64,000 bases of DNA from NCBI GenBank assembly GCA_029785615.1, contig JAFLZH010000004.1, positions 20,545-84,544 of the forward strand, in the 5' to 3' direction. The position numbers were made by a program, and so were the translations under genes. The notes under the pieces are model-generated. The model was not told where the DNA came from and did not search any database. It worked only from the letters and a program-made list of their open reading frames with translations. Position 1 is the stretch's first letter, and each line of letters starts with the position of its first letter. The DNA is from Nitrososphaerota archaeon (GTDB lineage Archaea; Thermoproteota; Nitrososphaeria; Nitrososphaerales; Gagatemarchaeaceae). Positions 1 through 64,000 of this stretch are shown here, piece by piece.

Positions 1-193
1 GGAAGATGGGTATCTTCTGGGGCCTGAAGTTGTCAGGGGTGGTCTTCCGGCCCAGGGTGACCACGTGTGGATGCTCGACCAGGACCAGGGAGTCGGGGAT
101 CTCCCCCCTGGCTCTCTTGGCGGCTAGCTCTCTCTGAAGCTCCAGAGCTTCGCCGTACTCCATGGTGCCGAAGTCGAAGAGGAAGCAGCTCAT
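1..193 (-). CDS. lipB: Octanoyl/lipoyl transferase LipB, N-terminal fragment running off the window edge
   Basis: Not in the ORF track. A minus-strand ATG at 193-191 overlaps the lpdA stop (ATGA). My translation, MSCFLFDFGTMEYGEALELQRELAAKRARGEIPDSLVLVEHPHVVTLGRKT..., fits the LipB N-terminal pattern (LxxEHPxVxTxG). Confidence 0.6.
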   Translation of the reverse strand, partial: MSCFLFDFGTMEYGEALELQRELAAKRARGEIPDSLVLVEHPHVVTLGRKTTPDNFRPQKIPIF

Positions 194-1593
194 GCCTTGA
201 GCTGGTGGATCGGGTGGCCGGCGGCGGACTCCGCCGCTTCCATGATCGCTTCCGGCAGAGTGGGGTGGGGGTGGACCGTAAGGGCGATGTCCTCCACGGT
301 GGCTCCCATCTCTATGGCAAGAGCCGCCTCGCTTATCAGGTTCGAAGCCTCAGGCCCGACGATCTGGACGCCGAGGACAAGGCCGTCCTCCTCGTTCGAG
401 ACGACCTTGACGAACCCCTCGGGCTCCCCTGCCGAGAGGGCCCTCCCCAGGGCGGCGAACTGAAACCTGCTCCGCTTCACTTTGTATCCTGCCTCGATGG
501 CCTTGGCCTCTGTCAGGCCCGCGCTGGCGACCTCGGGGTCACAGAAGACCGCGTCTGGGATGACCTTCCAGTCCGCTGCAGATGGAAGGCCCGAGATGCA
601 CTCCGCTGCCACGATCCCCTCCTTGGAGGCCTTGTGCGCCAGGAGAGGGGGGCCTCTCACGTCCCCGATGGCATAGACGCCAGGGACGTTCGTCTGCATC
701 TTCTCGTTGGTGAGTATGTACCCCCTCGGGTCGGTCTGCACGCCGATGGCTGCGAGGTTGAGATTCTCTATCCTGGGCTTCCGCCCGACGCTCACCAGGA
801 TCTTGTCCGCCACGACGGTCAGCGTCCCTTCGGGGGTCTCTATCTCGACTTCGGCCTCGGACCCCTTCTTCACGACTCGCGCGACCTTCGACTTCAGGTG
901 GACCTTCCCGCCCCTTGCCTCAAGCTTCCTATGGACGGTCCTTACGATCTCGGGGTCGCTCCCCGGCAGGAGCTGGTCCATTATCTCGACGACCGTGACC
1001 TGGCTCCCGAGCTTCTGGAACAACGAGGCGAACTCCAGCCCTATGGCGCCTCCCCCCACTATCAGCAGTCGGCCGGGAGCGCCCTTGAGTTCGAGCCCCT
1101 CCTTCGAGCTGATCACCAAGTCGCCGTCGAACTCTAGGCCAGGCAGGCTCGACGTCCTGGTCCCGGTGGCGATCACCAGGCTCCTGAACGAGACGTCCTC
1201 CTTTCCCTGGGCGGTGGTCACCACCAGGCGGTCCTTCGACACCACTTCGGCCACGCCGAAGATTACCGAGGCCCGGTAGCCACGCAGCAGCCCCTCCACC
1301 CCGCTGACGAGCTTCGAGACGACCTCGGACTTCCACTTCTGCAGCTGGGCGAAGTCCACGGAGACGCTGGAGGCCCTCAGGCCGAACTTCTCAGCCTCCT
1401 TGATCTTGTCGACAAGCTTGGAGACCGTTATGAGGGACTTCGATGGTATGCACCCGTAGTTCAGGCACTCCCCTCCGAGCCTGTCGGCTTCTATGACCAC
1501 AGTTTTCAGGCCGAGCTGGGCGGACCTGATGCCGCAGACATAGCCCCCGGGTCCTCCTCCGATTATGGCGACGTCTGCCTCTATCATGGACAA
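190..1593 (-). CDS. lpdA: Dihydrolipoamide dehydrogenase (E3)
   Basis: FAD-binding GGGPGGY, redox-active disulfide GGECLNYGCIPSK, a second NAD fold GGGAIGLE and the C-terminal HPHPTLPE dimerisation motif. Confidence 0.95.
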   Translation of the reverse strand: MSMIEADVAIIGGGPGGYVCGIRSAQLGLKTVVIEADRLGGECLNYGCIPSKSLITVSKLVDKIKEAEKFGLRASSVSVDFAQLQKWKSEVVSKLVSGVEGLLRGYRASVIFGVAEVVSKDRLVVTTAQGKEDVSFRSLVIATGTRTSSLPGLEFDGDLVISSKEGLELKGAPGRLLIVGGGAIGLEFASLFQKLGSQVTVVEIMDQLLPGSDPEIVRTVHRKLEARGGKVHLKSKVARVVKKGSEAEVEIETPEGTLTVVADKILVSVGRKPRIENLNLAAIGVQTDPRGYILTNEKMQTNVPGVYAIGDVRGPPLLAHKASKEGIVAAECISGLPSAADWKVIPDAVFCDPEVASAGLTEAKAIEAGYKVKRSRFQFAALGRALSAGEPEGFVKVVSNEEDGLVLGVQIVGPEASNLISEAALAIEMGATVEDIALTVHPHPTLPEAIMEAAESAAGHPIHQLKA

Positions 1594-1642
1594 ACGGGGT
1601 CGCCGCTGTCTACGGGCTTAAACGTTGCTGGGAGGCGCCCTG

Positions 1643-2857
1643 CTAGAGGACTTCGGCCAGCAGCTTCTTCGTGTCCTGTATCGTCTCGATCAGTCTCGAG
1701 GTGAACCTTGCCGCATAGGCGCCGTCTATCACCCTGTGGTCGAACGACAGTGAAAGGTAGGTGGTGTCTCTGACTTCTATCTTACCGTCGCGGACGACCG
1801 GTCGCTTGGCTATCTTGTGGAGCCCCAGGATAGCGACCTCAGGGAGGTTGATGATGGGTGTGGCGAAGAGTCCGCCTATCGCCCCGACGTTGGTGATGGT
1901 GAAAGTGGAGCCCCGGACGTCATCGAGCCCAAGCTGCCCGGTCCTGGCCTTCTCAGAGAGCTTGGCAATCTCCCCTGCGAGCTCGAATATGTCCTTCCTG
2001 TCCACGTCCTTCACGACAGGTACGACGAGCCCCTGCTCGGTGTCTGTCGCGATCCCGATGTTGTAGTACTTCTTCAGGACGATGTTCCCGGCCTGTTCGT
2101 CCAGCGAAGAGTTGACGTATGGGAACTCCTTGAGGGCGGGCACCAGCGCCTTGATTATGAACGGGAGGTAGGTCAGGCGCACCCCCCTCTTATCGGCGCT
2201 CCCCCTGAGCGCCTCTCTCAGCAGCACGAGTTCAGTCATGTCCGCCTCGTCGACGTGGGTGACCTGAGCTGTCGTCCTCTGGGACTTCACCATTCTGTCG
2301 GATATGGTCCTCCTCAGGCCCCTCAGTGGGATGAGCTCTTCTCCGGGGCCCCCCCTGGTCGGCTGAAGCGACTGGAGGGCTGCGGCGGTCGCGGCCGGCC
2401 TCGACGCTGACGTCCTGATGTCCTCATCGGTCACCCTCCCCTGTGGCCCCGACCCGTGGACCCTCGCGATGTCCACGCCAAGCTCCCTCGCCAGCCTTCT
2501 CGTGGCCGGAGTAGCGAGGACGGATTGGGCAGGGGCTGGGGGTGCCTGCTGTGACTGGGCAGCCGCCTGCGCTGGCGCGGCCTTGGGGGGAGCCGCTACT
2601 GGGGGGACCGCCGGAGCGCTGGCGTTCCCATCGTCTATCACCAGAATCGTCTGGCCAACCTTTGCCACGTCTCCTTCCTTGACCAGTAGCTTTGACACCC
2701 TCCCGCTCCTGGGGGATGGAATCTGGACGTTCACCTTGTCCGTCATCACTTCGACGATGGGCTGGTCTTCCTTGATCTGGTCCCCTTCCTTCACCATCCA
2801 CTTGATGACCTCTCCCTCGGTGATGCCTTCGCCGAGGTCCGGCAGTCTGAACTCCAA
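1643..2857 (-). CDS. Dihydrolipoamide acyltransferase (E2) of a 2-oxoacid dehydrogenase complex
   Basis: N-terminal lipoyl domain with VMTDKVNVQIPSP, an Ala/Pro linker, a subunit-binding domain (ATPATRRLARELGVD) and the catalytic SFDHRVIDGA motif. Confidence 0.93.
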   Translation of the reverse strand: MEFRLPDLGEGITEGEVIKWMVKEGDQIKEDQPIVEVMTDKVNVQIPSPRSGRVSKLLVKEGDVAKVGQTILVIDDGNASAPAVPPVAAPPKAAPAQAAAQSQQAPPAPAQSVLATPATRRLARELGVDIARVHGSGPQGRVTDEDIRTSASRPAATAAALQSLQPTRGGPGEELIPLRGLRRTISDRMVKSQRTTAQVTHVDEADMTELVLLREALRGSADKRGVRLTYLPFIIKALVPALKEFPYVNSSLDEQAGNIVLKKYYNIGIATDTEQGLVVPVVKDVDRKDIFELAGEIAKLSEKARTGQLGLDDVRGSTFTITNVGAIGGLFATPIINLPEVAILGLHKIAKRPVVRDGKIEVRDTTYLSLSFDHRVIDGAYAARFTSRLIETIQDTKKLLAEVL

Positions 2858-2919
2858 GACAGATACGGGCGACCCGGTGGAGGGTTAAAAACTGTGCAGC
2901 CAGCTCGTGGGGAGCCTAT

Positions 2920-5070
2920 TCAGTAGCCGACCACGTCGAGGGCCGCCTTCATGACGCGTTCCTTGCTCGGGATATAGTTGTCCTCGAGCTTGGCCAGGGG
3001 TACGGGTATGTCGTAGCCGGTCACCCTCCTGACGGGCGCCTTCAGGTAGTCCAGGGCCCTCTCAGCCACGGTGGCCGCTACCTCCGCCCCTATCCCGACA
3101 TTGCGGGGCGCTTCGTGGACGACGACGAGCCTTCCGGTCTTCTGCACCGATCCCACCACGGTTTCGAAGTCGATGGGGGAGACGGTTCGCAGGTCGACCA
3201 CTTCGGCCGAGACAGACCTCTCGCTCTGAAGCGCCTCCGCCGCCTGTGCGGTGGGGACCATCATCGCGCCGTAGGAGACGAGCGTGACGTCGTTGCCCTG
3301 CCTTACCACACTTGCCTTGCCTATGGGGATGCGGTACTCCTCCTCAGGGACGTCGGCCTTGGGGGAGTCGTAGATCTTCTTGGGCTCCATGAACACCACC
3401 GGGTCCGGGTCGGTCAGGGCGGATGCGAGGAGGCCTTTGGCGTCATATGGGGTGGAGGGGACTACGACCTTCAGCCCCGGCGTGTGGGCGAAGTAGGCTT
3501 CGGGGGATTCAGAGTGGAGCTCTGGGGGTCGTATGCCTGCCCCATAGGGGAATCGGATGACACCCCTGAGTGCGAACCTCCCTCTGGTCCTGTTCCTCAT
3601 CCTGGCTATGTGACTGAAGATCTGGTCGAAGGCAGGGAAAGTGAAGCCGTCAAACTGGAACTCGGCCACGGGGACCATGCCGCCGATAGAGAGGCCCACG
3701 AATATGCCAGCTATGCTGAGCTCGGCCAGGGGGGTGTCGAAGACCCTGCTGGGGCCGAACTCGTCAAAAAGCCCGCGCGTCACCTGGAAGACGCCGCCGT
3801 TCTTTGCCACGTCCTCCCCGAATATCACCAGCCTGCTGTCGCGCCGCAGGCCCTCCCTGAGGGCCATGTTGACCGCGTTCCTGATGTTTATCCCCGGCTT
3901 CCCGCCGGTGGCCGACGGCTCGGGCGCCGAAGCCGCTGGGCCAGACTGTCCCCCAAGAAACTCGGCCTTCTCCATGGCGAGGACTGGGGTGAGTGAGGAG
4001 TAGGTGTAGTCGAATATCGCCTCCGGGTCCACGGGGGGGGTCGCCCTGTAGGCAGCTATCGCCTCGTTCATCTTGTCCTGGGCGGCGGCAGCGACAGCCT
4101 CCTTCGTCTTGTCGTCCAGCAGGCCGCGCGACCTCAGGTACTTCTCGAATCTGACGATGGGGCTCCTCCGCTCCCATTCAGCGACCTCATCCGGAGCCTT
4201 CAGCTTGTTGGAGACAAGCTCGGCGGTCGTGTGCGGGCCGAGCCTGTAGGTAGAGTACTCGATCAGGGTGGGTCCCCCGCCCCTCCTTGCCTTGTCGACC
4301 GCGTACTTGGTAGCCTCATAGGACGCGATGACGTCGTTGCCGTCGACGAGGATCCCTTCGAAGCCGTAGGCGACTGCCTTCTGGGCGATGGTCTTCGACG
4401 CCGTCTGGGCGCCCCTCCTGACGGAGAGGGCCCACTGGTTGTTCTCCACCCCGAATATGACTGGCAGGTCGTAGACCCCGGCTATGTTCATCGCTTCGTG
4501 GAAGTCCGCCTTGGAGGTGCCGCCGTCCCCGGTGACCACGAATACAACTGACTTCTCCCCCTGCAGGCGCTTCGCCATCGCGAGCCCCGCGGCGTGAGGG
4601 AGCTGGGTGGCAACTGGAACGGCCAGCGGGAGCATGTTCAGGTCCCCGGGCGTCTGCATCCCCCTCTCGTCCCCGCCCCAGTACTGCAGCAGCTTGACTG
4701 GGGGCATCCCGAAGGCCAGCATACCCGCGGAGTCTCTGTACATGGGGACGTACCAATCTCCCCGCTCCAGGGCGTTGACCGGCCCAATCTGCGCCGCCTC
4801 CTGCCCCTTGCCGGGCGCATAGGTCCCGATCTCCCTGAGGGTCGAGAGGTTGGTCGCCTTGTCGTCGAAGAGGCGGCCGAAAACAAGCTGCTCGTAGATC
4901 CGTTTCAGAGTATCCGGTGAGAGGTTTGGGTCCTTCCCGCGGATGCCTCCGTCGGGGGATAGCCTCTGAAAGAGAAACTCTTCGGGAGTGGCGAACTTGA
5001 AATCAGACTCGCTGAAGATTCGTGGTACCGCGTCGGTGCCAGACCTCTTCATGGAATCTTCTTCGGTCAA
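2920..5070 (-). CDS. Fused E1 alpha-beta subunit of a 2-oxoacid dehydrogenase
   Basis: 716 aa. The N-terminal half has the TPP-binding GDGGTSKADFHEAMN motif of E1-alpha. The C-terminal half is E1-beta-like (VIFGEDVAKNGGVFQVTRGL ... PVVFMEPKKIY). Confidence 0.9.
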   Translation of the reverse strand: MTEEDSMKRSGTDAVPRIFSESDFKFATPEEFLFQRLSPDGGIRGKDPNLSPDTLKRIYEQLVFGRLFDDKATNLSTLREIGTYAPGKGQEAAQIGPVNALERGDWYVPMYRDSAGMLAFGMPPVKLLQYWGGDERGMQTPGDLNMLPLAVPVATQLPHAAGLAMAKRLQGEKSVVFVVTGDGGTSKADFHEAMNIAGVYDLPVIFGVENNQWALSVRRGAQTASKTIAQKAVAYGFEGILVDGNDVIASYEATKYAVDKARRGGGPTLIEYSTYRLGPHTTAELVSNKLKAPDEVAEWERRSPIVRFEKYLRSRGLLDDKTKEAVAAAAQDKMNEAIAAYRATPPVDPEAIFDYTYSSLTPVLAMEKAEFLGGQSGPAASAPEPSATGGKPGINIRNAVNMALREGLRRDSRLVIFGEDVAKNGGVFQVTRGLFDEFGPSRVFDTPLAELSIAGIFVGLSIGGMVPVAEFQFDGFTFPAFDQIFSHIARMRNRTRGRFALRGVIRFPYGAGIRPPELHSESPEAYFAHTPGLKVVVPSTPYDAKGLLASALTDPDPVVFMEPKKIYDSPKADVPEEEYRIPIGKASVVRQGNDVTLVSYGAMMVPTAQAAEALQSERSVSAEVVDLRTVSPIDFETVVGSVQKTGRLVVVHEAPRNVGIGAEVAATVAERALDYLKAPVRRVTGYDIPVPLAKLEDNYIPSKERVMKAALDVVGY

Positions 5071-5993
5071 GGATTTTTTCTGATTCCGGCGCCCATATAA
5101 GATTGGTGGGCTCTACTGTTCCTTTGGATGGCCGTCCTGATGAAGAATTCCCCCGCGCGGTAGCTGCTTCTCACCAGCGGGCCCGAGGCGACGTACAAGA
5201 ACCCGAGTTCTTCACCCATGGCTCTGTATCGTCCGAAGTGTATGGGGTCGACGTAATCGGCCACTTTAAGGTGGCGCGCGGAAGGGCGGAGGTACTGTCC
5301 CACCGTGAGGAAGTCCACGTCCGCCTGCCTCAGGTGCGTCATCGCCTGGTATACCTCCTCCTCTGACTCCCCGAGGCCCACCATTATGGACGACTTGGTG
5401 TAGACGCCAGGGTCCAGCTTCTTCACGTTCCGCAGGACCGAGAGCGACTGCCAGTAGTTCGCCCGCGGGTCCCTCACCCTGTGGGTGAGAGAAATAGTGG
5501 TCTCGATGTTGTGGGCTATGACGTCGGGTCGCGCTTCGACGACAGCCCTCAGGCCGTCGAGGTCCCCCTGGAAGTCTGGGATCAGGACTTCGACGAGCAT
5601 CCCCGGGTTCTCCTCCTTCACGAGCTTGACCGTGCGGGCGATGTGGGAAGCCCCGCCGTCAGGCAGGTCGTCTCTGTCTACAGAGGTCAGCACTACGTAG
5701 GTCAGGCCCATCTGGGAAAGGGCGAATGCGACGTTCTCTGGCTCGAGCTCGTCCAGGACCCCCTGGGGCTTCCCCGGGGTGACCATGCAGAACCGGCATG
5801 CCCGCGAGCAGACGTCCCCCATCAGCATCAGGGTGGCCGTCCCGCCCCCCCAGCATTCGTGGACGTTCGGACAGTGGGCTTCCTCGCAGACCGTGTGCAG
5901 GTTCAAGCGGCCGAAGAGGGCCTTCAGGTCGTCGTAGTTCTCCCCGATGGGAGGTTTTACAGTGAGCCAACTTGGCTTGGGATCGGCTAGCAA
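5067..5993 (-). CDS. lipA: Lipoyl synthase (radical SAM)
   Basis: Auxiliary cluster motif CEEAHCPNVHECW and radical-SAM CSRACRFC. The 3' end overlaps the E1 start by 4 nt. Confidence 0.93.
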   Translation of the reverse strand: MLADPKPSWLTVKPPIGENYDDLKALFGRLNLHTVCEEAHCPNVHECWGGGTATLMLMGDVCSRACRFCMVTPGKPQGVLDELEPENVAFALSQMGLTYVVLTSVDRDDLPDGGASHIARTVKLVKEENPGMLVEVLIPDFQGDLDGLRAVVEARPDVIAHNIETTISLTHRVRDPRANYWQSLSVLRNVKKLDPGVYTKSSIMVGLGESEEEVYQAMTHLRQADVDFLTVGQYLRPSARHLKVADYVDPIHFGRYRAMGEELGFLYVASGPLVRSSYRAGEFFIRTAIQRNSRAHQSYMGAGIRKNP

Positions 5994-5995
5994 TT

Positions 5996-6430
5996 TCAGC
6001 TGCTGACGAGCAACTTCAGCCTGTCAAAATCCTTTACGGAAAAGGTGCCTTCGCAGGCGTAGCAGCCTTCCACCTTGAAGTCGGGCTCAAGGTCGCCGTG
6101 CAGGAGGCACATCATCTTGTTGAACCTGATGTAGTCGAGGACCTCGGTCATCGACCGGAGCGCCTCTCTGGTGTCGGGATGGTCCAAGGAGAGCTCCTTG
6201 GCTATCTTGTCCGCGGCCTTCGTCACGGTCGGGTCGCCCTCGAGGTTGACCATGACCCCCCTCGTCTTTCTCGCGTAGTTACTCACTGAGGCCTGGGTGA
6301 CCCCGAGGCGCTTCGCGACCTCCTGCTGGGTGAGACGGTACTCCTCCTGCAGCCTTCTCGCCACCATGGCCCTCAGGGCGGGGAGGGCTGACTTCGCGAC
6401 TATCTCATAGGGGCTGATGAGGCGGGTCAT
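5996..6430 (-). CDS. HTH transcriptional regulator with a C-terminal Cys/His cluster
   Basis: HTH segment LTQQEVAKRLGVTQASVSNYARK; C-terminal CLLHGD...CYAC. It heads the lipA-E1-E2-E3-lipB gene string. Confidence 0.6.
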   Translation of the reverse strand: MTRLISPYEIVAKSALPALRAMVARRLQEEYRLTQQEVAKRLGVTQASVSNYARKTRGVMVNLEGDPTVTKAADKIAKELSLDHPDTREALRSMTEVLDYIRFNKMMCLLHGDLEPDFKVEGCYACEGTFSVKDFDRLKLLVSS

Positions 6431-6607
6431 CGTCTTTTCAATAACGTATGTTATAGTCCGTTATTTAAGGCGATACTCACGCCACAGCTCACTTTCGCAG
6501 CCGACGCTTTTCTGACGACTGGCCGACCGCAAACTTATTGGAGGAGGCCGAGGAGTTTCCCACAGTTCTTGACGCCGCGCCCAGACGACCCAAGGAGACG
6601 GTGAGCG

Positions 6608-9475
6608 GTGCAAGGGCAGAACGTCTTCCAGTTCCTTTCGCCTCCCCTGCTCGCAGCCTTGAAGGAACGGGGATTCGACTCCCCCACCGACCCCCAGGCG
6701 AAGCTCCTCCCCATAGTGATGAAAGGAAAGAATGCGCTCCTCATGGCCCCGACGGGGACTGGGAAGACTGAAGCGGCCCTGCTTCCGATTCTTGACGCCA
6801 TCATCCGCGAGGGCGAGACGAGAGAGAAGGGGACGAAACTGTTGTACATCACCCCGCTCCGAGCTCTCAACAGGGACATGCTCGACAGGATGCAGTGGTG
6901 GTGCAAGCGCTTCGACATCAGGCTGGGAGTGAGGCACGGAGACAGTAGCCAGGCAGAGAGGACCAACCTGAGCCTGGCCCCGCCCGACATACTCATCACG
7001 ACGCCGGAGACCCTCCAGATCATGCTCGTGGGGAGGAGGATCAGGCAGAACCTGGCGAAGCTGAGGTGGGTGGTGGTGGACGAGGTGCACGAGCTCTCGG
7101 AGGACAAGAGAGGGAGCCAACTGAGCGTCGGGCTCGAGAGGCTGAGGGACGTGGCAGAGAAGGAGTTCCAGGTAGTCGGTCTGTCGGCCACCGTCGGCTC
7201 CCCGGAGAAGGTCGCTCAGTTCCTAGTGGGGAACGGGAGAGAATGCGAGGTGGTGCGCGTCCCGGTTGAGAAGAGCCTGTCGCTGAAGGTGGTGGCCCCC
7301 AGGGCGACGGGGGACGACAGGATCCTCGCCGATGCCATATACTCCTACCCCGAAGTCGCGGCCAGGCTCAGGACCGTCAGGGAGCTGGTGGAGAAATACA
7401 GGTCAGTCCTCATTTTCACGAACACGCGGTCGGAGGCCGAGGCGCTGTCGAGTCGATTCAGGGTGTGGGATCCAGGATTCGCCATAGCGGTCCACCACAG
7501 CTCGCTGTCCAAGGCGACCAGGGAAGCCGTCGAGAGGAGCCTCAAGGATGGGAAGCTGCTCGGAGTAATATGCACGAGCAGCCTCGAGCTCGGCATAGAC
7601 ATAGGGTTCCTTGAGTATGTGATTCAGTACAACTCCCCGAGGCAGGTGACCAGGCTGATTCAGAGGGTAGGACGCAGCGGGCACAGGGTGGGTGAGGTCT
7701 CCAATGGGCTGGTGATCACCCAGGACTCTGACGACACGCTGGAAGCCGCCGTGCTCTGCAGGAAGGCGGTGATGGGCGAGCTGGAACCCCTCGAGCCGAT
7801 CTTCAACCCCTACGACGTGGCCATACACCAGGTCGCCGGGCTGCTCATCGAGCAGGGGAACTGGAACTTCGACGACCTGGTGGCCTTCTTCAAGAGGAGC
7901 TATGCCTATGCGGAACTCGACGGGGAGAGGATGAAGAAGGTGCTCACCTACATGCGGGAGCGCTATCCCCGCCTGGCCTACTACAGTGAATCGGACGGGA
8001 AGGTCTTCCGCGCCAGGGACGTCAAGCCGCTGTTCCAGTACTACTTCGACAACCTCTCGATGATTCCGGACGAGAAGCAGTACCTGGTCATCGAAGGGGA
8101 CACGTTCGTCGGCACCTTGGACGAGGCGTTCGTGTCGGAGTACGGGGAGGTCGGTGTCAAGTTCGTGGAGGCGGGGAGGTGCTGGAAGGTAGAGCAGATC
8201 TACGGGAACAAGGTATACGTGAGGTCAGAGGATGATCCGACGGGTGCAGTCCCCCACTGGGTGGGAGATGAGATACCTGTCCCGATGGAGGTCGCGGCAG
8301 AGGTAGGGTCCGTACGAAGGAGGTACGCCGAGGAGTTGGAGAAGGGTGGAGAGGCTGAATACCTGGACGAGCTGGCCAGGACTTACCCGGCCTCCAAGGA
8401 CGCCCTCCAGGAATCCTTGAAGGAGGTCGCGGAGCAGCAGGCTGCGAAGCTCCCCATACCCTCAGAGAGGCTTGTGACCATCGAGAAGTGGGACAAGTAC
8501 CTGGTCATACAGGCGGCCTTCGGGCACAGGGTGAACAGGCTGCTGGCCAGGGTCCTCGGTCACCTCATTTCCGAACGGATAGGGCAGTCGGTAGCCGTCC
8601 ACCAGGACCCTTACCGGATTGTGATCGAGGCCGAGGTGACGCCCGCCGTCGTCCTTTCGGTGGTCGAGGAGCTCCACAAGCTCGACCTGAAGGCAGCGAC
8701 TGAGAAAGCCGTAGAGAGGAGCGGGATCTTCAAGCGGCGCCTCATCCACGCGGGCAAGAAGTGCGGCGCCATAGCCAAGGACGCAGACTACGCAAGTGTC
8801 TCCATCGCCGGGATCATCGAAGCCCTCAGGGACACCCCCGTCTACGAAGAGGCGATGAGCATGATTTTCCACGACGACTTCGACCTCTCGGCGGCTGCCG
8901 ACGTGATCGAGAAGATTAACGCAGGCGCGATTGACGTGAAGCTGGTAGAGTACGAGGGGCTCACCCCCATCGCCAGAATCGGGGTGGAGGAGATCAGCAG
9001 ACGTGGAGAGATAGTCTCACCAGAGCGGTTGAGGGCCCTCCTGAAGCAGTCGACCAGGGCAAGGGTCAACGAGACGTTCCTCGTGGCGGTCTGCACCAGC
9101 TGCTGGAACTTCCTGGAGCTTAGAAAGGTCGCAGACCTAGAGGGGCTCGAGAGCTGCCCCGCGTGCGGGAAGCCTAGGTTGGGGCTCTCGACCGACTCTT
9201 ATGAGAACGTCTTCTCGCTGGCCATGAAGGCCAGGAGCAGGGCGGCTCTTACCGGAGCCAAGCTGAAGGTGGTCGAGGCGCTCAGAAAGTCGTCGGAGCT
9301 GAGGAAGGAGTACGGTCACGCCGCTGACATGATCCTGGCCGGGAGGGGGATAAGGCTGGCAGAAGCTGCAGCGCTGGCCGCGAAGATGAGGAAGGAAGGG
9401 ACGGATGTCGTTGAACTCATCATCGAAGGAGAGAGGGAGGCGCTGCGCAGGCGCTACTTCTTCGCCGCTTCCTGA
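6608..9475 (+). CDS. Lhr-type superfamily-2 DNA helicase (paralog 1) with a C-terminal zinc ribbon
   Basis: Walker A APTGTGKTEAALLPIL, DEVH box VVVDEVHEL, SAT, QRVGRSGHR motif VI and a late CTSCWN...CPACG ribbon. About 950 aa, typical of archaeal Lhr. Confidence 0.85.
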   Translation: MQGQNVFQFLSPPLLAALKERGFDSPTDPQAKLLPIVMKGKNALLMAPTGTGKTEAALLPILDAIIREGETREKGTKLLYITPLRALNRDMLDRMQWWCKRFDIRLGVRHGDSSQAERTNLSLAPPDILITTPETLQIMLVGRRIRQNLAKLRWVVVDEVHELSEDKRGSQLSVGLERLRDVAEKEFQVVGLSATVGSPEKVAQFLVGNGRECEVVRVPVEKSLSLKVVAPRATGDDRILADAIYSYPEVAARLRTVRELVEKYRSVLIFTNTRSEAEALSSRFRVWDPGFAIAVHHSSLSKATREAVERSLKDGKLLGVICTSSLELGIDIGFLEYVIQYNSPRQVTRLIQRVGRSGHRVGEVSNGLVITQDSDDTLEAAVLCRKAVMGELEPLEPIFNPYDVAIHQVAGLLIEQGNWNFDDLVAFFKRSYAYAELDGERMKKVLTYMRERYPRLAYYSESDGKVFRARDVKPLFQYYFDNLSMIPDEKQYLVIEGDTFVGTLDEAFVSEYGEVGVKFVEAGRCWKVEQIYGNKVYVRSEDDPTGAVPHWVGDEIPVPMEVAAEVGSVRRRYAEELEKGGEAEYLDELARTYPASKDALQESLKEVAEQQAAKLPIPSERLVTIEKWDKYLVIQAAFGHRVNRLLARVLGHLISERIGQSVAVHQDPYRIVIEAEVTPAVVLSVVEELHKLDLKAATEKAVERSGIFKRRLIHAGKKCGAIAKDADYASVSIAGIIEALRDTPVYEEAMSMIFHDDFDLSAAADVIEKINAGAIDVKLVEYEGLTPIARIGVEEISRRGEIVSPERLRALLKQSTRARVNETFLVAVCTSCWNFLELRKVADLEGLESCPACGKPRLGLSTDSYENVFSLAMKARSRAALTGAKLKVVEALRKSSELRKEYGHAADMILAGRGIRLAEAAALAAKMRKEGTDVVELIIEGEREALRRRYFFAAS

Positions 9476-10017
9476 GCGCGCGACAGTATCAGCGTCATGA
9501 GAGTCTTCTCGTCCACCTCCGCTCTGGTCCTCCAGCCTATGTGCACCATGGTCCGTTCGTCCTGCTCTAGGTAGCCGCGCTTCACGTACCGGTCGAGCGA
9601 GTAGTCGATCCTCCACCTGGGGAACTTCTCCCTGAGGAACTGCTCGACCTCGCGCCTGGCGACACGGCCGGTCTTGGAGTTGACGAAGGCGATGGTTGCC
9701 GCGAGGACAGCCAGGTCGTCTATCCTGATGCCCGACGTTTCCGCCTCCGTGACGGTAGGAGGCTCCTTGAACCTCAGGAGGAAGCGGGATGAATCGTCGG
9801 TCCCGTCGACGCCCTTCACCTCGAACACCTCGAGGCCCATGGGTGCGACGTCTTCTGAGAGGACTCCGATGATCTTGCGGTAGTCCCTCCCCAGGTACCG
9901 CTTCATCTCCCACCCCTTGACGCCGGGGTTACGCCCACGCTGGAGGACTAAGACCTGGAAGGCCCGCCTGACCTTCCTCTCCAGAAGCGCCCTGTCAGCG
10001 GTGTCCGACTCCATCAA
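9454..10017 (-). CDS. KITE-family tandem winged-helix protein (ScpB / Nse3-MAGE-like), SMC-kleisin partner
   Basis: 187 aa with two WH-like halves: VLVLQRGRNPGVKGWEMKRYL...GLEVFEVKG...RFLLRF and LAVLAATIAFVNSKTGRVARREVEQFL...YVKRGYLEQD...IGWRTRAEV. The start overlaps the stop of the kleisin-like gene by 4 nt. Confidence 0.6.
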   Translation of the reverse strand: MMESDTADRALLERKVRRAFQVLVLQRGRNPGVKGWEMKRYLGRDYRKIIGVLSEDVAPMGLEVFEVKGVDGTDDSSRFLLRFKEPPTVTEAETSGIRIDDLAVLAATIAFVNSKTGRVARREVEQFLREKFPRWRIDYSLDRYVKRGYLEQDERTMVHIGWRTRAEVDEKTLMTLILSRAQEAAKK

Positions 10018-10772
10018 TTCTCACCCGTTATCGATATCGCGACAGACTTCGGAGTCCCCTTCGTCTTCTCGGCCAGGGCCATGGTCCAGATTCTTCCCGT
10101 GAGAGGCTCGGTCTTCAGGAGGGCCCTCCCTTCGCTGATGAGGAACGCGAGGAGGTATGCCCTCCTGACCTTCATCTCGAAGCTTTCGACCCCGATGAAC
10201 TGGCGGTAGTCGACCCAGTCTCCGTTGGACTCCCTCAGGAGCTCTTCGTACAACTGGGTCAGTTCGACCTCGAACTCCTCCCTGGTGAAGACGCCGGTGC
10301 TGACCAGGTCGGCGTAATCGACCGTCCCCGGCCTGACTCCGTAGTTCCCGAACTGGTCTTTGAACCTCTCAGAGAGCGGGATTAGCTCGCGCCAGTAGAC
10401 GAAGGCCTTCTCCAGCCCCCTGGGAGACAGCTGGTCCACCTGGGCTATCGGGTGCCAGCTCCTGACGAACGCCTCGGTGAGGGCTTCCTTGGAGAGGAGC
10501 TTCACCTTGAGCTGGATGAGAAGAGGGTCGATGAAGAGAGCCGAAGCTCTCGACTTCAGCCACTGGTCCTGAAGCTTCACTATCTGCGCCAGCTCGAGCA
10601 TCGCCTCCGAGTCCACCAACAGTTCGTCCAGGAGCTTGAGCTCCGGGAGCCTCTGCTTCAACAGCAGTATCTTCTCCCTTATGTCCACGTCGAAGGGGTT
10701 CGCGCTGCTGGTCTCGACGTCGCGGCATAGCTCTATCACCCTGAGGTAGTCGTCGAGCTTGGTCTGTTCCAA
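10014..10772 (-). CDS. Kleisin-like protein (ScpA / Nse4-like)
   Basis: 252 aa. N-terminal helical segment (NPFDVDIREKILLLKQRL...EAMLELAQIVKLQDQWLKSRASAL) and a C-terminal WH-like segment (VRRAYLLAFLISEGRALLKTEPLTGRIW) resemble ScpA termini. It lies 4 nt downstream of the SMC-like gene. Confidence 0.6.
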   Translation of the reverse strand: MEQTKLDDYLRVIELCRDVETSSANPFDVDIREKILLLKQRLPELKLLDELLVDSEAMLELAQIVKLQDQWLKSRASALFIDPLLIQLKVKLLSKEALTEAFVRSWHPIAQVDQLSPRGLEKAFVYWRELIPLSERFKDQFGNYGVRPGTVDYADLVSTGVFTREEFEVELTQLYEELLRESNGDWVDYRQFIGVESFEMKVRRAYLLAFLISEGRALLKTEPLTGRIWTMALAEKTKGTPKSVAISITGEN

Positions 10773-10776
10773 GAAG

Positions 10777-12783
10777 TTACTTCAGCTCCTTGACCTCGGA
10801 CGAGCCGTGGACCGCCTGGACCGTGATGACGTGGGCGCTCCTGTCGAACACCGTCAGTATCGACGGGGTGATTACGATGTATTGTGAGGCCTCCCTCTGC
10901 TTCATCTGCGACAGAATCATCTTGAACATCGCTTCCCTGTTCTTGGGGTCCATATGTATGTCGAACTCGTCCATCGCCCTCAGGGGGGAGACTATCCTCG
11001 CCTGGAGGGACAGGATGAAAGCCATCAGGGCCACCGACCGCTCCCCGCCGCTCTGGGTGAACGGATCGAGGGTGGTGGGGGCGCCCCCCCTGAACCCGAC
11101 GTATAGGTCGAGGCCGGCGTCTTCGATGGTGTCAGCCTGCTCGAACTTTATGAAGCCGCTGGCGTCCGTTGCGGACAGGACCGCCTGATAGGATGGATCC
11201 ACAGTTTCAACCAGATCTTCCATGGCTTTCCTCCAGATGCCCTTACGCGAGTCCAGCTCCGAGAGCATGGACTTCTTGTTCTCCTGGAGCATTGCGAGCT
11301 TCGCCTTCAGCTCTTCGATGTTGCCAGAGTAGTCGTTGTAGATTTTCTCCGCGTCGTCGGGCACGTCCTGCATCTTTTGGATGTGGGCGGACACAAGCTT
11401 CAGCTCCTCTGAGACTTCATAGGGCTGGCGCGCTGTCTCCATCCTGCCCCCCGCCCTTTCGAGGTCCGGAGCCAGTTTGTCCAGCTCCGCTTTGTACTCT
11501 CTAGCAGTCCTCTCGAGGTCGTGGAGGTCAGACTCCGTCACTCTGATGCGGTACGAGAGTACCTCAGCCTTGACTTTGAAGGACACGTAGCTGTCGGTAG
11601 CGCGCCTGATGAGGTCCTCGGTCTTGGTGATGTCAGGCTGCAGGGAAGAGACTTCTCTGTCCAGCTCCGTCTTGCGGCGCTGGGCATCCTCTTCGGCCGA
11701 TAGGCTCTTTTGCTCGATGTACGCGGCGAGCTCCTTGAGCCTCTTCGCGCTCCTGTCCCCCCCTTTTGACAGGAGCTCGTCAATCGTGGTTGACAGCCCT
11801 GAGAGGTCGTCCTTTATCGACCGGTAGGCGTCGCGAGCCGACTCGTCCTTCGCCTTCTCCGACTCCGCCCGCACGAGGGCATAGTAGAGCTTGCGCAGTT
11901 CCACCTGCTTGTCCAGGAGCGTCTGGTGGGTCTGCTCGGCGTCGGAAGAGACCTCGGTCTGCTGCGACTTCAGGTCTTCAAGGGCCTTCGTCTTCGAAGC
12001 AATCTTCTCCTCGGCGCCCTGTAGTGCCTTGCTGAGCTTGTTCTCAGTGCTCCACAGAAGCTCCTTGGTCAGGAGGTCTCTGTGTTCGATTTGCCTCCGC
12101 TTCTCCTGGTAGCGGTCGTACACCTGCTTCCAGTATTCGAGGGCCTGGTTGGCGTTGTCTATGAGTTGGAGGAGGGAGCTCTCCTCTCCCACCAGTCCGC
12201 CCAGCTCCTGCTCGGCCAACGTGATCCTCTGCCTGTACTCGGAGAACCCGACCGCCTCTTCGACCATCCTCAGGCGCTCCTGGGGGGTGACGGCGCCCAG
12301 CTCCTCTATCATCCCCTGGTGCATGATGATGAGCAGGTTGTCTGGGTTGATGCCGAACTCGCTGAGGAGCCTCACGACCTCGCTCTTGTCTATCTCCTTG
12401 TAGTCCGCCTCGAACCAGTACGAACCGTCGCGCCTCAGGTACCTGCTGAGCATGAAGGTGTCCGACTTCGAGTAGGGAATCGGCCTCCGCCCCGCCTTCT
12501 GGGAGTTGTCGAAGATGAGAGAAACCCGGGCGATGTCTTTACCGCGCCTGATGAGGTCTGAGAGCTTCCTTGACCTTTCGGTGTACGCCTGCCCGAACGC
12601 TACGGAAATGGCGAGGAGGACCGAGGACTTGCCGGCCCCGTTGGGACCGACTACCAGGTTCAAGCCCTCGCGGAGGGGTATCCGGGCATACTCGTAACTC
12701 ATGAAATTCTCCAGGATGATCTCCTTTACTGTGGTAAGATGAGACGGCCTCTCCTGGGAGACCTCTCTGACGCCTCGGGACAA
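10777..12783 (-). CDS. Short SMC-family ATPase with Smc5/Smc6-like head motifs, no hinge and no zinc hook
   Basis: N-head ILENFMSY...LNLVVGPNGAGKSSVLLAI; C-head signature QSGGERSVALMAFILSLQARIVSPLRAMDEFDIHMDPKNRE...QYIVITPSIL. About 350 aa of heptad-like coiled coil lies between the heads. The protein is 668 aa with zero cysteines. Confidence 0.8.
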   Translation of the reverse strand: MSRGVREVSQERPSHLTTVKEIILENFMSYEYARIPLREGLNLVVGPNGAGKSSVLLAISVAFGQAYTERSRKLSDLIRRGKDIARVSLIFDNSQKAGRRPIPYSKSDTFMLSRYLRRDGSYWFEADYKEIDKSEVVRLLSEFGINPDNLLIIMHQGMIEELGAVTPQERLRMVEEAVGFSEYRQRITLAEQELGGLVGEESSLLQLIDNANQALEYWKQVYDRYQEKRRQIEHRDLLTKELLWSTENKLSKALQGAEEKIASKTKALEDLKSQQTEVSSDAEQTHQTLLDKQVELRKLYYALVRAESEKAKDESARDAYRSIKDDLSGLSTTIDELLSKGGDRSAKRLKELAAYIEQKSLSAEEDAQRRKTELDREVSSLQPDITKTEDLIRRATDSYVSFKVKAEVLSYRIRVTESDLHDLERTAREYKAELDKLAPDLERAGGRMETARQPYEVSEELKLVSAHIQKMQDVPDDAEKIYNDYSGNIEELKAKLAMLQENKKSMLSELDSRKGIWRKAMEDLVETVDPSYQAVLSATDASGFIKFEQADTIEDAGLDLYVGFRGGAPTTLDPFTQSGGERSVALMAFILSLQARIVSPLRAMDEFDIHMDPKNREAMFKMILSQMKQREASQYIVITPSILTVFDRSAHVITVQAVHGSSEVKELK

Positions 12784-12900
12784 GCTTCGAGCCTGCGCGG
12801 GCCCCGGGCGCTTTTAGACATTGCCCCCCGGGAGGCCGGAATACAGTTTCACCGACCCCTCTCTCGTGACACCTTAAATCGGGTGGCGGTCCTCTCACCG

Positions 12901-15747
12901 TTGTTGTCTGCTCGGACCGCGTTCGAAGCTCTCGCTCCAGCCGTGAGGGGGTTCCTGGCAGACACGGGGATGGTTGAGCCCACGCCCCCCCAGATCGAGG
13001 CATGGCCCCTCGTCTCTCGAGGGGGAGACGTCCTCGTGGTAGCCCCCACAGGTTCCGGGAAGACCGAAGCCGCAATGCTTCCGCTGCTGAGCAGGCTGTT
13101 GTCTGAAGGTCACGGGGACGGGATTTCGCTGCTGTACATCACCCCCATGCGAGCCCTGAACCGCGACATGCTGAAGCGGTTACAAGCCTGGTGCGCCAGG
13201 CTAGGGCTCACGGTCGACGTCAGGCATGGGGACACCCCCCAGTCCCAGAGGTCGAAGCAGTCGACGCACCCCCCTGACGTCTTGGTAACCACCCCGGAGA
13301 CATTGCAGGCGATACTCCCGGGCCGGAGGATGAGGGACAACTTGTCGCACCTGAAGGCAGTGGTAGTGGATGAGCTCCACAACCTGGTAGAGAGCAAGCG
13401 AGGGGTGCAGCTCTGCGTAGGGCTGGAGCGGCTCCGGAAGGTGGCTCCCGACTTCCAGCTGGTCGCGCTCTCCGCCACCGTCGGGACTCCAGCGGTGGCG
13501 GCCAAATTCCTCTTCGGAAACCGGAGCGTTAAGATCGTGAAGGCTGATGCGCCCAAGGAATTCGCCTTCGCCATCGAGTACCCGGTCCCCGACCCAGCGA
13601 GCCAGTCAGCCGCCAAGGAGACATACTCGGCGCCCGACCTGGCGGCCAGGCTCACCCGGATCAACGCCCTGATCGACGGCCACACTTCGACCCTCATCTT
13701 CGTCAACAGCAGGACCCTCGCCGAGATGCTTGGAGAGAAGCTGGCCAGGCTCAGGAAGGACGTCGGGGTCCATCACGGGTCGCTGCCCAGGGAGGAGCGA
13801 GAGCGGGTGGAGCAGGCGTTCAAGGCCGGAGAGCTGAAGGCTCTGGTCTGCACCAGCACCCTGGAGCTGGGCATCGATGTGGGGTCTGTGGACCTGGTGG
13901 TCCAGTACATGTCACCAAGGCAGGTCACAAGCCTCGTGCAGCGCGTCGGCAGGAGCGGCCACAGGCTCGGGAGGGTCTCCAAGGGCGTCCTCGTCACGGT
14001 CTCGGCGGATGACATCATGGAGTCCACCGCCAGCATCCGCTCGGCCGCCCAGAAGAGGATCGAGCCCACCAGGCCATACTCGAACTCCCTGGACGTGCTT
14101 GCCCACCAGGTCGCAGGGTACCTCATGGACTTCGAGACGATGGAGGCAAGTAGGATGCTGGCGGAGGTGAGGAAAGCAGCCCCGTTCGAGGGCCTCCAAG
14201 ACGACGCATTCCTCAGAACCGTGGGCTATCTCGCAGAGCTCCGGAAGCTCAGATTCGACGGCACGACGCTGTCCAGGACCAGACTGACTAGGGAGTACTA
14301 CTACGAGAACCTGTCGATGATCCCCGACGAGACCAGATACCTTGTCGTGGACGTGTCCACCAACCAGACCGTGGGCATACTGGGCGAGGAGTTCGTCCTT
14401 CTGAAGGCGAAGGTCGGCATACACTTCGTGATCAAGGGGCGGGTGTGGCAGGTGGAACAGATAGCCGAGGACAGGAAGATCTATGTGACCCCCGTTGAAG
14501 ACCCGCTCGCCGCCGTCCCCGGGTGGGACGGCGAGATGCTGCCGATTCCATACGAGCTCGCCGTGGAGACCGGCAGCCTGAGAAGGGAGGTCTCAGACGC
14601 GCTGGACGCGGGTCAAGACGCGGTCGAGAGGGTCGAGGGGCACATCCCCGGGGACACGGCTGCGCGGGCCCTCGTTGTGGACCAGATCGCCGAGCAGAAG
14701 AAGATGGGAGCGTCGGTCCCATCGGATAGGCTGGTCCTCTTCGAAGGTTTCGGCCGGTACCTGATCGTCCATCTCTGCTTCGGGGAGTCGGTCAACAGGA
14801 CGTTCGCCTATGTGTTCGAAGAGATCCTGTCTAGGCGGGGACTGGTGAGAGTCTGGTGGCTCGACGGATACAGGCTTCTGATGGAGCTCACCACGGAGAC
14901 TGGGGAGCTGGACCTTGAGGCGATTGCCACGGAGCTGATGCGCCTGACCCCCGAGGAGCTCGAGAGGACCTATGCGGTCGCCGCCCAGAGGAACTTCCCC
15001 TTCCCTGCTCGAGTGAAGTTCGTGGCCGAGAGGTTCGGAGCGCTGAAGCGGGGCAAATTGATTGCCCACCCCAACCTCTGCTCCCTCCCTACCCGCTTCG
15101 AAAAGACCCCCATCTTCGAGGAGGCCCTGCAGGAGACCGGGAGGGACCTGATTGACATGGGTCACTCGAAGGAGATTCTCATGGCGGTGGCCGGCGGCAA
15201 GATAGCGGTTGAGACCTTCCAAGCGGGTGAGAGGCCCACCCCCATCGCCTACAGTCTCCTCTATCGGTACCTCGAGGTTCCCGAGGCCGTTGCCCCCGAC
15301 TCACTGGGGAAGTCGTCCTACCAGAGGCTGAAGGCGACCATATTCGGGACCGAGGTGAGCCTCCTTTGCGTGAAGTGTGGCTCGGACCAAGGCCAGACCA
15401 CAGTGGGCGAAGTTCCTGAGGAGCCCCGGTGCGGAAGCTGCGGGTCAGGGCTCCTGGCTCCATGTTACTGTGGGACGGCCAAGCTCTCCGAACTGATCAA
15501 GAAGAGAGAGGCCAGGACCCAGCTGAACGAAGAGGAGCGCTCTGAGCTTTCGCGGGCCAGGCGGGGGGCCGACCTGGTCCTGTCGTACGGAAGGAAGGCG
15601 GTCGTCGCCCAGACCGTCTATGGCATCGGCCCGCAGACCGCGTCCAGGATCCTAGCCGAGATGCATGATGACGAGGAGGCGTTCTACAGGGACCTGCTCG
15701 AAGCTAAGATTCGGTTCGTCACGACCAGGCAGTACTGGGGGAGCTGA
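12901..15747 (+). CDS. Lhr-type superfamily-2 DNA helicase (paralog 2) with a C-terminal zinc ribbon
   Basis: APTGSGKTEAAMLPLL, VVVDELHNL, SAT, QRVGRSGHR and CVKCG...CGSCG. The frame is open from 12739, but that would overlap the divergent SMC-like gene. An in-frame TTG at 12901 lies about 24 nt after a TTAAAT box (12875-12880). The start is uncertain. Confidence 0.8.
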   Translation: MLSARTAFEALAPAVRGFLADTGMVEPTPPQIEAWPLVSRGGDVLVVAPTGSGKTEAAMLPLLSRLLSEGHGDGISLLYITPMRALNRDMLKRLQAWCARLGLTVDVRHGDTPQSQRSKQSTHPPDVLVTTPETLQAILPGRRMRDNLSHLKAVVVDELHNLVESKRGVQLCVGLERLRKVAPDFQLVALSATVGTPAVAAKFLFGNRSVKIVKADAPKEFAFAIEYPVPDPASQSAAKETYSAPDLAARLTRINALIDGHTSTLIFVNSRTLAEMLGEKLARLRKDVGVHHGSLPREERERVEQAFKAGELKALVCTSTLELGIDVGSVDLVVQYMSPRQVTSLVQRVGRSGHRLGRVSKGVLVTVSADDIMESTASIRSAAQKRIEPTRPYSNSLDVLAHQVAGYLMDFETMEASRMLAEVRKAAPFEGLQDDAFLRTVGYLAELRKLRFDGTTLSRTRLTREYYYENLSMIPDETRYLVVDVSTNQTVGILGEEFVLLKAKVGIHFVIKGRVWQVEQIAEDRKIYVTPVEDPLAAVPGWDGEMLPIPYELAVETGSLRREVSDALDAGQDAVERVEGHIPGDTAARALVVDQIAEQKKMGASVPSDRLVLFEGFGRYLIVHLCFGESVNRTFAYVFEEILSRRGLVRVWWLDGYRLLMELTTETGELDLEAIATELMRLTPEELERTYAVAAQRNFPFPARVKFVAERFGALKRGKLIAHPNLCSLPTRFEKTPIFEEALQETGRDLIDMGHSKEILMAVAGGKIAVETFQAGERPTPIAYSLLYRYLEVPEAVAPDSLGKSSYQRLKATIFGTEVSLLCVKCGSDQGQTTVGEVPEEPRCGSCGSGLLAPCYCGTAKLSELIKKREARTQLNEEERSELSRARRGADLVLSYGRKAVVAQTVYGIGPQTASRILAEMHDDEEAFYRDLLEAKIRFVTTRQYWGS

Positions 15748-15783
15748 AAGCCCAATAACAGGATTCGTGGAGGTCAGGACGGG

Positions 15784-16467
15784 TTGGTGCTAGCAGGCAA
15801 GGTCTTCCTCGTGAGGGAGAACTACGAGATCGACACCCTCGCGGAGAAGTTGAAGTCGTTCAGGATAGAGACGGAGACGAGCGTAGAGGGGAAGGAGTTC
15901 AAGCTCGTGTCAGAGATAACAGACCTGGGGGTCGGCAAGGGGTCACTCGAGGGGAAGTTCTCATTTGACTCCGTCTTCGTGGTCCCCCACAGGGGCGAGT
16001 CGGTCCCGGTCCCCAGGACCTATGAAGCGCCTTTCTCCTTCGGAATGTACAAGGATAGGATGTTCCTCACTGTCTACGACAAGAAAAACCGAGCTAACAA
16101 CATAGCGAACGAGATGAGCAAGGCGGTGTTCATGAGCCTTGGTCAGGTGGTCGAGGCCAGGATCGACCCGGAGACCTTACGGAAGTTCCATGAGGCGAAC
16201 TTCGACGACACCAAGGTGATATTCTATTCGGACGTCGACCTGCCTAACATCACCAAGCTGTCCCTCTATGGCGCTGAACTGGGCAACACGAGCCTCTACA
16301 CCGACTACCTTACTCATGGGAAGCTGTGGTACATCGTCTTCAAGAGCAGGGAGTACGGCTACGTGTTCGGGCTCACGAGGAACTGCATCCTGACGGGGTT
16401 CAGCAAGATGGAGCTGTCGGAGTTCAAGAACTTCGTGGGGAGCCAGGTCCTCCCGCTGATAGCGTAG
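15784..16467 (+). CDS. Hypothetical protein with no recognisable motif, wedged between Lhr paralog 2 and the MPE phosphoesterase
   Basis: 227-aa ORF with genome-typical GC3-rich codons. It starts 36 nt after the helicase stop and ends 1 nt before the next gene. Confidence 0.55.
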   Translation: MVLAGKVFLVRENYEIDTLAEKLKSFRIETETSVEGKEFKLVSEITDLGVGKGSLEGKFSFDSVFVVPHRGESVPVPRTYEAPFSFGMYKDRMFLTVYDKKNRANNIANEMSKAVFMSLGQVVEARIDPETLRKFHEANFDDTKVIFYSDVDLPNITKLSLYGAELGNTSLYTDYLTHGKLWYIVFKSREYGYVFGLTRNCILTGFSKMELSEFKNFVGSQVLPLIA

Positions 16468-16468
16468 C

Positions 16469-17227
16469 TTGCTGAAGATAGTCCCCGGAGAAGCCGCGCT
16501 AGTGTTCTCTACGGCCGAGAGCAAGACCCTGCTGATATCCGACCTGCACCTCGGCCTGGAGAAGGAGATGGCGAAGAAAGGCTTCCGCCTACCCGCCTAC
16601 TCGGTGAGGATGGTTGAGAGGGTGAAGCGGGCTGCTGAGGAGTATTCGACAACAAGGCTGGTCGTGTTGGGAGACGTCAAGCACACGGTCGGCAAGGTGG
16701 AGGACATAGACTGGGGGGCGGTCCCGTGGTTCTTCGACACCATGCTGGACCTCTTCGAGGTCGTGGAGGTCGTCCCGGGGAACCACGACGGGAACATCAA
16801 GACGGTCCTCCCCCCGCGCGTGAAACTGGACAGGTCTCAGGGGACCACCTTGGGCGAGGGGCGGAAGCAGATCGGGGTTGCCCACGGGCATGCCTGGCCC
16901 TCGGAGGAAGCCATTGCGACGAGGAACCTCGTCATAGGCCACTCCCACTTCACCTACGAGATGCGTGACGGCATGGGCGCCAGGACGAGGGAGTCGGTGT
17001 GGGTGACCGCTGACTACGACGTCGCCAAGCTGATGGAGGGGGCAGGGTACCCCTCCAAGCTCCGGGGGAAGGGTAGGCTGACGGTGATGCCCCCCTTCAA
17101 CAGGCTGGTCGGCGGACAGCCTATCAACAGGAGCAGGTCGTTCGAGTTCGGGCCCGTCCTATCCTCGAGGTCGATAAGCCTCGAAGAGGCAGACATATTC
17201 CTGACAGATGGGACCAGGGTGACCTAG
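16469..17227 (+). CDS. Calcineurin-like metallophosphoesterase (MPE/PdeM-like, Lhr-associated type)
   Basis: Metal-ligand motifs ISDLHLG, VVLGDVKH, VPGNHDG, VAHGHAWP and VIGHSHF. Confidence 0.8.
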   Translation: MLKIVPGEAALVFSTAESKTLLISDLHLGLEKEMAKKGFRLPAYSVRMVERVKRAAEEYSTTRLVVLGDVKHTVGKVEDIDWGAVPWFFDTMLDLFEVVEVVPGNHDGNIKTVLPPRVKLDRSQGTTLGEGRKQIGVAHGHAWPSEEAIATRNLVIGHSHFTYEMRDGMGARTRESVWVTADYDVAKLMEGAGYPSKLRGKGRLTVMPPFNRLVGGQPINRSRSFEFGPVLSSRSISLEEADIFLTDGTRVT

Positions 17228-17228
17228 G

Positions 17229-17597
17229 TCATGGGGTCCCGGTGCCGATGGCGCCGGTGATGAGCTTCTCCAGAGATGCCTCTCCCACGGCCCCGATGAC
17301 CGCGTCCATCGGCTGCCCGTTCTTGAATATCATGAACGTCGGGATGGAGAAGACCTGGAATCGGGAAGAGATGTTCATCTCTTCGTCGACGTTCACCTTC
17401 CCGAAGAGCACTCTTCCAAAGTACTTCGCCGCAAGCTTCTCAACCACAGGGTCCATGATCCTGCACGGCCCGCACCATACGGCCCAATAGTCCACGAACA
17501 CGGGCGTGGGCCCAGAGACAGCATCGTCGAAGTTCTCTTCAGTCAGTTTTACGGTGAGTTCGGTCCGACTAGATTCATGGGACATGATATCAGGCAA
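17229..17597 (-). CDS. trxA: Thioredoxin
   Basis: WCGPC active site within DYWAVWCGPCRIMDPVVEKLA; 122 aa. Confidence 0.9.
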   Translation of the reverse strand: MPDIMSHESSRTELTVKLTEENFDDAVSGPTPVFVDYWAVWCGPCRIMDPVVEKLAAKYFGRVLFGKVNVDEEMNISSRFQVFSIPTFMIFKNGQPMDAVIGAVGEASLEKLITGAIGTGTP

Positions 17598-17618
17598 CTC
17601 AGCCTGTGGGTCACGCTG

Positions 17619-17629
17619 TATATTTAAAA
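17619..17629. promoter_or_regulatory. Shared AT-rich TATA-like box between the divergent trx and Nudix genes
   Basis: TATATTTAAAA lies about 27 nt upstream of the trx ATG (17597) and about 50 nt upstream of the Nudix ATG (17678). Confidence 0.45.
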
Positions 17630-17677
17630 TTGGAGGAGAGAAGCAGTGCCTTGGACGATTTCATTTCGAAGGTCGCC

Positions 17678-18211
17678 ATGAACCTCGTCAAGGGCGAACC
17701 CGCCTCGAAGGGACTGAGCTCGGCTTCGGTTGCGGTGATACTTCGTGCGGGGGAGCCTGCCAGCGTCCTCCTCATCAAGAGGGCAGAGCGACCCGGGGAC
17801 CCCTGGTCCGGCCAGATAGCGCTGCCTGGCGGGAAGGCCTCTATCAATGACAGGACCCACCGCGACACCGCGATGCGAGAGACGTTCGAAGAGGTAGGGA
17901 TCGACCTCGGCGCCAGGGCGGAGTTCCTTGGATATGGGAAGGCTACGACTACGCACACCGGGACGATGGAGGTGGTCCCCGCCGTCTTCGAGCTGAAGGT
18001 TGGGGTGGAGGTCAAGCCCAACGACGAGGTGGCATCCTACCGCTGGGTTGGGGTCCAGGAGTTCTACGCCCCCCGCGCCAGATCCGTGCACAAGTTCGAG
18101 TCCCAGGGGAGGACCATGGAGATGCCGGCGTACCTGGTGGGGGACTACGTCGTCTGGGGCCTGACCCACCGGGTTCTCAGCTCGGTGCTGGTGGACGCCC
18201 AGGGCGCCTGA
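17678..18211 (+). CDS. Nudix hydrolase
   Basis: Nudix box LPGGKASINDRTHRDTAMRETFEEVGID. The frame is open from 17606, but that leaves only 8 nt to the divergent trx gene, so I prefer the ATG at 17678. Confidence 0.8.
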   Translation: MNLVKGEPASKGLSSASVAVILRAGEPASVLLIKRAERPGDPWSGQIALPGGKASINDRTHRDTAMRETFEEVGIDLGARAEFLGYGKATTTHTGTMEVVPAVFELKVGVEVKPNDEVASYRWVGVQEFYAPRARSVHKFESQGRTMEMPAYLVGDYVVWGLTHRVLSSVLVDAQGA

Positions 18212-18215
18212 GCCG

Positions 18216-18653
18216 CTATTTCTCTTCCACGAAGTCTTGTATCGCCCTTAGCGTCTGGGGATTCTCGCGGAGGTACTCGGCGAGCCTTTCGAGCCGCCTC
18301 AGGGTGCTGGGATGCACGTGATGCTCTATCCCTTCAGTGTCGACGTATGCGGTCTGCTCATCTACCCCGAGCATGGAGATGAAACCAGAGATGACCCGGT
18401 GCCTCTTGATTACAGACTTCGCCACTTTCTCCCCGGCAGGTGTGAGGCTCATCCCTCGATACCTCTCGTGCTCGAGGAAGCCCTTCCGCGTGAGGTTCCG
18501 CACCATGCTGGACACCGTCGGCGGTCTCACCCCTAGCTTCTCGGAGACGTCAGCTGCGTTGACATACCCCTTCTCGGAGTTGAGGTTGTAGATTGCCTCC
18601 AGATAGTCCTCCAGCCGCGAGATGTCCCGCTTCGACTGCAGCAGCGCCGCCAT
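18216..18653 (-). CDS. mntR: DtxR/MntR-family metal-dependent repressor
   Basis: N-terminal wHTH (EDYLEAIYNL...GYVNAADVSEKLGVRPPTVSSMVRNL) plus the metal-binding/dimerisation domain. It is divergent from an NRAMP gene. Confidence 0.85.
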   Translation of the reverse strand: MAALLQSKRDISRLEDYLEAIYNLNSEKGYVNAADVSEKLGVRPPTVSSMVRNLTRKGFLEHERYRGMSLTPAGEKVAKSVIKRHRVISGFISMLGVDEQTAYVDTEGIEHHVHPSTLRRLERLAEYLRENPQTLRAIQDFVEEK

Positions 18654-18745
18654 GCCCGTGGGTCGGAACCCTGAGCTCCCGATAAAAAGATTCTCGGGTG
18701 CCCACGAGTTTCATGGATGGACATTTGTGAGGTGTGCTTAGTTTT

Positions 18746-18761
18746 GTTAGATTTATCTAAC
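18746..18761. promoter_or_regulatory. Candidate MntR/DtxR operator palindrome
   Basis: GTTAGAT-TT-ATCTAAC is a perfect 7+7 inverted repeat in the mntR-mntH divergent spacer. It is reminiscent of the GTTAG..CTAAC core of DtxR/IdeR boxes. Confidence 0.5.
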
Positions 18762-18793
18762 TTTAAGTAGCCACCACTCCGTCGACGCCGAGG

Positions 18794-20035
18794 ATGAGGT
18801 GGAGTTCAGCCCGCGAGTTCTTCGCCTACCTTGGGCCAGCGCTCATCGTGAGCATGGCCTACATGGATCCGGGGAACTATGGGACGGCCATTCAGAGTGG
18901 CGCTCTCTTCCGGAACGAGCTCGTCTGGACGGTTTGGATGGCCAGCCTCATGGCAATGGAGCTCCAGTACCTCTCGGGGAAGCTGGGAATCGCCACCGGG
19001 CGGAGCCTGATGGAGCTCCTGAGGGGGTCGTTGCACTCGAGGTACTACAGGCTCACGTACTGGCTGGCTGCCGAGGCCGCTGCGGCCGCTACCGACTTGG
19101 CCGAGTACCTAGGCACGGTCCTCGCTCTCAACATTCTCTTCGGCATCCCGCTGCTATACGCGGCGGTGCTGGGAGCATTCGACGTACTGATCATCCTCGC
19201 TTTCGCTTCGAGGAGGTTCAGGGTGATAGAGTATGCGTTCATGCTCTTCGTCTCTGTTATCAGCGTCGGCTTCCTCTATGAACTCTACGTCTTTGGTCCC
19301 AACCTGGCCGACATAGTCAGGCACACCTTCGTCCCGACGCTGAATAGGGAGAATATCCCCTTCGTGGTCGGGATAGTCGGGGCCACGGTCATGCCTCACG
19401 CGTTGTTCCTCCACTCGCATCTTACAAAGGAGAAACTCAAGGAGAGCACCCTCGAAGAGAAGAGGAGAGTGAGGAAGCTCCATCTGACCGAGTGCGTCGT
19501 CACTCTGACGGTGGCAGCGCTGGTGAATGCGGCCATACTGGTAGTCGCTGGAAAGGCTCTCTGTCCCGTGTATGGCTGCATCGGTAACACTGACATCAAC
19601 GCGCTGACGGTCACGGGGGCGGCGAAGGTAATGGACGGGCTCTACGGCCCGCTGGCTGGGATCGTATTCGGAGTGACGCTCCTGTCCTCTGGGATTGCGT
19701 CGTCCACCACGGGGACTCTGGCGGGCCAGGCGATTATGGAAGGGATGCTGGGGATGAAGATCAACCCCTACTTCAGGAGGATAGTCACCAGGGTCATCAA
19801 CGTGTTCCCCACGGTCGCGGCCATAGTCGCGGGCCTTAGCCCGCTTTCGCTCCTGGTGTACAGTCAAGTGATACTGAGCATCATGATCCCTCTCCCCATG
19901 GTTCCCCTGCTATACTACACAGCCAAGAAGGAGCTTATGGGCGAGTTCGTCAACAGGAAGTCCACCACCCTCATTGCCTTGGCCGTGGGGGGGACCATCC
20001 TGGCCCTGAACGTCTACCTGCTGCTCACTCTCTAG
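18794..20035 (+). CDS. mntH: NRAMP-family divalent metal (Mn2+/Fe2+) transporter
   Basis: The MAYMDPGNYGT motif, about 11 hydrophobic segments, 413 aa. Confidence 0.9.
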   Translation: MRWSSAREFFAYLGPALIVSMAYMDPGNYGTAIQSGALFRNELVWTVWMASLMAMELQYLSGKLGIATGRSLMELLRGSLHSRYYRLTYWLAAEAAAAATDLAEYLGTVLALNILFGIPLLYAAVLGAFDVLIILAFASRRFRVIEYAFMLFVSVISVGFLYELYVFGPNLADIVRHTFVPTLNRENIPFVVGIVGATVMPHALFLHSHLTKEKLKESTLEEKRRVRKLHLTECVVTLTVAALVNAAILVVAGKALCPVYGCIGNTDINALTVTGAAKVMDGLYGPLAGIVFGVTLLSSGIASSTTGTLAGQAIMEGMLGMKINPYFRRIVTRVINVFPTVAAIVAGLSPLSLLVYSQVILSIMIPLPMVPLLYYTAKKELMGEFVNRKSTTLIALAVGGTILALNVYLLLTL

Positions 20036-20516
20036 GCTGAGCGTCCAGGGAGGCCCGCTGTCTCCCCACCTCCCCCAGCTCGAAGGGGAAGACGATCCAC
20101 TCTGACACCGTCTCGAGGTAGTAGTCCGGCTCAGCCTTGCTCCAAGGCTTCTTGAACATCACGGCGGTCTCCAGCGACTTCGGCTTCTGGTCGCTGAGGT
20201 ACTTTTTGAGGAAGACCATGGTGTCGCCTTGGTCGACGAGGTCGTCGACGAGCAGCACGTCCTTGCCTTCGACCCCCTCCACGAGGGTGGAGAGAATCCG
20301 TGGGGCGGTCCGCTTGCCGATGTCGTTGTAGGACTTCACGTTCACAAAGTCTATCTTGACGTTCAGGTGGTCTGACACGACCATGGCCACGGGGATGCCC
20401 CCTCGGGCTATGCCAACGACGAGGTCGTAACGCTTCCCGTTGGCTCTGACCTTCTCGGCCAGGGCCTCGGCCAGGTTGCCGTACTCGGACCAGCTGATGT
20501 ACCTGAAGTTGGGCAT
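20025..20516 (-). CDS. Purine phosphoribosyltransferase (HGPRT/XPRT-like)
   Basis: PRPP-binding loop VLLVDDLVDQGDTM and the N-terminal ISWSEY...DLVVGIARGGIPVA. Confidence 0.8.
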   Translation of the reverse strand: MPNFRYISWSEYGNLAEALAEKVRANGKRYDLVVGIARGGIPVAMVVSDHLNVKIDFVNVKSYNDIGKRTAPRILSTLVEGVEGKDVLLVDDLVDQGDTMVFLKKYLSDQKPKSLETAVMFKKPWSKAEPDYYLETVSEWIVFPFELGEVGRQRASLDAQPRE

Positions 20517-20582
20517 CTGTGCCTAGGCGGGGCCTCTGGATAGATAACCGTTCGAGGTCGACTTTGCTGGGATTTGCTAATA

Positions 20583-20673
20583 TGGGCCGGGGCGGATTCG
20601 AACCACCGACCCTGGCGCGCGGAGCGTTTCGCCGTGTAAGGGCGACGTCCTAACCATGCTAGACGACCGGCCC
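20583..20673 (-). tRNA. tRNA-Val (anticodon UAC) with an insertion of about 16 nt between the anticodon arm and the T arm
   Basis: Minus-strand read: GGGCCGG TC GTCT AGCATGGTTA GGAC G TCGCC CTTACAC GGCGA [AACGCTCCGCGCGCCA] GGGTC GGTGG TTCGAAT CCGCC CCGGCCC A. All four stems pair. The extra block sits in a non-canonical intron position. Confidence 0.8.
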
Positions 20674-20765
20674 GTTTTCGTGCGAGTTTTCGACGTGTAA
20701 TAAGCTTGGAGCTTCGCGCCGGGAACTAGGTTTTAACGCCCTGGTCCGCGCCTCCAGGGGGATTC

Positions 20766-22043
20766 ATGGCAGTCAAGACAAACATCCTGGACGTCAGGGC
20801 GAGGCAGGTCCTAGATTCGCGCGGAAACCCCACCGTCGAGGCCGAGGTTGAGTCAGGCCGCGCCATGGGGAGGGCGAGCGTCCCCTCTGGGGCGTCGAAG
20901 GGGAGGCACGAAGCGCTCGAGCTCAGAGACGGGGGGGAGAGGTTCCATGGGATGGGCGTGGCGAAGGCGGTGGGCAACGTCAGAGGCGCGCTCCGCCGCG
21001 GCGTCGTGGGTCTTCGCGTCGACGACCAGCGGCGCCTGGACCACAAGATGATTTCGTTGGACGGCACTCCGGACAAGAGCAAGCTGGGAGCCAACGCGAT
21101 ACTTGCCGTCTCCATGGCTTCGGCGAAGGCAGCCGCCAACTCGAATGGAGTGAGCCTCTTCGTCCAGCTGAGGAAGTCAGGCCGGTACATTCTCCCCGTG
21201 CCCATGATGAACGTGATCAACGGCGGGGAGCACGCAGGCAACGACCTGGCTGTGCAGGAGTTCCTCATCGAACCGGTGGGGGCGTCGTCGTGCGCTGAGG
21301 CGATCAGGATGGGGTCGGAGGTCTACCACTCCCTGAAGGCGATCCTCGTGTCGGAGCATGGCAGGGGGGCCATCAATGTAGGCGACGAAGGCGGCTTCGC
21401 CCCCCCGTTCAGGCTTACACGCGAAGCCCTGGGGTCCATCCGCAAAGCCGTTTCAGCCTCCGGCTACAGCGAGAAGGAGGTCAAGCTGGGCATTGACGCT
21501 GCAGCTTCCACATTCTATGACGAGAAGAGCGGAAGGTACACGCTGGACGGCCATGCGATGAGCGGTGAAGCCCTCGAAGACCACTACGCCCGGCTGAGGG
21601 ACGAGTTCGGCCTGCTCACCATTGAGGACCCCTTCCATGAGGAGGCCTTCGACGACTTCGCATCGATCACGAAGAGACTGGGACGCAGCACCAAAGTCAT
21701 CGGGGACGACATCTATGTGACCAACGTTGCGAGGATAAAGTTGGGCATCGAGAAGAAGGCAACCAATGCCGTCCTGATCAAGCTGAACCAGATAGGCACA
21801 GTGTCCGAGACCGAGGATGCCATCGGCCTTGCCCGCGCGGCGGGGTGGACCCCCGTGGTCTCACACCGGTCAGGGGAGACCGAAGACCCGTTCATAGCGC
21901 ACCTGGCGACTGCTTTCGGGGCGGACTTCATCAAGACGGGTGCTCCCGCGAGGGGCGAGAGGGTGGCGAAGTACAACGAGCTACTGCGGATCGAGGAAGA
22001 GTTGAGGTCGAAGGCCGGGTACGCGGGACGAGAGCTGGGCTGA
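20766..22043 (+). CDS. eno: Enolase
   Basis: ILDSRGNPTVEAEV, GASKGRHEALELRDG, SHRSGETED and NQIGTVSET motifs. Confidence 0.97.
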   Translation: MAVKTNILDVRARQVLDSRGNPTVEAEVESGRAMGRASVPSGASKGRHEALELRDGGERFHGMGVAKAVGNVRGALRRGVVGLRVDDQRRLDHKMISLDGTPDKSKLGANAILAVSMASAKAAANSNGVSLFVQLRKSGRYILPVPMMNVINGGEHAGNDLAVQEFLIEPVGASSCAEAIRMGSEVYHSLKAILVSEHGRGAINVGDEGGFAPPFRLTREALGSIRKAVSASGYSEKEVKLGIDAAASTFYDEKSGRYTLDGHAMSGEALEDHYARLRDEFGLLTIEDPFHEEAFDDFASITKRLGRSTKVIGDDIYVTNVARIKLGIEKKATNAVLIKLNQIGTVSETEDAIGLARAAGWTPVVSHRSGETEDPFIAHLATAFGADFIKTGAPARGERVAKYNELLRIEEELRSKAGYAGRELG

Positions 22044-22115
22044 CCCTGTCGGCAGAAGCGAGCCGCTGAAAGAAGCCTCGTGGGGGCGTGGGTGATGGTC
22101 CCAAGGAGAGGAGAG

Positions 22116-22253
22116 CGCAGGGGGTGGGACTATCGCCCGCCTTAGGCGGGATTCGAACCCACGAGTCCCGTTAGAGACACAGGCTTAGCAAGCTTGCGCC
22201 CATCTGGCTGCGCCTTACCAGGCTCCCCGTCCAGGACTCTAGGCTACCCCTGC
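22116..22253 (-). tRNA. tRNA-Ser (anticodon GCU), apparently interrupted by three short non-canonical introns
   Basis: Acceptor GCAGGGG/CCCCTGC+G. The anticodon arm CAG[14 nt]GC TTGCTAA GCCTG becomes perfect only after the 14 nt are removed. Long variable arm GTCTC TAAC GGGAC. T arm GTGGG TTCGAAT [22 nt] CCCAC. There is also an extra block of about 16 nt in the D loop. The predicted mature length is 86 nt. Confidence 0.7.
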
Positions 22254-22281
22254 GCGAGGTGACCAGCGATTTCGGAGTGTT

Positions 22282-22286
22282 AAAAA
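22282..22286 (-). terminator. Oligo-T tract ending the SRP RNA
   Basis: The minus strand reads ...CTACCGCCGCTCACGTTTTTAAC immediately after the 3' strand of the terminal helix. Confidence 0.5.
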
Positions 22287-22293
22287 CGTGAGC

Positions 22294-22612
22294 GGCGGTA
22301 GATCCCCCGGAGCTCACCATCACTCTCCGCCCCCATCTCGTCGGGCCAGGGATCCCCCACGTAGACGAGGCAGCGTGGCCACGTCGCCATAGGGCTGCTC
22401 CCTCCCGGATCTCGCCCGGTTCGGCAATCAAGAGTCAGGCCCTCTCCTTCGAGAGGGCTGCCCCTCATGACCGCCCACCCCGGCGTGAGTTCGTCTCCCC
22501 AGCCCGGCGCGGGTGACGGGGAAGATGGCTTTACCCGAGGGTTGCTGGCCGCTGCATGAAGCCGGTTTCAGCACTCTGGGATACGGCTACCATCCCGGCC
22601 CTACCCACCGCC
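22294..22612 (-). ncRNA. ffs: Signal recognition particle 7S RNA
   Basis: The minus strand starts GGCGGTGGGTAGGGCC... and ends ...GGGGGATCTACCGCC, so the 5' and 3' ends pair. It contains the archaeal helix-8 signature GCCGAACCGGGCGAGATCCGGGAGGGAGCAGCCCTATGGCGACGTGGCC. Length is about 319 nt. Confidence 0.85.
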
Positions 22613-23557
22613 GAACGCCGTTGGTTGAGCGCGGCTTTTAACGTGTTCCTCCACTGCCGCCTTCATCCTGCATACGCCGCAAAGGCCGCTGGACGAGGGC
22701 TTCCCGCACTGTGCGCAGGGAACGGATTGCCTTTCCCGAGAGCCTGAGTAGTGGGAGATCACGTCGAGGCCGCTGCGCAGCATGACGTTCTTGAGCCCCG
22801 GGTGATTCGCCTCCATCATGTTGAGGTAGTCCCTGACCTCACTCCTGAGCCCTTCGTGCATGTAGGGGCAGCTCACGCTCTGCAATGGGACACCCACCTG
22901 GTGGGCGTAGAGGGCGACCTCCTCCTCGTACAGCTCCATGAAGGGTTTGACCCTCCTTACGGAGAACGAGCCGTCCGAGTGGTTTGGATCGAGCCATCCG
23001 AGTCGGGTGACGTCGCCGTGCATGAGGTTCATCATGAACGTCTGGACGAAGTCGTCGAGGTTGTGGGCCGTAGCCACCACCGACGCCCCGACCTTGAGCG
23101 CAGCCACATCGATGGCCCTTCGCCTGAAGACCCCGCAGAAGCTGCAGGAGGACGCTTCGCGCTCGCCCTTCCAGTCCAGGGCTTCATCCAGCGAGAACCC
23201 GAGCATCTCCTTGTATGAGACGACCAAGTGCTCGACGCCGAGCTCATTCGCAAGGGAATGGGCGTGCGACAGTGCCTCGTCCCTGTACCCGGCGACCCCC
23301 TCGTCCACCGAGACCGCCACCATGCTGTTCCTCTTCGGCGCGTAGAGCCCTGTCAGCACCTTGAGCAGCGAAAGGCTGTCCTTTCCACCAGAGACAGCGA
23401 CCGCTACCTTCTCCCGCGGCCGTATCATCTTGTACTTCGAGACGGTCCTGCGGGTCTTCTCCACGATGGAGTCGTTGAAGCATGAGACGCAAAGTACCTC
23501 GCCGGAGTAGCGTCTTGTGTAGAAGGGCTTCCCTCCGCAGCCCGAACATCCGCCCAT
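22601..23557 (-). CDS. PP-loop tRNA thiolation ATPase (NcsA/TtuA/TtcA family) with N- and C-terminal zinc fingers
   Basis: The true start is M141 of the tracked ORF (MGGCSGCGGKPF...CVSC). PP-loop AVAVSGGKDSLS; C-terminal CAQCGKPSSSGLCGVC. Confidence 0.85.
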   Translation of the reverse strand: MGGCSGCGGKPFYTRRYSGEVLCVSCFNDSIVEKTRRTVSKYKMIRPREKVAVAVSGGKDSLSLLKVLTGLYAPKRNSMVAVSVDEGVAGYRDEALSHAHSLANELGVEHLVVSYKEMLGFSLDEALDWKGEREASSCSFCGVFRRRAIDVAALKVGASVVATAHNLDDFVQTFMMNLMHGDVTRLGWLDPNHSDGSFSVRRVKPFMELYEEEVALYAHQVGVPLQSVSCPYMHEGLRSEVRDYLNMMEANHPGLKNVMLRSGLDVISHYSGSRERQSVPCAQCGKPSSSGLCGVCRMKAAVEEHVKSRAQPTAFGGG

Positions 23558-23629
23558 TCGACTGAAACCGGGGCGGCTTCGATTTAAGCTATCAACGCTT
23601 AAAGCGAGAACGCCCTCGGCGCCTTCGAG

Positions 23630-24910
23630 ATGGAGCAGGAGGGCTTCAAGAGGTTCGAACTTCACTATGGGGTCATACTGATGCTCAGGACGAGGAGGTT
23701 TCTCTCTGCCATGGACAGCATGGGGCGCAGTCGTATTTCCAAGCCCGTCAGCTGGGTCTTGCTCTACCTCATGCCAGTTTCGGCGGCGGTGGCGTTCTTC
23801 ATCTTCATCAGCGTGTTCAGGGGGCTGATCTCGTCGAGGGGCCCACAGATAGCCCAGAACATCGTGAGCCTCGGTCCTCTGGTCAACCTTGGGATACCGG
23901 GGCTGAACCCGTATATTCCAATCCTGTATGGATGGATTGCCCTGGTCATAGGGATGGTTGTGCACGAGGGCGCCCATGGGGTCATAGCCCGGAGTCTAGG
24001 CATCCCAGTGAAGAACTCGGGGCTCATCTTGCTCTTCTTCGTGATACCGATCGGCGCCTTCGTCGACATCGAGGAGTCGGCCATCAAGCAGGCGCCGAAG
24101 AGGCACTCGGCCAGGGTCCTTGCGGCGGGGGCAGGGACCAACATGGTGCTAGCGGTGCTCTGCCTGCTGCTGCTCGTTGGGATTGTCAGCACCATGTCCC
24201 CGGTGGCCAGCGGCGCTGGGATAACTGGGGTAGGCCAGGGGACACCAGCCTATGACAGTGGGGTGCACCCTGGAGACATAGTGACCGCCGTCAACGGGAA
24301 GCCGATAACCAACTTGGACATGGTACTGGGCCCGAACACGAGTCTGACCGCGGGGGAGTCGATCAACTTCACGATTTACAGGGACGGGCAGGTCATGGAG
24401 ATCAATAACATCAAGCTCGTCTGCTGCCAGCAAATCATAGACACGAGCACTAACCAGACGCTAGCGAGCTACCCCTACATCGGAGTGAACTCGGTCTCGG
24501 AGGGGAGCCTCCGCTCTGCGGTCTCCGGCTACACCGACATCTTCGGCAACCCCATTCTGTACATCGGATGCATCCCGACGCTCAACATAGGGAACTGCCA
24601 GCAGGCGGTGCCGTTCTCAAACTCCGACTCGGTGTTCTACACCTCTCCTTTGGGAGGCGCCCTCGTCCCCATTGCCAACGTGCTCTACTGGTTGTTCTTC
24701 CTCAACTTCAACCTCGCAATTTTCAACTCCCTTCCGATCTTCCCGCTTGACGGAGGCCAGGCCTTCGGGGTCGGGGTCGGGGCCCTGGGGAGAGGCCGCC
24801 TGTCCGAGGCAGGCGCCATGAGGATCACCATGGCGGCCACCATGGCAGTGCTGCTCTTCCTTCTCGCGATAATAGTCGGACCATACTTCTACGTGTACAT
24901 ATTCGGCTGA
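23630..24910 (+). CDS. Site-2 protease (M50 family) with an embedded PDZ domain
   Basis: HEGAHG zinc motif, PDZ-like GVHPGDIVTAVNGKPITN, NSLPIFPLDGG and multiple TM segments. Confidence 0.88.
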   Translation: MEQEGFKRFELHYGVILMLRTRRFLSAMDSMGRSRISKPVSWVLLYLMPVSAAVAFFIFISVFRGLISSRGPQIAQNIVSLGPLVNLGIPGLNPYIPILYGWIALVIGMVVHEGAHGVIARSLGIPVKNSGLILLFFVIPIGAFVDIEESAIKQAPKRHSARVLAAGAGTNMVLAVLCLLLLVGIVSTMSPVASGAGITGVGQGTPAYDSGVHPGDIVTAVNGKPITNLDMVLGPNTSLTAGESINFTIYRDGQVMEINNIKLVCCQQIIDTSTNQTLASYPYIGVNSVSEGSLRSAVSGYTDIFGNPILYIGCIPTLNIGNCQQAVPFSNSDSVFYTSPLGGALVPIANVLYWLFFLNFNLAIFNSLPIFPLDGGQAFGVGVGALGRGRLSEAGAMRITMAATMAVLLFLLAIIVGPYFYVYIFG

Positions 24911-24991
24911 TGCCTTGTAGGAGGGCGGCAGGGTGTCGCCAAGTGACGGCGAGGGGTGGCGCGTTAAATACGAAATTCCAGTAATCTCCTG

Positions 24992-25258
24992 ATGTCAAGC
25001 ATCCAGCCTCCGGGCGGGATCGAATCCCAGATACAACAGTTTGCTCAGCAGTTCACTTCGTCCATGACTTTCCTCCTTTCGGTCGTCGACACAACGGTGA
25101 TTGACCTGATGCGGATCGTCTACGTCTCGCTCCTCGTGGTCGGCATCCTCCTATACTACTCCCATGTCGCCCAGAGGCTGGGGAAGGACCTGATCAAGGG
25201 GGGCGTCGCGCTGGCGATAATCTCCGAGTTCGTGGTCCCGTGGCTCGTCAAGCTCTGA
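24992..25258 (+). CDS. Small membrane protein, hypothetical
   Basis: 88 aa with two hydrophobic helices (RIVYVSLLVVGILLYY, GGVALAIISEFVVPWLV). Confidence 0.4.
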   Translation: MSSIQPPGGIESQIQQFAQQFTSSMTFLLSVVDTTVIDLMRIVYVSLLVVGILLYYSHVAQRLGKDLIKGGVALAIISEFVVPWLVKL

Positions 25259-26303
25259 GGGCGTACCTGAGGAGGGCGGCGATGCCCCCGAACGAAGAGA
25301 CCTGCTTGCCGAACTCCATCGAGGAGTCGGCAAGGAACACCTTTCCGCCCTTCGCCTCTATCTCGTTCAGGGCGCCGACCAGCTGAGACTCATCCACCCC
25401 GAGCGAGAAGACGTCGTCCGAGACCGCGCACGCTTCCACGGCCCCCGCTGCGGCGGCTTTTGCCACCCTCGGGAGTGCGTAGGCAACCTTCGGGTCTCCC
25501 ATGGAAATCCTCTTCACGATTTCACTCACAAGCTGCTGCATTTCAACGGCCACTGACCCCTTGGCCAGGGCCTGGAAGGGCGGTGACTTGATCATGGCCC
25601 TAATGCCGTCTCCTCCCGTCAGGTCAGGGCCATCGACCACCCTCACATCCTCGGACTTCAGAGCCTCATTGATCTGGTTCGCCACCGAGTTCTTGAAGTT
25701 GCCAGGGCCTGCCACGATCACCCTGTCCCCATGCTGAGACAACTGAGAGACGGCCTCAGCCACCTTGGAGAGATAAGGACGGGGGCTGCGCTCCTCCCCC
25801 ATCTTCCCACCCAGGCCCGACTCGATGGTAGTGACGACCGAAAGATGCGAGCCGCTGAGGAGGCCGATTCCCGCCTCGCGTCTGTCGACGGCCACCAGGA
25901 CGAACCTGGAGTACGACGGCCCGGAGGAGCGGACCAGCTGGATGTCGAGCTGCGACCAGTGGTTCTTCCTGAGCGTCATGGAGTGGCCCGGAGACAGTGT
26001 GACCGAATGCGAGCCCACCTTCGTCACGCTTTCGTCGCTGGCTTCGATGATTGTCCCCTTCACCCTGATCCTCTCGATGCTGCTGTCCAGGTGGACCTCG
26101 TCCACCGCCAGCGCCAGGGTGACCTTGACACGCTCCCCCTTGTCCGGCCTGGAATACTCCTCTTCCCTCTTGACCACCCGGGACCCCCTCGTGACCACCA
26201 CGTCCCCCTTCGCGATGAGCCGTCTCATGGTCCAGAGATCCTCTGCCGACTCTATTGTAAGTGAACAGTAACCGTGCTTGGGGTTGAAGTCGCTGACTTT
26301 CAA
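25248..26303 (-). CDS. pelA: Pelota (mRNA surveillance / ribosome rescue factor)
   Basis: 351 aa. The N-terminal pattern LTIESAEDLWTMRRLI and the eRF1-like central and C-terminal domains are typical of archaeal Pelota. Confidence 0.85.
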   Translation of the reverse strand: MKVSDFNPKHGYCSLTIESAEDLWTMRRLIAKGDVVVTRGSRVVKREEEYSRPDKGERVKVTLALAVDEVHLDSSIERIRVKGTIIEASDESVTKVGSHSVTLSPGHSMTLRKNHWSQLDIQLVRSSGPSYSRFVLVAVDRREAGIGLLSGSHLSVVTTIESGLGGKMGEERSPRPYLSKVAEAVSQLSQHGDRVIVAGPGNFKNSVANQINEALKSEDVRVVDGPDLTGGDGIRAMIKSPPFQALAKGSVAVEMQQLVSEIVKRISMGDPKVAYALPRVAKAAAAGAVEACAVSDDVFSLGVDESQLVGALNEIEAKGGKVFLADSSMEFGKQVSSFGGIAALLRYALRA

Positions 26304-26312
26304 CGGACCAGG

Positions 26313-27485
26313 CTACTCGAGCCCCAGGTCCCTGAAAGTCCCAATCCTGACGTCCTCCGGGACTTGGCCGAGCTCGCCTGTGCGGTGCCCGATGATCCCT
26401 TTGACCCCCACGCGCGTCGCAGACTCGACCAGCCTCTGGGTCACTATCCCGTCGAAGATAAGATACAGGGCCCCGCTGGCGCCCTCCATCTTCTGGACCA
26501 GTTCACTGATGGGAAACCTCCCGACCTCCTGCAGCCCTTGGTCGAGGAGTATCGCCTCGAGCGTACCGTTGAGGTTAGGATATAGTTCTCTGGTCTTCGC
26601 AACTACGGGCTCGTCCGGTTCTTCCGGCTGGGGCGGAGGAGCGCTCTCGACAGGTCTCTGTCTCCTTGGGTTCAGCTGCGCCGCATCGACCTTCTCCGCT
26701 TTCAGCATGTTGATCACGTCTATCGGGGTGAGGTCCTCAACCTCCTTCCCCTGAGGCGCATGGATTACCTTCTCGACGTGCATGACCTGGCCGAGCTCCT
26801 TCTCGATGAGATCCCCTCCCCTGTCGCCGTCCAGGACCGCTATCAGCCTCTTCTTCTTGCCAAGTTCTATTATGGAGTCGGGGATGCTGGTACCTTCGAG
26901 TGCGACCACGTTTTCGATGCCCGCCCTCAGGAACAGGACCACGTCGGCTCTACCTTCGACCAGGTAGATCAGCTCGGAGGAATATACCCCTGGGCCGGCC
27001 GGAAGGTTCTCCAGTCCGTAGTTGATCACCTTCGCCCTCTTTGTGGATTCGGTGACATCCTTGAGGAGGTTCTCCCCTTCGCTGGAGGTCTTGGAACTCC
27101 AGTCCCTTACAATCAGCTTCGCCCTGTCGACAATCTGTTTGCGCTTGACTGCCCTCACGTCTTCGATGTTTCCCACGGTGAAGTGGGCGCTGCATGGTCC
27201 GACCTTGTCCACGCTTTCGACCGCCGCGGCGATGAGAGCAGCTGTACCGATGTCGGTGGACATCGGGATAATCACTTCTCCCCTCGTCCGGTCGTTCTTC
27301 GACTCCAGGTTGATCTCTATCCTGCCGACCTTCCAGCTCTTCTGAAGCTCGTTCAGGTTCATCTCAGGGCCGAAGAGACCCTCGGTCTGGCCGAAGATCG
27401 CCCCGATCACGTCGGCCCTTTCAACGACCCCGTCTACTTCAAACCTCAGTCTGACTAGATACTTTACTATACCTGAATCTGGCAA
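26313..27485 (-). CDS. dnaG: Archaeal DnaG-type primase / exosome-associated Toprim protein
   Basis: The N-terminal IVKYLVRLRFEVDGVVERADVIGAIFGQTEGL block is diagnostic of archaeal DnaG. Toprim motifs LVEGRADVV and AVLDGDRGGDLI. Confidence 0.9.
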   Translation of the reverse strand: MPDSGIVKYLVRLRFEVDGVVERADVIGAIFGQTEGLFGPEMNLNELQKSWKVGRIEINLESKNDRTRGEVIIPMSTDIGTAALIAAAVESVDKVGPCSAHFTVGNIEDVRAVKRKQIVDRAKLIVRDWSSKTSSEGENLLKDVTESTKRAKVINYGLENLPAGPGVYSSELIYLVEGRADVVLFLRAGIENVVALEGTSIPDSIIELGKKKRLIAVLDGDRGGDLIEKELGQVMHVEKVIHAPQGKEVEDLTPIDVINMLKAEKVDAAQLNPRRQRPVESAPPPQPEEPDEPVVAKTRELYPNLNGTLEAILLDQGLQEVGRFPISELVQKMEGASGALYLIFDGIVTQRLVESATRVGVKGIIGHRTGELGQVPEDVRIGTFRDLGLE

Positions 27486-27592
27486 TTTCTTTCTCTCCGA
27501 CCATTGTCTGTTTCACTCGTCCTTAACGGTGTTAATCGTTAATTGGCTCCCACCAAATTTGTCGGGGATATAAACTTCGTGTTTTCTGGTTC

Positions 27593-28144
27593 TCATCGGG
27601 GGGGACGGATGCGTCTTGCCGCGCGCCTCCTCAATGGGCCGAGGGCGCTGCTCCTCTGGGGGCCCTCGGTTTCACGCGGAGGGCCGTCGTGCTCGAGGCG
27701 GGCGCCGCCTGACTCAGAAAATCGCCCCAGGTTCTCGATGTGTAGGAAGACGCCGCGCGACGCCGGCTTGAGCCTTCTCCGCTCGCTTAGCGACGTCTCG
27801 ATGCCTTCATGGACCAGGAGCCTGAGGTACTTCGAAGCGAGGGAGGCGCCTTCCCTGTCCAAGTCTGTAAGGATGACCACCCTCCCCACGCCTCTGAGCG
27901 CTGCGGCGCCACATCTCCCCAAGACTGAAATCATCAAGACTCGTCCCCTGTAGCCGAGCCTCCTCAGGGCCAGGGAGTCCCGCGGCCCTTCCACCAGCAG
28001 CGACCACCCCTCTTCCGACTTGTCGTTGAGGTCGCGTACGAAGTCGGAGAGGAATCGCCCGAAGTCCTCGTACGCCCTCTCGCGTCTCTCACTCAGATTG
28101 TTTTCATCTCTCTTCAGGGAAATGTTGCCCGTCTCTGACAGCAC
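27593..28144 (-). CDS. Stand-alone Toprim-domain protein (RNase M5-like / small primase-like)
   Basis: LLVEGPRDSLALRRLGY ... VVILTDLDREGASLA (Toprim E and DxD). The Arg/Pro-rich C-terminal tail is of doubtful reality. Confidence 0.6.
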   Translation of the reverse strand: MLSETGNISLKRDENNLSERRERAYEDFGRFLSDFVRDLNDKSEEGWSLLVEGPRDSLALRRLGYRGRVLMISVLGRCGAAALRGVGRVVILTDLDREGASLASKYLRLLVHEGIETSLSERRRLKPASRGVFLHIENLGRFSESGGARLEHDGPPRETEGPQRSSALGPLRRRAARRIRPPR

Positions 28145-28318
28145 GGATCATGCCCAGCTTTAAGCGGGGAGCATCACCGAGCCTCTTCAACGGGCAAACG
28201 GCTTCCGTCTGTCGCACGCCTGGGTAAACCATCCGCTCATCAAAGCGTTTCCGCCTTCGCAGGTGGCCGTTTGGCGCGCTTTAGAACGAAAGCCGTCTGC
28301 CCCGGACGAGGTCCATCT

Positions 28319-29953
28319 CTATTTTAGCAGTTCGTAGAGCTTCGACAGGTCAATTTCGAACCCTGACACAGGGACCCCGACTCCGAAGGCGTCGATGGCG
28401 CCGGGCTTGAGCTCCCCGACGTACCCCAGCCCGTGATCCTTCACGGCGATGGACGCGCACCGGCCGGGCGAGAACGCCCAGTGTTCGGCCGCCCGCGTGG
28501 CGACCTCCAGTCCGGCCACCACCCTGCAGGCCGCTTCCAGGTACATCTTCGCCTCTGTGTAAGAGGACTGTGAATGGGCCACCAGGCAGCCGAGGTGCCA
28601 GGATTCTTTGACGCCGTCCCGTGTCCGGGCGTACGTCCTGCCTATCTCGAAGACCCGCTGGGGGTAGTCAGACTTCACATTTCCAGACAGGACCGCCATC
28701 AGGGCGGGGACGAGGGCGTCTCTGAGCATCGAGTGGTCGAGGCTCTTCGGGTTCTGGACCGTCACCATCTCCGAGGATGGCCGCTCGAAATGGTCGTAGA
28801 GGGTTCTCCGGTCGGTCAGCTCGTAGGTCATCGTTTCTATCATTCCCGCCCCAGCCATTACAGTAGACACCGAGTCGAGGAACTCTTCGAATGGGTTGAA
28901 CGCCCCGGGGGCTTTGCTCGGCGGATACACTGGCCCGATGCGGTCGATCCCATAACCCAGGGCTACCTCCTCGGCCACGTCCACCGGGTGGAGCAGGTCG
29001 ACTCTGTACCTGGGTCCCACGGCCTTACTCCCCCTCACGCCCATCCTGCTCCTGGCGAGGCAGGCGAGTATCTCCCGGCGCGGAAGGTCGAGTCCGACGA
29101 CAGAATTAACCAATCCGAGGTCGAGAGGGAGCACGGTCGGGGATAGGTCGGGCGTAGCCCTGGTCTTGTCTGGATACCGCACTGCGACCGTTCCCAGCTT
29201 ACCCCCTGCCTCGGAGAGAGTCGTAGCCAGAATCGCGAGCACGTCGTCCCCTGCCTTCTGGCCGGTGCTCGTGACGTCGACGAACATCCTCTTGGTCTTG
29301 GTCGTCACCCGGGTGGCGTTGCCGTTGATTATCGGTGGGAAAGACATGACCGTCCCTTTCGAGTCGGAGATCACTGGGAAGACGTCGCTGTCTCCGAAGA
29401 CGTGCCCGTAGGCCCTCCCTTCGTAGGTGTCGGACAGGATGGAGCGGATGGAGGACGGCTTGTCGGCGCCCAGGGGCAGGAACTTGAACGTCGACGGAAC
29501 CCCCCGGTAGGATAGCGGGGGCGACACCGCATCGAGGTCGTGAAGCCCGATAGCCACGGTCCTCCGTTTCCGTCCTAGGCCGTTGTGAAGGTCTTCCTGG
29601 AGTGAGATTAACTGTCGGACATCTTCGTCGTCGAGGTCGAGCCCTGTTGCGACGCAGCAGGCGATGTACGGCCTGACCTTAGAGAGTCTCGGGTCGACGG
29701 CGACCTTGATGCCCGTGGGTTTGGTCCGGAACTCGGGGAGCCCCGTCTCCGTCCCGAGCAGCCCCCTGAGGGCGCGCGCGATCCCAAAGTCCGTCCCGAG
29801 GTCAGGCCTGTTGGGGCTATACTCCACACGCACCGACTTGCTGTCCGAGCTCTCTATGTCGAGGCCGATGTACGGGAGGCGGTCAAGGATCTCCTTCCTG
29901 CCGGTCCCTACCATCTTGGTGAAGCGCGTAAGCTCCAGCCTAACTACCGGCAA
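28319..29953 (-). CDS. pheT: Phenylalanyl-tRNA synthetase beta subunit (archaeal type)
   Basis: 544 aa with B3/4 and B5 domain patterns. The start overlaps the pheS end. Confidence 0.9.
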   Translation of the reverse strand: MPVVRLELTRFTKMVGTGRKEILDRLPYIGLDIESSDSKSVRVEYSPNRPDLGTDFGIARALRGLLGTETGLPEFRTKPTGIKVAVDPRLSKVRPYIACCVATGLDLDDEDVRQLISLQEDLHNGLGRKRRTVAIGLHDLDAVSPPLSYRGVPSTFKFLPLGADKPSSIRSILSDTYEGRAYGHVFGDSDVFPVISDSKGTVMSFPPIINGNATRVTTKTKRMFVDVTSTGQKAGDDVLAILATTLSEAGGKLGTVAVRYPDKTRATPDLSPTVLPLDLGLVNSVVGLDLPRREILACLARSRMGVRGSKAVGPRYRVDLLHPVDVAEEVALGYGIDRIGPVYPPSKAPGAFNPFEEFLDSVSTVMAGAGMIETMTYELTDRRTLYDHFERPSSEMVTVQNPKSLDHSMLRDALVPALMAVLSGNVKSDYPQRVFEIGRTYARTRDGVKESWHLGCLVAHSQSSYTEAKMYLEAACRVVAGLEVATRAAEHWAFSPGRCASIAVKDHGLGYVGELKPGAIDAFGVGVPVSGFEIDLSKLYELLK

Positions 29954-31421
29954 GCTCTCCCCTGTTCCTGAGCCATGATAGGTCCGAACCGTACAGGGTG
30001 CGCATGTCCTCCAGGCCGAACCTCATTAGCATCAACCTCTCAATTCCAGGGCCCCAGGCGAGGACCGGAACCTTGACGCCGAGCGGTTGAGTGACCTCGG
30101 GGCGGAACACGCCGGACCCGCCAAGCTCAATCCAGCTCTTGAACGCCTTTGAAAAGCCGACAATCTGCAGGGAGGGCTCGGTGTAAGGGAAGTAGGTGGG
30201 CCAGAGCTTCACGTCAGCCATCCCGAGCTTCTTGTAGAACTCAGCCAGGAACCCCATGAGGTGTCTCACGTTTAGGCCCTTCCCCACCATTATCCCATCC
30301 ATCTGATAGAACTCTGCGAGATGCTTGTAATCCAGGTTTTCATTCCTGTAAACCTTCGACACGGCGAAGACCCTCGTTTCCTTTTCCTGTGACTCGGACA
30401 GCGCCCGCACGGAGAGCACCGTGTTGTGGGTCCTGAGCACCAGTCGCCGCGCCTCCTCGATGCGCCAGCGATATCCCCAGCCCCTGCTCCCGGTCGTCCA
30501 GCCGTCTTCGTGGGCCGAGGCCACCCTAGCCACCACCCCGGAGCGGCTGAGCGTCCTGTCTGCCAGCCCATCCAGGTAGAAGGTGTCCTGCATATCCCTC
30601 CCCGGGTGGTCCTGGGGAATGAACAGGGCGTCGAAGTTCCAGAAGGCTGGATGGACGCTGTCCCCTTGGAGTTCGGTGAAGCCCATTGAGACGTAGACCT
30701 CCCTCACCTCCCTGATGAAGTCGCGGACGGGATGGCGCCGACCCGGGAAATAGCGGGGGGCTTTCGCTTCGACGTCGATGGGGCGCAGCTTTCTGCCTCG
30801 CCATTCTCCGGACGCTAGAATGTTGGGGGTCAGCCTGTCGATGAAATCTTCGCTCTCTGTTGGTGAGGAAGAGCGCCTCCCTTCGTCGGTGATTGCGACG
30901 GTGGTCGTGCGCGTCTCGATGCGCCTGACAATCCCACGTTTCAACAGGTCGGTAACGAGCGCCGACTCTTCTTTGGTGAAATCGCGCTCAGCCTTGCCCG
31001 AGGCGACCGCGCGGACGAGGGAACGTAGGGGTTCTGCCCCCGCGGTGTCGACCAGCCGCACGACAGGCGCCGCCCCCCCTTCCACCGAGATCCAGCCCGA
31101 CCCCCTTGCCCTGCCGAAGGCTGCAGAGAACTCCTCGGGGGACCCGAATTCGCCCCGAAGCTGGCCGATGGTGGCTGGCGCGGTCGACTGACCGACCTTG
31201 CGGAGCAGGTCCAGTTCCGGGGGTTCTCTGACGAGCTCCAACCTTCCTTCCACCGAGCCTCCGATTGTGACGAGCCCCTTCGATGTGAGCCACTGGAGGG
31301 CCCGCCTGACTTGGTCCACGTTCAGCGAAGTGGCTGCGACCAGCGCCTCGAAGGGTGCAGACCCCAGGGGCGCCAGGGCCGAAAGTATCTTTCGTTCGAT
31401 GGGATGGAGAGCGGTCGACAA
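29940..31421 (-). CDS. pheS: Phenylalanyl-tRNA synthetase alpha subunit
   Basis: Class II core motifs (HPGRDMQDTFYL, VFAVSKVYRNE, GGSGVFRPEV ... AWGPGIERL) after N-terminal wHTH repeats. Confidence 0.92.
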   Translation of the reverse strand: MSTALHPIERKILSALAPLGSAPFEALVAATSLNVDQVRRALQWLTSKGLVTIGGSVEGRLELVREPPELDLLRKVGQSTAPATIGQLRGEFGSPEEFSAAFGRARGSGWISVEGGAAPVVRLVDTAGAEPLRSLVRAVASGKAERDFTKEESALVTDLLKRGIVRRIETRTTTVAITDEGRRSSSPTESEDFIDRLTPNILASGEWRGRKLRPIDVEAKAPRYFPGRRHPVRDFIREVREVYVSMGFTELQGDSVHPAFWNFDALFIPQDHPGRDMQDTFYLDGLADRTLSRSGVVARVASAHEDGWTTGSRGWGYRWRIEEARRLVLRTHNTVLSVRALSESQEKETRVFAVSKVYRNENLDYKHLAEFYQMDGIMVGKGLNVRHLMGFLAEFYKKLGMADVKLWPTYFPYTEPSLQIVGFSKAFKSWIELGGSGVFRPEVTQPLGVKVPVLAWGPGIERLMLMRFGLEDMRTLYGSDLSWLRNRGELAGS

Positions 31422-31428
31422 TCTAAAC

Positions 31429-32559
31429 TCACTTCCCCCTGGAGGAGAGGTAGTCTCTGTTCTTGGCCAAGAGTTCCTCCGCGTCCTTCATCAATGAGTC
31501 GCGTTTCCGATGGTGCTCGTCCAAGAACGTCTTGACAGTCACTATCACTTCCTGCTTGCATTCGCCGCACAGGCGTATACCCTTGGTGCATTCGTGGTCG
31601 ACCCTCTGGACATGCTCGTCGTCCTTTGCGAAATGGAACCGGTAGAGGTCGTAGACAGGGCATATGTCGGGCCTTCCTCCGAGCCTTCGCTGCTCTTCGA
31701 CGGTGTCCCTCCCCCCGGTGAAAGCAGCCCTGATGCGCCTAGACGCGTCCGCAGAGGTGTCGTCCAAGGTGAAACCTGATTCGGGGTCCCGCTTTGACAT
31801 CTTCTGGCCCCCGGTGAGGGCCAGTTCGAGCCTGTGGTAGATTGCCGATGGTGGGATGAACCCGAACTCGGAGCGATAGCGATTGGCGATGTCCCGCGAT
31901 AGCCTGATGTGTGGGTCTTGGTCCGCTCCGACCGGGACGAGGACTGGCTTTGGCCCGCCGAACTCCGGGAGCTGGGGCATGAGGATGTCCCCGGCCTGTA
32001 TGAGAGCCGACATGTAGAGCCCCAGCTGGCGTTCGCCGTAGATAGCTTTCATCATGTTGTTCGTCACGGCACGAGAGAAGATAGTCGACATCCTCATCAC
32101 CCTCATCTCCTCGCTCTGCTTGTACACAACCGCACGGTCGGGATCGAGCCCCAGCGCGAGTATGTCGGCCACGTTCCTGACCGCGGTCTTGGACGACTCA
32201 TTGAACGAAAGGCCGTTGTCGGCGTATGCTTCCACGTCAGCTATCGAGTAGTAGACGGTCCCTTTCTTCGAGAGAGACTGGAAATAGACCATGTCGTCGG
32301 CTGTCATCTTGTTCCCCAGATGGAAGACCCCATCGGGTTTGATGCCGCTCATCACGGCGTAGGGTTTGTGGTTGTCGACGGCGTCGAGTACCCTGGCCAG
32401 ATCTCTCTGCCCGAAGTCGATCCCTCTGCTGATATGATGACTCGGCGCCTTGAAACGTGGTACGAGGGGGGCGAGGGGCTCGATCCCGAACTCAGACTGC
32501 AGCCGGGCGTAGTCCTTGATTACGCTCGTGCCCCACGGATCAAGCCTGTCCTTTTCCAC
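31429..32559 (-). CDS. trpS: Tryptophanyl-tRNA synthetase
   Basis: A class I HIGH-like motif (GVFHLGN) and KMSKS (KMSKRDP); 376 aa. Confidence 0.9.
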   Translation of the reverse strand: MEKDRLDPWGTSVIKDYARLQSEFGIEPLAPLVPRFKAPSHHISRGIDFGQRDLARVLDAVDNHKPYAVMSGIKPDGVFHLGNKMTADDMVYFQSLSKKGTVYYSIADVEAYADNGLSFNESSKTAVRNVADILALGLDPDRAVVYKQSEEMRVMRMSTIFSRAVTNNMMKAIYGERQLGLYMSALIQAGDILMPQLPEFGGPKPVLVPVGADQDPHIRLSRDIANRYRSEFGFIPPSAIYHRLELALTGGQKMSKRDPESGFTLDDTSADASRRIRAAFTGGRDTVEEQRRLGGRPDICPVYDLYRFHFAKDDEHVQRVDHECTKGIRLCGECKQEVIVTVKTFLDEHHRKRDSLMKDAEELLAKNRDYLSSRGK

Positions 32560-32589
32560 ATTGACTCGCCTGCAGGCGTTCTGATTTAA

Positions 32590-33090
32590 CTACTCGGGAG
32601 GCGGCTCTTCTACATCCCCCGCGTGTCCCCTCGTGAGACTCCCCTCTGAGTCGATCTCCCCCAGCCTGATCCTGGTGGACGAGATTGGTTTCGAGTCTTC
32701 AGCCAAGACATAGTCTACGACGACCACTTCGAGCGGAGGGTATCCCTTGCCCTCCCTGAGCGCGTTCGCGATGTGCACCCGCTGTGCGGTCTCCCGGCTA
32801 ACGACGATGGCTTCCACCTCCGGAGACTCTATGCCGGGGCCGAAGTAGTCATCGAGCTTCGCAATCAGATAGTCTCTGCCGGGGAACTTCCTCTCGATTA
32901 GCTCCTTCAAGGCGAGGATACGTTCCTCGTAACTCTGGTCGGGGTTCTTGCCTTCCTTCAGCGCGAACGCGTCCGACGTGACCCCTATCACCACGCGATC
33001 ACCCACATCGAAGCTCCTAGAGAGGAGGGCGAGGTGCCCTCGGTGGACGTGATCGAATGTGCCCCCTGTCGCGACTGTCCTGAACTTCAT
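32590..33090 (-). CDS. Cytidylyltransferase-fold protein, probably archaeal phosphopantetheine adenylyltransferase
   Basis: MKFRTVATGGTFDHVHRGHLALL (the (H/T)xGH nucleotidyltransferase motif). I prefer the ATG at 33090 over the tracked 33135 start. Confidence 0.7.
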   Translation of the reverse strand: MKFRTVATGGTFDHVHRGHLALLSRSFDVGDRVVIGVTSDAFALKEGKNPDQSYEERILALKELIERKFPGRDYLIAKLDDYFGPGIESPEVEAIVVSRETAQRVHIANALREGKGYPPLEVVVVDYVLAEDSKPISSTRIRLGEIDSEGSLTRGHAGDVEEPPPE

Positions 33091-33165
33091 GGATGGAGGG
33101 CCGCCCGGCAAATCATTTGAATACCACGTGCACACCTGCTGACCCCGTAACGGAATAAAGGATTT

Positions 33166-34068
33166 GTGAGAGATTTGGGGCTGATTCCGGACGAGTACAG
33201 AAAGTCAGGGAAAATCACCGGCGAGGTGAAGTCGTTGGTGAGATCGGCTGTCAAGCCTGGCGTCGGGTACATCGAAATCTGCGACTTTGTGAAACGGGAA
33301 GTGGAGTCGCGCGGGGGCCGGCTGGCATTTCCTACGGGAATCGGGGTCAACGAGGTGACCGCCCACTACGCCCCCCAGGAGGGAGACGACTCCGTCTTTC
33401 GGGAGGGGGACCTGGTGAAGGTGGATTTCGGGGTCCACGTCGACGGGTATGTCACCGACACTTCGGTGAGCGTCACCTATAACCCGGAATACAACCTCCT
33501 CCTTGAAGCGACTGGGAGGTCCCTGGAGGCAGCCATAGCGACAGCAAGGAGGGACCAGCGAGCGGGCGAGATCGGGAGAGAGATCCACAGGGAAGCGGCC
33601 CGCTTCGGATTCAAGACGATAGAGAACCTAACCGGGCATACCGTGGATAGGTACGTCGTCCACGCCGGGAAGAGCATACCCAACCTGTTCACGCCAGGCG
33701 TGCAGCCTCTCAAGAAAGGAGAGGTGTTCGCCATCGAGCCTTTCCTCACCTTCGGGACCGCGGCAGGCTACGTCGTCGACGGCTCGTCGAAGACGATTTT
33801 CTCGATTGTGGCCAGGAAGAAGACCGGCGTGCCTGAGCTGGATGCGCTAGCTGACATGGTATGGGCCGAGCGCAAGACCCTCCCGTTCACCCCGCGGTGG
33901 TACGCGGCGGAGCTGGGCGCTCGGAAGGTCGCTGGGATGGTCGAACGGCTTGTCGCAAAGAAAATCGTTAGGGCGTACCCGACATTGGTGGAGGCCTCTG
34001 GAAGCCCGGTGGCTCAGTTCGAGCACACGATGGCGCTCGACGAGGGCGGCCTTGTGGTCCTAACCTGA
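33166..34068 (+). CDS. map: Methionine aminopeptidase, type 2 (archaeal)
   Basis: Metal ligands in context: GDLVKVDFGVHVDGYVTDTS, LTGHTVDRY, FAIEPF and QFEHTM. Confidence 0.92.
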   Translation: MRDLGLIPDEYRKSGKITGEVKSLVRSAVKPGVGYIEICDFVKREVESRGGRLAFPTGIGVNEVTAHYAPQEGDDSVFREGDLVKVDFGVHVDGYVTDTSVSVTYNPEYNLLLEATGRSLEAAIATARRDQRAGEIGREIHREAARFGFKTIENLTGHTVDRYVVHAGKSIPNLFTPGVQPLKKGEVFAIEPFLTFGTAAGYVVDGSSKTIFSIVARKKTGVPELDALADMVWAERKTLPFTPRWYAAELGARKVAGMVERLVAKKIVRAYPTLVEASGSPVAQFEHTMALDEGGLVVLT

Positions 34069-34263
34069 TGGTTTCATGCTCTCGGCGTAGACCAAGCCTA
34101 TCCGAGTAGGGTTCCCGCACTTCGCGCATTTCGCTGCCTCCTTTGTCACGTAGTCGCCGACAGCGAACGCGCGTTTGGTCTTCTGTCCACAGGCGGGACA
34201 TTCCTCGATAGTGTAAACCAGCAGCTTCGTCTTCTTGTCTGGCCCCGGAACTGAACTCATCAT
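34060..34263 (-). CDS. Small zinc-ribbon protein
   Basis: 67 aa with CPACG...CAKCG. Its start overlaps the stop of the upstream gene. Confidence 0.5.
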   Translation of the reverse strand: MMSSVPGPDKKTKLLVYTIEECPACGQKTKRAFAVGDYVTKEAAKCAKCGNPTRIGLVYAESMKPSG

Positions 34264-35384
34264 TGCGCTACACCCAGCGTGTTGCCTATTCCGGCGACCA
34301 CCACGTCGTCCCCTTCCTTCGTCTTCTCTTCGATGACCCTGTTCAGCACCTGCGTGACCTTGTCCGCCGCTTCGGCAATCTCCTTCCTCATCACCGTGAT
34401 CGCCTCAAGGAGGCTCTGTTTCACGAGAATGGCATACAGCGGAACCTTGGCCTTGGTGGCTGCCTCTTCAATCTGGAACTTCTCCACCCCGATGCCACCG
34501 ATCGCGGCGCCGACACCTTCCGCTATCTCCCCTGTCTTCTCCCCTTCGAGCTTCAGGGCCGCATCGATCATCACTATGGCGCTCGGTTTGACGCCCATCT
34601 CCGTGACGATCTTCTGGATGGCCACCCCCGGCTGCCCCACGTAGGCCATGGGGCCGTCAGCTTTCAGGACGTAGAGCTTCCGCCCCTTGTACTCGGTAAT
34701 CGCCATCATGGTGTCTTTGGCTACGACGCGCTTTTCGTTCCCGGCCATTAACCTGGAAACCACGACCGGGCCAATCCCGTCCCCGACAGGCTGTCCCAGC
34801 TTGAAAGAGTCGACCGCGTTGAGGAGGGCGTCTGCCTCCTGGATTATCATCGGCATGAGCATCTGCAGCTGGACGAGGGTGAAGTACGAATTGGTCTTCT
34901 TCCCCAGGAGGTAGTAGTGGCGGACGATTTTGTGAATCTGGTTGAGGGAAGTGGCGACCTCTAGCAGGTTCTCGCTGATTGAGACGGTGACCGGATTGTT
35001 CTGGTTGAGCAGTGCGCCAACCTCAGTCCTGACCCTGTCGTTGTTGGTCGTCACTACGTGGTCGATCTTCCCTACGATGCCGGCCGGGTCCATGTCCACG
35101 GGCATGATGGTGACGTAATCGAGGAACTGGTCCACTCTCTGAGTGGGGTCGCTCGGCGCTTTGCCGACGTCCACCAAGTAGTCTATCGCGTCCTTTCTCG
35201 CCTTGTCCTTCATCACCCTGAGCTTGTTGAGACCACGGCTTATCTCGCTCAGGGCCAAGTAGGACTGTATCCTGGTCTGATAGAGGAAGGTGAGCGCGAA
35301 GAATGCAATCCACACGAGGGTGACAAGGTCGGAGACGTTGGCGCCTCCAAACACCTGAAGAATTCCACCCTCAAGAACAGACAT
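34260..35384 (-). CDS. Conserved archaeal membrane-anchored protein (DUF1512-like, assigned from memory)
   Basis: An N-terminal TM helix (LVTLVWIAFFALTFLY) followed by a soluble domain of about 330 aa. No catalytic motif recognised. Confidence 0.5.
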   Translation of the reverse strand: MSVLEGGILQVFGGANVSDLVTLVWIAFFALTFLYQTRIQSYLALSEISRGLNKLRVMKDKARKDAIDYLVDVGKAPSDPTQRVDQFLDYVTIMPVDMDPAGIVGKIDHVVTTNNDRVRTEVGALLNQNNPVTVSISENLLEVATSLNQIHKIVRHYYLLGKKTNSYFTLVQLQMLMPMIIQEADALLNAVDSFKLGQPVGDGIGPVVVSRLMAGNEKRVVAKDTMMAITEYKGRKLYVLKADGPMAYVGQPGVAIQKIVTEMGVKPSAIVMIDAALKLEGEKTGEIAEGVGAAIGGIGVEKFQIEEAATKAKVPLYAILVKQSLLEAITVMRKEIAEAADKVTQVLNRVIEEKTKEGDDVVVAGIGNTLGVAQ

Positions 35385-35665
35385 GAAATTACGAAGTCCG
35401 ACGCCGTAAACCCGGACTTAAATGTTCTGTAGGATATCTTCAATGAAAACTGGGATTTTTAGAAGAAGGCGCCGGCACCTCGGCTTCCCGACTCCTCTCG
35501 GAAGTCAGTAGCACCGGGGCGACGCGCGGTTTGACTGCCAGGATCGGAACGAGTCTGGGTCGGACCCACGCGCTATGGCCGGCTGAAGTGAGGGGTCCCG
35601 CCGCGGTAGATTAACGTTTCCTGGCCCACCAAGCGTTTTTTACATGATTTGAAGCATGCGGGGGG

Positions 35666-35944
35666 ATGCAGAAGAAGCTCCTCGACATACTCGCCTGTCC
35701 CATGGACAAGCACTATCCGCTGGAGATGATCGAGTTCGGCGTCCGGGAGCCCGACGTCGTGGTCGATGGCGTCCTGCTGTGCTCTCAGTGCGGGAGGTAC
35801 TACCCCATCATCGACGAGATTCCGGTCATGCTCCCAGACAACCTGAGAAACAGGAAGGAGGACATGAGCTTCCTCGAGAAATGGAGCGCCAGGCTGCCGG
35901 AGAATGTTGTCCATGGCGGGAAGCCGTGGAGCCTCACTGGCTGA
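35666..35944 (+). CDS. trm112: Trm112-like zinc-finger methyltransferase activator
   Basis: LLDILACPMDK ... LLCSQCGRYYPIIDEIPVMLPD. Confidence 0.8.
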   Translation: MQKKLLDILACPMDKHYPLEMIEFGVREPDVVVDGVLLCSQCGRYYPIIDEIPVMLPDNLRNRKEDMSFLEKWSARLPENVVHGGKPWSLTG

Positions 35945-35990
35945 CCTCGGAAACTCTAAAGGCACCTGCAGTTGGCCCGGCGGTCGTGTT

Positions 35991-36121
35991 GGGGGTATAG
36001 CCCAGCCAGGCAGGGCGACAGGCTCCAGTGACACCAATGGCTGACACGGAAACGTGGATGACTTGACATTGGAGCTGCCTAAGAAACCTGTAGACCGTCG
36101 GTTCAAATCCGACTACCCCCA
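35991..36121 (+). tRNA. tRNA-Trp (anticodon CCA) with a 57-nt intron at the canonical 37/38 position
   Basis: GGGGGTA TA GCCC AGCCAGGCA GGGC G ACAGG CTCCAG[intron 36029-36085]A CCTGT AGACC GTCGG TTCAAAT CCGAC TACCCCC A. Confidence 0.9.
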
Positions 36122-36190
36122 CGCACCAACTCCTAGACTGGGCGTTCATCATGTTACAATTATATAGAGAGTCGGCGGCTGAAGGCAATC

Positions 36191-36838
36191 GTGACCCACA
36201 GGCGCCACGCAGCTTCCGCATTGCTGCTTTTCTTGGCCTTCGTCCTCGCTGCCCAGGGAGCGATGGCCCAGACGTCCTACACGCTGACTGTCTCGACTGA
36301 CAAGCCCTCGTATGTGTACGGACAGGCGATCCAGATCTCAGGGAAGGTGTCACCACCCCCCGGGCCGAACACCGCCGTCTTCTTGGAGATAATCAACCCG
36401 CACGGAGCAGTCGTCGCGCCGGGGGAGGCTCCGGTCGGGGCCTCCACTGGTCTCTACAACTACACTTTAGTCGCCGGCGGGAACTCGGGCTGGATTGCAG
36501 GGACGTATTCCGTAAACGCCACCTGGGGAGCCTATCCTCCGCAAGTCAGTGCCGAGGCGACATTCCAATACACGCCGACCGCAGTCACATCCACCACCTC
36601 GAGCACTTCCAACACCTCAAGTTCCCAGATTACATCGACATCGAGCACCACGACCGTCTCGACCTCTTCCAGCGCCACCACCTCGGCTTCTAGCACCAGC
36701 TCCACCAAGGGGGGCGGCGGGATACCTGTGTTCCCGTTCCAGGCGGCCCTGCTAGGCGTCTTCGTCTTGGCGATAGTCTCGGCGTACCTGGTGATGAAGA
36801 GGGCATCCGTCCGGGGCGTGCCTGCGGTCACCAGGTGA
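36191..36838 (+). CDS. Secreted surface protein with a Thr/Ser-rich stalk and a C-terminal archaeosortase-type sorting signal
   Basis: Signal peptide (ALLLFLAFVLAAQGAMA), a beta-rich domain and a TSTTSSTSNTSSSQITSTSSTTTVSTSSS linker. These are followed by GGGGIPVFPFQ, a TM helix and a basic tail (KRASVR). Confidence 0.75.
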   Translation: MTHRRHAASALLLFLAFVLAAQGAMAQTSYTLTVSTDKPSYVYGQAIQISGKVSPPPGPNTAVFLEIINPHGAVVAPGEAPVGASTGLYNYTLVAGGNSGWIAGTYSVNATWGAYPPQVSAEATFQYTPTAVTSTTSSTSNTSSSQITSTSSTTTVSTSSSATTSASSTSSTKGGGGIPVFPFQAALLGVFVLAIVSAYLVMKRASVRGVPAVTR

Positions 36839-36851
36839 AAGTGGCGGACAG

Positions 36852-37748
36852 TTGAAGGCCGCTGTCAGGCTTGTCGTCTGGATTGGGGCGGGAACGGCCC
36901 TCTGCCTGGCCACCGCGCCAAATTTCCTCAGCCTTCTGGACCAGTCACTGGGAGACACGTTCGGCAGCGTCTTCCCAGCTATCCCTTTCGCCGCGCTGCT
37001 CACCCTCATCTTCGCGCTGAGATGGAACGAGCTCCGGGATGTGCTTGCGGCCGAAGGAGGGGCCACGACCCAGCTCCGGATAAGAGCCCTGGGCGCAGGG
37101 ATTCTGGTGTTGCTATGGCTGGGCGAGCCTCTAACGGCCCAGACCGTGGAAACAGCGGGAGTCGCCGTCGTCCTGACGCTCTACGCTTCCTCCCTGGTGG
37201 TCAACCCCCTGACGAAGAGAATCCTGCTCCCCTACGCCGCCATCTACTCGGCTGGGATAGGAGCCCCGTTTGTGCTTCAGTGGGCCTTCGGCGAGCCCTT
37301 GGCCTACGCGTCGTCGGTCCTCGCTTCGAGGTTCGTCGGCCTGGCAGGCCTGCCAGTGGTTTGGCAGGGTACCCAGTTCCAGCTGTTTTCTAGAACTGGA
37401 GACGTTGTAGCCGGTTACGTTGCGCCTGGCTGCTCGAGCATCATCTCGATAACCACTTTCGTCGGTCTCCTCGCGCTCATGCACATGGACATGAAGAAGG
37501 ACCTACGGTCGACGGCCATAGTCGCAGTCGCCGGGATAGCCATCCTAACACTTCTCAATTCCCTCAGGATACTGCTTCTGATGTGGGTGGGGTACGTTGA
37601 CGGAGCTTCAGCGTTCTGGGGGGTCCACAACTGGATAGGGTACGCGCTGTTTCTCGGATTCTACCTCGCTGCACTCCCGGTCTACACCAGGATGGGGAGG
37701 GGCAGCATGGTCGGCTACCCCATTTCAGGGACGCCGTACACGCCGTAG
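36852..37748 (+). CDS. Archaeosortase / exosortase-family transpeptidase
   Basis: A polytopic membrane protein with the family's Cys-Arg-His set in context: APGCSSIISI, NSLRILLLMW and VHNWIGY. Confidence 0.8.
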   Translation: MKAAVRLVVWIGAGTALCLATAPNFLSLLDQSLGDTFGSVFPAIPFAALLTLIFALRWNELRDVLAAEGGATTQLRIRALGAGILVLLWLGEPLTAQTVETAGVAVVLTLYASSLVVNPLTKRILLPYAAIYSAGIGAPFVLQWAFGEPLAYASSVLASRFVGLAGLPVVWQGTQFQLFSRTGDVVAGYVAPGCSSIISITTFVGLLALMHMDMKKDLRSTAIVAVAGIAILTLLNSLRILLLMWVGYVDGASAFWGVHNWIGYALFLGFYLAALPVYTRMGRGSMVGYPISGTPYTP

Positions 37749-37920
37749 TCAGGCTTCACCCTTACCTTCCCCTTCCTTGACGCGAGGTGCTCAAGGTCCA
37801 TGGCCTTGCCTGGTGGCCATCGCGAACTTCGAGCGGAGCTGGAGGTCGGCCAGGATTTTCATCGCATGTCGGACACCCCGCTCTGGTTAATTAACGGAAG
37901 AAGACGGAACCCGGGCGAGT

Positions 37921-38526
37921 TTGAAGCGGAGCGTTATCCCGAGGGAGTTCTTCTGCCGGTACACCCCCGAGGTGGCAAGTGACCTGGTCGGGTGCCGCCT
38001 TGTCAGGGTTATACGCGGCAGGAGGATATCAGGGATAGTCGTCGAGACTGAGGCATACAGGGGCCCGAAGGACCCTGCAAGTCACGCGTACAGAGGGAAG
38101 ACATCCCGGAACGGCGTGATGTTCGGACCGCCGGGGCATGCCTACGTCTACTTCACCATGGGCATGCACTTCTGCCTTAACGTCACCACGGAGCCTACTG
38201 GAACCCCGGGCGCGGTACTGCTGAGGGCGATTGAACCGGAAGAGGGAATCGCAGTGATGGTGAAGAATAGGGGGCCAATTGCAGTCGACAGACTGGCCTC
38301 GGGCCCTGGAAACCTGACGAAGGCCCTGGGCATAGGCAAGGAACTGGACGGAGAAGACTTGGTCATGTCAGACAGGATCTTCTTGGAGCACGGCCGGATG
38401 GCCAGAGAAATCGGGACAAGCCCCAGAGTGGGCGTGTCGGCTGGGAGGTCAACAAGGTGGAGGTTCTTCGAACGAGGGAACCGCTTCGTCTCAAGGGGAA
38501 GGCCATCATCTCCCCAGAACCCATAA
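37921..38526 (+). CDS. 3-methyladenine DNA glycosylase (AAG/MPG family)
   Basis: IVETEAYRGPKDPASHAYRGKTSRNGVMFGPPGHAYVYFTMGMHFCLNV. Confidence 0.88.
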   Translation: MKRSVIPREFFCRYTPEVASDLVGCRLVRVIRGRRISGIVVETEAYRGPKDPASHAYRGKTSRNGVMFGPPGHAYVYFTMGMHFCLNVTTEPTGTPGAVLLRAIEPEEGIAVMVKNRGPIAVDRLASGPGNLTKALGIGKELDGEDLVMSDRIFLEHGRMAREIGTSPRVGVSAGRSTRWRFFERGNRFVSRGRPSSPQNP

Positions 38527-38554
38527 CTATCTCAGGATTGGACCGAGGAAGGTC

Positions 38555-38662
38555 GGGGTCGTCGGCTAGTCTGGTCTAGGCTTCAAGCCTTGGGTGTCCC
38601 ATCAGTCGTGGCTGGGGGGCCGAGGCCGCTTGAGACCCCCGGTTCAAATCCGGGCGACCCCA
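38555..38662 (+). tRNA. tRNA-Pro (anticodon UGG), with an intron of about 32 nt after position 37
   Basis: Acceptor GGGGTCG/CGACCCC+A. Anticodon arm CAAGC CTTGGG[intron]C GCTTG. T arm CCCGG TTCAAAT CCGGG. My D-arm parse has one mismatch and one extra nt, so the isotype is less certain. Confidence 0.7.
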
Positions 38663-38734
38663 TCCAATCAAAAGCGCGTATTAAATCGAGTTATCATAGC
38701 GTTAAATACTTTTGACCTCGACGTCCTGGTCAGA

Positions 38735-40822
38735 TTGCAGGCCGCTCCTCGCAGGGTCAAGACGATCTATAGTGTGATCGCGTCTCCGCAGAGGCTCGAG
38801 ATTCTGAGGATACTGAACATCAAGGGACCCCTGACCTACAGCGCCCTGAAGACGCTGGCCGGGTTCAAGTCGAAGAAGGAGTCTGGGAAGTTCGCCTACC
38901 ACCTGCGAAAGCTCGTGAAGCAGCTGCTCATCCAGCTCAACAGGCAGGAGAGGAAGTACACAGTGACCAACCTGGGGAGGCTTGTGCTCAACCTCACCAG
39001 GCAGATCGAAGAGCAGTCGCTCGTAGAGAGCGGGAAGCTGTATGTCCGGACCTCGCACCAGACGATGGAGGAGTTCAATGCCAACAAGATACTCCAGTCA
39101 CTTGTGAAGGAGGCAGGGATGCCGGTGGAGCTGGCCCAGAAGATCACGAGTGAGACTGAGTCAAGGCTCTACAAGTTCCAGACCCAGTATCTGACCGCCC
39201 CTCTCATACGCGAGATAGTCAACGCGCTCCTCGTGGAGCACAGCATGGAGGAGTACAGGCACAAGCTCACCAGACTTGGGATGCCCATCTACGACGTCAC
39301 CCAACTTTTGGGGAAGGCAGGGGACGACGGGGGCAACGTCGAGTCGCTGATTCACCAGACTGGGAAGCAGGTCTTCTCCGAATATCTCCTGCTGGAACAG
39401 CTCCCGAGGGACGTGGCGGACGCTCACCTCTCCGGCGACATCCACATCACGAACGCGGGGTCCTGGGGGCTCTCGCCCGACGCAGTGTTCGTCGACCTTC
39501 TGTCTATGAGGTCCGCAGGGCTCAACCCGAGGGGGAAGATACTCAACGCCTCCATGATACCGAGCCCCGAGAATGCCGAAAAGGCGCTCAACATCGTGCT
39601 CAACATGGCTTCCATGCTCACGAGGGAAGCTTCTGACGAAGTGACCTTCCGGAACTTCCTTCAGTTTATCGGCCCGTACTGCAGATCCAAGGGGAAGAGG
39701 GAGCTCGAATCGCTCTTCCTGAGGTTCTATGAGACCATCGGGTCGCCAGTTGCCGGGGCGACCGGTCCGGCCATCAGCATCGACCTCAATCCATACAAGC
39801 ACGACGACGTCGGCCGCGAAGTCCTGGACAAGACCCTAGACGCGGCCCTCGGCGCCTACAGGAGCTACGTCGAAGAGACCCCGAGGCCTGACATCAGGAT
39901 TCTTCTGGCAAAGCCCAGCAGGGTGGACGATACGAAGACTTTGAAGGATGCCGCGTCAATCATCTTCAACGGAGGGAGGATAGCGTTCTTCTCCTCTGAC
40001 CAGCGTAGGAGCTTTCTCGGGCTGAACGCCAACGTGCTCTCTCAGGAGTCCCAGGCGGACAACATCAACGTGCTCCACGGGCTCAGCCTTAACCTCCCCA
40101 GGCTCGCCTATGACTCCAACCAAGACGAGACATACTTCCGGGCCAAGCTGGCCCTCCTCATCGGAGTGGCGGCGGACGCACTTTCGACGAGGAGGAGGCT
40201 GATTGAGAGAGCGTTGAAGAGGGGCCTCCTTCCCTCGCTGGCGTCCGGTTCGGATGCCGTGACTTCTGACACGATGCCGCTCATCATGAATTTTGTCGGC
40301 TTCGAGGAGACCCTTGCCAGTCTGATACGGGACCCGACAACGGCCTCGCGATACGAGCTCGCAGACAAGATAGTGGGGACAGCCACCCAGGTGGCAGACG
40401 ACAAGTCGACCAAGATTGACAGGCTTGGAGCTGCGATGCTGGACTTGGACGGCGCGTCGAGGCTCGCGAGCCTTGATGCTGAGAAGTATGGGAAGGCGAA
40501 CATCCAGCCTCTCATGAGAGGGGCGTATACCCAGGCCCCCAGGCTTCTCCTGGCCGACCTTGAGAACCCGGAGAAGATGGACTACGTGACGAAGCTCTCC
40601 ACAGGGCTGCGCGGAGGGGTCTCCATCACCCTGGACGGATCTTCGGACGAAGTGAGGGGGATCTACAACCTCATCCTCAACGCGTCGCCCAAACTATCCT
40701 ACTTCAAGGTGGACAGGGTCATATCGGTCTGCAGAAATTGCGGCGCGAAGCTGCCACAGAACGCAGGCAGGTGCCAGAGGTGCAAGTCCGTCGCGATGAC
40801 GCAGTATTCGACGGCGGGCTAG
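38735..40822 (+). CDS. wHTH + ATP-cone + class III RNR (NrdD)-like protein lacking radical-chemistry residues
   Basis: The tracked start at 38594 overlaps tRNA-Pro. An in-frame TTG at 38735 lies about 27 nt after TTAAATA (38702-38708). ArsR-like wHTH (SPQRLEILRILNIKGPLTYSAL); ATP-cone (KLYVRTSHQTMEEFNANKILQSL...); NrdD-like AHLSGDIHITN and LSLNLPRLAY; terminal CRNCG...CQRC ribbon. Confidence 0.7.
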   Translation: MQAAPRRVKTIYSVIASPQRLEILRILNIKGPLTYSALKTLAGFKSKKESGKFAYHLRKLVKQLLIQLNRQERKYTVTNLGRLVLNLTRQIEEQSLVESGKLYVRTSHQTMEEFNANKILQSLVKEAGMPVELAQKITSETESRLYKFQTQYLTAPLIREIVNALLVEHSMEEYRHKLTRLGMPIYDVTQLLGKAGDDGGNVESLIHQTGKQVFSEYLLLEQLPRDVADAHLSGDIHITNAGSWGLSPDAVFVDLLSMRSAGLNPRGKILNASMIPSPENAEKALNIVLNMASMLTREASDEVTFRNFLQFIGPYCRSKGKRELESLFLRFYETIGSPVAGATGPAISIDLNPYKHDDVGREVLDKTLDAALGAYRSYVEETPRPDIRILLAKPSRVDDTKTLKDAASIIFNGGRIAFFSSDQRRSFLGLNANVLSQESQADNINVLHGLSLNLPRLAYDSNQDETYFRAKLALLIGVAADALSTRRRLIERALKRGLLPSLASGSDAVTSDTMPLIMNFVGFEETLASLIRDPTTASRYELADKIVGTATQVADDKSTKIDRLGAAMLDLDGASRLASLDAEKYGKANIQPLMRGAYTQAPRLLLADLENPEKMDYVTKLSTGLRGGVSITLDGSSDEVRGIYNLILNASPKLSYFKVDRVISVCRNCGAKLPQNAGRCQRCKSVAMTQYSTAG

Positions 40823-40974
40823 CTAATCAGTTCGCACTTCCTTCTTGTCAACATCAGTTCACAGTCGAACGTCTCATGTCGTCGAGAAAAAGGCGAGTAC
40901 CCTCCTTGGTGGTTAACTCGGAATAAGCCGAGTCGGAATTATATATCGCAAGCCACAGGGTGCAGGCTAAGGTT

Positions 40975-43290
40975 ATGACGTCGATAGTTGAACAACCACG
41001 CGACTCTCCGGATGTAGGAGAGGAGATGAAAGGGGAGGTCAGACTCCCCTCGGAGACTTTGGCGGCGTTCGGAGGAGACGAGCTGCGCGCCCGGGTCTTC
41101 TACGAGAAGTACGCATTGAGAGACGCAACGGGCCAACAGGTTGAGAAGGTCCCGGCTGACATGTGGCGCAGGGTCGCGAAAGAGCTCGCCTCGCCCGAGA
41201 AGGACGAGGACAAGAAGAAGGAATGGGCCAACAGGTTCTACTGGCTCCTTGAGAACTACCGTTTCGTCCCCGGAGGGAGGATTCTTTTCGGCGCGGGGCA
41301 GACCAGGAAGTCGACGCTCCTGAACTGCTACTTCTTCAAGATCAAAGAGGACTCAATCGAAGCGATATTCGACTGGTGCAAGGAGGCCGCTCGGACATAC
41401 AGCTTCGGTGGGGGGGTCGGGACGGATATTTCGGTCCTGAGACCCAGGGGGGCACCGGTGAACAACTCCGCCATCTACAGCTCCGGTTCGGTGTCGTTCA
41501 TGGAGCTGCTCTCGACGACGACGGGGACCATCGGTCAGGCGGGAAGGCGCGGAGCCCTCATGATTACCATTGGGGTGGACCATCCGGACGTGATTGACTT
41601 CATCAACGTGAAGCGCGACCTCAAGAGAGTCAACTATGCCAACATCTCGGTGAAGATCACCGACGACTTCATGAGGGCGGTGGAGACCGACGGAGACTTT
41701 CTGCTCCACTTCAAGAACGACAAGGTGGAAGTGAACCGCACCGTGAGGGCGAGGGAGGTGTGGAAGTCCCTAATCAAGGGAGCCTGGCAGTCGGCGGAGC
41801 CTGGGGTGCTCTTCTGGGACGCGATCAAGCGCGAGTCCACCACCGAGTACAACGGCATGGAGGTGCAGGGGGTCAACCCTTGCAGCGAACAGACCCTTGA
41901 GAGCTACGGGTGCTGCTGCCTGGGCTCCGTAAACCTGAGCGCGTTCGTAAAAGACCCTTTTACCGAAAGGGCGAGCATCGACTGGGATTCCCTCACGAGG
42001 GCAGCCCAATACGGGGTCAGGTTCCTGGACAACGTCCTTGACTACAATGCCGAGCGGCATCCGCTCCCGCAGCAAAAGGAGGCGTCGCTCCACAGCAGGA
42101 GGATAGGGGTGGGGATCACCGGCCTGGGAGACATGCTCATCAAGCTCGGCCTGAAGTATGATGATGACTCGACCATCGAGTTCGTGGATCACCTCTTTGA
42201 GAAAATCAAGAACGTCTTCTACGATTACTCTACCGAGCTGGCGGAGGAGAAGGGGAGCTTCCCCGCGTTCGATGCGGCCAAGCACCTGGCCCAGCCGTTC
42301 ATCTCGAGGCTGGATGAGAAGGTGAAGGGGAAGATTAGGACCCAGGGTATCAGGAACGCGGCGGTCACCACCATCCCTCCCGTGGGCTCAGGGTCGATCC
42401 TCGCAGGTACCAGCAGCGGCGTCGAGCCGGTCTTCGCGCTCTTCTACACGCGGAGGAGCAAATCGTTGAGCGAGGGGGAGTTCAAGGTCTTCCACCCGCT
42501 CGTGAGAGAGTACATGGCGGCAACGGGAGCGAGGGACGAAAACCAGCTCCCCAACTACTTCGTAACGTCGCACCAGATCAAGCCAGACATGAGGGTGAAG
42601 ATGCAGGCGACCATCCAGAAGCACATCGACACAGCGATCTCAAGCACTGTGAACCTCCCAGAGGACATAACACCGGAGGAGGTCGAGAAGATCTACCTCC
42701 TAGCCTGGCGGATGGGGTGCAAGGGCATCACGGTCTATAGGGAGGGGAGCAGGGAGGGAATCCTTGAGACTGCGAAGGTCGCCAAGAAGGTCGAAGCCAA
42801 GCCGGCGGCAGGCTTTGAGCGGCCCAAGGTGATGGAGGGAAGGACCCTAAAGCTCAAGCTCCCCCAGGGGAACATCTACCTCACCGCTAACCTGGTCGAA
42901 GGGGAGATCAAAGAGGTCTTCGTTACCCTGGGCAAGTCTGGGGCCGATGAGAACGCAGACGCGGCCGCGCTCGGCAGGCTGATTAGCCTGTACCTCCAAC
43001 ATGGAGGGAGCATCAAGAACGTCATCTCCACCCTGAAGGGGATCAAGGGGAAGTACGTCTCTTGGGACGAGGGGACACAGCTCCAGTCCATCCCAGACGC
43101 CATCGCGAAAGCCCTGGAACTCCTGACCCTCAACCACGTGGTCAAGGAGTCGGGCTTCGTGGACGAGACGAAGGGGAAGGCAGCCTCAAGGGGAGGGACA
43201 GGCACCTGTCCCGACTGTCATGAGAGCGCCCTCGTGTTCGAGAATGGCTGCTACCACTGCAGTTCGTGTGGCTACTCGAAGTGCGAATAG
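40975..43290 (+). CDS. nrdJ: Adenosylcobalamin-dependent ribonucleotide reductase (class II)
   Basis: NPCSEQTLESYGCCCLGSVNL active-site loop, TIPPVGSGS, ISSTVNLP and a C-terminal CPDCH...CSSCG ribbon. The ATG at 40975 lies about 33 nt after AATTATATAT (40937-40946). An alternative GTG is at 40960. Confidence 0.9.
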   Translation: MTSIVEQPRDSPDVGEEMKGEVRLPSETLAAFGGDELRARVFYEKYALRDATGQQVEKVPADMWRRVAKELASPEKDEDKKKEWANRFYWLLENYRFVPGGRILFGAGQTRKSTLLNCYFFKIKEDSIEAIFDWCKEAARTYSFGGGVGTDISVLRPRGAPVNNSAIYSSGSVSFMELLSTTTGTIGQAGRRGALMITIGVDHPDVIDFINVKRDLKRVNYANISVKITDDFMRAVETDGDFLLHFKNDKVEVNRTVRAREVWKSLIKGAWQSAEPGVLFWDAIKRESTTEYNGMEVQGVNPCSEQTLESYGCCCLGSVNLSAFVKDPFTERASIDWDSLTRAAQYGVRFLDNVLDYNAERHPLPQQKEASLHSRRIGVGITGLGDMLIKLGLKYDDDSTIEFVDHLFEKIKNVFYDYSTELAEEKGSFPAFDAAKHLAQPFISRLDEKVKGKIRTQGIRNAAVTTIPPVGSGSILAGTSSGVEPVFALFYTRRSKSLSEGEFKVFHPLVREYMAATGARDENQLPNYFVTSHQIKPDMRVKMQATIQKHIDTAISSTVNLPEDITPEEVEKIYLLAWRMGCKGITVYREGSREGILETAKVAKKVEAKPAAGFERPKVMEGRTLKLKLPQGNIYLTANLVEGEIKEVFVTLGKSGADENADAAALGRLISLYLQHGGSIKNVISTLKGIKGKYVSWDEGTQLQSIPDAIAKALELLTLNHVVKESGFVDETKGKAASRGGTGTCPDCHESALVFENGCYHCSSCGYSKCE

Positions 43291-43388
43291 TGAGAGGGAA
43301 GGGGAGCTTCCCCCGACCCTCGCCTACGGCCGGCATCTGAAAACCTTCAACTCGTAGGCTTGGAGAGCCCTGAGGGCAGGGCGTACAA

Positions 43389-44312
43389 GTGAAGCCCATA
43401 GTCATAGTAGGGAGCTACAACACCAGCGAGACGATACGGGTGTCCCGTCTCCCCAGGCCTGGGGAGACCATCATGGGCTCAGGATACTCCAAAGGCCCGG
43501 GGGGGAAGGGGTCGAACCAGGCAGTCGCGGCGCGGCGGTTGGACGGAGAAGCTCGATTCATAGGGTGCGTTGGCAAGGACAAGAATGGAGACGAGGCCTT
43601 CTCCCTATGGGAATCTGAGAGCGTCGCGGTGGAAGGGGTCAGGCGGGTCGCGAGGCATACCGGGACGGCCCTGATAGTGGTGGAAGAAGACACTGGAGTC
43701 AACATCATAACCATAGCCCCGGGCGCCAACCTCGACCTCTCCCCGGCAGACATCGTGGAGTCCAGGAAGACGGTCGCTGGGTGCGGGGTGGTGCTCGCCC
43801 AGCTCGAGATCCCGGTGGAGACGGCGGTGGCAGCGACCAGGGTCGGGAGAGAGGAAGGCGCCCTGGTGATCTTGAACCCGGCTCCCGCGATGCCCGCGTC
43901 GGAGCTCGACCTGACGCGGGTAGACGTGGTCACCCCCAACGAGCAGGAGTTCGTGTTGCTTTCTGGGACCGACAGCCTCGAAGCGGGCTCGGCCTCCCTC
44001 CTGAAGAGGGGACCACGGACGGTGATAGTCACCCTCGGAGAAGGAGGGGCGTACGTGGCAACAGAGAAGAGGTCATACAGGGTTCCGGCACCCCGCGTGA
44101 GGTCGGTAGACGAGACGGGGGCTGGTGACGCCTTCAATGGGGCCCTCGCGGTCGCGCTCTCGAAGGGGGAGGAGATGGAAGAGGCGGTCAGGTTCGCCAA
44201 CGTCGCGGGCGCCCTGACGGTCACCAAAGAGGAGGTCATTCCAGCGCTCCCGCGCTTAGAGGAGGTCGAGGCCCTGCGGCGGTCGGCGGTCCTTTCTTGG
44301 CCGCCCCCCTAA
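43389..44312 (+). CDS. rbsK: Ribokinase-family sugar kinase
   Basis: GGKGSNQAVAAARL and VDETGAGDAFNGALA motifs. Confidence 0.85.
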   Translation: MKPIVIVGSYNTSETIRVSRLPRPGETIMGSGYSKGPGGKGSNQAVAARRLDGEARFIGCVGKDKNGDEAFSLWESESVAVEGVRRVARHTGTALIVVEEDTGVNIITIAPGANLDLSPADIVESRKTVAGCGVVLAQLEIPVETAVAATRVGREEGALVILNPAPAMPASELDLTRVDVVTPNEQEFVLLSGTDSLEAGSASLLKRGPRTVIVTLGEGGAYVATEKRSYRVPAPRVRSVDETGAGDAFNGALAVALSKGEEMEEAVRFANVAGALTVTKEEVIPALPRLEEVEALRRSAVLSWPPP

Positions 44313-44438
44313 GCACGCTGTAGGAGTCCGCACCTCCTGATACCAAAGGAGGGATTCTGACTGGCTAACTCGCAAAGCAGCGCTTGAGAGAGGATTGGCC
44401 GCGTCGCCAGCGCCAAGAGCACTGGTCCATAGGACAGG

Positions 44439-44771
44439 TCAGGAGGTTAGCTTCAGGATGGCTCGGGCAACCTCGCCGTCCGACTGCTCTAGGGCCGCCA
44501 CGGCTTTCTCCCTGGAGGCTCCGGCCTGCTGCTGCACCAGGAGGATGTCCTCATCGCTGAACGTCTTCCGCTCTACCTCCACCTCCTCGACCTCGCCCAC
44601 GACCTGGAACATCCTCTGCCCCTGGGCGTTGACCTCTGACACGGAAGCGTTGGTGATGTGCATCTCCGTGTCGGGCGTCTTGATCACTACCTCCTGGACG
44701 TTGGGGATCTCCTTCATGTTGATCCCGAGGCGGTCCATCATTCTTCTCGCGTTCCTGTTGTCCATCTTCAT
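44439..44771 (-). CDS. nac: Nascent polypeptide-associated complex protein (NAC + UBA)
   Basis: NARRMMDRLGINMKEIPNVQEVVIK ... a C-terminal UBA-like segment (DILLVQQQAGASREKAVAALEQSDGEVARAI). Confidence 0.9.
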   Translation of the reverse strand: MKMDNRNARRMMDRLGINMKEIPNVQEVVIKTPDTEMHITNASVSEVNAQGQRMFQVVGEVEEVEVERKTFSDEDILLVQQQAGASREKAVAALEQSDGEVARAILKLTS

Positions 44772-45235
44772 GTCGTTGTCCCTGCTCTGACCTTCACCGC
44801 CGTCCCCGACTTAAATTGTTCCATGTGCGCCCCATTCAGCACCGCCATGCCCACCCCCAGGACCTTCCAGTTCCGGTCTACGACGGCCACCTCTCCCTTG
44901 GGGTAGATGCTCTTCCCGGACCAGGTGACGAACTTGCAGAACACGGACTTCCCTCCGCGGACGAACTGCGCGGCCTCGTCTGTGACCTGGACGCAGCTGT
45001 CCCTGAACCTGGGACTCCTGGAGAGGGTCTGGGCACCATACATGGAGAGGGCCATGGCCCCGTTCGGCTTCACGGTGGCGAAGAGCTTCCCGTCCAATTG
45101 GATCAGTTTCACCCTCCCTGATCTTCTCGAACGGAAGAGTCGGTAGCCACTCTTCGGCAGGGCCCTGCTCACCCCCTTCCCGAACAGGTAGTCGACCATC
45201 AGAGCCACCTGCCTTCGGTCGGTCGGAGACGCCAT
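44768..45235 (-). CDS. PUA-domain RNA-binding protein
   Basis: The C-terminal PUA pattern (KGEVAVVDRNWKVLGVGMAVLNG...GTAVKVR). I prefer the ATG at 45235 over the tracked upstream start. Confidence 0.7.
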   Translation of the reverse strand: MASPTDRRQVALMVDYLFGKGVSRALPKSGYRLFRSRRSGRVKLIQLDGKLFATVKPNGAMALSMYGAQTLSRSPRFRDSCVQVTDEAAQFVRGGKSVFCKFVTWSGKSIYPKGEVAVVDRNWKVLGVGMAVLNGAHMEQFKSGTAVKVRAGTTT

Positions 45236-45439
45236 CGCCGGGGCGCCGCCGTGCGGGCGATAAATCTGTGAGGTTGCAGGCTCTGCCGGCGATGCGGCAG
45301 CCTCCCCCCGCGCCTGACCGATCCAAAGCCAAGCCCCGAGGGCGGGCGCCCGGCGGAGCCGCCGTGGTTCCCCTGCACTGTTCATCTACCGGGGCCGCGA
45401 GAGGCCGGCCGAGAGGGAGCGAGCACGAAGAGCATCCGG

Positions 45440-45949
45440 GTGCTGAGGCTTGGACAAAGATACGTGAGGGACGAAAGGACCCTTACGCACCTGTGCCTGG
45501 TCTCCAGGGCGCTGGGGGCGGAGTGTATCTACCTCGAAGACGCCGAGAACGATGTCACGGCGACCCTTGATGAAGTGAATAAGACGTGGGGCGGGGACTT
45601 CCGTGCAATTCTAGGCGAGTCGTGGAAGGGAGTGATGAGGGAGGCGAAAAGGGAGGGGAGGAGCGTGGTCCACCTCACCATGTACGGGATGCCCATCCAA
45701 GATGTGATGCAGGACCTACGAGGGCTCGAGAAGGTACTCATAGTGGTGGGGGGGCCGAAGGTCCCCGGGAAGGTCTACCACGAAGCAGACTTCAACGTCG
45801 CGGTCACCTCGCAGCCACACTCCGAGGTCGCTGCCCTGGCCATAACGCTTCATGAAATCCAGAGCGGGGAAGAGCTTAAGAGGACGTTTCCACAAAGCAG
45901 ACTAAGGATTTTGCCTTCCGCTCGGGGCAAGAGAGTTGTAGAAAATTGA
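45440..45949 (+). CDS. trm56: tRNA (cytidine56-2'-O)-methyltransferase (SPOUT, aTrm56)
   Basis: VLRLGQRYVRDERTLTHLCLVSRALGA ... TWGGDF ... NVAVTSQPHSEVAALAI. Confidence 0.8.
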   Translation: MLRLGQRYVRDERTLTHLCLVSRALGAECIYLEDAENDVTATLDEVNKTWGGDFRAILGESWKGVMREAKREGRSVVHLTMYGMPIQDVMQDLRGLEKVLIVVGGPKVPGKVYHEADFNVAVTSQPHSEVAALAITLHEIQSGEELKRTFPQSRLRILPSARGKRVVEN

Positions 45950-46455
45950 AGATTGAATACGAAGACACCTTTGTGAAGGTGGCCGGACTTATCGGCGGGC
46001 CCGACTACGTCAGGGTGGCGAGGGCCCTTCTGAACAACGAGAACGCGACGGACGAGGAGATTGCGTCCGCCACCGGCCTCAAGATAAAGACGGTGAGGAA
46101 GGCCCTCTACGACCTGTTCGGCCGGAGCCTCATCACAGGAGTGAGGGTCAGGGACCCCAAGAGAGGGTGGTTCGTCTACAGGTGGAAGGCTCAGCGAGAC
46201 CAGACGGATGGATTCATCCAGACCCAGCGGAAGAAGGTACTGAACAGGCTGAGGCAGCGTTTCGAATACGAAGAAGTGCATGAGTTCTACCACTGCGGGA
46301 CCCCGACCTGCCTCACCAGGACGTTCGAGGACGCCATGGAGAACTTCTTCAAGTGCCCGAGCTGCGGAAAGCCACTGAACCGCCTCGACAACGCCGAGCT
46401 GAAGGACGCCCTTCGCTGGAAGATCCATCAGCTGGAAGAGGAACTCGCAAAGTGA
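45946..46455 (+). CDS. tfe: Transcription factor E (TFE alpha)
   Basis: wHTH (ATDEEIASATGLKIKTVRKALYDL) plus the zinc ribbon YHCGTPTC...FKCPSCG. It overlaps trm56 by 4 nt. Confidence 0.88.
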   Translation: MKIEYEDTFVKVAGLIGGPDYVRVARALLNNENATDEEIASATGLKIKTVRKALYDLFGRSLITGVRVRDPKRGWFVYRWKAQRDQTDGFIQTQRKKVLNRLRQRFEYEEVHEFYHCGTPTCLTRTFEDAMENFFKCPSCGKPLNRLDNAELKDALRWKIHQLEEELAK

Positions 46456-46994
46456 TCACTTCCGAAGGGGAGGCCACGGCGCTCCATCGGAAGTACGGCA
46501 GCAACGAAAGGATCATCGAACACTGCAGGACAGTGGCCAAGGCCGCTATGGCGCTGGCGGAGGAGTTCGAGAAGCGCGGCTACGGCGTGGACGAGAGGGC
46601 GGTCTTCGTCGCTGCCATGCTCCATGACATCGGAAGGTCCCGGGTACAGACCGTCAGCCACGGCGTGGAAGGGGCGAGCATCGCCGAGAAAGAGGGGGCG
46701 GGGAAGAAGGTCGCCGAAATAATCCAGAGGCATGTAGGGGCGGGCATCTCGCCCGAGGAGGCAAAGTCCCTGGGGATGCCAGCCCTCGACTACATCCCCC
46801 GGACTCTTGAAGAGAGAATTGTCTGCTTCGCGGACAAGATGGTAGACGGAGTCAAAGTGAGGCCATTCGAGGAGGAGGTGAAGCGGTTCACGGCCAAGGA
46901 GCACGATGTGGCCCGCCTCCTCGCGCTCAGAGAAAGCCTCCGGGAAGAGCTCGGGGAGGACCCAGAAAGGGCAGTCTTCGACAACGTGAAATAG
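46452..46994 (+). CDS. HD-domain phosphohydrolase
   Basis: IIEHCRTVAKAA ... AAMLHDIGR ... QRHVGAGI. A GTG at 46452 overlaps the tfe stop; the tracked upstream extension lies inside tfe. Confidence 0.75.
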   Translation: MITSEGEATALHRKYGSNERIIEHCRTVAKAAMALAEEFEKRGYGVDERAVFVAAMLHDIGRSRVQTVSHGVEGASIAEKEGAGKKVAEIIQRHVGAGISPEEAKSLGMPALDYIPRTLEERIVCFADKMVDGVKVRPFEEEVKRFTAKEHDVARLLALRESLREELGEDPERAVFDNVK

Positions 46995-47016
46995 CGACAC
47001 CGTTGGCTAAGAAACC

Positions 47017-47124
47017 ATGGCCTCTTGCATATGCAAGGTCTGCAGGCACAAGGACTACGAGAGCTGCTCGAAGTGCACCTGCTGTAGGTATCAGCGTGCG
47101 GCCTGCATGCCGGTGACAGGTTAG
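47017..47124 (+). CDS. Candidate 35-aa cysteine-rich micro-protein
   Basis: Below the ORF-track cut-off. My translation is MASCICKVCRHKDYESCSKCTCCRYQRAACMPVTG (8 Cys). Third-codon positions are mostly G/C, as in neighbouring genes. A GCCC-CCGT-GGGC hairpin follows the stop. Confidence 0.4.
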   Translation: MASCICKVCRHKDYESCSKCTCCRYQRAACMPVTG

Positions 47125-47170
47125 GCCCCCGTGGGCAAGACTTAAGGGAGAACCGCGAGGAGGCTTCCGC

Positions 47171-47299
47171 AGCGAGGTGGGGAAGCCAGACCCCCCGTGG
47201 GGGTAAGGATCATCCCGGCGGGCTCATAAGCGAAAGCTTGGAAACCCGCAGAGCGGAGGTTCAAAAGGAGAGCAATCTCCTGAAAGTCCTCCCCTCGCT
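47171..47299 (+). ncRNA. Candidate structured ncRNA of unknown family
   Basis: A 13-bp closing stem (AGCGAGGTGGGGA / TCCTCCCCTCGCT, one mismatch) encloses hairpins CCCC-CCGT-GGGG, AAGC-GAAA-GCTT and GGAGA-GCAA-TCTCC (two GNRA loops). A T7 tract lies at 47347-47353. There is no credible ORF. Confidence 0.35.
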
Positions 47300-47810
47300 A
47301 CTTTTCGAAGAGCCCCCGACCGTTCAACCGTCTCGCTCGTGCCCTCTTTTTTTCTCAGGTTGAATTTCCTAAGGTCGACGTGCTAGCAGGCTTCCAAGTT
47401 GTGCCCGTTGGCTCAAGCCGGCTTCTAGGAGAGGCCGAAGTCAAGGAATCGTCTTGTGAGGGTATGCCTGGAAATTAGATGCGGGAGGGTGTTCTTGATG
47501 AGCGCTTTTGCTGCGCCTCCGCGCTGGCCGCGAGCCCAATCTAGTCCTCCTCCCCGAAAGTGAAAGGGACGTTGGCCCTCTTACGTCGGATTGCCAGGCA
47601 GCCATTGGTTCGCGAAGTGGCACCCCTGATACCGTGAAACGAAGATGAGTGTTGTTTGGTCCGACGGGGGATCCTGGGCTCTCATACGTTTCCACGCGGC
47701 AGAATCACTGAATTGGCTCGGGTCGTGCCGCAGAACCGGCCAAAGCGTCACTGCCTGGGGCGCATCTTATATCTACGGCCCCGTGGCTTTCTAGACCTGT
47801 GCCTGGGAGC

Positions 47811-48158
47811 ATGGTTGCGGATCAGATAAGGGGCGTACACGTCGTGCATGCGCAGTGGTGCCCGCACTGCCACCCGACCACGGTGGAACCGGTGGGAGAG
47901 AAAGCCGCTGAACTCGGATTGGAATTCCACGACTACGACATAGACAACCCTGACCAGGTAAAGAAAGCGGACGCGCTCATCCGAGACCATGGCGACTGGT
48001 CCGAGGACTATCTGATACCGCAGGTCTTCTTGGAGATGCGGGATGGGACAATTCGCCATGTTCTGACCGGCTACTCGGAAGGTGTGGAGCTTACCAGAAG
48101 GGCGGTCGCGAACCTGCTGAACAGTCCCTACTTTCGAGGTGGCGCGCCTGCAAGATAG
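47811..48158 (+). CDS. Thioredoxin-fold protein with a CPHC active site (glutaredoxin-like)
   Basis: VVHAQWCPHCHP ... IPQVFL. The ATG at 47811 is preferred; the tracked GTG is at 47799. Confidence 0.7.
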   Translation: MVADQIRGVHVVHAQWCPHCHPTTVEPVGEKAAELGLEFHDYDIDNPDQVKKADALIRDHGDWSEDYLIPQVFLEMRDGTIRHVLTGYSEGVELTRRAVANLLNSPYFRGGAPAR

Positions 48159-48600
48159 GGCGATGGAGGTAGCGCGCTCCATCCTAGCAACCACCGCCAA
48201 GTGCTCACATTGCAGCGGCCAGGCGGCCATCGAATACCTCGAGGGCGGCTCGATCGGGGTGCACGTCTGCCCAGGCAGATATGTCTCAAGGATAATCGCG
48301 TATGGCAACCCGCTCGACCTGGACAGATTCAGGGAGTTCGTTCAAGGGGCCGTTCAGGGGACGCAGAGAATCGACGACACCGATGTGAGGGTAGCGAGCC
48401 GCTACGCCTGGGACCTGGGGCTCGACAGGGCCAGCAACGACCTGATCCTCAAGGAGATGTACTGGACGCAGAACTACCGCAGGGCCAAGAGCGAAGACCC
48501 AGACAGGGTTGCCCTCTTCTTCTGCGCCAATGGAGACTCGTTCTTCGTCCAAGCAGTCCAGGGAAATGAGAGGCTCTGCAGCAAGTGCAGGAACCCATAG
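48139..48600 (+). CDS. Hypothetical protein with split Cys pairs, possibly zinc-binding
   Basis: CSHCSG...VCPG near the N-terminus and CSKC at the C-terminus. It overlaps the preceding Trx-like gene; the start may instead be the ATG at 48163. Confidence 0.45.
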   Translation: MARLQDRAMEVARSILATTAKCSHCSGQAAIEYLEGGSIGVHVCPGRYVSRIIAYGNPLDLDRFREFVQGAVQGTQRIDDTDVRVASRYAWDLGLDRASNDLILKEMYWTQNYRRAKSEDPDRVALFFCANGDSFFVQAVQGNERLCSKCRNP

Positions 48601-48736
48601 GGAACGCATAACACTGCGCACGCCATCCCCAATCGCCGTCCTCCCCTAACCGGGAGTCTTGTCCGACCAACGCGGTCCATGCCGGCCAGAATCCCCCCAC
48701 CATGTATTTACGCCCCGTCCCTGAACCTGAGGGCAC

Positions 48737-49909
48737 TTGCCAGGGGAATCGACGAAGTCCGTCCATGAAGCAGAACCCTTCGACGAGGGCACCGGCTCGC
48801 TTGTCGCGCCCATCTATGAGACTTCGACCTTCGGGTTCGCCAGGGCTGCAGACGTCCCTCTCGCGGTGTCAGGCTCAGGGGAGAAGGGGTACACGTACTC
48901 GAGGTGGGACAACCCCACCGTCGTGAGGCTTGAGAAGAAGCTCGGAGCCTTCGAGCATGCAGGGGGCGGCGCAGCCTTCTCGTCTGGGATGGCAGCGATA
49001 TCCACCGCCGTCTTCGCCTTCCTGGAGAAGGGATCCCACGTGCTGGCGATCAGAGACCTCTATGGTGGGACATTCGGGCTCCTCCACGACATCCTCCCCG
49101 GGCTCGGCTTCGACATTACCCTGGTGGACACCGGAAATTTTGAGGCCCTGGAGAGGGGCGTGAAGAAGAACACGAAGATAGTCTACATCGAGAGCCCCAC
49201 GAATCCCACCCTGAAGGTGGTCGACATAGGAAAGGCGGCCAAGCTCGCCCATTCGAACGGCGCGCTGTTAATGGTGGACAACACCTTTGCGTCGCCGATC
49301 AACCAGAACCCCCTGGACCTGGGGGCAGACGTCGTCCTGCACAGCGCCACGAAATATCTCAACGGGCATGCGGACCTGATAGCAGGCGCGGCGATGGCTG
49401 ACGCCGAGAGGATTCGTAAGATCAAGATGACGAGGAGGGAGTTCGGAGGGACACTGGACGCGCTCCCCGCCTGGCTAGTCCTCCGCGGCATGAAGACCAT
49501 GGCCATCAGGGTGAGGCAGCAGAACGCCAGCGCCATGGCCCTGGCGGAATTCCTGTCGACCCACAAGAAGGTGGCGTCAGTGCATTACCCCGGACTCAAG
49601 ACACACCCGCAGCACCGGCTCGCGCGGAAACAGATGAAGGGCTTCGGCGGCATGCTGAGTTTCGAGGTCGATGGGACGGCGGGGGACGCCATGAGGTTCA
49701 CCGAGTCAGTGAAGATTGCGACCCTCGCCGCAAGCCTTGGCGGGGTCGAGACACTGGTGTCGCAACCCTACAACATGACCCACACCCAGATGTCGGCCGA
49801 AGACAGGGAGAAAACTGGGATTCCTGAGACGCTTGTGAGGGTCTCGGTTGGGATAGAGGACGTGAACGACCTCATCGAAGACTTCAGGCGTGCACTCGCA
49901 GCTGTGTAG
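48737..49909 (+). CDS. PLP-dependent Cys/Met-metabolism enzyme (cystathionine gamma-synthase/lyase or O-acylhomoserine sulfhydrylase family)
   Basis: The PLP-lysine motif SATKYLNGHADL, VDNTFASP and the overall MetB/MetC/MetY pattern. Confidence 0.85.
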   Translation: MPGESTKSVHEAEPFDEGTGSLVAPIYETSTFGFARAADVPLAVSGSGEKGYTYSRWDNPTVVRLEKKLGAFEHAGGGAAFSSGMAAISTAVFAFLEKGSHVLAIRDLYGGTFGLLHDILPGLGFDITLVDTGNFEALERGVKKNTKIVYIESPTNPTLKVVDIGKAAKLAHSNGALLMVDNTFASPINQNPLDLGADVVLHSATKYLNGHADLIAGAAMADAERIRKIKMTRREFGGTLDALPAWLVLRGMKTMAIRVRQQNASAMALAEFLSTHKKVASVHYPGLKTHPQHRLARKQMKGFGGMLSFEVDGTAGDAMRFTESVKIATLAASLGGVETLVSQPYNMTHTQMSAEDREKTGIPETLVRVSVGIEDVNDLIEDFRRALAAV

Positions 49910-51074
49910 AGGGCTCGAGCCAGCCCTCGACAGACTCCGCTTCCTCGTAGACCTCCAGGCCGTATCTGATCAGAGGCTTGGTCAGGTGCCTGTTTGCCCT
50001 TGGGGATGGAATGTAGACTCCTGCCTCCAGCCCCCCAACGCGGGTGCGCTTCACCTCGAGCTTCTCCATGTTGAGAATCTTCGGGTGGCGAGATGTCGCT
50101 CTCCTTACACCTCCGAAGGCGCGAATCGTGTCCCCCCTCTTCAGCAGCTTCGCGGAGCGCCTGAGGTCCCCCGTGGGCTCGTAGGCTGCCAGCATGTGCC
50201 TCCCCCCGCTTTGGTCGAAAGTTACGTAGACGTGCCCCCCCTCCCCCACCTCCACCTCCTCGACCGTGCCGTCCACCCAGCCAGAGGAGTAGACCTTCCA
50301 ATCCAGCTCCCTCTGGATGTGAGCGTCGGTGTGCTGGTTGGACAGGTAGACCATGTGCCCTTCCAGAAGCTCGTCGTACTTCAGCATACTGAAGGCCCTG
50401 ACCACGCTGGAGGGAGAGTCGCCGCGGATCCCAACGAAGACCGGGTCCGGCCCGTGGGGGGCGACCAGGACCTTCCTCTTCTGATAGTCGAAGCTGTTGA
50501 AGGTGTGGGGAAACATACGAGCGTCCATCTCCTTGACTGACGAGCTGTCGACGAGCCGCCTCGTCCCCCAGCGCTCCTTCCTCCTGTATGCGATGAGCTC
50601 GTAGGTGTGGTCTGAGGTCCCTGCGAACCCGAGAGAGGCGGCGGCCCCCACCACCCCCATGCCGTTGCCGAGCTCGAGGGTCCTCCCCCCTGCCTGTCTG
50701 ATGAGGCTCCGGGCCCTTTGCGGGCTGACGACCGCGGAGAGCGCGTCCTGATAGAGGTCCTCGAAGGCATCTGCCTTCGAGGCGCAGTCGAGGAAGACCA
50801 ACCCAGAGTTGGCTCCCCCCTCGACGTCAGCCAGGGCCCTTACCTTAGACGAAAGGGCACGGAAAGCTTCGTCCGGGTCGTCCCCCTCGAGAGTCAGACA
50901 CACCGCGGCGTTTCCCCGCGTCTTGAACGGGATGTTGGGGTTGAGCCTGACCAGGCGCGGATAGGCGCACACCCTGACCACCGGGCTGAGGTCGGTGGCA
51001 ATCCGGTAGGCAAGATATGTGGTGCAGTAGCCGCGGGCGGAATCGGTGTCGTCGATGCCTGCTAGGAACCGCAC
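49884..51074 (-). CDS. tiaS: tRNA(Ile2) 2-agmatinylcytidine synthetase
   Basis: The N-terminal GIDDTDSARGYCTTYLA block is characteristic of TiaS; about 400 aa with an OB/zinc-ribbon-like C-terminus. Confidence 0.8.
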   Translation of the reverse strand: MRFLAGIDDTDSARGYCTTYLAYRIATDLSPVVRVCAYPRLVRLNPNIPFKTRGNAAVCLTLEGDDPDEAFRALSSKVRALADVEGGANSGLVFLDCASKADAFEDLYQDALSAVVSPQRARSLIRQAGGRTLELGNGMGVVGAAASLGFAGTSDHTYELIAYRRKERWGTRRLVDSSSVKEMDARMFPHTFNSFDYQKRKVLVAPHGPDPVFVGIRGDSPSSVVRAFSMLKYDELLEGHMVYLSNQHTDAHIQRELDWKVYSSGWVDGTVEEVEVGEGGHVYVTFDQSGGRHMLAAYEPTGDLRRSAKLLKRGDTIRAFGGVRRATSRHPKILNMEKLEVKRTRVGGLEAGVYIPSPRANRHLTKPLIRYGLEVYEEAESVEGWLEPSTQLRVHA

Positions 51075-51120
51075 GAAAGGCTATGCCGGCCTAGGGGCGT
51101 TTTAAGCGTGGAAGCGATGG

Positions 51121-51354
51121 TTACGCGTCTACCACGATCATGGTGAGGGTGCTCCTCACCTTGTCGAGGCGTCTGATGTTCCAGGTGATTGTCTCCTTGA
51201 CCTTCTCCATGGTGTCGGCTTCCACCCTGGCGACGATGTCGTAGACGCCGTAGACTACATAGACCTCCTTGACGTTGGGGATCTCACGGAGCTTCTTGAG
51301 CAGGTCCTCTTCAGCCCCGAGGTCCGCGTTCACCAGGACGAATGCTTGAGGGAT
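51121..51354 (-). CDS. Stand-alone Lrp/AsnC-type ligand-binding (RAM) domain protein
   Basis: PQAFVLVNADLGAEEDLLKKLREIPNVKEVYVVYGVYDIVARVEA. I see no canonical start codon near 51354. The frame is open up to the ATG at 51495, but that N-terminal extension looks non-protein-like. The start is unresolved. Confidence 0.55.
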   Translation of the reverse strand: MPQAFVLVNADLGAEEDLLKKLREIPNVKEVYVVYGVYDIVARVEADTMEKVKETITWNIRRLDKVRSTLTMIVVDA

Positions 51355-51478
51355 GCCAGATCTACCTCTCCTCTTTCTCTGAGAGCATTCAGTAATAACC
51401 GTTGCCCTATGCCGTGAAGGTGCCGCCTGGCAGACAGTAGATAAGGAACCGGCCAGGGGCTGGCCAGGGAACCGCGCC

Positions 51479-52003
51479 TTGCTAGGAGTATTCACCCTCG
51501 AAATGGGTCAGGACGACCCCGCGAAGTGCACCGCCAGGAAGATGGTCAACATGGACCTGGCGAAGGGGGTCAGCCGCAAGTTCCACGCCTCGGACAAGAT
51601 AGTCGTCCTGAACCCATTCGCTCACAGGGTACTGTCCCAGCCTGACCGTGGAGTCAAGGCCGTGCTCGCCGTCGACTGCTCATGGAACCAGGCCCAGGAG
51701 GTCTTCTTCAGGAAGCTCGGGGGGAAGCACCGGAGGCTCCCGGTGCTCCTGGCGGCGAACCCCACCAACTACTCCAGGGCTGGGATGCTCAGCTCATTGG
51801 AAGCGGTGGCGGCCACCATGTACGTCCTGGGCGAGGTCGAAGAGGCCGAGAGGTACCTCAACATCTACAAGTGGGGCCCCACCTTCTTGACCCTCAACCA
51901 CGAGCCGCTGGAGGCATACCGTAGGGCCAGGACGGAAGGGAAGGTGAGGCAGGCGGAGAGAGAGTACTTCCCTCACCTTTTCGCGCCAGACTCTCTCCAG
52001 TAA
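51479..52003 (+). CDS. tsr3: 16S rRNA aminocarboxypropyltransferase Tsr3
   Basis: QDDPAKCTARKM ... AVDCSWNQA ... LLAANPTNYSRAGMLSSLEAVAATMY. Confidence 0.85.
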   Translation: MLGVFTLEMGQDDPAKCTARKMVNMDLAKGVSRKFHASDKIVVLNPFAHRVLSQPDRGVKAVLAVDCSWNQAQEVFFRKLGGKHRRLPVLLAANPTNYSRAGMLSSLEAVAATMYVLGEVEEAERYLNIYKWGPTFLTLNHEPLEAYRRARTEGKVRQAEREYFPHLFAPDSLQ

Positions 52004-52057
52004 GAATACTGAAGCCCACGGTCGGCGCGGCTGTTTGAGGAGCGCCCTTCACGAACC

Positions 52058-52520
52058 AAGGACTCGCGGAGCTCGCCATGGGCGTGATGCCGGCCACTCG
52101 CATAGGAAGCATCTCGTTTCGAGGTCAAACGTCGGGCGCCGCCCGCTCGGTCGGACAGCCGCACTGCCCATGTGCCGCGCCCGGGAAAGGGTTAACTGTA
52201 GTTGAGGGGCCCGCGAAGCCGACGCGAGCCGGTGGACGGGCCACGGGGATCTCCTGGGGAAGTTCCTCCCTCACTGCAGGACGCACGGCGCCAGGAGGCG
52301 CGACCGGAGACGGTCGGCTCCAGAACAGAAACGAGACCCGGCCCACCTCGAGCGATGATGGGGCGACCTTGAGGTCGGTGGGACGCGGGATGAAACGGCT
52401 GACCCGTGCGGAGCAAGGCCAAACGTGGCCGATGAAGTGCCTGCGACAGGCCAGGGTAGGCCGCTGAGCGGAATCCCGTCTAGAACAGAAGGAGGACTAC
52501 GGCCGGCACACGTCGGAGTC
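52058..52520 (+). ncRNA. rnpB: RNase P RNA (type A-like); core secure, 5' boundary uncertain
   Basis: CR-I-like GGGGAAGTTCCTCCC pairs with the CR-V-like ACAGAAGGAGGACTACGG to form P4 with a bulged U. Also present are CAGAACAGAAACGAGACC, GGATGAAACGGCTG, GCGGAGCAAGGCCAAACG and AGGGTAGGCCGCTGAGCGG. P2 is TGTGCCG/CGGCACA. A possible P1 is AGGACTC (about 52059) with GAGTCCT (about 52516). Confidence 0.8.
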
Positions 52521-52522
52521 CT

Positions 52523-52557
52523 CGGGAGAGGGGTAAAACCCTCTCTCGTGGGCTTTT
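52523..52557 (+). terminator. Hairpin plus T-tract after the RNase P RNA
   Basis: A 10-bp stem CGGGAGAGGG/CCCTCTCTCG with a GTAAAA loop, followed by TGGGCTTTTCC. Confidence 0.5.
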
Positions 52558-53076
52558 CCATCGGAACAAGCAATGGAGGCTAACCCAAGTGGGGTGCTAG
52601 ATTATCCGAGACTTAAAGTGGGGATGAACACGAATCAGATTCTACCTTTCAATCTGTCTGGGCACAGGTAGGAGGTTACTTCGATGGAGATAGATTGCCC
52701 ACATCCGAGTTGACTCCCCCGTCGTCCTGAAGTTCATCCTCGCTTGGGTTGACAACTAGCGCGAGCGACTGCGATGGCTCAGACTCTCCCTTCTAACGAA
52801 GGGTTTGCAGTCGGGCTGATCTGAACCACGGCAAAGAGGCGCTCGTGCTTCGAGTAGCAAGCACCAGGACGGCGCTGGCTGCCGTAAAGGAGTTGGTAAG
52901 ACATTGTTTCAAGAAGCTCAGAGAATTGCAAGCGACTGTTGATTATTATTAGAACAGGGTTACCGGAACCGCGGTTCTATCAGAATTCAATGAGCTGATA
53001 CAAGCAAGAACACGCCTCGGTAAGACAATGCCATTGGTCCCACTATCGGCATTTGTTGATGCCATGTGTCAAATAG

Positions 53077-56000
53077 CTACGGACGGAGAATTGAAGTCTG
53101 AAGAAGCGAAGAAATGTCGAAGAGAGCAGAAAATCCGGAACCGTGACAGTTTCGAGCCAGGACAGGCAAAGCCTGGGCGGAGGGAAGACACCTCTGCTGG
53201 GAATCATATTTCCCGAGCTTCGTCTGGAGCTCCTCCTCTTCCTTCCTGCGTCGCTTCCCCGCGATGAGGAAGAACCACGCGAAGAAGAATACAAGGGAGC
53301 CCACGAGCATGGGGATGATGAAGAACCAAATCCATGATATCTGGCTCGCAATGCCGACACGAGTGGGCACGCTCTGAAGGTTCCCGATAGCAAAGTTGGT
53401 CCCGCCCAGTCTGGCTATCGGGACAGTCCCGCAGATTGTGAATCCCGCTGTCGTAATGTCAGATGGATTCACCCAGGTGCTCCCGTTCCAGTATTGCATT
53501 CCGGTGCCGGCACCGACAATGGAATTGGTGATGCAGACGTGGGCGTTCAACCCGGTCGGGATGGTCCCGTTACCGACTACGAACACGTCGAAGTATCTGA
53601 TCGCACCGGTAAAGGTCTCGGCGGTGACTCCGTAGGAGGGCAGGGTGAGGTTCGCGAGCTCGATTCTGAGCGTCGTGCCGGGGGCGTTCCCGAGGCCAGG
53701 GATGGAGACCGAGATTCCCGTCGTGGCCGTCTCGTCGACGACGGCCGTGCCGTTGGTCGAGGTCACTGGGAAGACGTCCGAGTGGTAGTTGCCGACGTTC
53801 GTGACTATGAAGGTCGTTGTCGCCACGTCTCCGGGGCGGGTCGCCACGTCGCTCCCGGTCGCGGTGACAGTTTCGGCCCCGGGGGGAGAAGATGGGACGC
53901 TGAACGTAGCCGAGAAGGTCCCGTTGGGACCTACAGTCGCTGCGGCTACCGTACCTCTGCTTATCACGATGTTGACCGTCGCACCAGGAGTGAACCCGGT
54001 TCCGTCCACGGTCACTGGAGTACCTGTGAGCCCCGAAGTCGGCGTGATAGCGATGGCGGGACCTCCAGCCGGAGCGGTAGTGAGGATAAAGACCGCGTAG
54101 GCGACGATTTGCCCGGTGCTAGCGTCGCTTACGACCACCAAGCCATTCTGGCCGAAGGCAGTGAGGACGGTTAGGGGAGGGACGGCGCCTGAGGAAGTTG
54201 AGGTGAACTCGTAGGTCGTCGGACATGGGGACATGGTGCTGAGAGTGACGCCCGGCTCGAAGCAGTAGTAGTAGTTACCACCAGGCGAGAAGTTGGAGCC
54301 GCTGAGGAAGATCAGTGTTCCCGGCGGGCCGGAGGTCGGCGTGATGGTGATGACGGTGGTGGACCCGACAGCCACCGTGTCCACGGGAGAACACGCGCTT
54401 TCAGGGGTGTGGGCCGAGTCGGTGACTTTGTAGGAGTATACCGTCGAGGTGGACGGTGAGGGAGAGAAGCTGGCAGCTGTCGCACCTGAGACAGGGCTGG
54501 CGCACCCTGCTCCCGCGTACCACTGGTAGGAGTATGGGGCTGTCCCGCCTGAGGGGCTGGCCGAGAGGCGGATGGACTGCCCAGCGCTGATGGTCGGGGC
54601 GGAGGGAGTTATCGGTCCGGCGATGAGCTCGCCGTTTACTGTCACGGCGTCACCCCCCACGCAGGACTTGGTGCCCGTCGCGTCGGTCACCTGGACCCAG
54701 TAGGTGGTGGTCGTGGAGGGTGAGACGGTGAAGCTCGAGCTGGTTCCCGATACCTGGCCGCTGCAGTCTGCCCCGGTGAACCACTCGTAGGAATAAGGAC
54801 CAACGCCGCCACTGGGAGTTATGGTGAGGGTGATTGGTTGGCCGCCGTCGATGGAAGGTGAAGGTGGTTCTATCCCGCCAGGCGATAGGGTGGAGCCGTA
54901 GGTGACAGAGCTGGAAGAAGTCGCGGTGTTGCCGTCAGCGTCGGTGACGGTCAGGCCGACGGAGTAGCTTCCAGGGGCCCTGGCGATGACGGTGCATGAC
55001 TGGTCGGAAGGCCCGCACCCCGAGGCGACGGACATTCCGCCTGGGAGGTTCCATGAGTAGGTGTAGGGTGAGGTACCGCCCGAGGCGGTTGCGGTGAACG
55101 TGACGGGCGAACCCAAGGTCGCGCTCACGGGAGCTGACACCAGGACGGAAAGGGGCGCAGGGCCGACCTTGAGGGTCGCCGGGGAAGAGGTCGAAACATC
55201 GTTGGCGCTGTCCGTGACCCTTACGCTCACCGAGTAGGACCCTGGGGCGGCGGAGGTCACTGTGCAGGTGTCGGCGGTGGAGTCGCACCCTGACACCACC
55301 GTGACGCCTGAGGGAATGCTCCAGTAGTAGGTATACGGCGAAGTGCCGCCTGTGGGGGTAACTCTGAAGGTGACGTCACTCCCCGCTTGAATTGTCGCGG
55401 TCGAAGGCGACAGCGGCCCCGCATGGAGCGAAGGCAGGGGAGCTGGGCTGTTTACCGTTACAGTGTCCCCCGCGGAACAGGCAGACTCAGGCGTTGAAGC
55501 AGAGTCGGTGACTTGGTAGTAGTAGGCGGTCGTAGAGGAGGGCGAAGCATCGTATGTAGAGGAGATTGCTCCGCTTATGGGGCTGGTGCAGCCAGCTCCA
55601 GTGAACCATTGATACGCGTAGGCGGTGGTACCGCCGTTCGGGTTTGCAGTAAGGAGCACCGATGAGCCGCTGGAGATGGTAGGCGATGGAGGTGTTATGG
55701 CTCCTGCGCTCAGGGCCGGGTTGACGGTCACCGCCACGGGGCTGGACGTCGAGACTGCGCCAGTCACGCTGTCGACGACGGTTGCACAGTAGTAGGTAGT
55801 TGAAGCGGGCGAGACGGAGACGCCAGTGAGCGGGCTCGTTCCGATGTTGGCATGCGCCGAACCTACTTGGGTGATGTCGAGGGCGCAACTTGTGGACGAG
55901 GAACCGCTGTAAATCGTTATCGTGAAGTCTGCCGTCCCGCCGGTCCAAGACACTTGGAGGGTGCCCGACTGCCCGCTGTCCAGAACGGCGGGTGAAGGCG

Positions 56001-59000
56001 TCGCGGTGACCCCGGAGATCGCCGCGTTGACCGTTACCAAGTCGGTTGGGGAGCTTACAGCCGGAGGATTGGTCGAGGCGTCTGTAACTTCGTAACAGTA
56101 GTAGGTGTTGGAAGTCGGCGATACCAACTGGATGGATGAGGTACCCAGGGGTGTCGTATCAGAGGTACAGGCCGCACTGGACCCTGAGTACCACTGGTAG
56201 GTGTACGAACCGGTTCCGCCTGATGGGTGGGCGGTGAGGGTCAATGATTGGCCGCTGTCGATCGTGGGGGATGCTGGGGTGATGGCTCCAGCCGAAAGAG
56301 CAGTGTCAACAGCTACCTGGTCCGTAGCTGAGCTAGTCGTGGGCGGGTTGGTGGATGTGTCAGATATGCTGTAGCAGTAGTAGGTGTTCGAGGTCGGCGA
56401 CACTACCTGAGCGGATGACGTCCCGAGCGTTGCGGTGTCAGAGGAACAGGTGGAGCTCGAACCTGAATACCATTGGTAGGTGTACGCCCCCGTCCCTCCT
56501 GACGGATGCGCCGTGAGGGTTACCGACTGTCCATTGTCGACGGTCGGGGAAGAGGGAGTGACTGCGCCGGCCGAAAGAGCGGAATCCACTGTGACCAAGT
56601 CGGTCGCCGATGACACCGTGGGAGGGTTCGTCGAAGTGTCCGACAGTGAATAGCAGTAGTATGTGTTGGTTGTGGGTGAAACCACCTGTGTGGAAGCAGT
56701 TCCCAGTGTGGCGGTGTCAGAAGCACAGGAGGTGCTTGACCCGGAGTACCACTTGTATGTGTAGGAGCCGGTTCCGCCTGATGGATTAGCCGTAAGGGTG
56801 ACGGACTGGCCGCTGTCTATGGTAGGACCATTTGGGGTCATTGCCCCCGCTGAAAGTGTACTGTCTACGGTAACTGCGTCGCCAGATGAGCAAGAGGTAG
56901 TTGAAGTGGAGTCAGTCACCTTGACGTAGTACGTGGTAGAGGAGCCAGGCGAGGCAGCAAGAGTGGAGGCCGTCGCTCCAGATATAGGAGAGGTGCTGCA
57001 GTCAGAGGAGGTATACCACTGATAGGTATAGGGGCTGGTCCCGCCGCTGGGATTGACAGCCAGCGTGACAGATTGACCGTTGTCTATTGTGGGAGATGAG
57101 GGGGAGATGGTTCCTGCAGCAAGGGGGACGTTGACTGTCACCAGGTCTGTGGCAGAATTCACGGTTGGAGTGTTGGTCGAAGTGTCCGTGACGGAGTAGC
57201 AATAGTAGGTATTCGACGTCGGAGATGGAGCGTAAGTCGATGAAGTCTGCCCGCTCACCGCCGAATCCGAGGAACAGGCCGCGCTGGACCCTGAGTACCA
57301 CTGGTAGGCGTAGGAGCCGGTACCGCCCGAGGGGTGAGCCGTCAGGGTGACTGATACACCGCTGTTGATGGTCGGGCTAGTGGGGGTAATCGCGCCGGCA
57401 GTCAGCGCGGAATCCACTGTGACAAGATTGGCGGCCGAGGTCGACGTTGGCGGGTTGGTCGATGAATCTGTCACCGAGTAGCAGTAGTATATGTTTGATG
57501 TGGGTGAGACCGCCTGGGTTGAAGCGGTTCCAAGTGTCGTAATGTCGGACGAACACGTTGAACTCGAACCAGAGTACCACTGATACGTATAGGACCCGGT
57601 CCCACCGGACGGATGGGCTGTCAATGTGACGGACTGTCCGCTGTCGATGATTGGAGATGTCGGGGTCACAGCACCGGCAGCCAGTATTGCATCTACCGTC
57701 ACTGTGAAAGTGCTTGAGCTTGCGGTTGGGGTCGGGGAAGAACCTGAAGTCACTCCGGCATCCGTGACGATATAGCAGTAGTAGTAGGTGCCAGCAGAAG
57801 TCGACGTTGGGACAGTATAGGTTGAAGATGTCGCCCCGCTGATGGAGGCATCGCTCGTGCTGCATGTTCCAGGGCTGCTGGCGCTGTACCATTGGTAAGC
57901 GAAAGTCCCCGTGCCTCCTGAAGGATGCGAAGTCAACAACAGCGACTGGCCGCTGTCGATGGTTGATCCTGGTGCTGTGATAGCTCCTGCAGAGGGGGAG
58001 CTGTCGACGGTGACGGCGTCCCCGCTCGAGCAACTTGTAGCGCTCGTCGAGTCGGTGACCAGCACGTAGTAGGTGGTTGTCGACGACGGAAACGGGGAGA
58101 AGGTTTGCGAAGTCCCTAGCACCGAGCCGCTGCAACCCGAGCCGGAGTACCATTGGTAGGTGTAGCCGGGGTTCCCTCCGGTGGGGTTGGCAGTGAGGGT
58201 CACCGACTGGCTGCTATCGATGGTCACGGGGGATGGAGAGATGGCTCCTGCAGAAAGGACGTTGTTTACGGTAAGGGAAGATCCTGACGTGGGAGAAGCC
58301 GCAGAATTCGAGTTGGCGTCGGTGACCTTGGCACAGTAGTAGTAAGTGTTGGCGGAGCCCGGCGAAGTGAAACTCAGAGTTTGTGGCGACGATGACGCGC
58401 CGGTCACCTGTCCAGCCTGAGTGTCGGCGCTCGAGCAGGAAGAACTCGACGTGCTGTAATAGAGGGTGACCGTGAAGGTTCCGGTCCCGCCTGACCATGA
58501 GACGCTTACAGAGTCAGACGTGGTGGGCCCGACAGGGTCCGCCGCGAACGACCCGAGCGAAACGCTGGACGGGAGCGGGTTCGCCGTGACTGTCGTCGGG
58601 GTCGAGGTCGTGGTTACCGGGGTCGAGGCGCTGTCGGTCACCTTCAGCTCGAATGAGTAGACACCGGATGTTGTGAGGGTCCCCGTGGACTGAGTGTAGG
58701 TCGTGACCCCGGCGCTGCATGAGAAGGAAGAGCCCAGGTTGCTGTAGCTGCTGGCGCCAGGGGCCTCCTGCAGCCACTGACAAGTGTAGGATGATGTGCC
58801 GCCGCTGAAGGCCGAGGTGACAGTGAGCGATGTCGAACCGCCCACGTCGAAGGCCGGTGACGCTTGAGAGATAGCAGGGGCGCTCAACGGTGTGTTCACG
58901 GTAACCTGATCGGTGCCAGACCCGGATGTGGGAGCGGGAGTCGACCCGGACGTCACCCCCGTGTCAGTGATGATGTAGCAGTAGTAGTAGATCCCGGACG

Positions 59001-60501
59001 TGGTTGAGGTCGGAACTGCGTAGGAAGCAGAGGTGGCGCCGCTGATCGGTGCGTCACCAGTGGTGCAGGTTCCGGGAGAGCTTGCGGTGTACCATTGGTA
59101 GGTGAAGGTTCCAGTGCCCCCTGTGGGAGCTGGGGCTGTGAGTAGGACGGACTGACCCTGGTCGATCACAGGGGTCGAGGGTGTTACCGACCCTGCCACA
59201 GGCGCGCTGTCAACGGCGACCGCGTCCCCGCTGGAGCAGGCCGTCGCGTGGGTCGGCGTTGCCGAGTCTGTGACATATACGAAGTAGGTTCCGGCCGACG
59301 AGACAGAAAGGGAGGACGCCGTGCCCAGGACCGTCCCTGAGCACCCTGACCCAGAATACCACTGGTAAGTATAGGGTGAGGTGCCGCCATATGGGTTCGC
59401 AGCAAGCGAAATCGACTGCCCGCTGTCAATGGTCGGAGTGGAAGGCGAGATGGCGCCTGCATTCAGAGCGACGGCGGTCACGGCGACTGTAGCAGGCGTC
59501 GAAAACCCCTGAGGTGTAGGTGAATTCGACCCGTCGGACACTTGAAGCTCAAAGCTCCAAGTCCCGGATGTTGTGAGGGTCCCCGTGGACTGAGTGTAGG
59601 TCGTGACCCCGGCGCTGCATGAGAAGGAAGAGCCCAGGTTGCTGTAGCTGCTGGCGCCAGGGGCCTCCTGCAGCCACTGACAAGTGTATGGTGAGGCACC
59701 TCCGCTGAATCCGGAGGTCATCGATAGAGAGGAACTCTGACCCTGGTCTATAGACGACGGCGTGGCCGCGATGGTGGGAGCGACCAGCGCTGGGTTTACA
59801 GTGATGGTCACTTCAGCCGTCGCCGTGTCGGTTGTGACCGTGTCAGTGACGATCAGGCAGAAGTAGTAAGTGCCTGCGGCGGCCGGCGTGTAGTCCAAGG
59901 TCGATGACGTATAGGAGGAGCCCAGGCTCGTCAATGAAGAACATGAAGCGTCTGTGCTTGAGTACCACTGGTAGGTGAAACCGTCTGTTGTCGCACAGTT
60001 TATCGTAGTAGTGACTTTGAAGTCCTCGCCCTTGTTGATCTTCTGATTGGGATTGTTGAATGTGATGCACCCTGTCGTGCCGTAGGCTGCAGAGGTGATC
60101 GGTGTCCCGGTAGCGCAGGTGGAGTTGGCGCATACAATAATGAAGACATTTCCGAACGAGGAGCTTGGGACCGTGTCAGTGATGCCGGACGGTATGTTGC
60201 CAGAGGCATCAGTGGTGAAGGTCCCGTCGGGATGGGATGAGGATGGAGTGCTGCCGGCGTCCAGGCACAGGTTAGAGTGCGCCGTTCCTGACGCAAAGCA
60301 GTACCCTTCCACTGTGTTGGCAGAGTAACCTGTGCCCGACAGCGTGACGACCGTCCCCTGGCCGCCGGAGGACGGGTTTATCGCCAGGGTCGCTGTGCCG
60401 CTGCCAGCGCGCGTTGGGCCAGCAACTGGGATGATGGCGAGCGTGGCCGAGGTCAGCAGCAGGACCGCGACCAGCAGAGACCTTAGCGCACGGGAGTTCA
60501 C
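53077..60501 (-). CDS. Giant secreted, C-terminally membrane-anchored surface protein built from about 20 tandem Ig-like/beta-sandwich repeats
   Basis: 2474 aa with a GTG start. Signal peptide LLVAVLLLTSATLAIIPVAG. Repeats of about 90-100 aa each carry Y(T/A)YQWY(S/T)GS..C. It is extremely Thr/Ser/Gly-rich, with a C-terminal TM helix (WIWFFIIPMLVGSLVFFFAWFFLIAG) followed by KRRRKEEEE. Confidence 0.85.
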   Translation of the reverse strand: MNSRALRSLLVAVLLLTSATLAIIPVAGPTRAGSGTATLAINPSSGGQGTVVTLSGTGYSANTVEGYCFASGTAHSNLCLDAGSTPSSSHPDGTFTTDASGNIPSGITDTVPSSSFGNVFIIVCANSTCATGTPITSAAYGTTGCITFNNPNQKINKGEDFKVTTTINCATTDGFTYQWYSSTDASCSSLTSLGSSYTSSTLDYTPAAAGTYYFCLIVTDTVTTDTATAEVTITVNPALVAPTIAATPSSIDQGQSSSLSMTSGFSGGASPYTCQWLQEAPGASSYSNLGSSFSCSAGVTTYTQSTGTLTTSGTWSFELQVSDGSNSPTPQGFSTPATVAVTAVALNAGAISPSTPTIDSGQSISLAANPYGGTSPYTYQWYSGSGCSGTVLGTASSLSVSSAGTYFVYVTDSATPTHATACSSGDAVAVDSAPVAGSVTPSTPVIDQGQSVLLTAPAPTGGTGTFTYQWYTASSPGTCTTGDAPISGATSASYAVPTSTTSGIYYYCYIITDTGVTSGSTPAPTSGSGTDQVTVNTPLSAPAISQASPAFDVGGSTSLTVTSAFSGGTSSYTCQWLQEAPGASSYSNLGSSFSCSAGVTTYTQSTGTLTTSGVYSFELKVTDSASTPVTTTSTPTTVTANPLPSSVSLGSFAADPVGPTTSDSVSVSWSGGTGTFTVTLYYSTSSSSCSSADTQAGQVTGASSSPQTLSFTSPGSANTYYYCAKVTDANSNSAASPTSGSSLTVNNVLSAGAISPSPVTIDSSQSVTLTANPTGGNPGYTYQWYSGSGCSGSVLGTSQTFSPFPSSTTTYYVLVTDSTSATSCSSGDAVTVDSSPSAGAITAPGSTIDSGQSLLLTSHPSGGTGTFAYQWYSASSPGTCSTSDASISGATSSTYTVPTSTSAGTYYYCYIVTDAGVTSGSSPTPTASSSTFTVTVDAILAAGAVTPTSPIIDSGQSVTLTAHPSGGTGSYTYQWYSGSSSTCSSDITTLGTASTQAVSPTSNIYYCYSVTDSSTNPPTSTSAANLVTVDSALTAGAITPTSPTINSGVSVTLTAHPSGGTGSYAYQWYSGSSAACSSDSAVSGQTSSTYAPSPTSNTYYCYSVTDTSTNTPTVNSATDLVTVNVPLAAGTISPSSPTIDNGQSVTLAVNPSGGTSPYTYQWYTSSDCSTSPISGATASTLAASPGSSTTYYVKVTDSTSTTSCSSGDAVTVDSTLSAGAMTPNGPTIDSGQSVTLTANPSGGTGSYTYKWYSGSSTSCASDTATLGTASTQVVSPTTNTYYCYSLSDTSTNPPTVSSATDLVTVDSALSAGAVTPSSPTVDNGQSVTLTAHPSGGTGAYTYQWYSGSSSTCSSDTATLGTSSAQVVSPTSNTYYCYSISDTSTNPPTTSSATDQVAVDTALSAGAITPASPTIDSGQSLTLTAHPSGGTGSYTYQWYSGSSAACTSDTTPLGTSSIQLVSPTSNTYYCYEVTDASTNPPAVSSPTDLVTVNAAISGVTATPSPAVLDSGQSGTLQVSWTGGTADFTITIYSGSSSTSCALDITQVGSAHANIGTSPLTGVSVSPASTTYYCATVVDSVTGAVSTSSPVAVTVNPALSAGAITPPSPTISSGSSVLLTANPNGGTTAYAYQWFTGAGCTSPISGAISSTYDASPSSTTAYYYQVTDSASTPESACSAGDTVTVNSPAPLPSLHAGPLSPSTATIQAGSDVTFRVTPTGGTSPYTYYWSIPSGVTVVSGCDSTADTCTVTSAAPGSYSVSVRVTDSANDVSTSSPATLKVGPAPLSVLVSAPVSATLGSPVTFTATASGGTSPYTYSWNLPGGMSVASGCGPSDQSCTVIARAPGSYSVGLTVTDADGNTATSSSSVTYGSTLSPGGIEPPSPSIDGGQPITLTITPSGGVGPYSYEWFTGADCSGQVSGTSSSFTVSPSTTTTYWVQVTDATGTKSCVGGDAVTVNGELIAGPITPSAPTISAGQSIRLSASPSGGTAPYSYQWYAGAGCASPVSGATAASFSPSPSTSTVYSYKVTDSAHTPESACSPVDTVAVGSTTVITITPTSGPPGTLIFLSGSNFSPGGNYYYCFEPGVTLSTMSPCPTTYEFTSTSSGAVPPLTVLTAFGQNGLVVVSDASTGQIVAYAVFILTTAPAGGPAIAITPTSGLTGTPVTVDGTGFTPGATVNIVISRGTVAAATVGPNGTFSATFSVPSSPPGAETVTATGSDVATRPGDVATTTFIVTNVGNYHSDVFPVTSTNGTAVVDETATTGISVSIPGLGNAPGTTLRIELANLTLPSYGVTAETFTGAIRYFDVFVVGNGTIPTGLNAHVCITNSIVGAGTGMQYWNGSTWVNPSDITTAGFTICGTVPIARLGGTNFAIGNLQSVPTRVGIASQISWIWFFIIPMLVGSLVFFFAWFFLIAGKRRRKEEEELQTKLGKYDSQQRCLPSAQALPVLARNCHGSGFSALFDISSLLQTSILRP
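58664..58788. repeat. 125-bp perfect direct repeat, copy 1 (copy 2 at 59564-59688)
   Basis: Identical by eye from CCGGATGTTGTGAGGGTCCCCGTGGAC... to ...CAGCCACTGACAAGTGTA. The offset is exactly 900 bp, and both copies lie inside the giant gene. Confidence 0.9.
59564..59688. repeat. 125-bp perfect direct repeat, copy 2
   Basis: See copy 1. It encodes CQWLQEAPGASSYSNLGSSFSCSAGVTTYTQSTGTLTTSG in both repeat units. Confidence 0.9.
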
Positions 60502-60504
60502 GAT

Positions 60505-61044
60505 CTATCTCCTCGCCACCACTACCTCGCAGACGTCGTCCCCCTTCGAGGTGCAGAGCTCCTCCCAGGCCCTGAACTGCTCTCCCTCGAGGACGCTCAT
60601 TGTCCCCTTCAGTAGTCCTACTGTGAAATGGCAGAGCGGAGTCTCGCCCCCGAGCCTCAGCTTGTTGAAGGCGCATCCCTTGATCCTGAAGTTGACCTGG
60701 TCAGATTTGTGCGATGTGAAAGCCTTTAGGACATCCGAGTCGAACACGAACTGCCCCCACCCCACCTCGCTGAGGCTCGCTACGATGTCCGCCATCGAAT
60801 CCTCGGTGAACGGCGTCTCCTTCTTCTGTCGGGTCGCGAGCTCGGCACCAAGCGCCCCGCCGATTTCGTCCATTATGATGGGGGCCCTGGACGGGTCGCA
60901 GGTGTAGATCCGCTTGCAGATAGAGCTCCAGGTGTCTATGTCGACGGCTACGACTCTCCGCCCGTCCCTGACGCTGGTCAGCACTCCGGGGATGGTGTGC
61001 GTGAAAGGACGTGGGTTCTCGGAGGAATGCGGCAGTAGTACCAA
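60505..61044 (-). CDS. V4R-domain (4-vinyl-reductase-like small-molecule-binding) protein
   Basis: GGALGAELA ... SEVGWGQFVF ... FRIKGCAF ... PLCHFTVGLLKGTMSVL ... EELCTSKGDDVCEVVV matches the V4R pattern (GwG, C.f..G.l.G, E..C...Gd..C.f). The stop lies 3 nt before the giant gene's start codon. Confidence 0.65.
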   Translation of the reverse strand: MVLLPHSSENPRPFTHTIPGVLTSVRDGRRVVAVDIDTWSSICKRIYTCDPSRAPIIMDEIGGALGAELATRQKKETPFTEDSMADIVASLSEVGWGQFVFDSDVLKAFTSHKSDQVNFRIKGCAFNKLRLGGETPLCHFTVGLLKGTMSVLEGEQFRAWEELCTSKGDDVCEVVVARR

Positions 61045-61047
61045 GTG

Positions 61048-61068
61048 TTTAACTGTTCAACTGTTAAA
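61048..61068. promoter_or_regulatory. Two overlapping copies of a 12-nt motif (TTTAACTGTTCA / TCAACTGTTAAA) in the V4R-KaiC divergent spacer
   Basis: Related copies TCAACAATTAAA (62250-62261) and TCAACAGTTAAA (62283-62294) lie in the next divergent spacer. A TATA-like ATTATATAA follows at about 61074-61082. Confidence 0.5.
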
Positions 61069-61153
61069 CTCGTAATTATATAAGCTCAGCGCCACGCCTT
61101 CGACCACATCGCTCCCAGAAAGGGACATAAGCCGATTAGATTCCCACCAGAAC

Positions 61154-61882
61154 GTGCGACGGCTTCCTACCGGCGTGGAAGGCCTGGACGAGATTCTTGG
61201 CGGAGGGTTCGTCCCGGGAAGCTGCGTGACCATATCAGGGGGCCCGGGGAGCGGGAAGTCGACGCTTTGCTCACAGTTCCTATACCACGGGTACAAGGAA
61301 CTGGGGGAGAACGGGGTTTATGTCACCTGCACAGAGAGCCCCGAGGAGATCAAGAATAACTTCAGGGACCATGGGTGGGACATCGACGAAGCAATTCGCA
61401 AGGGGAAGATCAAGATCCTCGACATGAGGCCTGTCCTAGCTACCGAGTCGGGACTAATCACCAGAAACGAGGCGCTCTTCGAAGGGGAGACCATCCCGTT
61501 CAGCGTGGTCGCCAAGGGAACCCTGGATGAAATCAGACGGTCACATGCGAGGAGGGTAGTTCTCGACTCTATCACCACCATAGCGATGCAGTACTCTGGC
61601 GAGTTCCAAGTGAGGCAGGGGCTGCTGGGGCTTGTCCAGGGGCTGTCGAACGAAGACTGCGTCAGCCTTCTGATCGTCGAGACAATCGGGGCCAAGAACA
61701 TCATCCCGGCCGAGTGGGCGCTTTCGCACGGCGTGGTCCTGCTCAACTACACCAGCGAAGCGGCCGAGGTAATCAGGTCGATACAGGTGGTCAAGATGCG
61801 AAGGACGGCGCACGACCAGGCTGTCTATGGAATGGAAGTCAGCAAGGATGGGATAGTCGTCCACACCGATGTTAAGGTCTAG
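61154..61882 (+). CDS. Single-domain KaiC/RadA-like (RecA-superfamily) ATPase
   Basis: LPTGVEGLDEILGGGFVPGSCVTISGGPGSGKSTLCSQFLY (Walker A), RVVLDSIT (Walker B); 242 aa. Confidence 0.8.
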   Translation: MRRLPTGVEGLDEILGGGFVPGSCVTISGGPGSGKSTLCSQFLYHGYKELGENGVYVTCTESPEEIKNNFRDHGWDIDEAIRKGKIKILDMRPVLATESGLITRNEALFEGETIPFSVVAKGTLDEIRRSHARRVVLDSITTIAMQYSGEFQVRQGLLGLVQGLSNEDCVSLLIVETIGAKNIIPAEWALSHGVVLLNYTSEAAEVIRSIQVVKMRRTAHDQAVYGMEVSKDGIVVHTDVKV

Positions 61883-61884
61883 AG

Positions 61885-62238
61885 TCAGTATAGGTTCGCG
61901 AGCCTGAAGAAGACCTTCTTCCCGACCCTCTTGCGCGCCAGCGCGCCAAGCCTGACTAGCTGGTTCAGGTAGATTGTCTCCACGCTTCGGTTTCTTCCTG
62001 TCTTCTGACCTACCGCGGAGGCGTCGGCTTCGCCGAGAACCCGCATCGCCTGGAGGGACTTCGTCAACGAGTTAGGGAGCTCACCGAGCTTCAGGTCGCC
62101 CAGGGCCGAACCGGGTTTGGGGAGGGATACTCCTGCCCTGAGCATCTCCTCTAGCGCGGTGACGCGAGCTTCAAGCCGCTTGAGTTTGCTGGCCGTGTCG
62201 TTCCTATGCGTGGTGTTAGACAAATAGAGCTTGGTCAT
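61885..62238 (-). CDS. Small coiled-coil + winged-helix DNA-binding protein
   Basis: LKRLEARVTALEEML followed by a wHTH-like segment (MRVLGEADASAVGQKTGRNRSVETIYLNQLVRLGALARKRVGKKVFFRL). I prefer the ATG at 62238 over the tracked TTG at 62256. Confidence 0.55.
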   Translation of the reverse strand: MTKLYLSNTTHRNDTASKLKRLEARVTALEEMLRAGVSLPKPGSALGDLKLGELPNSLTKSLQAMRVLGEADASAVGQKTGRNRSVETIYLNQLVRLGALARKRVGKKVFFRLANLY

Positions 62239-62299
62239 TGGAGAAGTGTTCAACAATTAAACCCTCTCCCGAATCCGCGCCCTCAACAGTTAAAACGAG

Positions 62300-63841
62300 T
62301 TGGGTTGCTCTAAAAGGCGCGCATTGGAGCAGGAAAGGAGTAGCCATCCACTCGCGGAGGGAGCGCGTGAGGCAAAGCGACCAGGAAAGCTCGTCACTGG
62401 GCATCAGATTCTTGACAAGATCCTGACGGTCTACCAGGGCAACTCGATACTGATGCTGGACGAGACCTACTCGGAGGCGAGGAACTTCATGCAGCTCATC
62501 ATAGAGAAATACAATCCGGGGCTGAAATTCGTCGAGATAACGGACAGGATTTCCCTGGCCAATAGGGAGAACCTAGAAGTCCTCACCGGAGACACTCTTG
62601 CAGACAAGGTCGTCAGGGTGAACGCAATCAGGAGGAAGCATGCGGGCGAGATACTAGTCCACTCGTATCTGCCGTCGCTCCTGATCAGCCAGCCCCAGGA
62701 CAACGTCCTGAAGTACGTCGACGGCTGGAAGAACGCTGCGAAGGAGTTCGAGACGGTCGAAATCTTCCTTATGCCCTCCAACTCCTTCAAGGAGACAGAA
62801 CGGAAGCTGATCGCGCTTCTGGACTGCCGCGTCGAGTTCAGCGTCACCAGGAAGGACAGCAGGATGGCGAAGTACTTTGTAATCTCCGGGTGCTGCAGGG
62901 CGGAGTTCAACATGAAGGAGTTCGAGTATCTCGTCGAGGGCGACAAGCTCCTCGTTGAGTGGGAAGGGAGCCTCACTGACAGGCCCGCCCAGATTTCAGA
63001 AGGCGCACTGGAAAAGAAGTATGGAGAGATCGTCGAAAAGCCAGCGACATTCATCATACAGAAGGGGGCCAACTCGGAGAGGGCTGCGCTCACCGTGTCC
63101 GACTACACCCTAATCCACCAGATTATCGGGATGTCTGCGGGAGAAGTCAGCGCGCTCTTCCCCGAAAGGCCAAAGGAGATCCTGCAGCGGCTCGCCAAGT
63201 GGGACCTTGCGGGCGTAGTGTCGTTCAAACGCGACTTCTCCAGGTCGGCGGGACCGATTCCAGAATCCAAGGATGCGGGCTATTCGGTGCTCAACGCGCT
63301 TAGGCTCCTTCTCCCTGACAGGCTGGTCGCCTGGAGCTACAAGATGGGGACGCAGGCAGTCCCGCTGGAGTACTTCGTGGCGAACAGGGAAGCGCTGAGC
63401 ACGGTGATTGACATGCTCACTGAAAACGCGGCGAACAAAGACAAGAACGACTACTTGAAGTCGATGCCCCAGATCGAGCGGTCGGTGTTGGAGATGGCCG
63501 CGAGGAGGGCGGCGCTGCTGGAGGTGCCGAGGCACCACGAATCCACCGCCGCTGCCGCGGCCAGGAAATACATTCCCAAGATAATGAGGGTGAGCCTACT
63601 GAGCGCATTCATATTGAGGTCGAAGATCGACAAGATCTCTGATACCGAGTACCACATCGTAGTTCACAACTGCTACATCTGCGGCAATCAGACCACCAAG
63701 GTACCCATGTGTTCCTCCGTTTCGGGGGGCCTGGAAGGGGTCTGCGGGACCGTGTTCAAGCTGAAGGCGGATTGCACCGAGGTCAGATGCAAGGCCCTGG
63801 GGGACAGGAACTGCGAGTTCAGACTTCGGCTCTACTCCTAG
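62300..63841 (+). CDS. Fusion of a P-loop-less KaiC-like domain, a middle region and a C-terminal V4R domain
   Basis: The N-terminus LVTGHQILDKILTVYQGNSILMLDETYSEARNFMQLII aligns with the neighbouring KaiC-like protein, but GGPGSGKST is replaced by DETYSEARN. The C-terminus CYICGN...PMCSSVSGGLEGVCG...EVRCKALGDRNCEFRL is V4R-like. The start is a TTG at 62300 or 62324. Confidence 0.6.
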   Translation: MGCSKRRALEQERSSHPLAEGAREAKRPGKLVTGHQILDKILTVYQGNSILMLDETYSEARNFMQLIIEKYNPGLKFVEITDRISLANRENLEVLTGDTLADKVVRVNAIRRKHAGEILVHSYLPSLLISQPQDNVLKYVDGWKNAAKEFETVEIFLMPSNSFKETERKLIALLDCRVEFSVTRKDSRMAKYFVISGCCRAEFNMKEFEYLVEGDKLLVEWEGSLTDRPAQISEGALEKKYGEIVEKPATFIIQKGANSERAALTVSDYTLIHQIIGMSAGEVSALFPERPKEILQRLAKWDLAGVVSFKRDFSRSAGPIPESKDAGYSVLNALRLLLPDRLVAWSYKMGTQAVPLEYFVANREALSTVIDMLTENAANKDKNDYLKSMPQIERSVLEMAARRAALLEVPRHHESTAAAAARKYIPKIMRVSLLSAFILRSKIDKISDTEYHIVVHNCYICGNQTTKVPMCSSVSGGLEGVCGTVFKLKADCTEVRCKALGDRNCEFRLRLYS

Positions 63842-63905
63842 TCGAATGGTCCGACGACGTCCCTCCCGAAACACGCATAAAGTGAACCTCTCATAAGGGG
63901 GGCCG

Positions 63906-64000
63906 TTGCACAGGTTCGCACACATCGCGGATGCGCATCTCGGGGCGCATCGGGAGCCAAACCTCCAGAAGCTCGAGTTGCGGACGTTCGACTCGACGAT
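63906..64000 (+). CDS. Mre11/SbcD-like metallophosphoesterase, N-terminal fragment at the window edge
   Basis: My translation from the TTG at 63906 is (M)HRFAHIADAHLGAHREPNLQKLELRTFDST. It carries the FAHIADxHLG phosphoesterase motif I. It is truncated by the window. Confidence 0.5.
   Translation, partial: MHRFAHIADAHLGAHREPNLQKLELRTFDST

What the first reader, a model, noticed from the sequence alone, without database searches (positions are those of the whole stretch)
6608..17227. Seven-gene DNA-maintenance island: Smc5/6-like SMC, kleisin and KITE operon bracketed by two Lhr helicases and followed by an orphan ORF and an MPE nuclease
**What the sequence shows**
- A three-gene minus-strand operon runs SMC-like (10777-12783), kleisin-like (10014-10772), KITE-like (9454-10017), with junctions of 4 nt or less or overlapping.
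- Lhr paralog 1 converges on its 3' end with a 22-nt overlap.
- Lhr paralog 2 diverges from its 5' end across a spacer of about 117 nt that holds two TATA-like boxes.
- Lhr paralog 2 is followed at tight spacing by a 227-aa orphan and a metallophosphoesterase.

**Established knowledge**
- SMC-kleisin-KITE is the architecture of Smc-ScpAB, MukBEF/Wadjet and eukaryotic Smc5/6-Nse1/3/4.
- Bacterial Lhr-core genes are often paired with an MPE nuclease in damage-response clusters.

**Inference**
- One locus combining a miniature Smc5/6-like complex with duplicated Lhr translocases and a nuclease could be a dedicated repair module or an extrachromosomal-DNA restriction module. I do not recognise this combination as a described system.
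Basis: partly seen in the sequence, partly recalled or inferred. Interest (0 to 1): 0.88.

Follow-up and report, generated by a model that had tools for sequence, protein, structure and literature searches.

The report
Archaeal Smc5/6-like operon with repair partners
A soil archaeon (Nitrososphaerota) has an operon for a miniature relative of the eukaryotic Smc5/6 complex, sitting beside two Lhr helicases, a nuclease and an unannotated protein with the fold of bacterial RdgC. The Smc5/6-like trio is already described, but the recurring linkage to these repair-type partners does not appear in the papers I could search.

Summary

**Identities**
- **SMC (668 aa).** Its closest solved-structure relatives are yeast Smc5 and Smc6. 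Outside its own archaeal family, its closest relatives among 1.84 billion proteins are eukaryotic Smc5. It has no hinge; its coiled-coil arm is about 20 nm.
- **Kleisin.** At family-profile level it is Nse4-like.
- **KITE.** Weakly Nse3/Nse1-like.
- **Helicases.** Both are aLhr1-type Lhr, 36% identical to each other.
- **Nuclease.** A COG1407/PdeM-like metallophosphoesterase with intact motifs.
- **"Orphan".** A confident model (pLDDT 86) shows an RdgC fold.

**What is already known**
- SMC5/6-related SMC-kleisin-kite operons in TACK archaea are published, and the tables include Nitrososphaerales entries.
- Lhr-MPE pairing is also published.

**What looks new: the linkage**
- In 120 unbiased metagenome loci, Lhr and the RdgC-like gene are the neighbours that recur across most SMC lineages (10 and 9; next best 3).
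- Seven of eight contexts found by searching with the RdgC-like protein lie beside a short-SMC operon.
- The linkage is facultative, at about 20-25% of evaluable loci. The double-Lhr layout was seen only in copies of the window's own locus.

**Best reading:** a chromosomal repair and recombination-control module, not a mobile island.

The parts
6608..9475 (+). Lhr paralog 1, an aLhr1-type SF2 helicase. The longest ORF is 955 aa; public gene calls give 938-955 aa. It converges on the KITE gene with a 22-nt 3' overlap.
   Evidence: Pfam DEAD 3.5e-38, Helicase_C, WH_Lhr 2.5e-13, DEAD_assoc 1.4e-31. NCBIfam PRK13767 518 bits, below the 849 cut-off. A C-terminal CxxC...CxxC motif is visible in the translation and is the aLhr1 hallmark according to PMC8301817. 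An Lhr in this same convergent, abutting position occurs in 8 of 57 evaluable metagenome loci and in Thermofilales locus L007.
9454..10017 (-). KITE-like subunit (187 aa), last gene of the SMC operon. Weakly Nse3/Nse1 (MAGE)-like.
   Evidence: No direct Pfam, NCBIfam, PADLOC or PDB hit. Family profile A7 versus PDB: the top hit is the Xenopus Nse3 MAGE-domain protein 7dg2_C, E=0.047. Pfam MAGE hits 6/29 family members (best 0.0065) and SMC_Nse1 hits 3/29. The AF2 model is poor (pLDDT 52), but its secondary structure is two H-H-H-beta-beta units, consistent with tandem winged helices. Foldseek is not significant; ScpB is among the top hits at E 0.4. This gene follows the kleisin gene in 81/81 evaluable loci.
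10014..10772 (-). Nse4-like kleisin (252 aa), middle gene of the operon.
   Evidence: The window protein alone has no hit. Family profile A6 versus PDB: yeast Nse4 4.1e-6, human NSMCE4/EID3 6.7e-6, ScpA only 0.045. Pfam Nse4_C hits 26/39 family members, best 7.2e-9. This gene follows SMC in 91/98 evaluable loci.
10777..12783 (-). Short, hinge-less SMC5/6-related SMC ATPase (668 aa), first gene of the operon.
   Evidence: Pfam SMC_N 8.7e-36, no SMC_hinge. PDB: yeast Smc5 1.1e-29, Smc6 3.5e-22, prokaryotic Smc 6e-19. A 1.84-billion-protein search finds about 60 clusters of 550-685 aa at 33-45% identity. Every named hit among the next-best full-length proteins that I looked up is eukaryotic, and those with a functional name are Smc5. 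JGI names relatives 'structural maintenance of chromosomes protein 5'. Walker A GPNGAGKS, Q-loop MHQG, signature QSGGERS and Walker B MDEFDIHMD are all intact. The inter-head region is 310 aa with a Pro/Gly cluster at its midpoint and no Cys.
12784..12903 (.). Divergent 120-nt promoter spacer between SMC and Lhr2, with two TATA-like boxes.
   Evidence: Sequence read. The boxes are at 12810-12819 and 12873-12879, each 25-27 nt from its start codon. The equivalent SMC|RdgC-like spacer is only 31 bp in loci L208 and L213.
12904..15747 (+). Lhr paralog 2, also aLhr1-type (947 aa by public gene calls). First gene of the Lhr2 / RdgC-like / MPE operon.
   Evidence: Pfam DEAD 3.6e-38, Helicase_C, WH_Lhr, DEAD_assoc 2.4e-17. 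It is 36% identical to Lhr1 over the full length, including the C-terminal CxxC...CxxC motif. Lhr-ORPH-MPE runs in the same order in L157, L210 and L211.
15784..16467 (+). The 'orphan': a 227-aa RdgC-fold protein from a conserved, unannotated archaeal family.
   Evidence: No Pfam, NCBIfam, PADLOC or PDB sequence hit, even with a profile. The family has 407 clusters, all labelled 'hypothetical protein'. AF2 with 121 sequences gives pLDDT 85.9 and pTM 0.81. Foldseek against PDB: E. coli RdgC 2owl_A, E=9.9e-7, prob 1.0, TMq 0.56; the next hits are TBP-like at E about 2e-3 and TM 0.25. Foldseek against the viral library: phage RdgC proteins at E 3e-7 to 3e-6 and a top hit at 5.6e-8, TMq 0.65. Seven of eight homologue-anchored contexts lie next to a short-SMC operon.
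16469..17227 (+). COG1407/TIGR00024-type metallophosphoesterase (252 aa), the archaeal counterpart of the Lhr-associated MPE/PdeM nuclease.
   Evidence: NCBIfam TIGR00024 SbcD_rel_arch 4.7e-23 (82 bits, cut-off 115) and PdeM TIGR04123 1.1e-15. Pfam Metallophos 0.001. Motifs DLH, GDVKH, GNHD, GHAW and GHSH are all present in the translation. No PDB sequence hit. It is adjacent to the RdgC-like gene in L157, L205, L210-L212 and L215.

Best explanation
The region is a conserved chromosomal gene cluster of a Nitrososphaerota archaeon.

**Core.** The core is a three-gene operon for a minimal Smc5/6-type complex:
- a hinge-less SMC with arms of about 20 nm, presumably a homodimer;
- an Nse4-like kleisin that would bridge the two heads;
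- an Nse1/3-like KITE, presumably a dimer sitting on the kleisin.

**Accessory genes.** Wired to this operon by overlapping 3' ends and by a shared divergent promoter are:
- two aLhr1-type 3'-5' helicases;
- a COG1407/PdeM-type Mn-dependent nuclease;
- an unannotated protein with the RdgC fold. In bacteria, RdgC is a ring-shaped DNA-binding dimer that restrains RecA.

**Proposed mechanism (inferred).**
1. The SMC-kleisin-KITE clamp binds abnormal chromosomal DNA in an ATP-dependent way: stalled or reversed forks and recombination intermediates.
2. Lhr unwinds or remodels the branched DNA.
3. The MPE trims single-stranded flaps.
4. The RdgC-like ring holds DNA and limits RadA filament activity.

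This would be an archaeal counterpart of the anti-recombinogenic, helicase-regulating role of eukaryotic Smc5/6.

**Shown:** gene identities, operon geometry, and recurrent linkage across lineages.

**Inferred:** physical interaction, substrates, and the order of events.
For: **Component identities:**

**Tight geometry**
- Overlapping or 1-4-nt junctions.
- A 120-nt divergent spacer with two TATA-like boxes.
- Only 31 bp between the SMC and RdgC-like start codons in Syntropharchaeia-like loci.

**Unbiased neighbour analysis**
- I took 120 metagenome loci retrieved with an SMC Walker-B motif that excludes the window's own clade.
- Of 133 neighbour families within two genes of the operon, Lhr recurs in 10 SMC lineages (70% identity clusters) and the RdgC-like protein in 9.
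- The next family recurs in 3, and the annotated remainder are housekeeping genes: TFB, MoeA, NusA-KH.

**Reverse test**
- Eight RdgC-like homologues at 49-63% identity were chosen without regard to context.
- Seven sit beside a short SMC-kleisin-KITE operon. One of these is a Ca. Syntropharchaeia MAG, a different phylum.
- The eighth follows an Lhr.

**Alternative gene orders keep the same parts together**
- SMC-KLE-KITE-Lhr-RdgC-like-MPE all co-directional in L157, L210, L211.
- Lhr< KITE-KLE-SMC <> RdgC-like-MPE in L212, L214, L215.

**Chromosomal context**
- Flanks are housekeeping and GC is normal.
- L215 additionally carries Exo_endo_phos and AP-endonuclease genes nearby.

**Established knowledge**
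- Eukaryotic Smc5/6 acts in recombination-intermediate control.
- Lhr and MPE are DNA-damage-response enzymes (PMC8301817, PMC7826289).
- RdgC modulates RecA (citations within PMC11390915).
Against: - The linkage is facultative. Lhr is downstream in only 11/57 evaluable loci and the RdgC-like gene is upstream in 14/58. In 18 of 31 loci with both flanks readable, neither is adjacent.
- Lhr-MPE pairing exists without any SMC in many archaea and bacteria, so the two units can work independently.
- No protein-protein, expression or phenotype data exist.
- KITE assignment is weak (E=0.047; AF2 pLDDT 52).
- The RdgC similarity is fold-level only: 8-9% identity, TM 0.56, and the protein is about 75 residues shorter than RdgC.
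- Lineage counts rest on single-linkage clusters of partly fragmentary SMC sequences.
Confidence: 0.5

Rival explanations
1. Two independent units that often sit side by side. The SMC-kleisin-KITE operon would act in chromosome organisation or segregation. Lhr / RdgC-like / MPE would be a separate repair operon. Adjacency would reflect shared regulation, gene-order inertia or co-transfer rather than a joint machine.
For: Lhr-MPE association is known on its own in archaea and bacteria. Most short-SMC loci lack Lhr or the RdgC-like gene nearby. L217 has Lhr followed by the RdgC-like gene with no SMC within 5 kb. Long-armed Bathyarchaeota relatives are solitary genes.
Against: Seven of eight RdgC-like contexts abut the SMC operon. 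Some of these have no Lhr or MPE within 8-10 kb (L208, L213, L216), so the RdgC-like gene tracks the SMC rather than Lhr-MPE. The linkage persists through rearrangements and across two phyla. No other neighbour family recurs comparably.
Confidence: 0.25
2. An extrachromosomal-DNA restriction or antiviral module. It would be analogous to Wadjet (JetABCD), to Lamassu (short-armed LmuB plus a nuclease effector), or to human SMC5/6 silencing of episomes. The short SMC complex would sense plasmid or viral DNA, and Lhr and MPE would degrade it.
For: The arm length of about 20 nm matches what is reported for Lamassu LmuB (PMC12663957). The PADLOC LmuB model aligns over the full length (62 bits), and the Lhr genes hit the BrxHI, SngC and DpdJ models. 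A nuclease and a helicase are attached to an SMC-kleisin-KITE core, as in Wadjet. RdgC-fold proteins are common in phages.
Against: No PADLOC model for JetA, JetB, JetD, LmuA or LmuC hits any of the seven proteins. The SMC scores far higher to Smc5 and SMC models than to LmuB. The locus has normal GC and housekeeping flanks. On the 6 public contig places shown that carry the identical SMC, gene order is the same, with no integrase, tRNA border or other defence genes. The BrxHI-type hits reflect generic Lhr homology.
Confidence: 0.15
3. The short SMC trio is simply this lineage's only condensin (a divergent Smc-ScpAB), and the Smc5/6 resemblance is a long-branch or compositional artefact.
For: The top NCBIfam hit is TIGR02169 SMC_prok_A (172 bits); NCBIfam is a bacterial/archaeal annotation library, and no Smc5/6 model appeared among the hits shown. 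ScpA appears among the weak kleisin hits, E 0.045. ScpB appears among the non-significant fold hits.
Against: Smc5 and Smc6 outrank every prokaryotic Smc in the PDB search. All named nearest outgroup proteins in the 1.84-billion search are eukaryotic, and those with a functional name are Smc5. Nse4 and Nse4_C outrank ScpA by about four orders of magnitude. van Hooff Table S3 lists ScpB-like kites, and in UBA183 a condensin-type kleisin, in the same Nitrososphaerales families that have Nse4/Nse1,3-related proteins. I could not search this MAG itself for a canonical smc.
Confidence: 0.05

Closest known systems
SMC5/6-related archaeal SMC complexes. Sources: Yoshinaga & Inagaki 2021, 'SMC5/6-related aSMC'; van Hooff et al. 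2024/25 preprint, SMC5/6-related SMC + Nse4-related kleisin + Nse1,3-related kite operons in TACK/Asgard archaea.
   Same: The SMC is nearest to Smc5/Smc6. The kleisin is Nse4_C-like and the KITE is MAGE/Nse1-like. Kleisin and kite are always adjacent. The host lineage is TACK, and their table has Nitrososphaerales entries.
   Different: Here the SMC is only 668 aa with no hinge, and it directly precedes the kleisin in 91/98 loci. Their SMC5/6-related SMC neighbours the kleisin in only 2 of 9 species. The long 1028-1047-aa Bathyarchaeota relatives I checked are solitary. The linkage to Lhr, an RdgC-fold protein and an MPE is not mentioned in their text or supplements.
Eukaryotic Smc5/6-Nse1/3/4 complex
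   Same: Best sequence relatives for the SMC and the kleisin. SMC-kleisin-KITE architecture. A functional theme of DNA repair and recombination-intermediate control, including regulation of an SF2 helicase (Mph1/FANCM; from established knowledge).
   Different: One SMC gene, so a homodimer is inferred rather than an Smc5-Smc6 heterodimer. One KITE gene. No hinge, and arms roughly 40% as long. No Nse2 SUMO ligase, no Nse1 RING and no Nse5/6 identified. The associated helicase is Lhr, not Hef/FANCM.
Lhr-Core / MPE (PdeM) DNA-damage clusters of bacteria, and the aLhr-TIGR00024 phosphoesterase pairing of archaea (PMC7826289; PMC8301817)
   Same: An Lhr helicase is followed by a COG1407/TIGR00024-type metallophosphoesterase with intact metal-binding motifs.
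   Different: No ligase or exonuclease partner is present. An RdgC-fold gene sits between Lhr and MPE. The pair is attached to an SMC operon. The Lhr genes are aLhr1-type with a C-terminal zinc ribbon, and there are two of them.
RdgC (E. coli recombination-associated DNA-binding ring; PDB 2owl)
   Same: The only significant fold match in the PDB (E 1e-6, prob 1.0). Phage RdgC proteins match in the viral library. The genomic company of recombination and repair genes is also shared.
   Different: 8-9% identity and no PF04381 sequence match. About 75 residues shorter. Archaeal, with RadA rather than RecA as the presumed recombinase. Ring dimerisation and DNA binding are untested. It is distinct from the 'RdgC-like' protein of the haloarchaeal RdgC-histone operons, which sits in a different context.
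Lamassu (LmuB) and Wadjet (JetABCD)
   Same: A short-armed SMC-like ATPase (Lamassu), or an SMC-kleisin-KITE plus nuclease layout (Wadjet).
   Different: No hit to the LmuA, LmuC, JetA, JetB or JetD models. The SMC is closer to Smc5/6. The context is chromosomal and housekeeping.

Membership tests
SMC5/6-related archaeal SMC complex | SMC ATPase whose nearest relatives are Smc5/Smc6 rather than canonical Smc | tested here: met
   PDB: Smc5 1.1e-29 and Smc6 3.5e-22, versus prokaryotic Smc 6e-19. The nearest named outgroup proteins in the 1.84-billion search are all eukaryotic, and those with a functional name are Smc5.
SMC5/6-related archaeal SMC complex | Nse4-type kleisin encoded with it | tested here: met
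   Family profile versus PDB: Nse4 4.1e-6, EID3 6.7e-6, ScpA 0.045. Pfam Nse4_C hits 26/39 members. The window protein alone gives no hit.
SMC5/6-related archaeal SMC complex | Nse1/Nse3-like KITE (tandem winged helix) adjacent to the kleisin | tested here: inconclusive
   Adjacency is 81/81. The top PDB profile hit is Nse3 MAGE, but only at E=0.047. Pfam MAGE hits 6/29 and SMC_Nse1 hits 3/29. The AF2 model is too poor (pLDDT 52) and Foldseek is not significant.
Canonical SMC architecture (Smc, Smc1-6) | Globular hinge dimerisation domain between two coiled-coil arms of about 50 nm | tested here: not met
   No SMC_hinge hit. The inter-head region is only 310 aa (208-341 in the family) with a Pro/Gly cluster at its midpoint. 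No structure model was made for the SMC.
Eukaryotic Smc5/6 holo-complex | Heterodimeric Smc5+Smc6, two KITEs (Nse1 with RING, Nse3), Nse2 SUMO ligase, Nse5/6 | tested here: not met
   The operon has a single SMC gene and a single KITE gene. No RING or SUMO-ligase domain appears in any of the seven proteins. Distant Nse5/6 analogues cannot be excluded.
Smc-ScpAB | ScpA kleisin and ScpB KITE | tested here: not met
   No ScpA or ScpB Pfam or NCBIfam hit. ScpA appears only at E 0.045-0.25 in the profile search, below Nse4.
Wadjet / MksBEFG | JetA, JetB, JetC and the JetD Toprim nuclease | tested here: not met
   PADLOC gives only weak coiled-coil hits to JetC (41 bits) and none to JetA, JetB or JetD.
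Lamassu | LmuB with LmuC and an LmuA effector | tested here: not met
   LmuB model 62 bits, which is generic SMC similarity. There is no LmuA or LmuC hit for any neighbour.
Lhr helicases, aLhr1 group | SF2 core + Lhr winged helix + Domain 4 (DEAD_assoc) + C-terminal Cys-rich motif | tested here: met
   All four Pfam domains are present in both proteins. CxxC...CxxC is present in both C-termini. The group definition comes from PMC8301817. NCBIfam equivalog cut-offs are not reached.
Ligase-associated Lhr-Core/PdeM four-gene cluster | Lhr-Core, PdeM/MPE, ATP-dependent ligase and exonuclease together | tested here: not met
   Lhr and MPE are present. TIGR04121 and TIGR04123 score below their cut-offs. 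No ligase or exonuclease lies within 10 kb (gene and Pfam table).
Binuclear metallophosphoesterase (COG1407/TIGR00024) | Motifs DxH, GD, GNH(D/E), H, GHxH | tested here: met
   DLH, GDVKH, GNHD, GHAW and GHSH were read in the translation. TIGR00024 4.7e-23, below the curated cut-off. Nuclease activity is untested.
RdgC | RdgC fold | tested here: met
   Foldseek: 2owl_A E 9.9e-7, prob 1.0, TMq 0.56. Phage RdgC proteins E 3e-7 to 3e-6. The model has pLDDT 85.9.
RdgC | Sequence membership (PF04381), ring-shaped dimer, DNA binding, recombinase inhibition | tested here: not met
   No RdgC Pfam hit in 47 family members and no PDB sequence hit with a profile. Dimerisation and activity cannot be tested with these tools.
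Rad50-Mre11 | Rad50 with a CxxC zinc hook, plus the Mre11 nuclease | tested here: not met
   Rad50 models score 43-66 bits, versus 172 for SMC. There is no Cys in the coiled coil. The MPE matches TIGR00024/PdeM and not Mre11.

The most novel reading that the evidence does not exclude
The short hinge-less SMC, Nse4-like kleisin and Nse1/3-like KITE form a minimal prokaryotic Smc5/6. Its dedicated partners would be an RdgC-fold DNA ring (a new, unannotated archaeal family), aLhr1 helicase(s) and a PdeM-like nuclease.

If so, the ancestral job of the Smc5/6 lineage was repair and control of recombination intermediates in concert with an SF2 helicase. That job would predate eukaryotes. It would also be carried out by an SMC that needs no hinge to work with a kleisin and a KITE.
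Probability: 0.35. Interest if true: 0.8.

Novelty: new variant of a known kind. Interest (0 to 1): 0.62.

Why it matters
Smc5/6 is the least understood eukaryotic SMC complex, and its ancestral function is an open question. The preprint that describes its archaeal relatives explicitly calls for functional study of them.

This cluster offers three things.

1. **A minimal version of the complex.** One SMC, one kleisin and one KITE, with no hinge and arms of about 20 nm. This tests which SMC features are dispensable for working with a kleisin and a KITE.
2. **Function by genomic association.** A helicase, a nuclease and an RdgC-fold protein point to DNA repair and recombination control as the conserved role.
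3. **A first structural assignment for an unannotated family.** The family has about 400 sequence clusters, found in Nitrososphaerota and Syntropharchaeia MAGs and in many unassigned metagenome contigs.

All of this can be tested with recombinant proteins.

Tried and rejected
1. **Genome-contig scan with the SMC family alignment.** The automatically chosen Walker-A pattern flooded the result with bacterial Smc genes. I recovered with a hand-made DNA pattern for the family-specific Walker-B motif DEFDVHMDP on metagenome contigs.
2. **Single-sequence searches.** Pfam, NCBIfam, PADLOC and PDB searches of the kleisin, KITE and orphan gave nothing. Only family profiles built from locus-derived homologues worked.
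3. **AF2 of the KITE.** The permitted alignment (80-93% identity) gave pLDDT 52, and its Foldseek result is not usable.
5. **MPE versus PDB by sequence.** No hit.
6. **Hinge in long relatives.** Pfam SMC_hinge was found only in P0330, not in P0251, P0263, P0294 or P0329. This is uninformative, because Smc5/6 hinges are divergent.
7. **Rejected memberships.** Lamassu, Wadjet, Rad50-Mre11 and Smc-ScpAB were considered and rejected (see Membership tests).
8. **Mobile island.** Considered and rejected on GC content, housekeeping flanks and conserved synteny.
9. **Sigma-70 promoter scanner.** Not used, because it does not apply to archaea.
10. **Canonical smc in this MAG.** I could not query the MAG directly for a canonical smc.
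11. **Literature.** No paper in the library contains Lhr + kleisin + archaea. RdgC + archaea + SMC returned only an unrelated haloarchaeal RdgC-histone operon.

Full report

Yes. Six-frame ORF listing reproduces all seven ORFs at the stated coordinates and strands.

The minus-strand genes are:
- SMC-like, 10777-12783
- kleisin-like, 10014-10772
- KITE-like, 9454-10017

They are separated by a 4-nt gap and a 4-nt overlap. Lhr1 (6608-9475, +) overlaps the 3' end of the KITE gene by 22 nt.

The longest ORF for Lhr2 begins at 12739, inside the SMC gene. Gene calls on identical public contigs give 947 aa, so the start is 12904. That leaves a 120-nt divergent spacer. The spacer contains two A/T-rich TATA-like boxes (12810-12819 and 12873-12879). 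Each ends 25-27 nt before its start codon, the geometry of leaderless archaeal transcripts.

Lhr2 is followed after 36 nt by the 227-aa ORF (15784-16467) and, 1 nt later, by the metallophosphoesterase (16469-17227).

The source is a Nitrososphaerota MAG (GCA_027459145.1). The same SMC protein is on 21 public contigs, and the six places shown all have the same gene order. GC content across the region (0.595-0.626) is the same as in the rest of the window. The flanks are housekeeping genes: lipoyl synthase, 2-oxoacid dehydrogenase, thioredoxin, NUDIX, Nramp, enolase. It is therefore a conserved chromosomal cluster, not an 'island'.

**2. What the parts are**

*SMC.*
- It hits Pfam SMC_N (8.7e-36) and has no hinge hit.
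- Against all PDB sequences, the best matches are yeast Smc5 (1.1e-29) and Smc6 (3.5e-22), ahead of prokaryotic Smc (6e-19) and Rad50 (1e-9).
- An exhaustive HMMER search of 1.84 billion representative proteins found about 60 clusters of 550-685-aa proteins at 33-45% identity. This is the family.
- It also found a few 980-1047-aa Bathyarchaeota versions, followed by proteins of about 1000-1135 aa at 24-29% identity.
- Every hit in that last tier that carries a name is eukaryotic. Those with a functional name are Smc5, from Tieghemostelium, Edaphochlamys, Arcella and Saccharomycopsis.
- JGI annotation of close relatives reads 'structural maintenance of chromosomes protein 5'.
- The ATPase motifs are intact.
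- The stretch between the two head halves is only 310 aa, and 208-341 aa across the family. It is poor in Pro and Gly except for a cluster at its midpoint, and it has no cysteines.
- I read this as a coiled-coil hairpin of roughly 140 residues per arm (about 20 nm), with no globular hinge and no zinc hook. This is an inference from sequence; no model was made.

*Kleisin.*
- The window protein alone hits nothing.
- A profile of 39 diverse family members taken from related loci hits yeast Nse4 (4.1e-6) and human NSMCE4/EID3 (6.7e-6) in the C-terminal winged-helix region. ScpA scores only E 0.045.
- 26 of the 39 members individually hit Pfam Nse4_C, best 7.2e-9.

*KITE.*
- The evidence is weaker.
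- The family profile's top PDB hit is the Xenopus Nse3 MAGE-domain protein, at E=0.047.
- 6/29 members touch Pfam MAGE and 3/29 touch SMC_Nse1.
- The AlphaFold model is poor (pLDDT 52), but its secondary structure is two H-H-H-beta-beta units. Foldseek is not significant.
- Position is decisive in another sense: this gene follows the kleisin in 81/81 evaluable loci.

*Helicases.*
- Both carry DEAD, Helicase_C, WH_Lhr and DEAD_assoc.
- They are 36% identical over their full length and share a C-terminal CxxC...CxxC motif.
- That motif defines the aLhr1 group. Thaumarchaeota were reported to have aLhr1 but not aLhr2 (PMC8301817).

*MPE.*
- It matches TIGR00024 (4.7e-23) and PdeM (1.1e-15), both below the curated cut-offs.
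- All five metallophosphoesterase motifs are present.
- The same paper reports this gene family next to alhr1 or alhr2 in scattered archaea, and next to bacterial Lhr-Core genes in 276 of the 319 genomes examined.

*The 'orphan'.*
- There is no sequence hit in Pfam, NCBIfam, PADLOC or PDB, even with profiles.
- It belongs to a well-conserved family of about 225-245 aa: 407 clusters, all labelled 'hypothetical'.
- With a 121-sequence alignment, AlphaFold gives pLDDT 85.9 and pTM 0.81.
- Foldseek against the PDB gives E. coli RdgC as the only significant match: 2owl_A, E 9.9e-7, probability 1.0, TM 0.56. The next hits are TBP-like folds at E about 2e-3 and TM about 0.25.
- The viral structure library independently returns phage RdgC proteins, at E 3e-7 to 3e-6 with a top hit at 5.6e-8 and TM 0.65.
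- The protein therefore has the RdgC fold. Sequence-level membership, ring formation and DNA binding are not shown.

**3. Is the neighbourhood conserved?**

*SMC-anchored sample.*
- I retrieved 120 metagenome loci with a DNA pattern for the family-specific Walker-B motif DEFDVHMDP. The pattern deliberately excludes the window's own clade, which has Ile at the Val position.
- I annotated their ORFs with the window proteins by phmmer and jackhmmer.
- Results:
  - kleisin follows SMC in 91/98 evaluable loci
  - KITE follows kleisin in 81/81
  - an Lhr lies within 2.5 kb downstream of KITE in 11/57, and in 8 of these it abuts convergently as in the window
  - the RdgC-like gene lies within 3 kb upstream of SMC in 14/58
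  - an Lhr lies directly upstream in 2/58
- At the level of SMC clusters at 70% identity, the figures are 8/21 for downstream Lhr and 9/22 for the RdgC-like gene.

*All neighbours, clustered without prior labels.*
- Clustering every gene within two positions of the operon gave 133 families.
- Lhr recurs in 10 SMC lineages and the RdgC-like protein in 9.
- The next family recurs in 3. The other recurrent families that could be annotated are housekeeping genes such as TFB, MoeA and NusA-KH; several have no family hit.

*Reverse test.*
- I picked eight RdgC-like homologues at 49-63% identity without regard to context.
- Seven lie beside a short SMC (596-683 aa) with kleisin and KITE genes adjacent or, in L213, a few kb away. 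One of these is in a Ca. Syntropharchaeia MAG, a different phylum, where the two start codons are 31 bp apart.
- The eighth directly follows an Lhr.

*Gene order varies but the parts stay together.*
- SMC-KLE-KITE-Lhr-RdgC-like-MPE are co-directional in L157, L210 and L211.
- The layout Lhr< KITE-KLE-SMC <> RdgC-like-MPE occurs in L212, L214 and L215.
- The window combines both patterns, with one Lhr on each side.
- That doubled layout was seen only on contigs carrying the window's own SMC sequence (L001-L004). Close relatives at 87-92% identity were not examined for context.
- The long-armed Bathyarchaeota relatives are solitary genes.

**4. How it most likely works**

*Shown:* a Smc5/6-lineage SMC-kleisin-KITE operon is recurrently, though not universally, wired to aLhr1, an RdgC-fold protein and a PdeM-like MPE. 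This holds across lineages and through rearrangements, in a housekeeping chromosomal context.

*Inferred:* the trio forms an ATP-gated DNA clamp, made of an SMC homodimer closed by the kleisin with a KITE dimer on the kleisin. The clamp acts on abnormal chromosomal DNA. Lhr remodels or unwinds branched DNA, the MPE incises single strands, and the RdgC-like ring binds DNA and restrains the recombinase.

This parallels the established anti-recombinogenic role of eukaryotic Smc5/6 and its control of an SF2 helicase. It also parallels RdgC's restraint of RecA in bacteria. I put 0.5 on this reading.

*Rivals:*
- Two independent units that merely co-localise: 0.25. The linkage is facultative and Lhr-MPE exists elsewhere without an SMC.
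- A Wadjet-, Lamassu- or human-SMC5/6-like restriction module: 0.15. The short arms resemble LmuB, but no Jet or Lmu partner models hit and the context is not defence-like.
- A divergent sole condensin: 0.05. This is contradicted and by Table S3 of van Hooff et al..

**5. Comparison with what is known, and novelty**

- SMC5/6-related archaeal SMCs were defined by Yoshinaga & Inagaki.
- SMC5/6-related SMC + Nse4-like kleisin + Nse1/3-like kite operons in TACK/Asgard archaea are described by van Hooff et al. Their table has Nse4-, Nse1,3- and SMC5,6-related entries in the Nitrososphaerales families UBA141, UBA183, UBA213 and JACAEJ01.
- The core of the finding is therefore already known.
- Lhr-MPE pairing is known too.

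I could not find the following in that preprint, its supplements, or the searchable literature:
- the recurrent linkage of this operon to aLhr1 helicases and the MPE;
- the RdgC-fold identity of the intervening 'hypothetical' family and its tight association with the short SMC;
- the hinge-less, short-armed nature of the SMC that sits in the tight operon.

I rate the finding a new variant of a known kind, with interest 0.62.

**6. Caveats**

- Lineage counts use single-linkage clusters of partly fragmentary SMC sequences.
- The ORF calls in metagenome loci are mechanical.
- Taxonomy is known for only a few loci.
- No SMC or multimer structure could be computed.
- All functional statements beyond gene identity and linkage are inference.

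Noticed in passing
window 53077-60501 (-): A 2474-aa ORF with Ig_3, SprB, PKD and Ig_7 repeats, i.e. a giant surface or adhesin-like protein. It coincides with the strongest GC skew in the window (+0.18 to +0.23).
   Followed up: partly
window 5996-6430 (-): A 144-aa helix-turn-helix protein (HTH_ParB 6.4e-6, HTH_3) is transcribed divergently from Lhr1. It holds the same position in L001-L004. It is a possible regulator of the cluster.
   Followed up: partly
window 22296-22610 (-), 35467-35586 (-), 35991-36121 (+), 52224-52511 (+), 20583-20673 (-): SRP RNA, a 5S rRNA with no 16S or 23S nearby, a 131-nt tRNA seen by Rfam but missed by ARAGORN (probably intron-bearing), RNase P RNA, and a 91-nt tRNA-Val.
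   Followed up: no
L119:221-1363 (+) and 18 other metagenome loci: A 370-380-aa ORF family with no Pfam or NCBIfam hit abuts the 3' end of the KITE gene convergently. This is the same geometry that Lhr has elsewhere. It is seen in 19 loci but only 3 SMC lineages, and could be another accessory gene or a spurious antisense ORF.
   Followed up: partly
L218:8001-11087 and L219:8001-11144 (Bathyarchaeota): Long-armed relatives (1028-1047 aa) of the short SMC, at 35-40% identity, are solitary genes with no kleisin, KITE, Lhr or RdgC-like neighbour. The short form may be a derived, operon-bound subfamily.
   Followed up: partly
L208:9970-10000 and L213:9970-10000: In the Syntropharchaeia MAG (L208) and in a second, taxonomically unassigned locus with the same layout (L213), the RdgC-like and SMC start codons are only 31 bp apart, with back-to-back A/T-rich boxes. 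In L213 the kleisin and KITE genes lie about 4.5 kb away on the other strand.
   Followed up: partly
L215:8024-9999: An Exo_endo_phos nuclease and an AP-endonuclease-2 gene lie just beyond the RdgC-like/MPE pair in one related locus. This fits a repair neighbourhood.
   Followed up: no
L163, L166, L195, L203 (metagenome loci): Seven of 98 evaluable short-SMC genes are not followed by a recognisable kleisin. L195 and L203 still have the RdgC-like gene upstream. Either the partners are too diverged to detect, or this is a kleisin-less subgroup.
   Followed up: no

What the first reader, a model, noticed from the sequence alone, without database searches (positions are those of the whole stretch)
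9454..10772. KITE subunit with an Nse3/MAGE-like sequence pattern, plus a ScpA/Nse4-like kleisin
- **KITE subunit.** The 187-aa protein has two winged-helix halves whose conserved positions line up by eye with the MAGE homology domain as I remember it from human NSMCE3.
  - First half: VLVLQRGRNPGVKGWEMKRYL..GLEVFEV...RFLL versus LLVKDQSKVPITRSEMLK...FGVNLKEI...LYILI.
  - Second half: LAVLAATIAFVNSKTGRVARREVEQFL...YVKRGYLEQ...IGWRTRAEV versus [26 protein letters not shown]...FVKQKYLEY...FFWGLRSYHET.
- **Kleisin.** The 252-aa upstream protein has ScpA-like N-terminal helices and a C-terminal WH.
- **Implication.** If the MAGE-like affinity is real, this locus would be a prokaryotic counterpart of the Nse3/Nse4 module, not merely ScpAB.
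Basis: inference. Interest (0 to 1): 0.7.

Follow-up and report, generated by a model that had tools for sequence, protein, structure and literature searches.

The report
Archaeal SMC5/6-like three-gene operon
This soil archaeon carries a compact three-gene operon whose proteins (a short SMC ATPase, a kleisin and a tandem winged-helix "kite") are most similar to the eukaryotic Smc5/6–Nse4–Nse1/Nse3 DNA-repair complex, not to ordinary prokaryotic Smc–ScpAB. This kind of operon was already described in archaea in 2021–2025.

Summary
The two ORFs exist as described (187 aa and 252 aa, minus strand). With a 668-aa SMC-like ATPase directly upstream they form a tightly packed operon. Alone, neither small protein matches any Pfam, NCBIfam or PDB sequence.

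Family-level evidence agrees for all three subunits:
- **Kite.** The family profile hits Nse3/MAGE and Nse1 but not ScpB, MukE or JetB. A confident AlphaFold model (pLDDT 94.5) is a tandem winged helix closest to Nse1/Nse3.
- **Kleisin.** The profile hits Nse4/EID3, and 23 of 29 relatives match Pfam Nse4_C. None matches ScpA.
- **SMC.** The ATPase head scores 40–50 bits higher against Smc5/Smc6 than against any other SMC.

The operon is conserved across Nitrososphaerota, Bathyarchaeia, Hadarchaeota and others. One orthologous locus (Hadesarchaea WYZ-LMO6) is a published example of the "SMC5/6-related" archaeal cluster (van Hooff et al., bioRxiv 2024/25).

The kite is as Nse1-like as it is Nse3-like.

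I did not find three things mentioned in the papers I read. The SMC has no hinge and short arms in all 24 relatives examined. The operon sits among two Lhr helicases and an MPE/PdeM-like phosphoesterase. A conserved 227-aa protein of unknown function lies nearby.

The parts
10777..12783 (-). SMC5/6-like SMC ATPase, 668 aa, without a hinge. N-terminal half-head is roughly residues 1-184 (12232-12783). Coiled-coil arms plus apex are residues 185-512 (11248-12231). C-terminal half-head is residues 513-668 (10780-11247).
   Evidence: Pfam SMC_N at 8.7e-36, with no SMC_hinge hit at E<=10. Head-only phmmer against PDB gives Smc5 116 bits and Smc6 88 bits, best other SMC 74 bits, Rad50 about 43 bits. 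The family profile gives Smc5/6 at 192-202 bits against 149 for the best canonical Smc. The invariant 'ITP' and 'SP.RA.DEFD..MD..NR' blocks align with Smc5/Smc6. The arm plus apex is only 293-332 aa in 24/24 relatives, the apex varies by indels, and there is no CxxC.
10014..10772 (-). Nse4-like kleisin, 252 aa. N-terminal helices are roughly residues 1-80 (10533-10772). The central region is low-confidence. The C-terminal winged helix is roughly residues 160-235 (10068-10295).
   Evidence: The family profile (A3) hits human EID3/NSE4B at 1.3e-4 and yeast Nse4 at 6e-4 over the C-terminal domain. No ScpA, MukF or Scc1 is hit. Pfam Nse4_C matches 23/29 relatives, best 4.2e-6, and SMC_ScpA matches none. 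In the AF2 model the C-terminal domain has pLDDT 68-90. Top Foldseek hits are kleisin C-terminal winged helices on SMC heads: ScpA 4i99_C TM 0.79, Scc1 0.73, and Nse4. All have E >= 0.024. The window protein alone hits nothing.
9454..10017 (-). Nse1/Nse3-like kite, 187 aa (186 aa from the ATG at 10012-10014). It has an N-terminal helix, WH-A at roughly residues 25-88 (9754-9945), WH-B at roughly residues 95-165 (9523-9735) and C-terminal helices. There is no RING and no cysteine.
   Evidence: AF2 pLDDT 94.5. Foldseek and profile evidence as above. The family is narrow, with 115 representatives at 50% identity among 1.84 billion proteins.
6608..9475 (+). Lhr-type helicase A. It is convergent with the kite gene and overlaps its 3' end by 22 nt. 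It is an associated neighbour and is not shown to be part of the complex.
   Evidence: Pfam DEAD, Helicase_C, WH_Lhr and DEAD_assoc. NCBIfam TIGR04121 at 1.6e-112. It is a conserved neighbour in 58/80 related loci.
12739..15747 (+). Lhr-type helicase B, divergent from the SMC gene. It is an associated neighbour.
   Evidence: In locus L036 it instead sits in tandem after Lhr-A, so the gene set is kept despite rearrangement.
15784..16464 (+). Conserved 227-aa protein of unknown function. In many relatives it lies directly next to the SMC gene on the opposite strand.
   Evidence: It is present in 19/45 loci directly upstream of and divergent from the SMC gene, in Nitrososphaerota, Bathyarchaeia and Hadarchaeota. 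It has no Pfam, NCBIfam or PDB match, even with a family profile.
16469..17227 (+). MPE/PdeM-like (SbcD-related) metallophosphoesterase, 252 aa. It is an associated neighbour.
   Evidence: NCBIfam TIGR00024 SbcD_rel_arch at 4.7e-23 and TIGR04123 PdeM at 1.1e-15. Weak Pfam Metallophos hit. It co-occurs with the operon in 13 loci.

Best explanation
The region encodes the kleisin and kite subunits of an archaeal SMC5/6-related complex. The SMC subunit is the gene directly upstream.

**Shown by computation**
- The three genes are co-oriented and nearly abutting, so they are probably translationally coupled.
- The SMC has a complete split ABC-ATPase head (Walker A GPNGAGKS, an invariant Q-loop Gln, signature SGGER, Walker B/D-loop DEFD). 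The head carries Smc5/6-type sequence features.
- It has two heptad-periodic arms of about 150 aa each that meet at a variable apex. There is no hinge and no zinc hook.
- The kleisin has a C-terminal winged helix of the kind that binds an SMC head cap, with Nse4-type sequence.
- The kite is a tandem winged helix closest to Nse1/Nse3.

**Inferred mechanism, by analogy with yeast Smc5/6**
- Each SMC folds back on itself into a rod of about 20 nm. I estimated this from about 150 residues per arm and did not test it.
- Two SMCs engage their heads on ATP.
- One kleisin bridges the neck of one SMC (N-terminal helices) and the cap of the other (C-terminal winged helix).
- A kite homodimer binds the central part of the kleisin.
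- Together they clamp double-stranded DNA on top of the engaged heads.

There is no hinge, so the active unit is probably the head-proximal kleisin/kite DNA clamp. A large hinge-closed ring that extrudes loops seems less likely.

The conserved Lhr helicases and MPE/PdeM-like nuclease next to the operon suggest a role in replication-fork or DNA-damage processing. Eukaryotic Smc5/6 has such a role.
For: **Operon anatomy.**

**Conserved gene order.** SMC, kleisin and kite occur in that order in essentially all 80 related loci where the contig allows. These come from 324 GTDB species genomes that encode a relative.

**Each subunit independently points to Smc5/6.**
- SMC head.
- Kleisin.
- Kite.

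**Published orthologue.** Locus L070 is QNVD01000244.1 of Hadesarchaea WYZ-LMO6. van Hooff et al. list its genes 4-6 as SMC5/6-related SMC, Nse4-related kleisin and Nse1,3-related kite. Their kite, kleisin and SMC phylogenies place such archaeal proteins with Nse1/3, Nse4 and SMC5/6. Yoshinaga & Inagaki found SMC5/6-related archaeal SMCs in Thaumarchaeota and Bathyarchaeota.

**Housekeeping context.** The window holds enolase, PheRS, RNR, RNase P RNA, SRP RNA and 5S rRNA.

**Repair-type neighbours.**. Lhr-MPE pairing and fork targeting by archaeal Lhr come from PMC8301817 (read) and from the abstracts of PMC7826289 and PMC7437997 (listed).
Against: - The window's own kite and kleisin reach no curated threshold. 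Neither hits anything as a single sequence.
- The family-level hits are significant but modest (1e-6 to 1e-3) and lie below the Pfam gathering scores.
- The kleisin model is poor outside the C-terminal domain (mean pLDDT 58.9). Its fold hits have E >= 0.024 and do not separate ScpA from Nse4.
- Three features that define eukaryotic Smc5/6 are absent: the hinge with long arms, the Smc5/Smc6 and Nse1/Nse3 heterodimers, and the Nse1 RING with Nse2 and Nse5/6.
- No physical interaction, ATPase activity, DNA binding or phenotype has been tested.
- The link to repair rests only on gene neighbourhood. The Lhr-A arrangement is convergent, so it is not an operon with the kite gene.
Confidence: 0.8

Rival explanations
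1. It is an ordinary but divergent prokaryotic condensin, Smc-ScpA-ScpB, and the MAGE/Nse resemblance is just the shared kite and kleisin folds.
For: Kites and kleisins of all SMC complexes share folds. ScpB, MukE and JetB do appear in the Foldseek list at E 1e-3 to 1e-2. The best-superposed kleisin C-terminal domain is ScpA (4i99_C, TM 0.79).
Against: - No ScpB or ScpA sequence is hit by either family profile at E<=10.
- Pfam ScpB matches 1/36 members at 0.07, and ScpA matches 0/29.
- The SMC head prefers Smc5/6 by 40-50 bits.
- The SMC has no hinge, unlike canonical Smc.
- The published survey finds a separate ScpB-like kite in most Nitrososphaerales genomes it lists, including those that carry the Nse1/3-like kite.
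Confidence: 0.03
2. It is an SMC-based defence system against foreign DNA, like Wadjet/JetABCD or Lamassu, and not a chromosome-maintenance complex.
For: The SMC gives generic PADLOC hits (mad3 1.7e-28, LmuB 1.2e-17, JetC 1.6e-11). JetB is the seventh Foldseek hit for the kite. [quoted passage not shown]
Against: - Neither small protein has any PADLOC hit.
- There is no JetD/Toprim or Lamassu effector gene in the operon.
- The locus sits among housekeeping genes.
- It keeps the same neighbourhood across many Nitrososphaerota genomes at 65-94% kite identity. That pattern looks like vertical inheritance, not a defence island.
Confidence: 0.07
3. It is a Rad50-like or ASRP/ClsN-like short SMC-related protein with two unrelated small partners.
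For: Its length (668 aa) and lack of a hinge resemble Rad50 and the archaea-specific SMC-related proteins (ASRPs). There are weak NCBIfam hits to Rad50 and ASRP.
Against: [quoted passage not shown] This protein has no cysteine, and none of 24 relatives has a CxxC in the arm or apex.
- ASRP scores 43.8 bits against a cut-off of 300.
- Rad50 scores about 43 bits against 116 for Smc5.
- The partners are a kleisin and a kite, not Mre11.
Confidence: 0.02

Closest known systems
Archaeal 'SMC5/6-related' operon (SMC + Nse4-related kleisin + Nse1/3-related kite) of TACK and Asgard archaea (van Hooff, Raas, Tromer & Eme, bioRxiv 10.1101/2024.01.07.573240), and the 'SMC5/6-related aSMC' of Yoshinaga & Inagaki 2021 (PMC8665677)
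   Same: It has the same three genes in the same order. An orthologous locus (L070, Hadesarchaea WYZ-LMO6 QNVD01000244.1) is one of their published example clusters. The taxonomic range is also the same: Thermoproteota including Nitrososphaeria and Bathyarchaeia, Hadarchaeota, and scattered Euryarchaeota.
   Different: In their per-genome table several Nitrososphaerales families show only the kite. One is JACPRH01, my L058, where I find all three genes adjacent. They attribute such gaps to downsampling. In the main text and supplements I searched I found no mention of a missing hinge, short arms, or Lhr neighbours. I did not search them for MPE or for the 227-aa protein.
Eukaryotic Smc5/6 core: Smc5-Smc6, Nse4, Nse1-Nse3 (for example PDB 7qcd, 7tve, 8i13, 9lwi, 7dg2, 5hvq)
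   Same: The SMC head is most similar to Smc5/Smc6, including the 'ITP' block that aligns with Smc5/6. The kleisin C-terminal domain matches Nse4_C. The kite is structurally and by profile closest to Nse3/MAGE and Nse1.
   Different: - It has one SMC gene and one kite gene, so homodimers are expected.
- It has no hinge, and arms of about 150 aa each. Total length is 668 aa, against 1,069-1,157 residues for the Smc5/6 chains in PDB.
- The kite has no Nse1 RING.
- No Nse2 SUMO ligase or Nse5/6 was detected in the operon.
Bacterial and archaeal Smc-ScpAB and MukBEF/Wadjet (JetABC)
   Same: The general design is the same: an SMC ATPase, a kleisin and a tandem winged-helix kite encoded together. 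The kite and kleisin C-terminal folds are shared.
   Different: There is no sequence-profile affinity to ScpA, ScpB, MukE, MukF, JetA or JetB. The SMC has no hinge. There is no JetD nuclease.
Lhr-Core helicase with MPE metallophosphoesterase repair gene cluster (PMC7826289, PMC8301817)
   Same: Both Lhr paralogues match the 'ligase-associated DNA damage response' helicase family. The 252-aa neighbour matches TIGR00024 and PdeM. The Lhr-TIGR00024/MPE pairing is a known conserved neighbourhood.
   Different: Here an SMC5/6-like operon and an unknown 227-aa gene lie between the Lhr and MPE genes. The Lhr neighbourhood paper I read does not mention SMC.

Membership tests
Kite superfamily (Palecek & Gruber 2015) | Tandem winged-helix fold | tested here: met
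   The AF2 model has pLDDT 94.5 and two winged-helix units. Foldseek finds Nse1, Nse3, JetB, MukE and ScpB, all with probability >= 0.99.
Kite superfamily (Palecek & Gruber 2015) | Encoded with, and binding, the kleisin of an SMC complex | tested here: inconclusive
   Gene adjacency is met. The SMC-kleisin-kite operon is conserved in about 80 loci. Physical binding cannot be tested with these tools.
Nse1/Nse3 (MAGE) branch of kites | Sequence-profile affinity to MAGE/Nse3/Nse1 greater than to ScpB/MukE | tested here: met
   Profile against PDB: Nse3 2.9e-5, NSMCE3 2.4e-4, NSMCE1 5.6e-3, and no ScpB, MukE or JetB at E<=10. Pfam: SMC_Nse1 8/36, MAGE 2/36, ScpB 1/36.
Nse1/Nse3 (MAGE) branch of kites | Passes the Pfam MAGE (PF01454) or SMC_Nse1 (PF07574) curated threshold | tested here: not met
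   The window protein has no MAGE or Nse1 hit even at E<=10. The weak E-values among relatives (best 4.7e-6) suggest their hits are below threshold too, but the per-member cut-offs were not reported.
Nse1/Nse3 (MAGE) branch of kites | Phylogenetic placement in the Nse1/3-related clade | not tested
   I built no tree, because no ScpB, MukE or Nse sequences were available offline. The published kite phylogeny places the orthologue at L070 (QNVD01000244.1_6) as Nse1,3-related.
Nse1 | C-terminal variant RING domain | tested here: not met
   The protein is 187 aa, has no cysteine and ends just after WH-B.
Eukaryotic Nse1-Nse3 pair | Two paralogous kites forming a heterodimer | tested here: not met
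   There is a single kite gene in the operon in all loci examined.
Nse4-type kleisin | C-terminal winged helix matching Nse4_C | tested here: met
   This holds at family level. Nse4_C matches 23/29 relatives, best 4.2e-6. The profile hits EID3/NSE4B at 1.3e-4 and yeast Nse4 at 6e-4. Two database relatives carry a precomputed PF08743 domain. The window sequence alone does not hit.
Nse4-type kleisin | N-terminal helical domain that binds the SMC neck, and a central region that binds the kite | not testable with these tools
   Helices 3-21, 31-41 and 46-78 are predicted, but at pLDDT 52-71. The centre is below 50. Multimer modelling was not available.
Smc5/Smc6-type SMC | ATPase head closer to Smc5/6 than to Smc1-4 or prokaryotic Smc | tested here: met
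   Head only: 116 and 88 bits against at most 74. Family profile: 192-202 bits against 149. The 'QY.VITP' and 'SP.R..DEFD..MD..NR' blocks align with Smc5/6.
Smc5/Smc6-type SMC (and canonical SMC generally) | Hinge dimerisation domain and arms of about 50 nm | tested here: not met
   There is no SMC_hinge hit, and it is not among the 25 listed families that most of the 24 relatives match. The arm plus apex is 293-332 aa, and the apex varies by indels of up to about 45 aa.
Smc-ScpAB | ScpA (PF02616) and ScpB (PF04079) sequence membership | tested here: not met
   ScpA 0/29 and ScpB 1/36 at E 0.07. There are no PDB ScpA or ScpB sequence hits.
Wadjet / MksBEF | JetA/JetB (MukF/MukE-like) partners and a JetD Toprim nuclease | tested here: not met
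   Neither small protein has a PADLOC hit. No fourth operon gene of that kind was found.
ASRP / ClsN / Rad50 | Zinc hook (CxxC) at the coiled-coil apex | tested here: not met
   The window protein has no cysteine, and no CxxC occurs in the arm or apex of any of 24 relatives. ASRP scores 43.8 bits against a cut-off of 300.

The most novel reading that the evidence does not exclude
This may be a minimal, hinge-free SMC5/6-type machine made of an SMC homodimer, an Nse4-like kleisin and a single Nse1/3-like kite. It would work only as a head-proximal DNA clamp and would be functionally coupled to Lhr helicases, an MPE/PdeM-like nuclease and a so far unknown 227-aa partner.

If so, the ancestral job of the Smc5/6 lineage would be damage or replication-fork processing, not hinge-dependent loop extrusion. 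The complex would also be small enough to serve as a structural model for Smc5/6.
Probability: 0.25. Interest if true: 0.65.

Novelty: new member of a known kind. Interest (0 to 1): 0.4.

Why it matters
**Already argued in the literature.** Smc5/6 is the least understood eukaryotic SMC complex. Published phylogenies already argue that it originated in archaea. This locus adds a clean, complete example in non-ammonia-oxidising Nitrososphaerales, with all three subunits independently pointing to Smc5/6.

**Possibly useful beyond confirmation.**
1. The whole clade examined has a hingeless SMC of about 650 aa. That gives a very small Smc5/6-type core (about 1,100 residues per SMC-kleisin-kite set) for structural and biochemical work. 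It also raises the question of how an SMC complex works without a hinge.
2. The recurrent Lhr, MPE and unknown 227-aa neighbours give testable hypotheses for a repair function.
3. According to the published table, the cultured Conexivisphaera calida carries SMC5/6-related, Nse4-related and Nse1/3-related genes, and the table lists no canonical set for it. That suggests an experimental entry point.

Tried and rejected
- **Single-sequence searches.** Searches of the kite and kleisin against Pfam, NCBIfam and PDB gave nothing useful. The weak Sec61_beta and TY-Chap3 hits are noise. Some databases name relatives 'SEC61-beta family protein', apparently from that spurious hit.
- **Designed repeat protein.** The top PDB hit of the kite profile, a designed helical repeat protein (7udk), is summed from four weak repeat stretches. 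I rejected it.
- **Locus search.** The search for related loci with the 36-sequence alignment failed for lack of a conserved stretch. A 10-sequence subset worked.
- **Kleisin modelling.** I used the last large-database search to obtain permitted diverse sequences. The resulting model is confident only in the C-terminal domain.
- **Distant relatives.** I tried to see whether distant kite relatives sit beside an SMC that has a hinge. The contigs found were too short.
- **Defence hypothesis.** Tested with PADLOC and rejected.
- **Zinc-hook (Rad50/ASRP) hypothesis.** Rejected.
- **Neighbouring proteins.** The 227-aa neighbour could not be assigned to any family. The 252-aa phosphoesterase has no PDB sequence hit.

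Full report
**1. What is there**

The window comes from a Nitrososphaerota (thaumarchaeal) chromosome.
- Close relatives of the proteins are all from Nitrososphaerota or Nitrososphaerales metagenome-assembled genomes.
- The window carries archaeal RNase P RNA, SRP RNA and 5S rRNA.
- It also carries housekeeping genes: enolase, PheRS alpha and beta, two ribonucleotide reductases, a 2-oxoacid dehydrogenase complex and lipoyl synthase.

Three ORFs lie head to tail on the minus strand:
- a 668-aa SMC-like ATPase at 10777..12783,
- the 252-aa protein at 10014..10772,
- the 187-aa protein at 9454..10017.

The SMC stop and the kleisin start are 4 nt apart. The kleisin stop shares one base with the likely ATG of the kite (TGATG). 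The finding covers the last two genes of a three-gene operon.

**2. Single-sequence tests fail and family-level tests succeed**

Alone, the two small proteins match nothing in Pfam or NCBIfam, even at E<=10. They also match nothing meaningful among PDB sequences.

An exhaustive search of 1.84 billion cluster representatives found only 115 relatives of the kite, so the family is narrow. I aligned 36 diverse full-length members, 25-79% identical to the window protein (A1).

The A1 profile hits the following PDB sequences:
- Xenopus Nse3, annotated as a MAGE domain protein (7dg2_C), at 2.9e-5,
- human NSMCE3/MAGE-G1 at 2.4e-4 and 9e-4,
- human NSMCE1 at 5.6e-3,
- MAGE-A4 and MAGE-B1, weakly.

No ScpB, MukE or JetB appears at E<=10. 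The one stronger hit, a designed repeat protein, is summed from four weak repeat stretches.

Scanning the 36 members one by one against Pfam gives SMC_Nse1 in 8 (best 4.7e-6), MAGE in 2 and ScpB in 1 at 0.07.

**3. Kite structure**

AlphaFold2 with A1 gives a confident model with mean pLDDT 94.5 and pTM 0.83. It has a long N-terminal helix, two winged-helix units and C-terminal helices.

Foldseek against the PDB puts these hits first, with E from 3e-6 to 8e-4:
- Nse3 (7dg2_C, TM 0.64),
- MAGE-G1,
- NSE1 (5hvq_C, TM 0.57; 7dg2_A, TM 0.68, rmsd 3.1 Å),
- MAGE-A4,
- a yeast Nse subunit.

JetB (TM 0.48), MukE (0.35) and ScpB (0.41) come next.

The protein is therefore a kite, and it is closest to the Nse1/Nse3 branch. 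It is about equally close to Nse1 and Nse3. It has no cysteine, so it has no RING.

**4. Kleisin**

I collected 29 diverse kleisins from the related loci (A3).
- The profile hits human EID3/NSE4B at 1.3e-4 and yeast Nse4 at 6e-4 over the C-terminal domain. Nothing from ScpA, MukF or Scc1 is hit.
- Pfam Nse4_C matches 23 of 29 members, and ScpA matches none.
- A profile search of 5.8 billion proteins returned relatives that carry a precomputed Nse4_C domain.

The AlphaFold model is poor overall (mean pLDDT 58.9), which is not surprising for a subunit expected to bind partners. Its C-terminal winged helix is reasonably confident at 68-90.

That domain's best fold matches are the kleisin C-terminal domains seen bound to SMC heads: ScpA 4i99_C (TM 0.79, rmsd 2.3 Å), Scc1 1w1w_E (0.73) and Nse4. 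These matches are statistically weak, with the best E at 0.024. The fold suggests a kleisin and the sequence indicates Nse4-type. The N-terminal neck-binding helices are plausible but untested.

**5. SMC**

- Against PDB sequences, the full protein hits Smc5 (1e-29) and Smc6 (3.5e-22) ahead of every other SMC.
- To exclude coiled-coil bias I joined the two half-heads into one query. Smc5 then scores 116 bits and Smc6 88 bits. The best condensin/cohesin-type or prokaryotic Smc head scores 74 bits, and Rad50 about 43.
- A 24-member family profile (A6) gives 192-202 bits for Smc5/6 against 149 for the best canonical Smc.
- At residue level, the invariant 'SQYIVITPS' aligns with 'SQYF(F/L)ITPKLL' of Smc5 and 'RQFILLTPQS' of SMC6. 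'SPLRAMDEFDIHMDPKNRE' aligns with SMC6 'SPFRCLDEFDVYMDMVNRR'.
- That canonical SMCs carry His, Leu or Ser at the position of the 'P' in 'ITP' is my recollection. I did not test it here.

**6. The SMC has no hinge**

- Pfam finds no SMC_hinge in the window protein. SMC_hinge is also not among the 25 listed families that most of the 24 relatives match.
- The region between the half-heads is only 293-332 aa in all 24 relatives.
- That region shows 3.5-residue hydrophobic periodicity.
- Its centre, around residues 320-380 with a 'GG' at 341-342, is the least conserved part of the protein. It varies by indels of up to about 45 aa.
- The window protein has no cysteine, and no relative has a CxxC there.

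Each arm is therefore about 150 residues. I estimate a rod of roughly 20 nm. There is no hinge and no zinc hook. [quoted passage not shown]

**7. Conservation and the literature**

A scan of GTDB species genomes found 324 genomes that encode a kite relative. I examined the best 80. They come from Nitrososphaerota, Bathyarchaeia, Hadarchaeota, Hydrothermarchaeota and a few euryarchaeal MAGs. One is labelled 'Desulfobacteria', possibly through mis-binning.

Wherever the contig is long enough, the order is the same on one strand: SMC (623-696 aa where the start is well defined), kleisin (about 250-280 aa), then kite (about 180-205 aa).

The idea is published:
- Yoshinaga & Inagaki (PMC8665677) defined 'SMC5/6-related' archaeal SMCs, mostly in TACK archaea including Thaumarchaeota and Bathyarchaeota.
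- van Hooff et al. (bioRxiv 10.1101/2024.01.07.573240) showed by phylogeny that TACK and Asgard archaea have Nse4-related kleisins and Nse1/3-like kites, encoded in operons with SMC5/6-related SMCs.
- Their table of example clusters lists Hadesarchaea WYZ-LMO6 QNVD01000244.1 genes 4-6. That is my locus L070, a member of this same family. Its kite is 45% identical to the window's.

In their per-genome table several Nitrososphaerales families show only the kite. One of them is JACPRH01, my L058, where all three genes are adjacent. They attribute such gaps to downsampling.

I found no mention of hinge loss or short length in either paper or in the supplements. No experimental work on these complexes turned up in the library.

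**8. Neighbourhood**

In operon orientation the window reads:

[MPE/PdeM-like phosphoesterase <-] [227-aa unknown <-] [Lhr-B <-] [-> SMC -> kleisin -> kite] [<- Lhr-A]

- Both Lhr genes have the Lhr-Core domain set. Both match the 'ligase-associated DNA damage response' helicase family.
- The 252-aa gene matches TIGR00024 (archaeal SbcD-related phosphoesterase, 4.7e-23) and PdeM (1.1e-15).
- Lhr-A is a convergent neighbour in 58/80 loci. These include a Thermoproteota locus (L065) and a Hydrothermarchaeota locus (L072).
- In L036 the same seven genes occur, but Lhr-B follows Lhr-A and the 227-aa and MPE genes are directly divergent from the SMC. The gene set is kept although the order has changed.
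- The 227-aa protein lies directly beside the SMC in 19/45 loci across three phyla. It matches nothing in Pfam, NCBIfam or PDB, even as a family profile.
- Lhr-MPE pairing is a known repair-associated neighbourhood, and archaeal Lhr targets replication-fork structures (PMC8301817; PMC7826289 and PMC7437997, abstracts).

This is circumstantial support for a repair or replication-fork role.

**9. Rival explanations**

- **Ordinary Smc-ScpAB.** The profile results, the head ranking and the missing hinge all exclude it.
- **A Wadjet- or Lamassu-type defence system.** This is unlikely. The small proteins have no PADLOC hits, there is no nuclease effector gene in the operon, and the locus is housekeeping and syntenic across many genomes.
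- **Rad50 or ASRP.** The zinc-hook criterion and the scores exclude it.

**10. Verdict**

The affinity is to Nse1/3, not specifically to Nse3. The kleisin is Nse4-like, not ScpA-like.

The locus is a new member, from non-ammonia-oxidising Nitrososphaerales, of a kind already described. It does not meet the definition of eukaryotic Smc5/6. It has no hinge, its subunits are expected to form homodimers, and it has no RING, Nse2 or Nse5/6. 'SMC5/6-related' is therefore the accurate label.

The hingeless architecture, the Lhr/MPE context and the 227-aa partner are the parts worth following up.

Noticed in passing
window 15784-16464 (+); also L036:2397-3080(-), L070:520-1224(-) and 17 other loci: A well-conserved protein of about 227 aa with no match in Pfam, NCBIfam or PDB, even as a family profile. 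It lies directly beside the SMC gene on the opposite strand in 19/45 related loci across Nitrososphaerota, Bathyarchaeia and Hadarchaeota. It may be an accessory factor of the complex or of the Lhr/MPE module.
   Followed up: partly
window 6608-9475 (+) and 12739-15747 (+): Two paralogous Lhr-Core helicases flank the operon. Lhr-A overlaps the kite 3' end convergently by 22 nt and is a conserved neighbour in 58/80 loci. In L036 both Lhr genes sit in tandem downstream of the kite instead.
   Followed up: partly
window 16469-17227 (+): A 252-aa metallophosphoesterase that matches TIGR00024 (archaeal SbcD-related) and the PdeM 'ligase-associated DNA damage response endonuclease'. This is the known partner type of Lhr helicases. 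It co-occurs with the operon in 13 loci.
   Followed up: partly
window 10777-12783 (-), residues about 185-512: The SMC has no hinge domain and no zinc hook. Its arms are about 150 aa each, and the apex is variable and rich in indels. All 24 relatives examined are the same. I did not find this mentioned in the papers that describe archaeal SMC5/6-related proteins.
   Followed up: yes
window 53077-60501 (-): A giant 2,474-aa ORF with Ig-like, PKD and SprB repeats, presumably a surface or adhesion protein.
   Followed up: no
window 5996-6430 (-): A 144-aa protein with a weak HTH match (ParB-HTH-like, and the 'near KaiC' regulatory domain). It is a conserved neighbour beyond Lhr-A in 30 of the related loci, followed by lipoyl synthase.
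   Followed up: no
database annotations of kite relatives (P0039, P0055, P0058, P0063): Some NCBI records name kite homologues 'SEC61-beta family protein'. This appears to come from a spurious short Sec61_beta hit (E 0.12 here) and is probably a misannotation.
   Followed up: partly
L073 (DATKXZ010000066.1): One locus carrying the kleisin and kite is labelled as a Desulfobacteria bacterium MAG. This may be a mis-binned archaeal contig and not a bacterial occurrence.
   Followed up: no
window 38594-43290 (+): Two ribonucleotide reductase genes lie side by side. One is class III-like (NRDD) with an ATP-cone. The other has the class I/II-type large-subunit barrel with a TSCPD domain.
   Followed up: no
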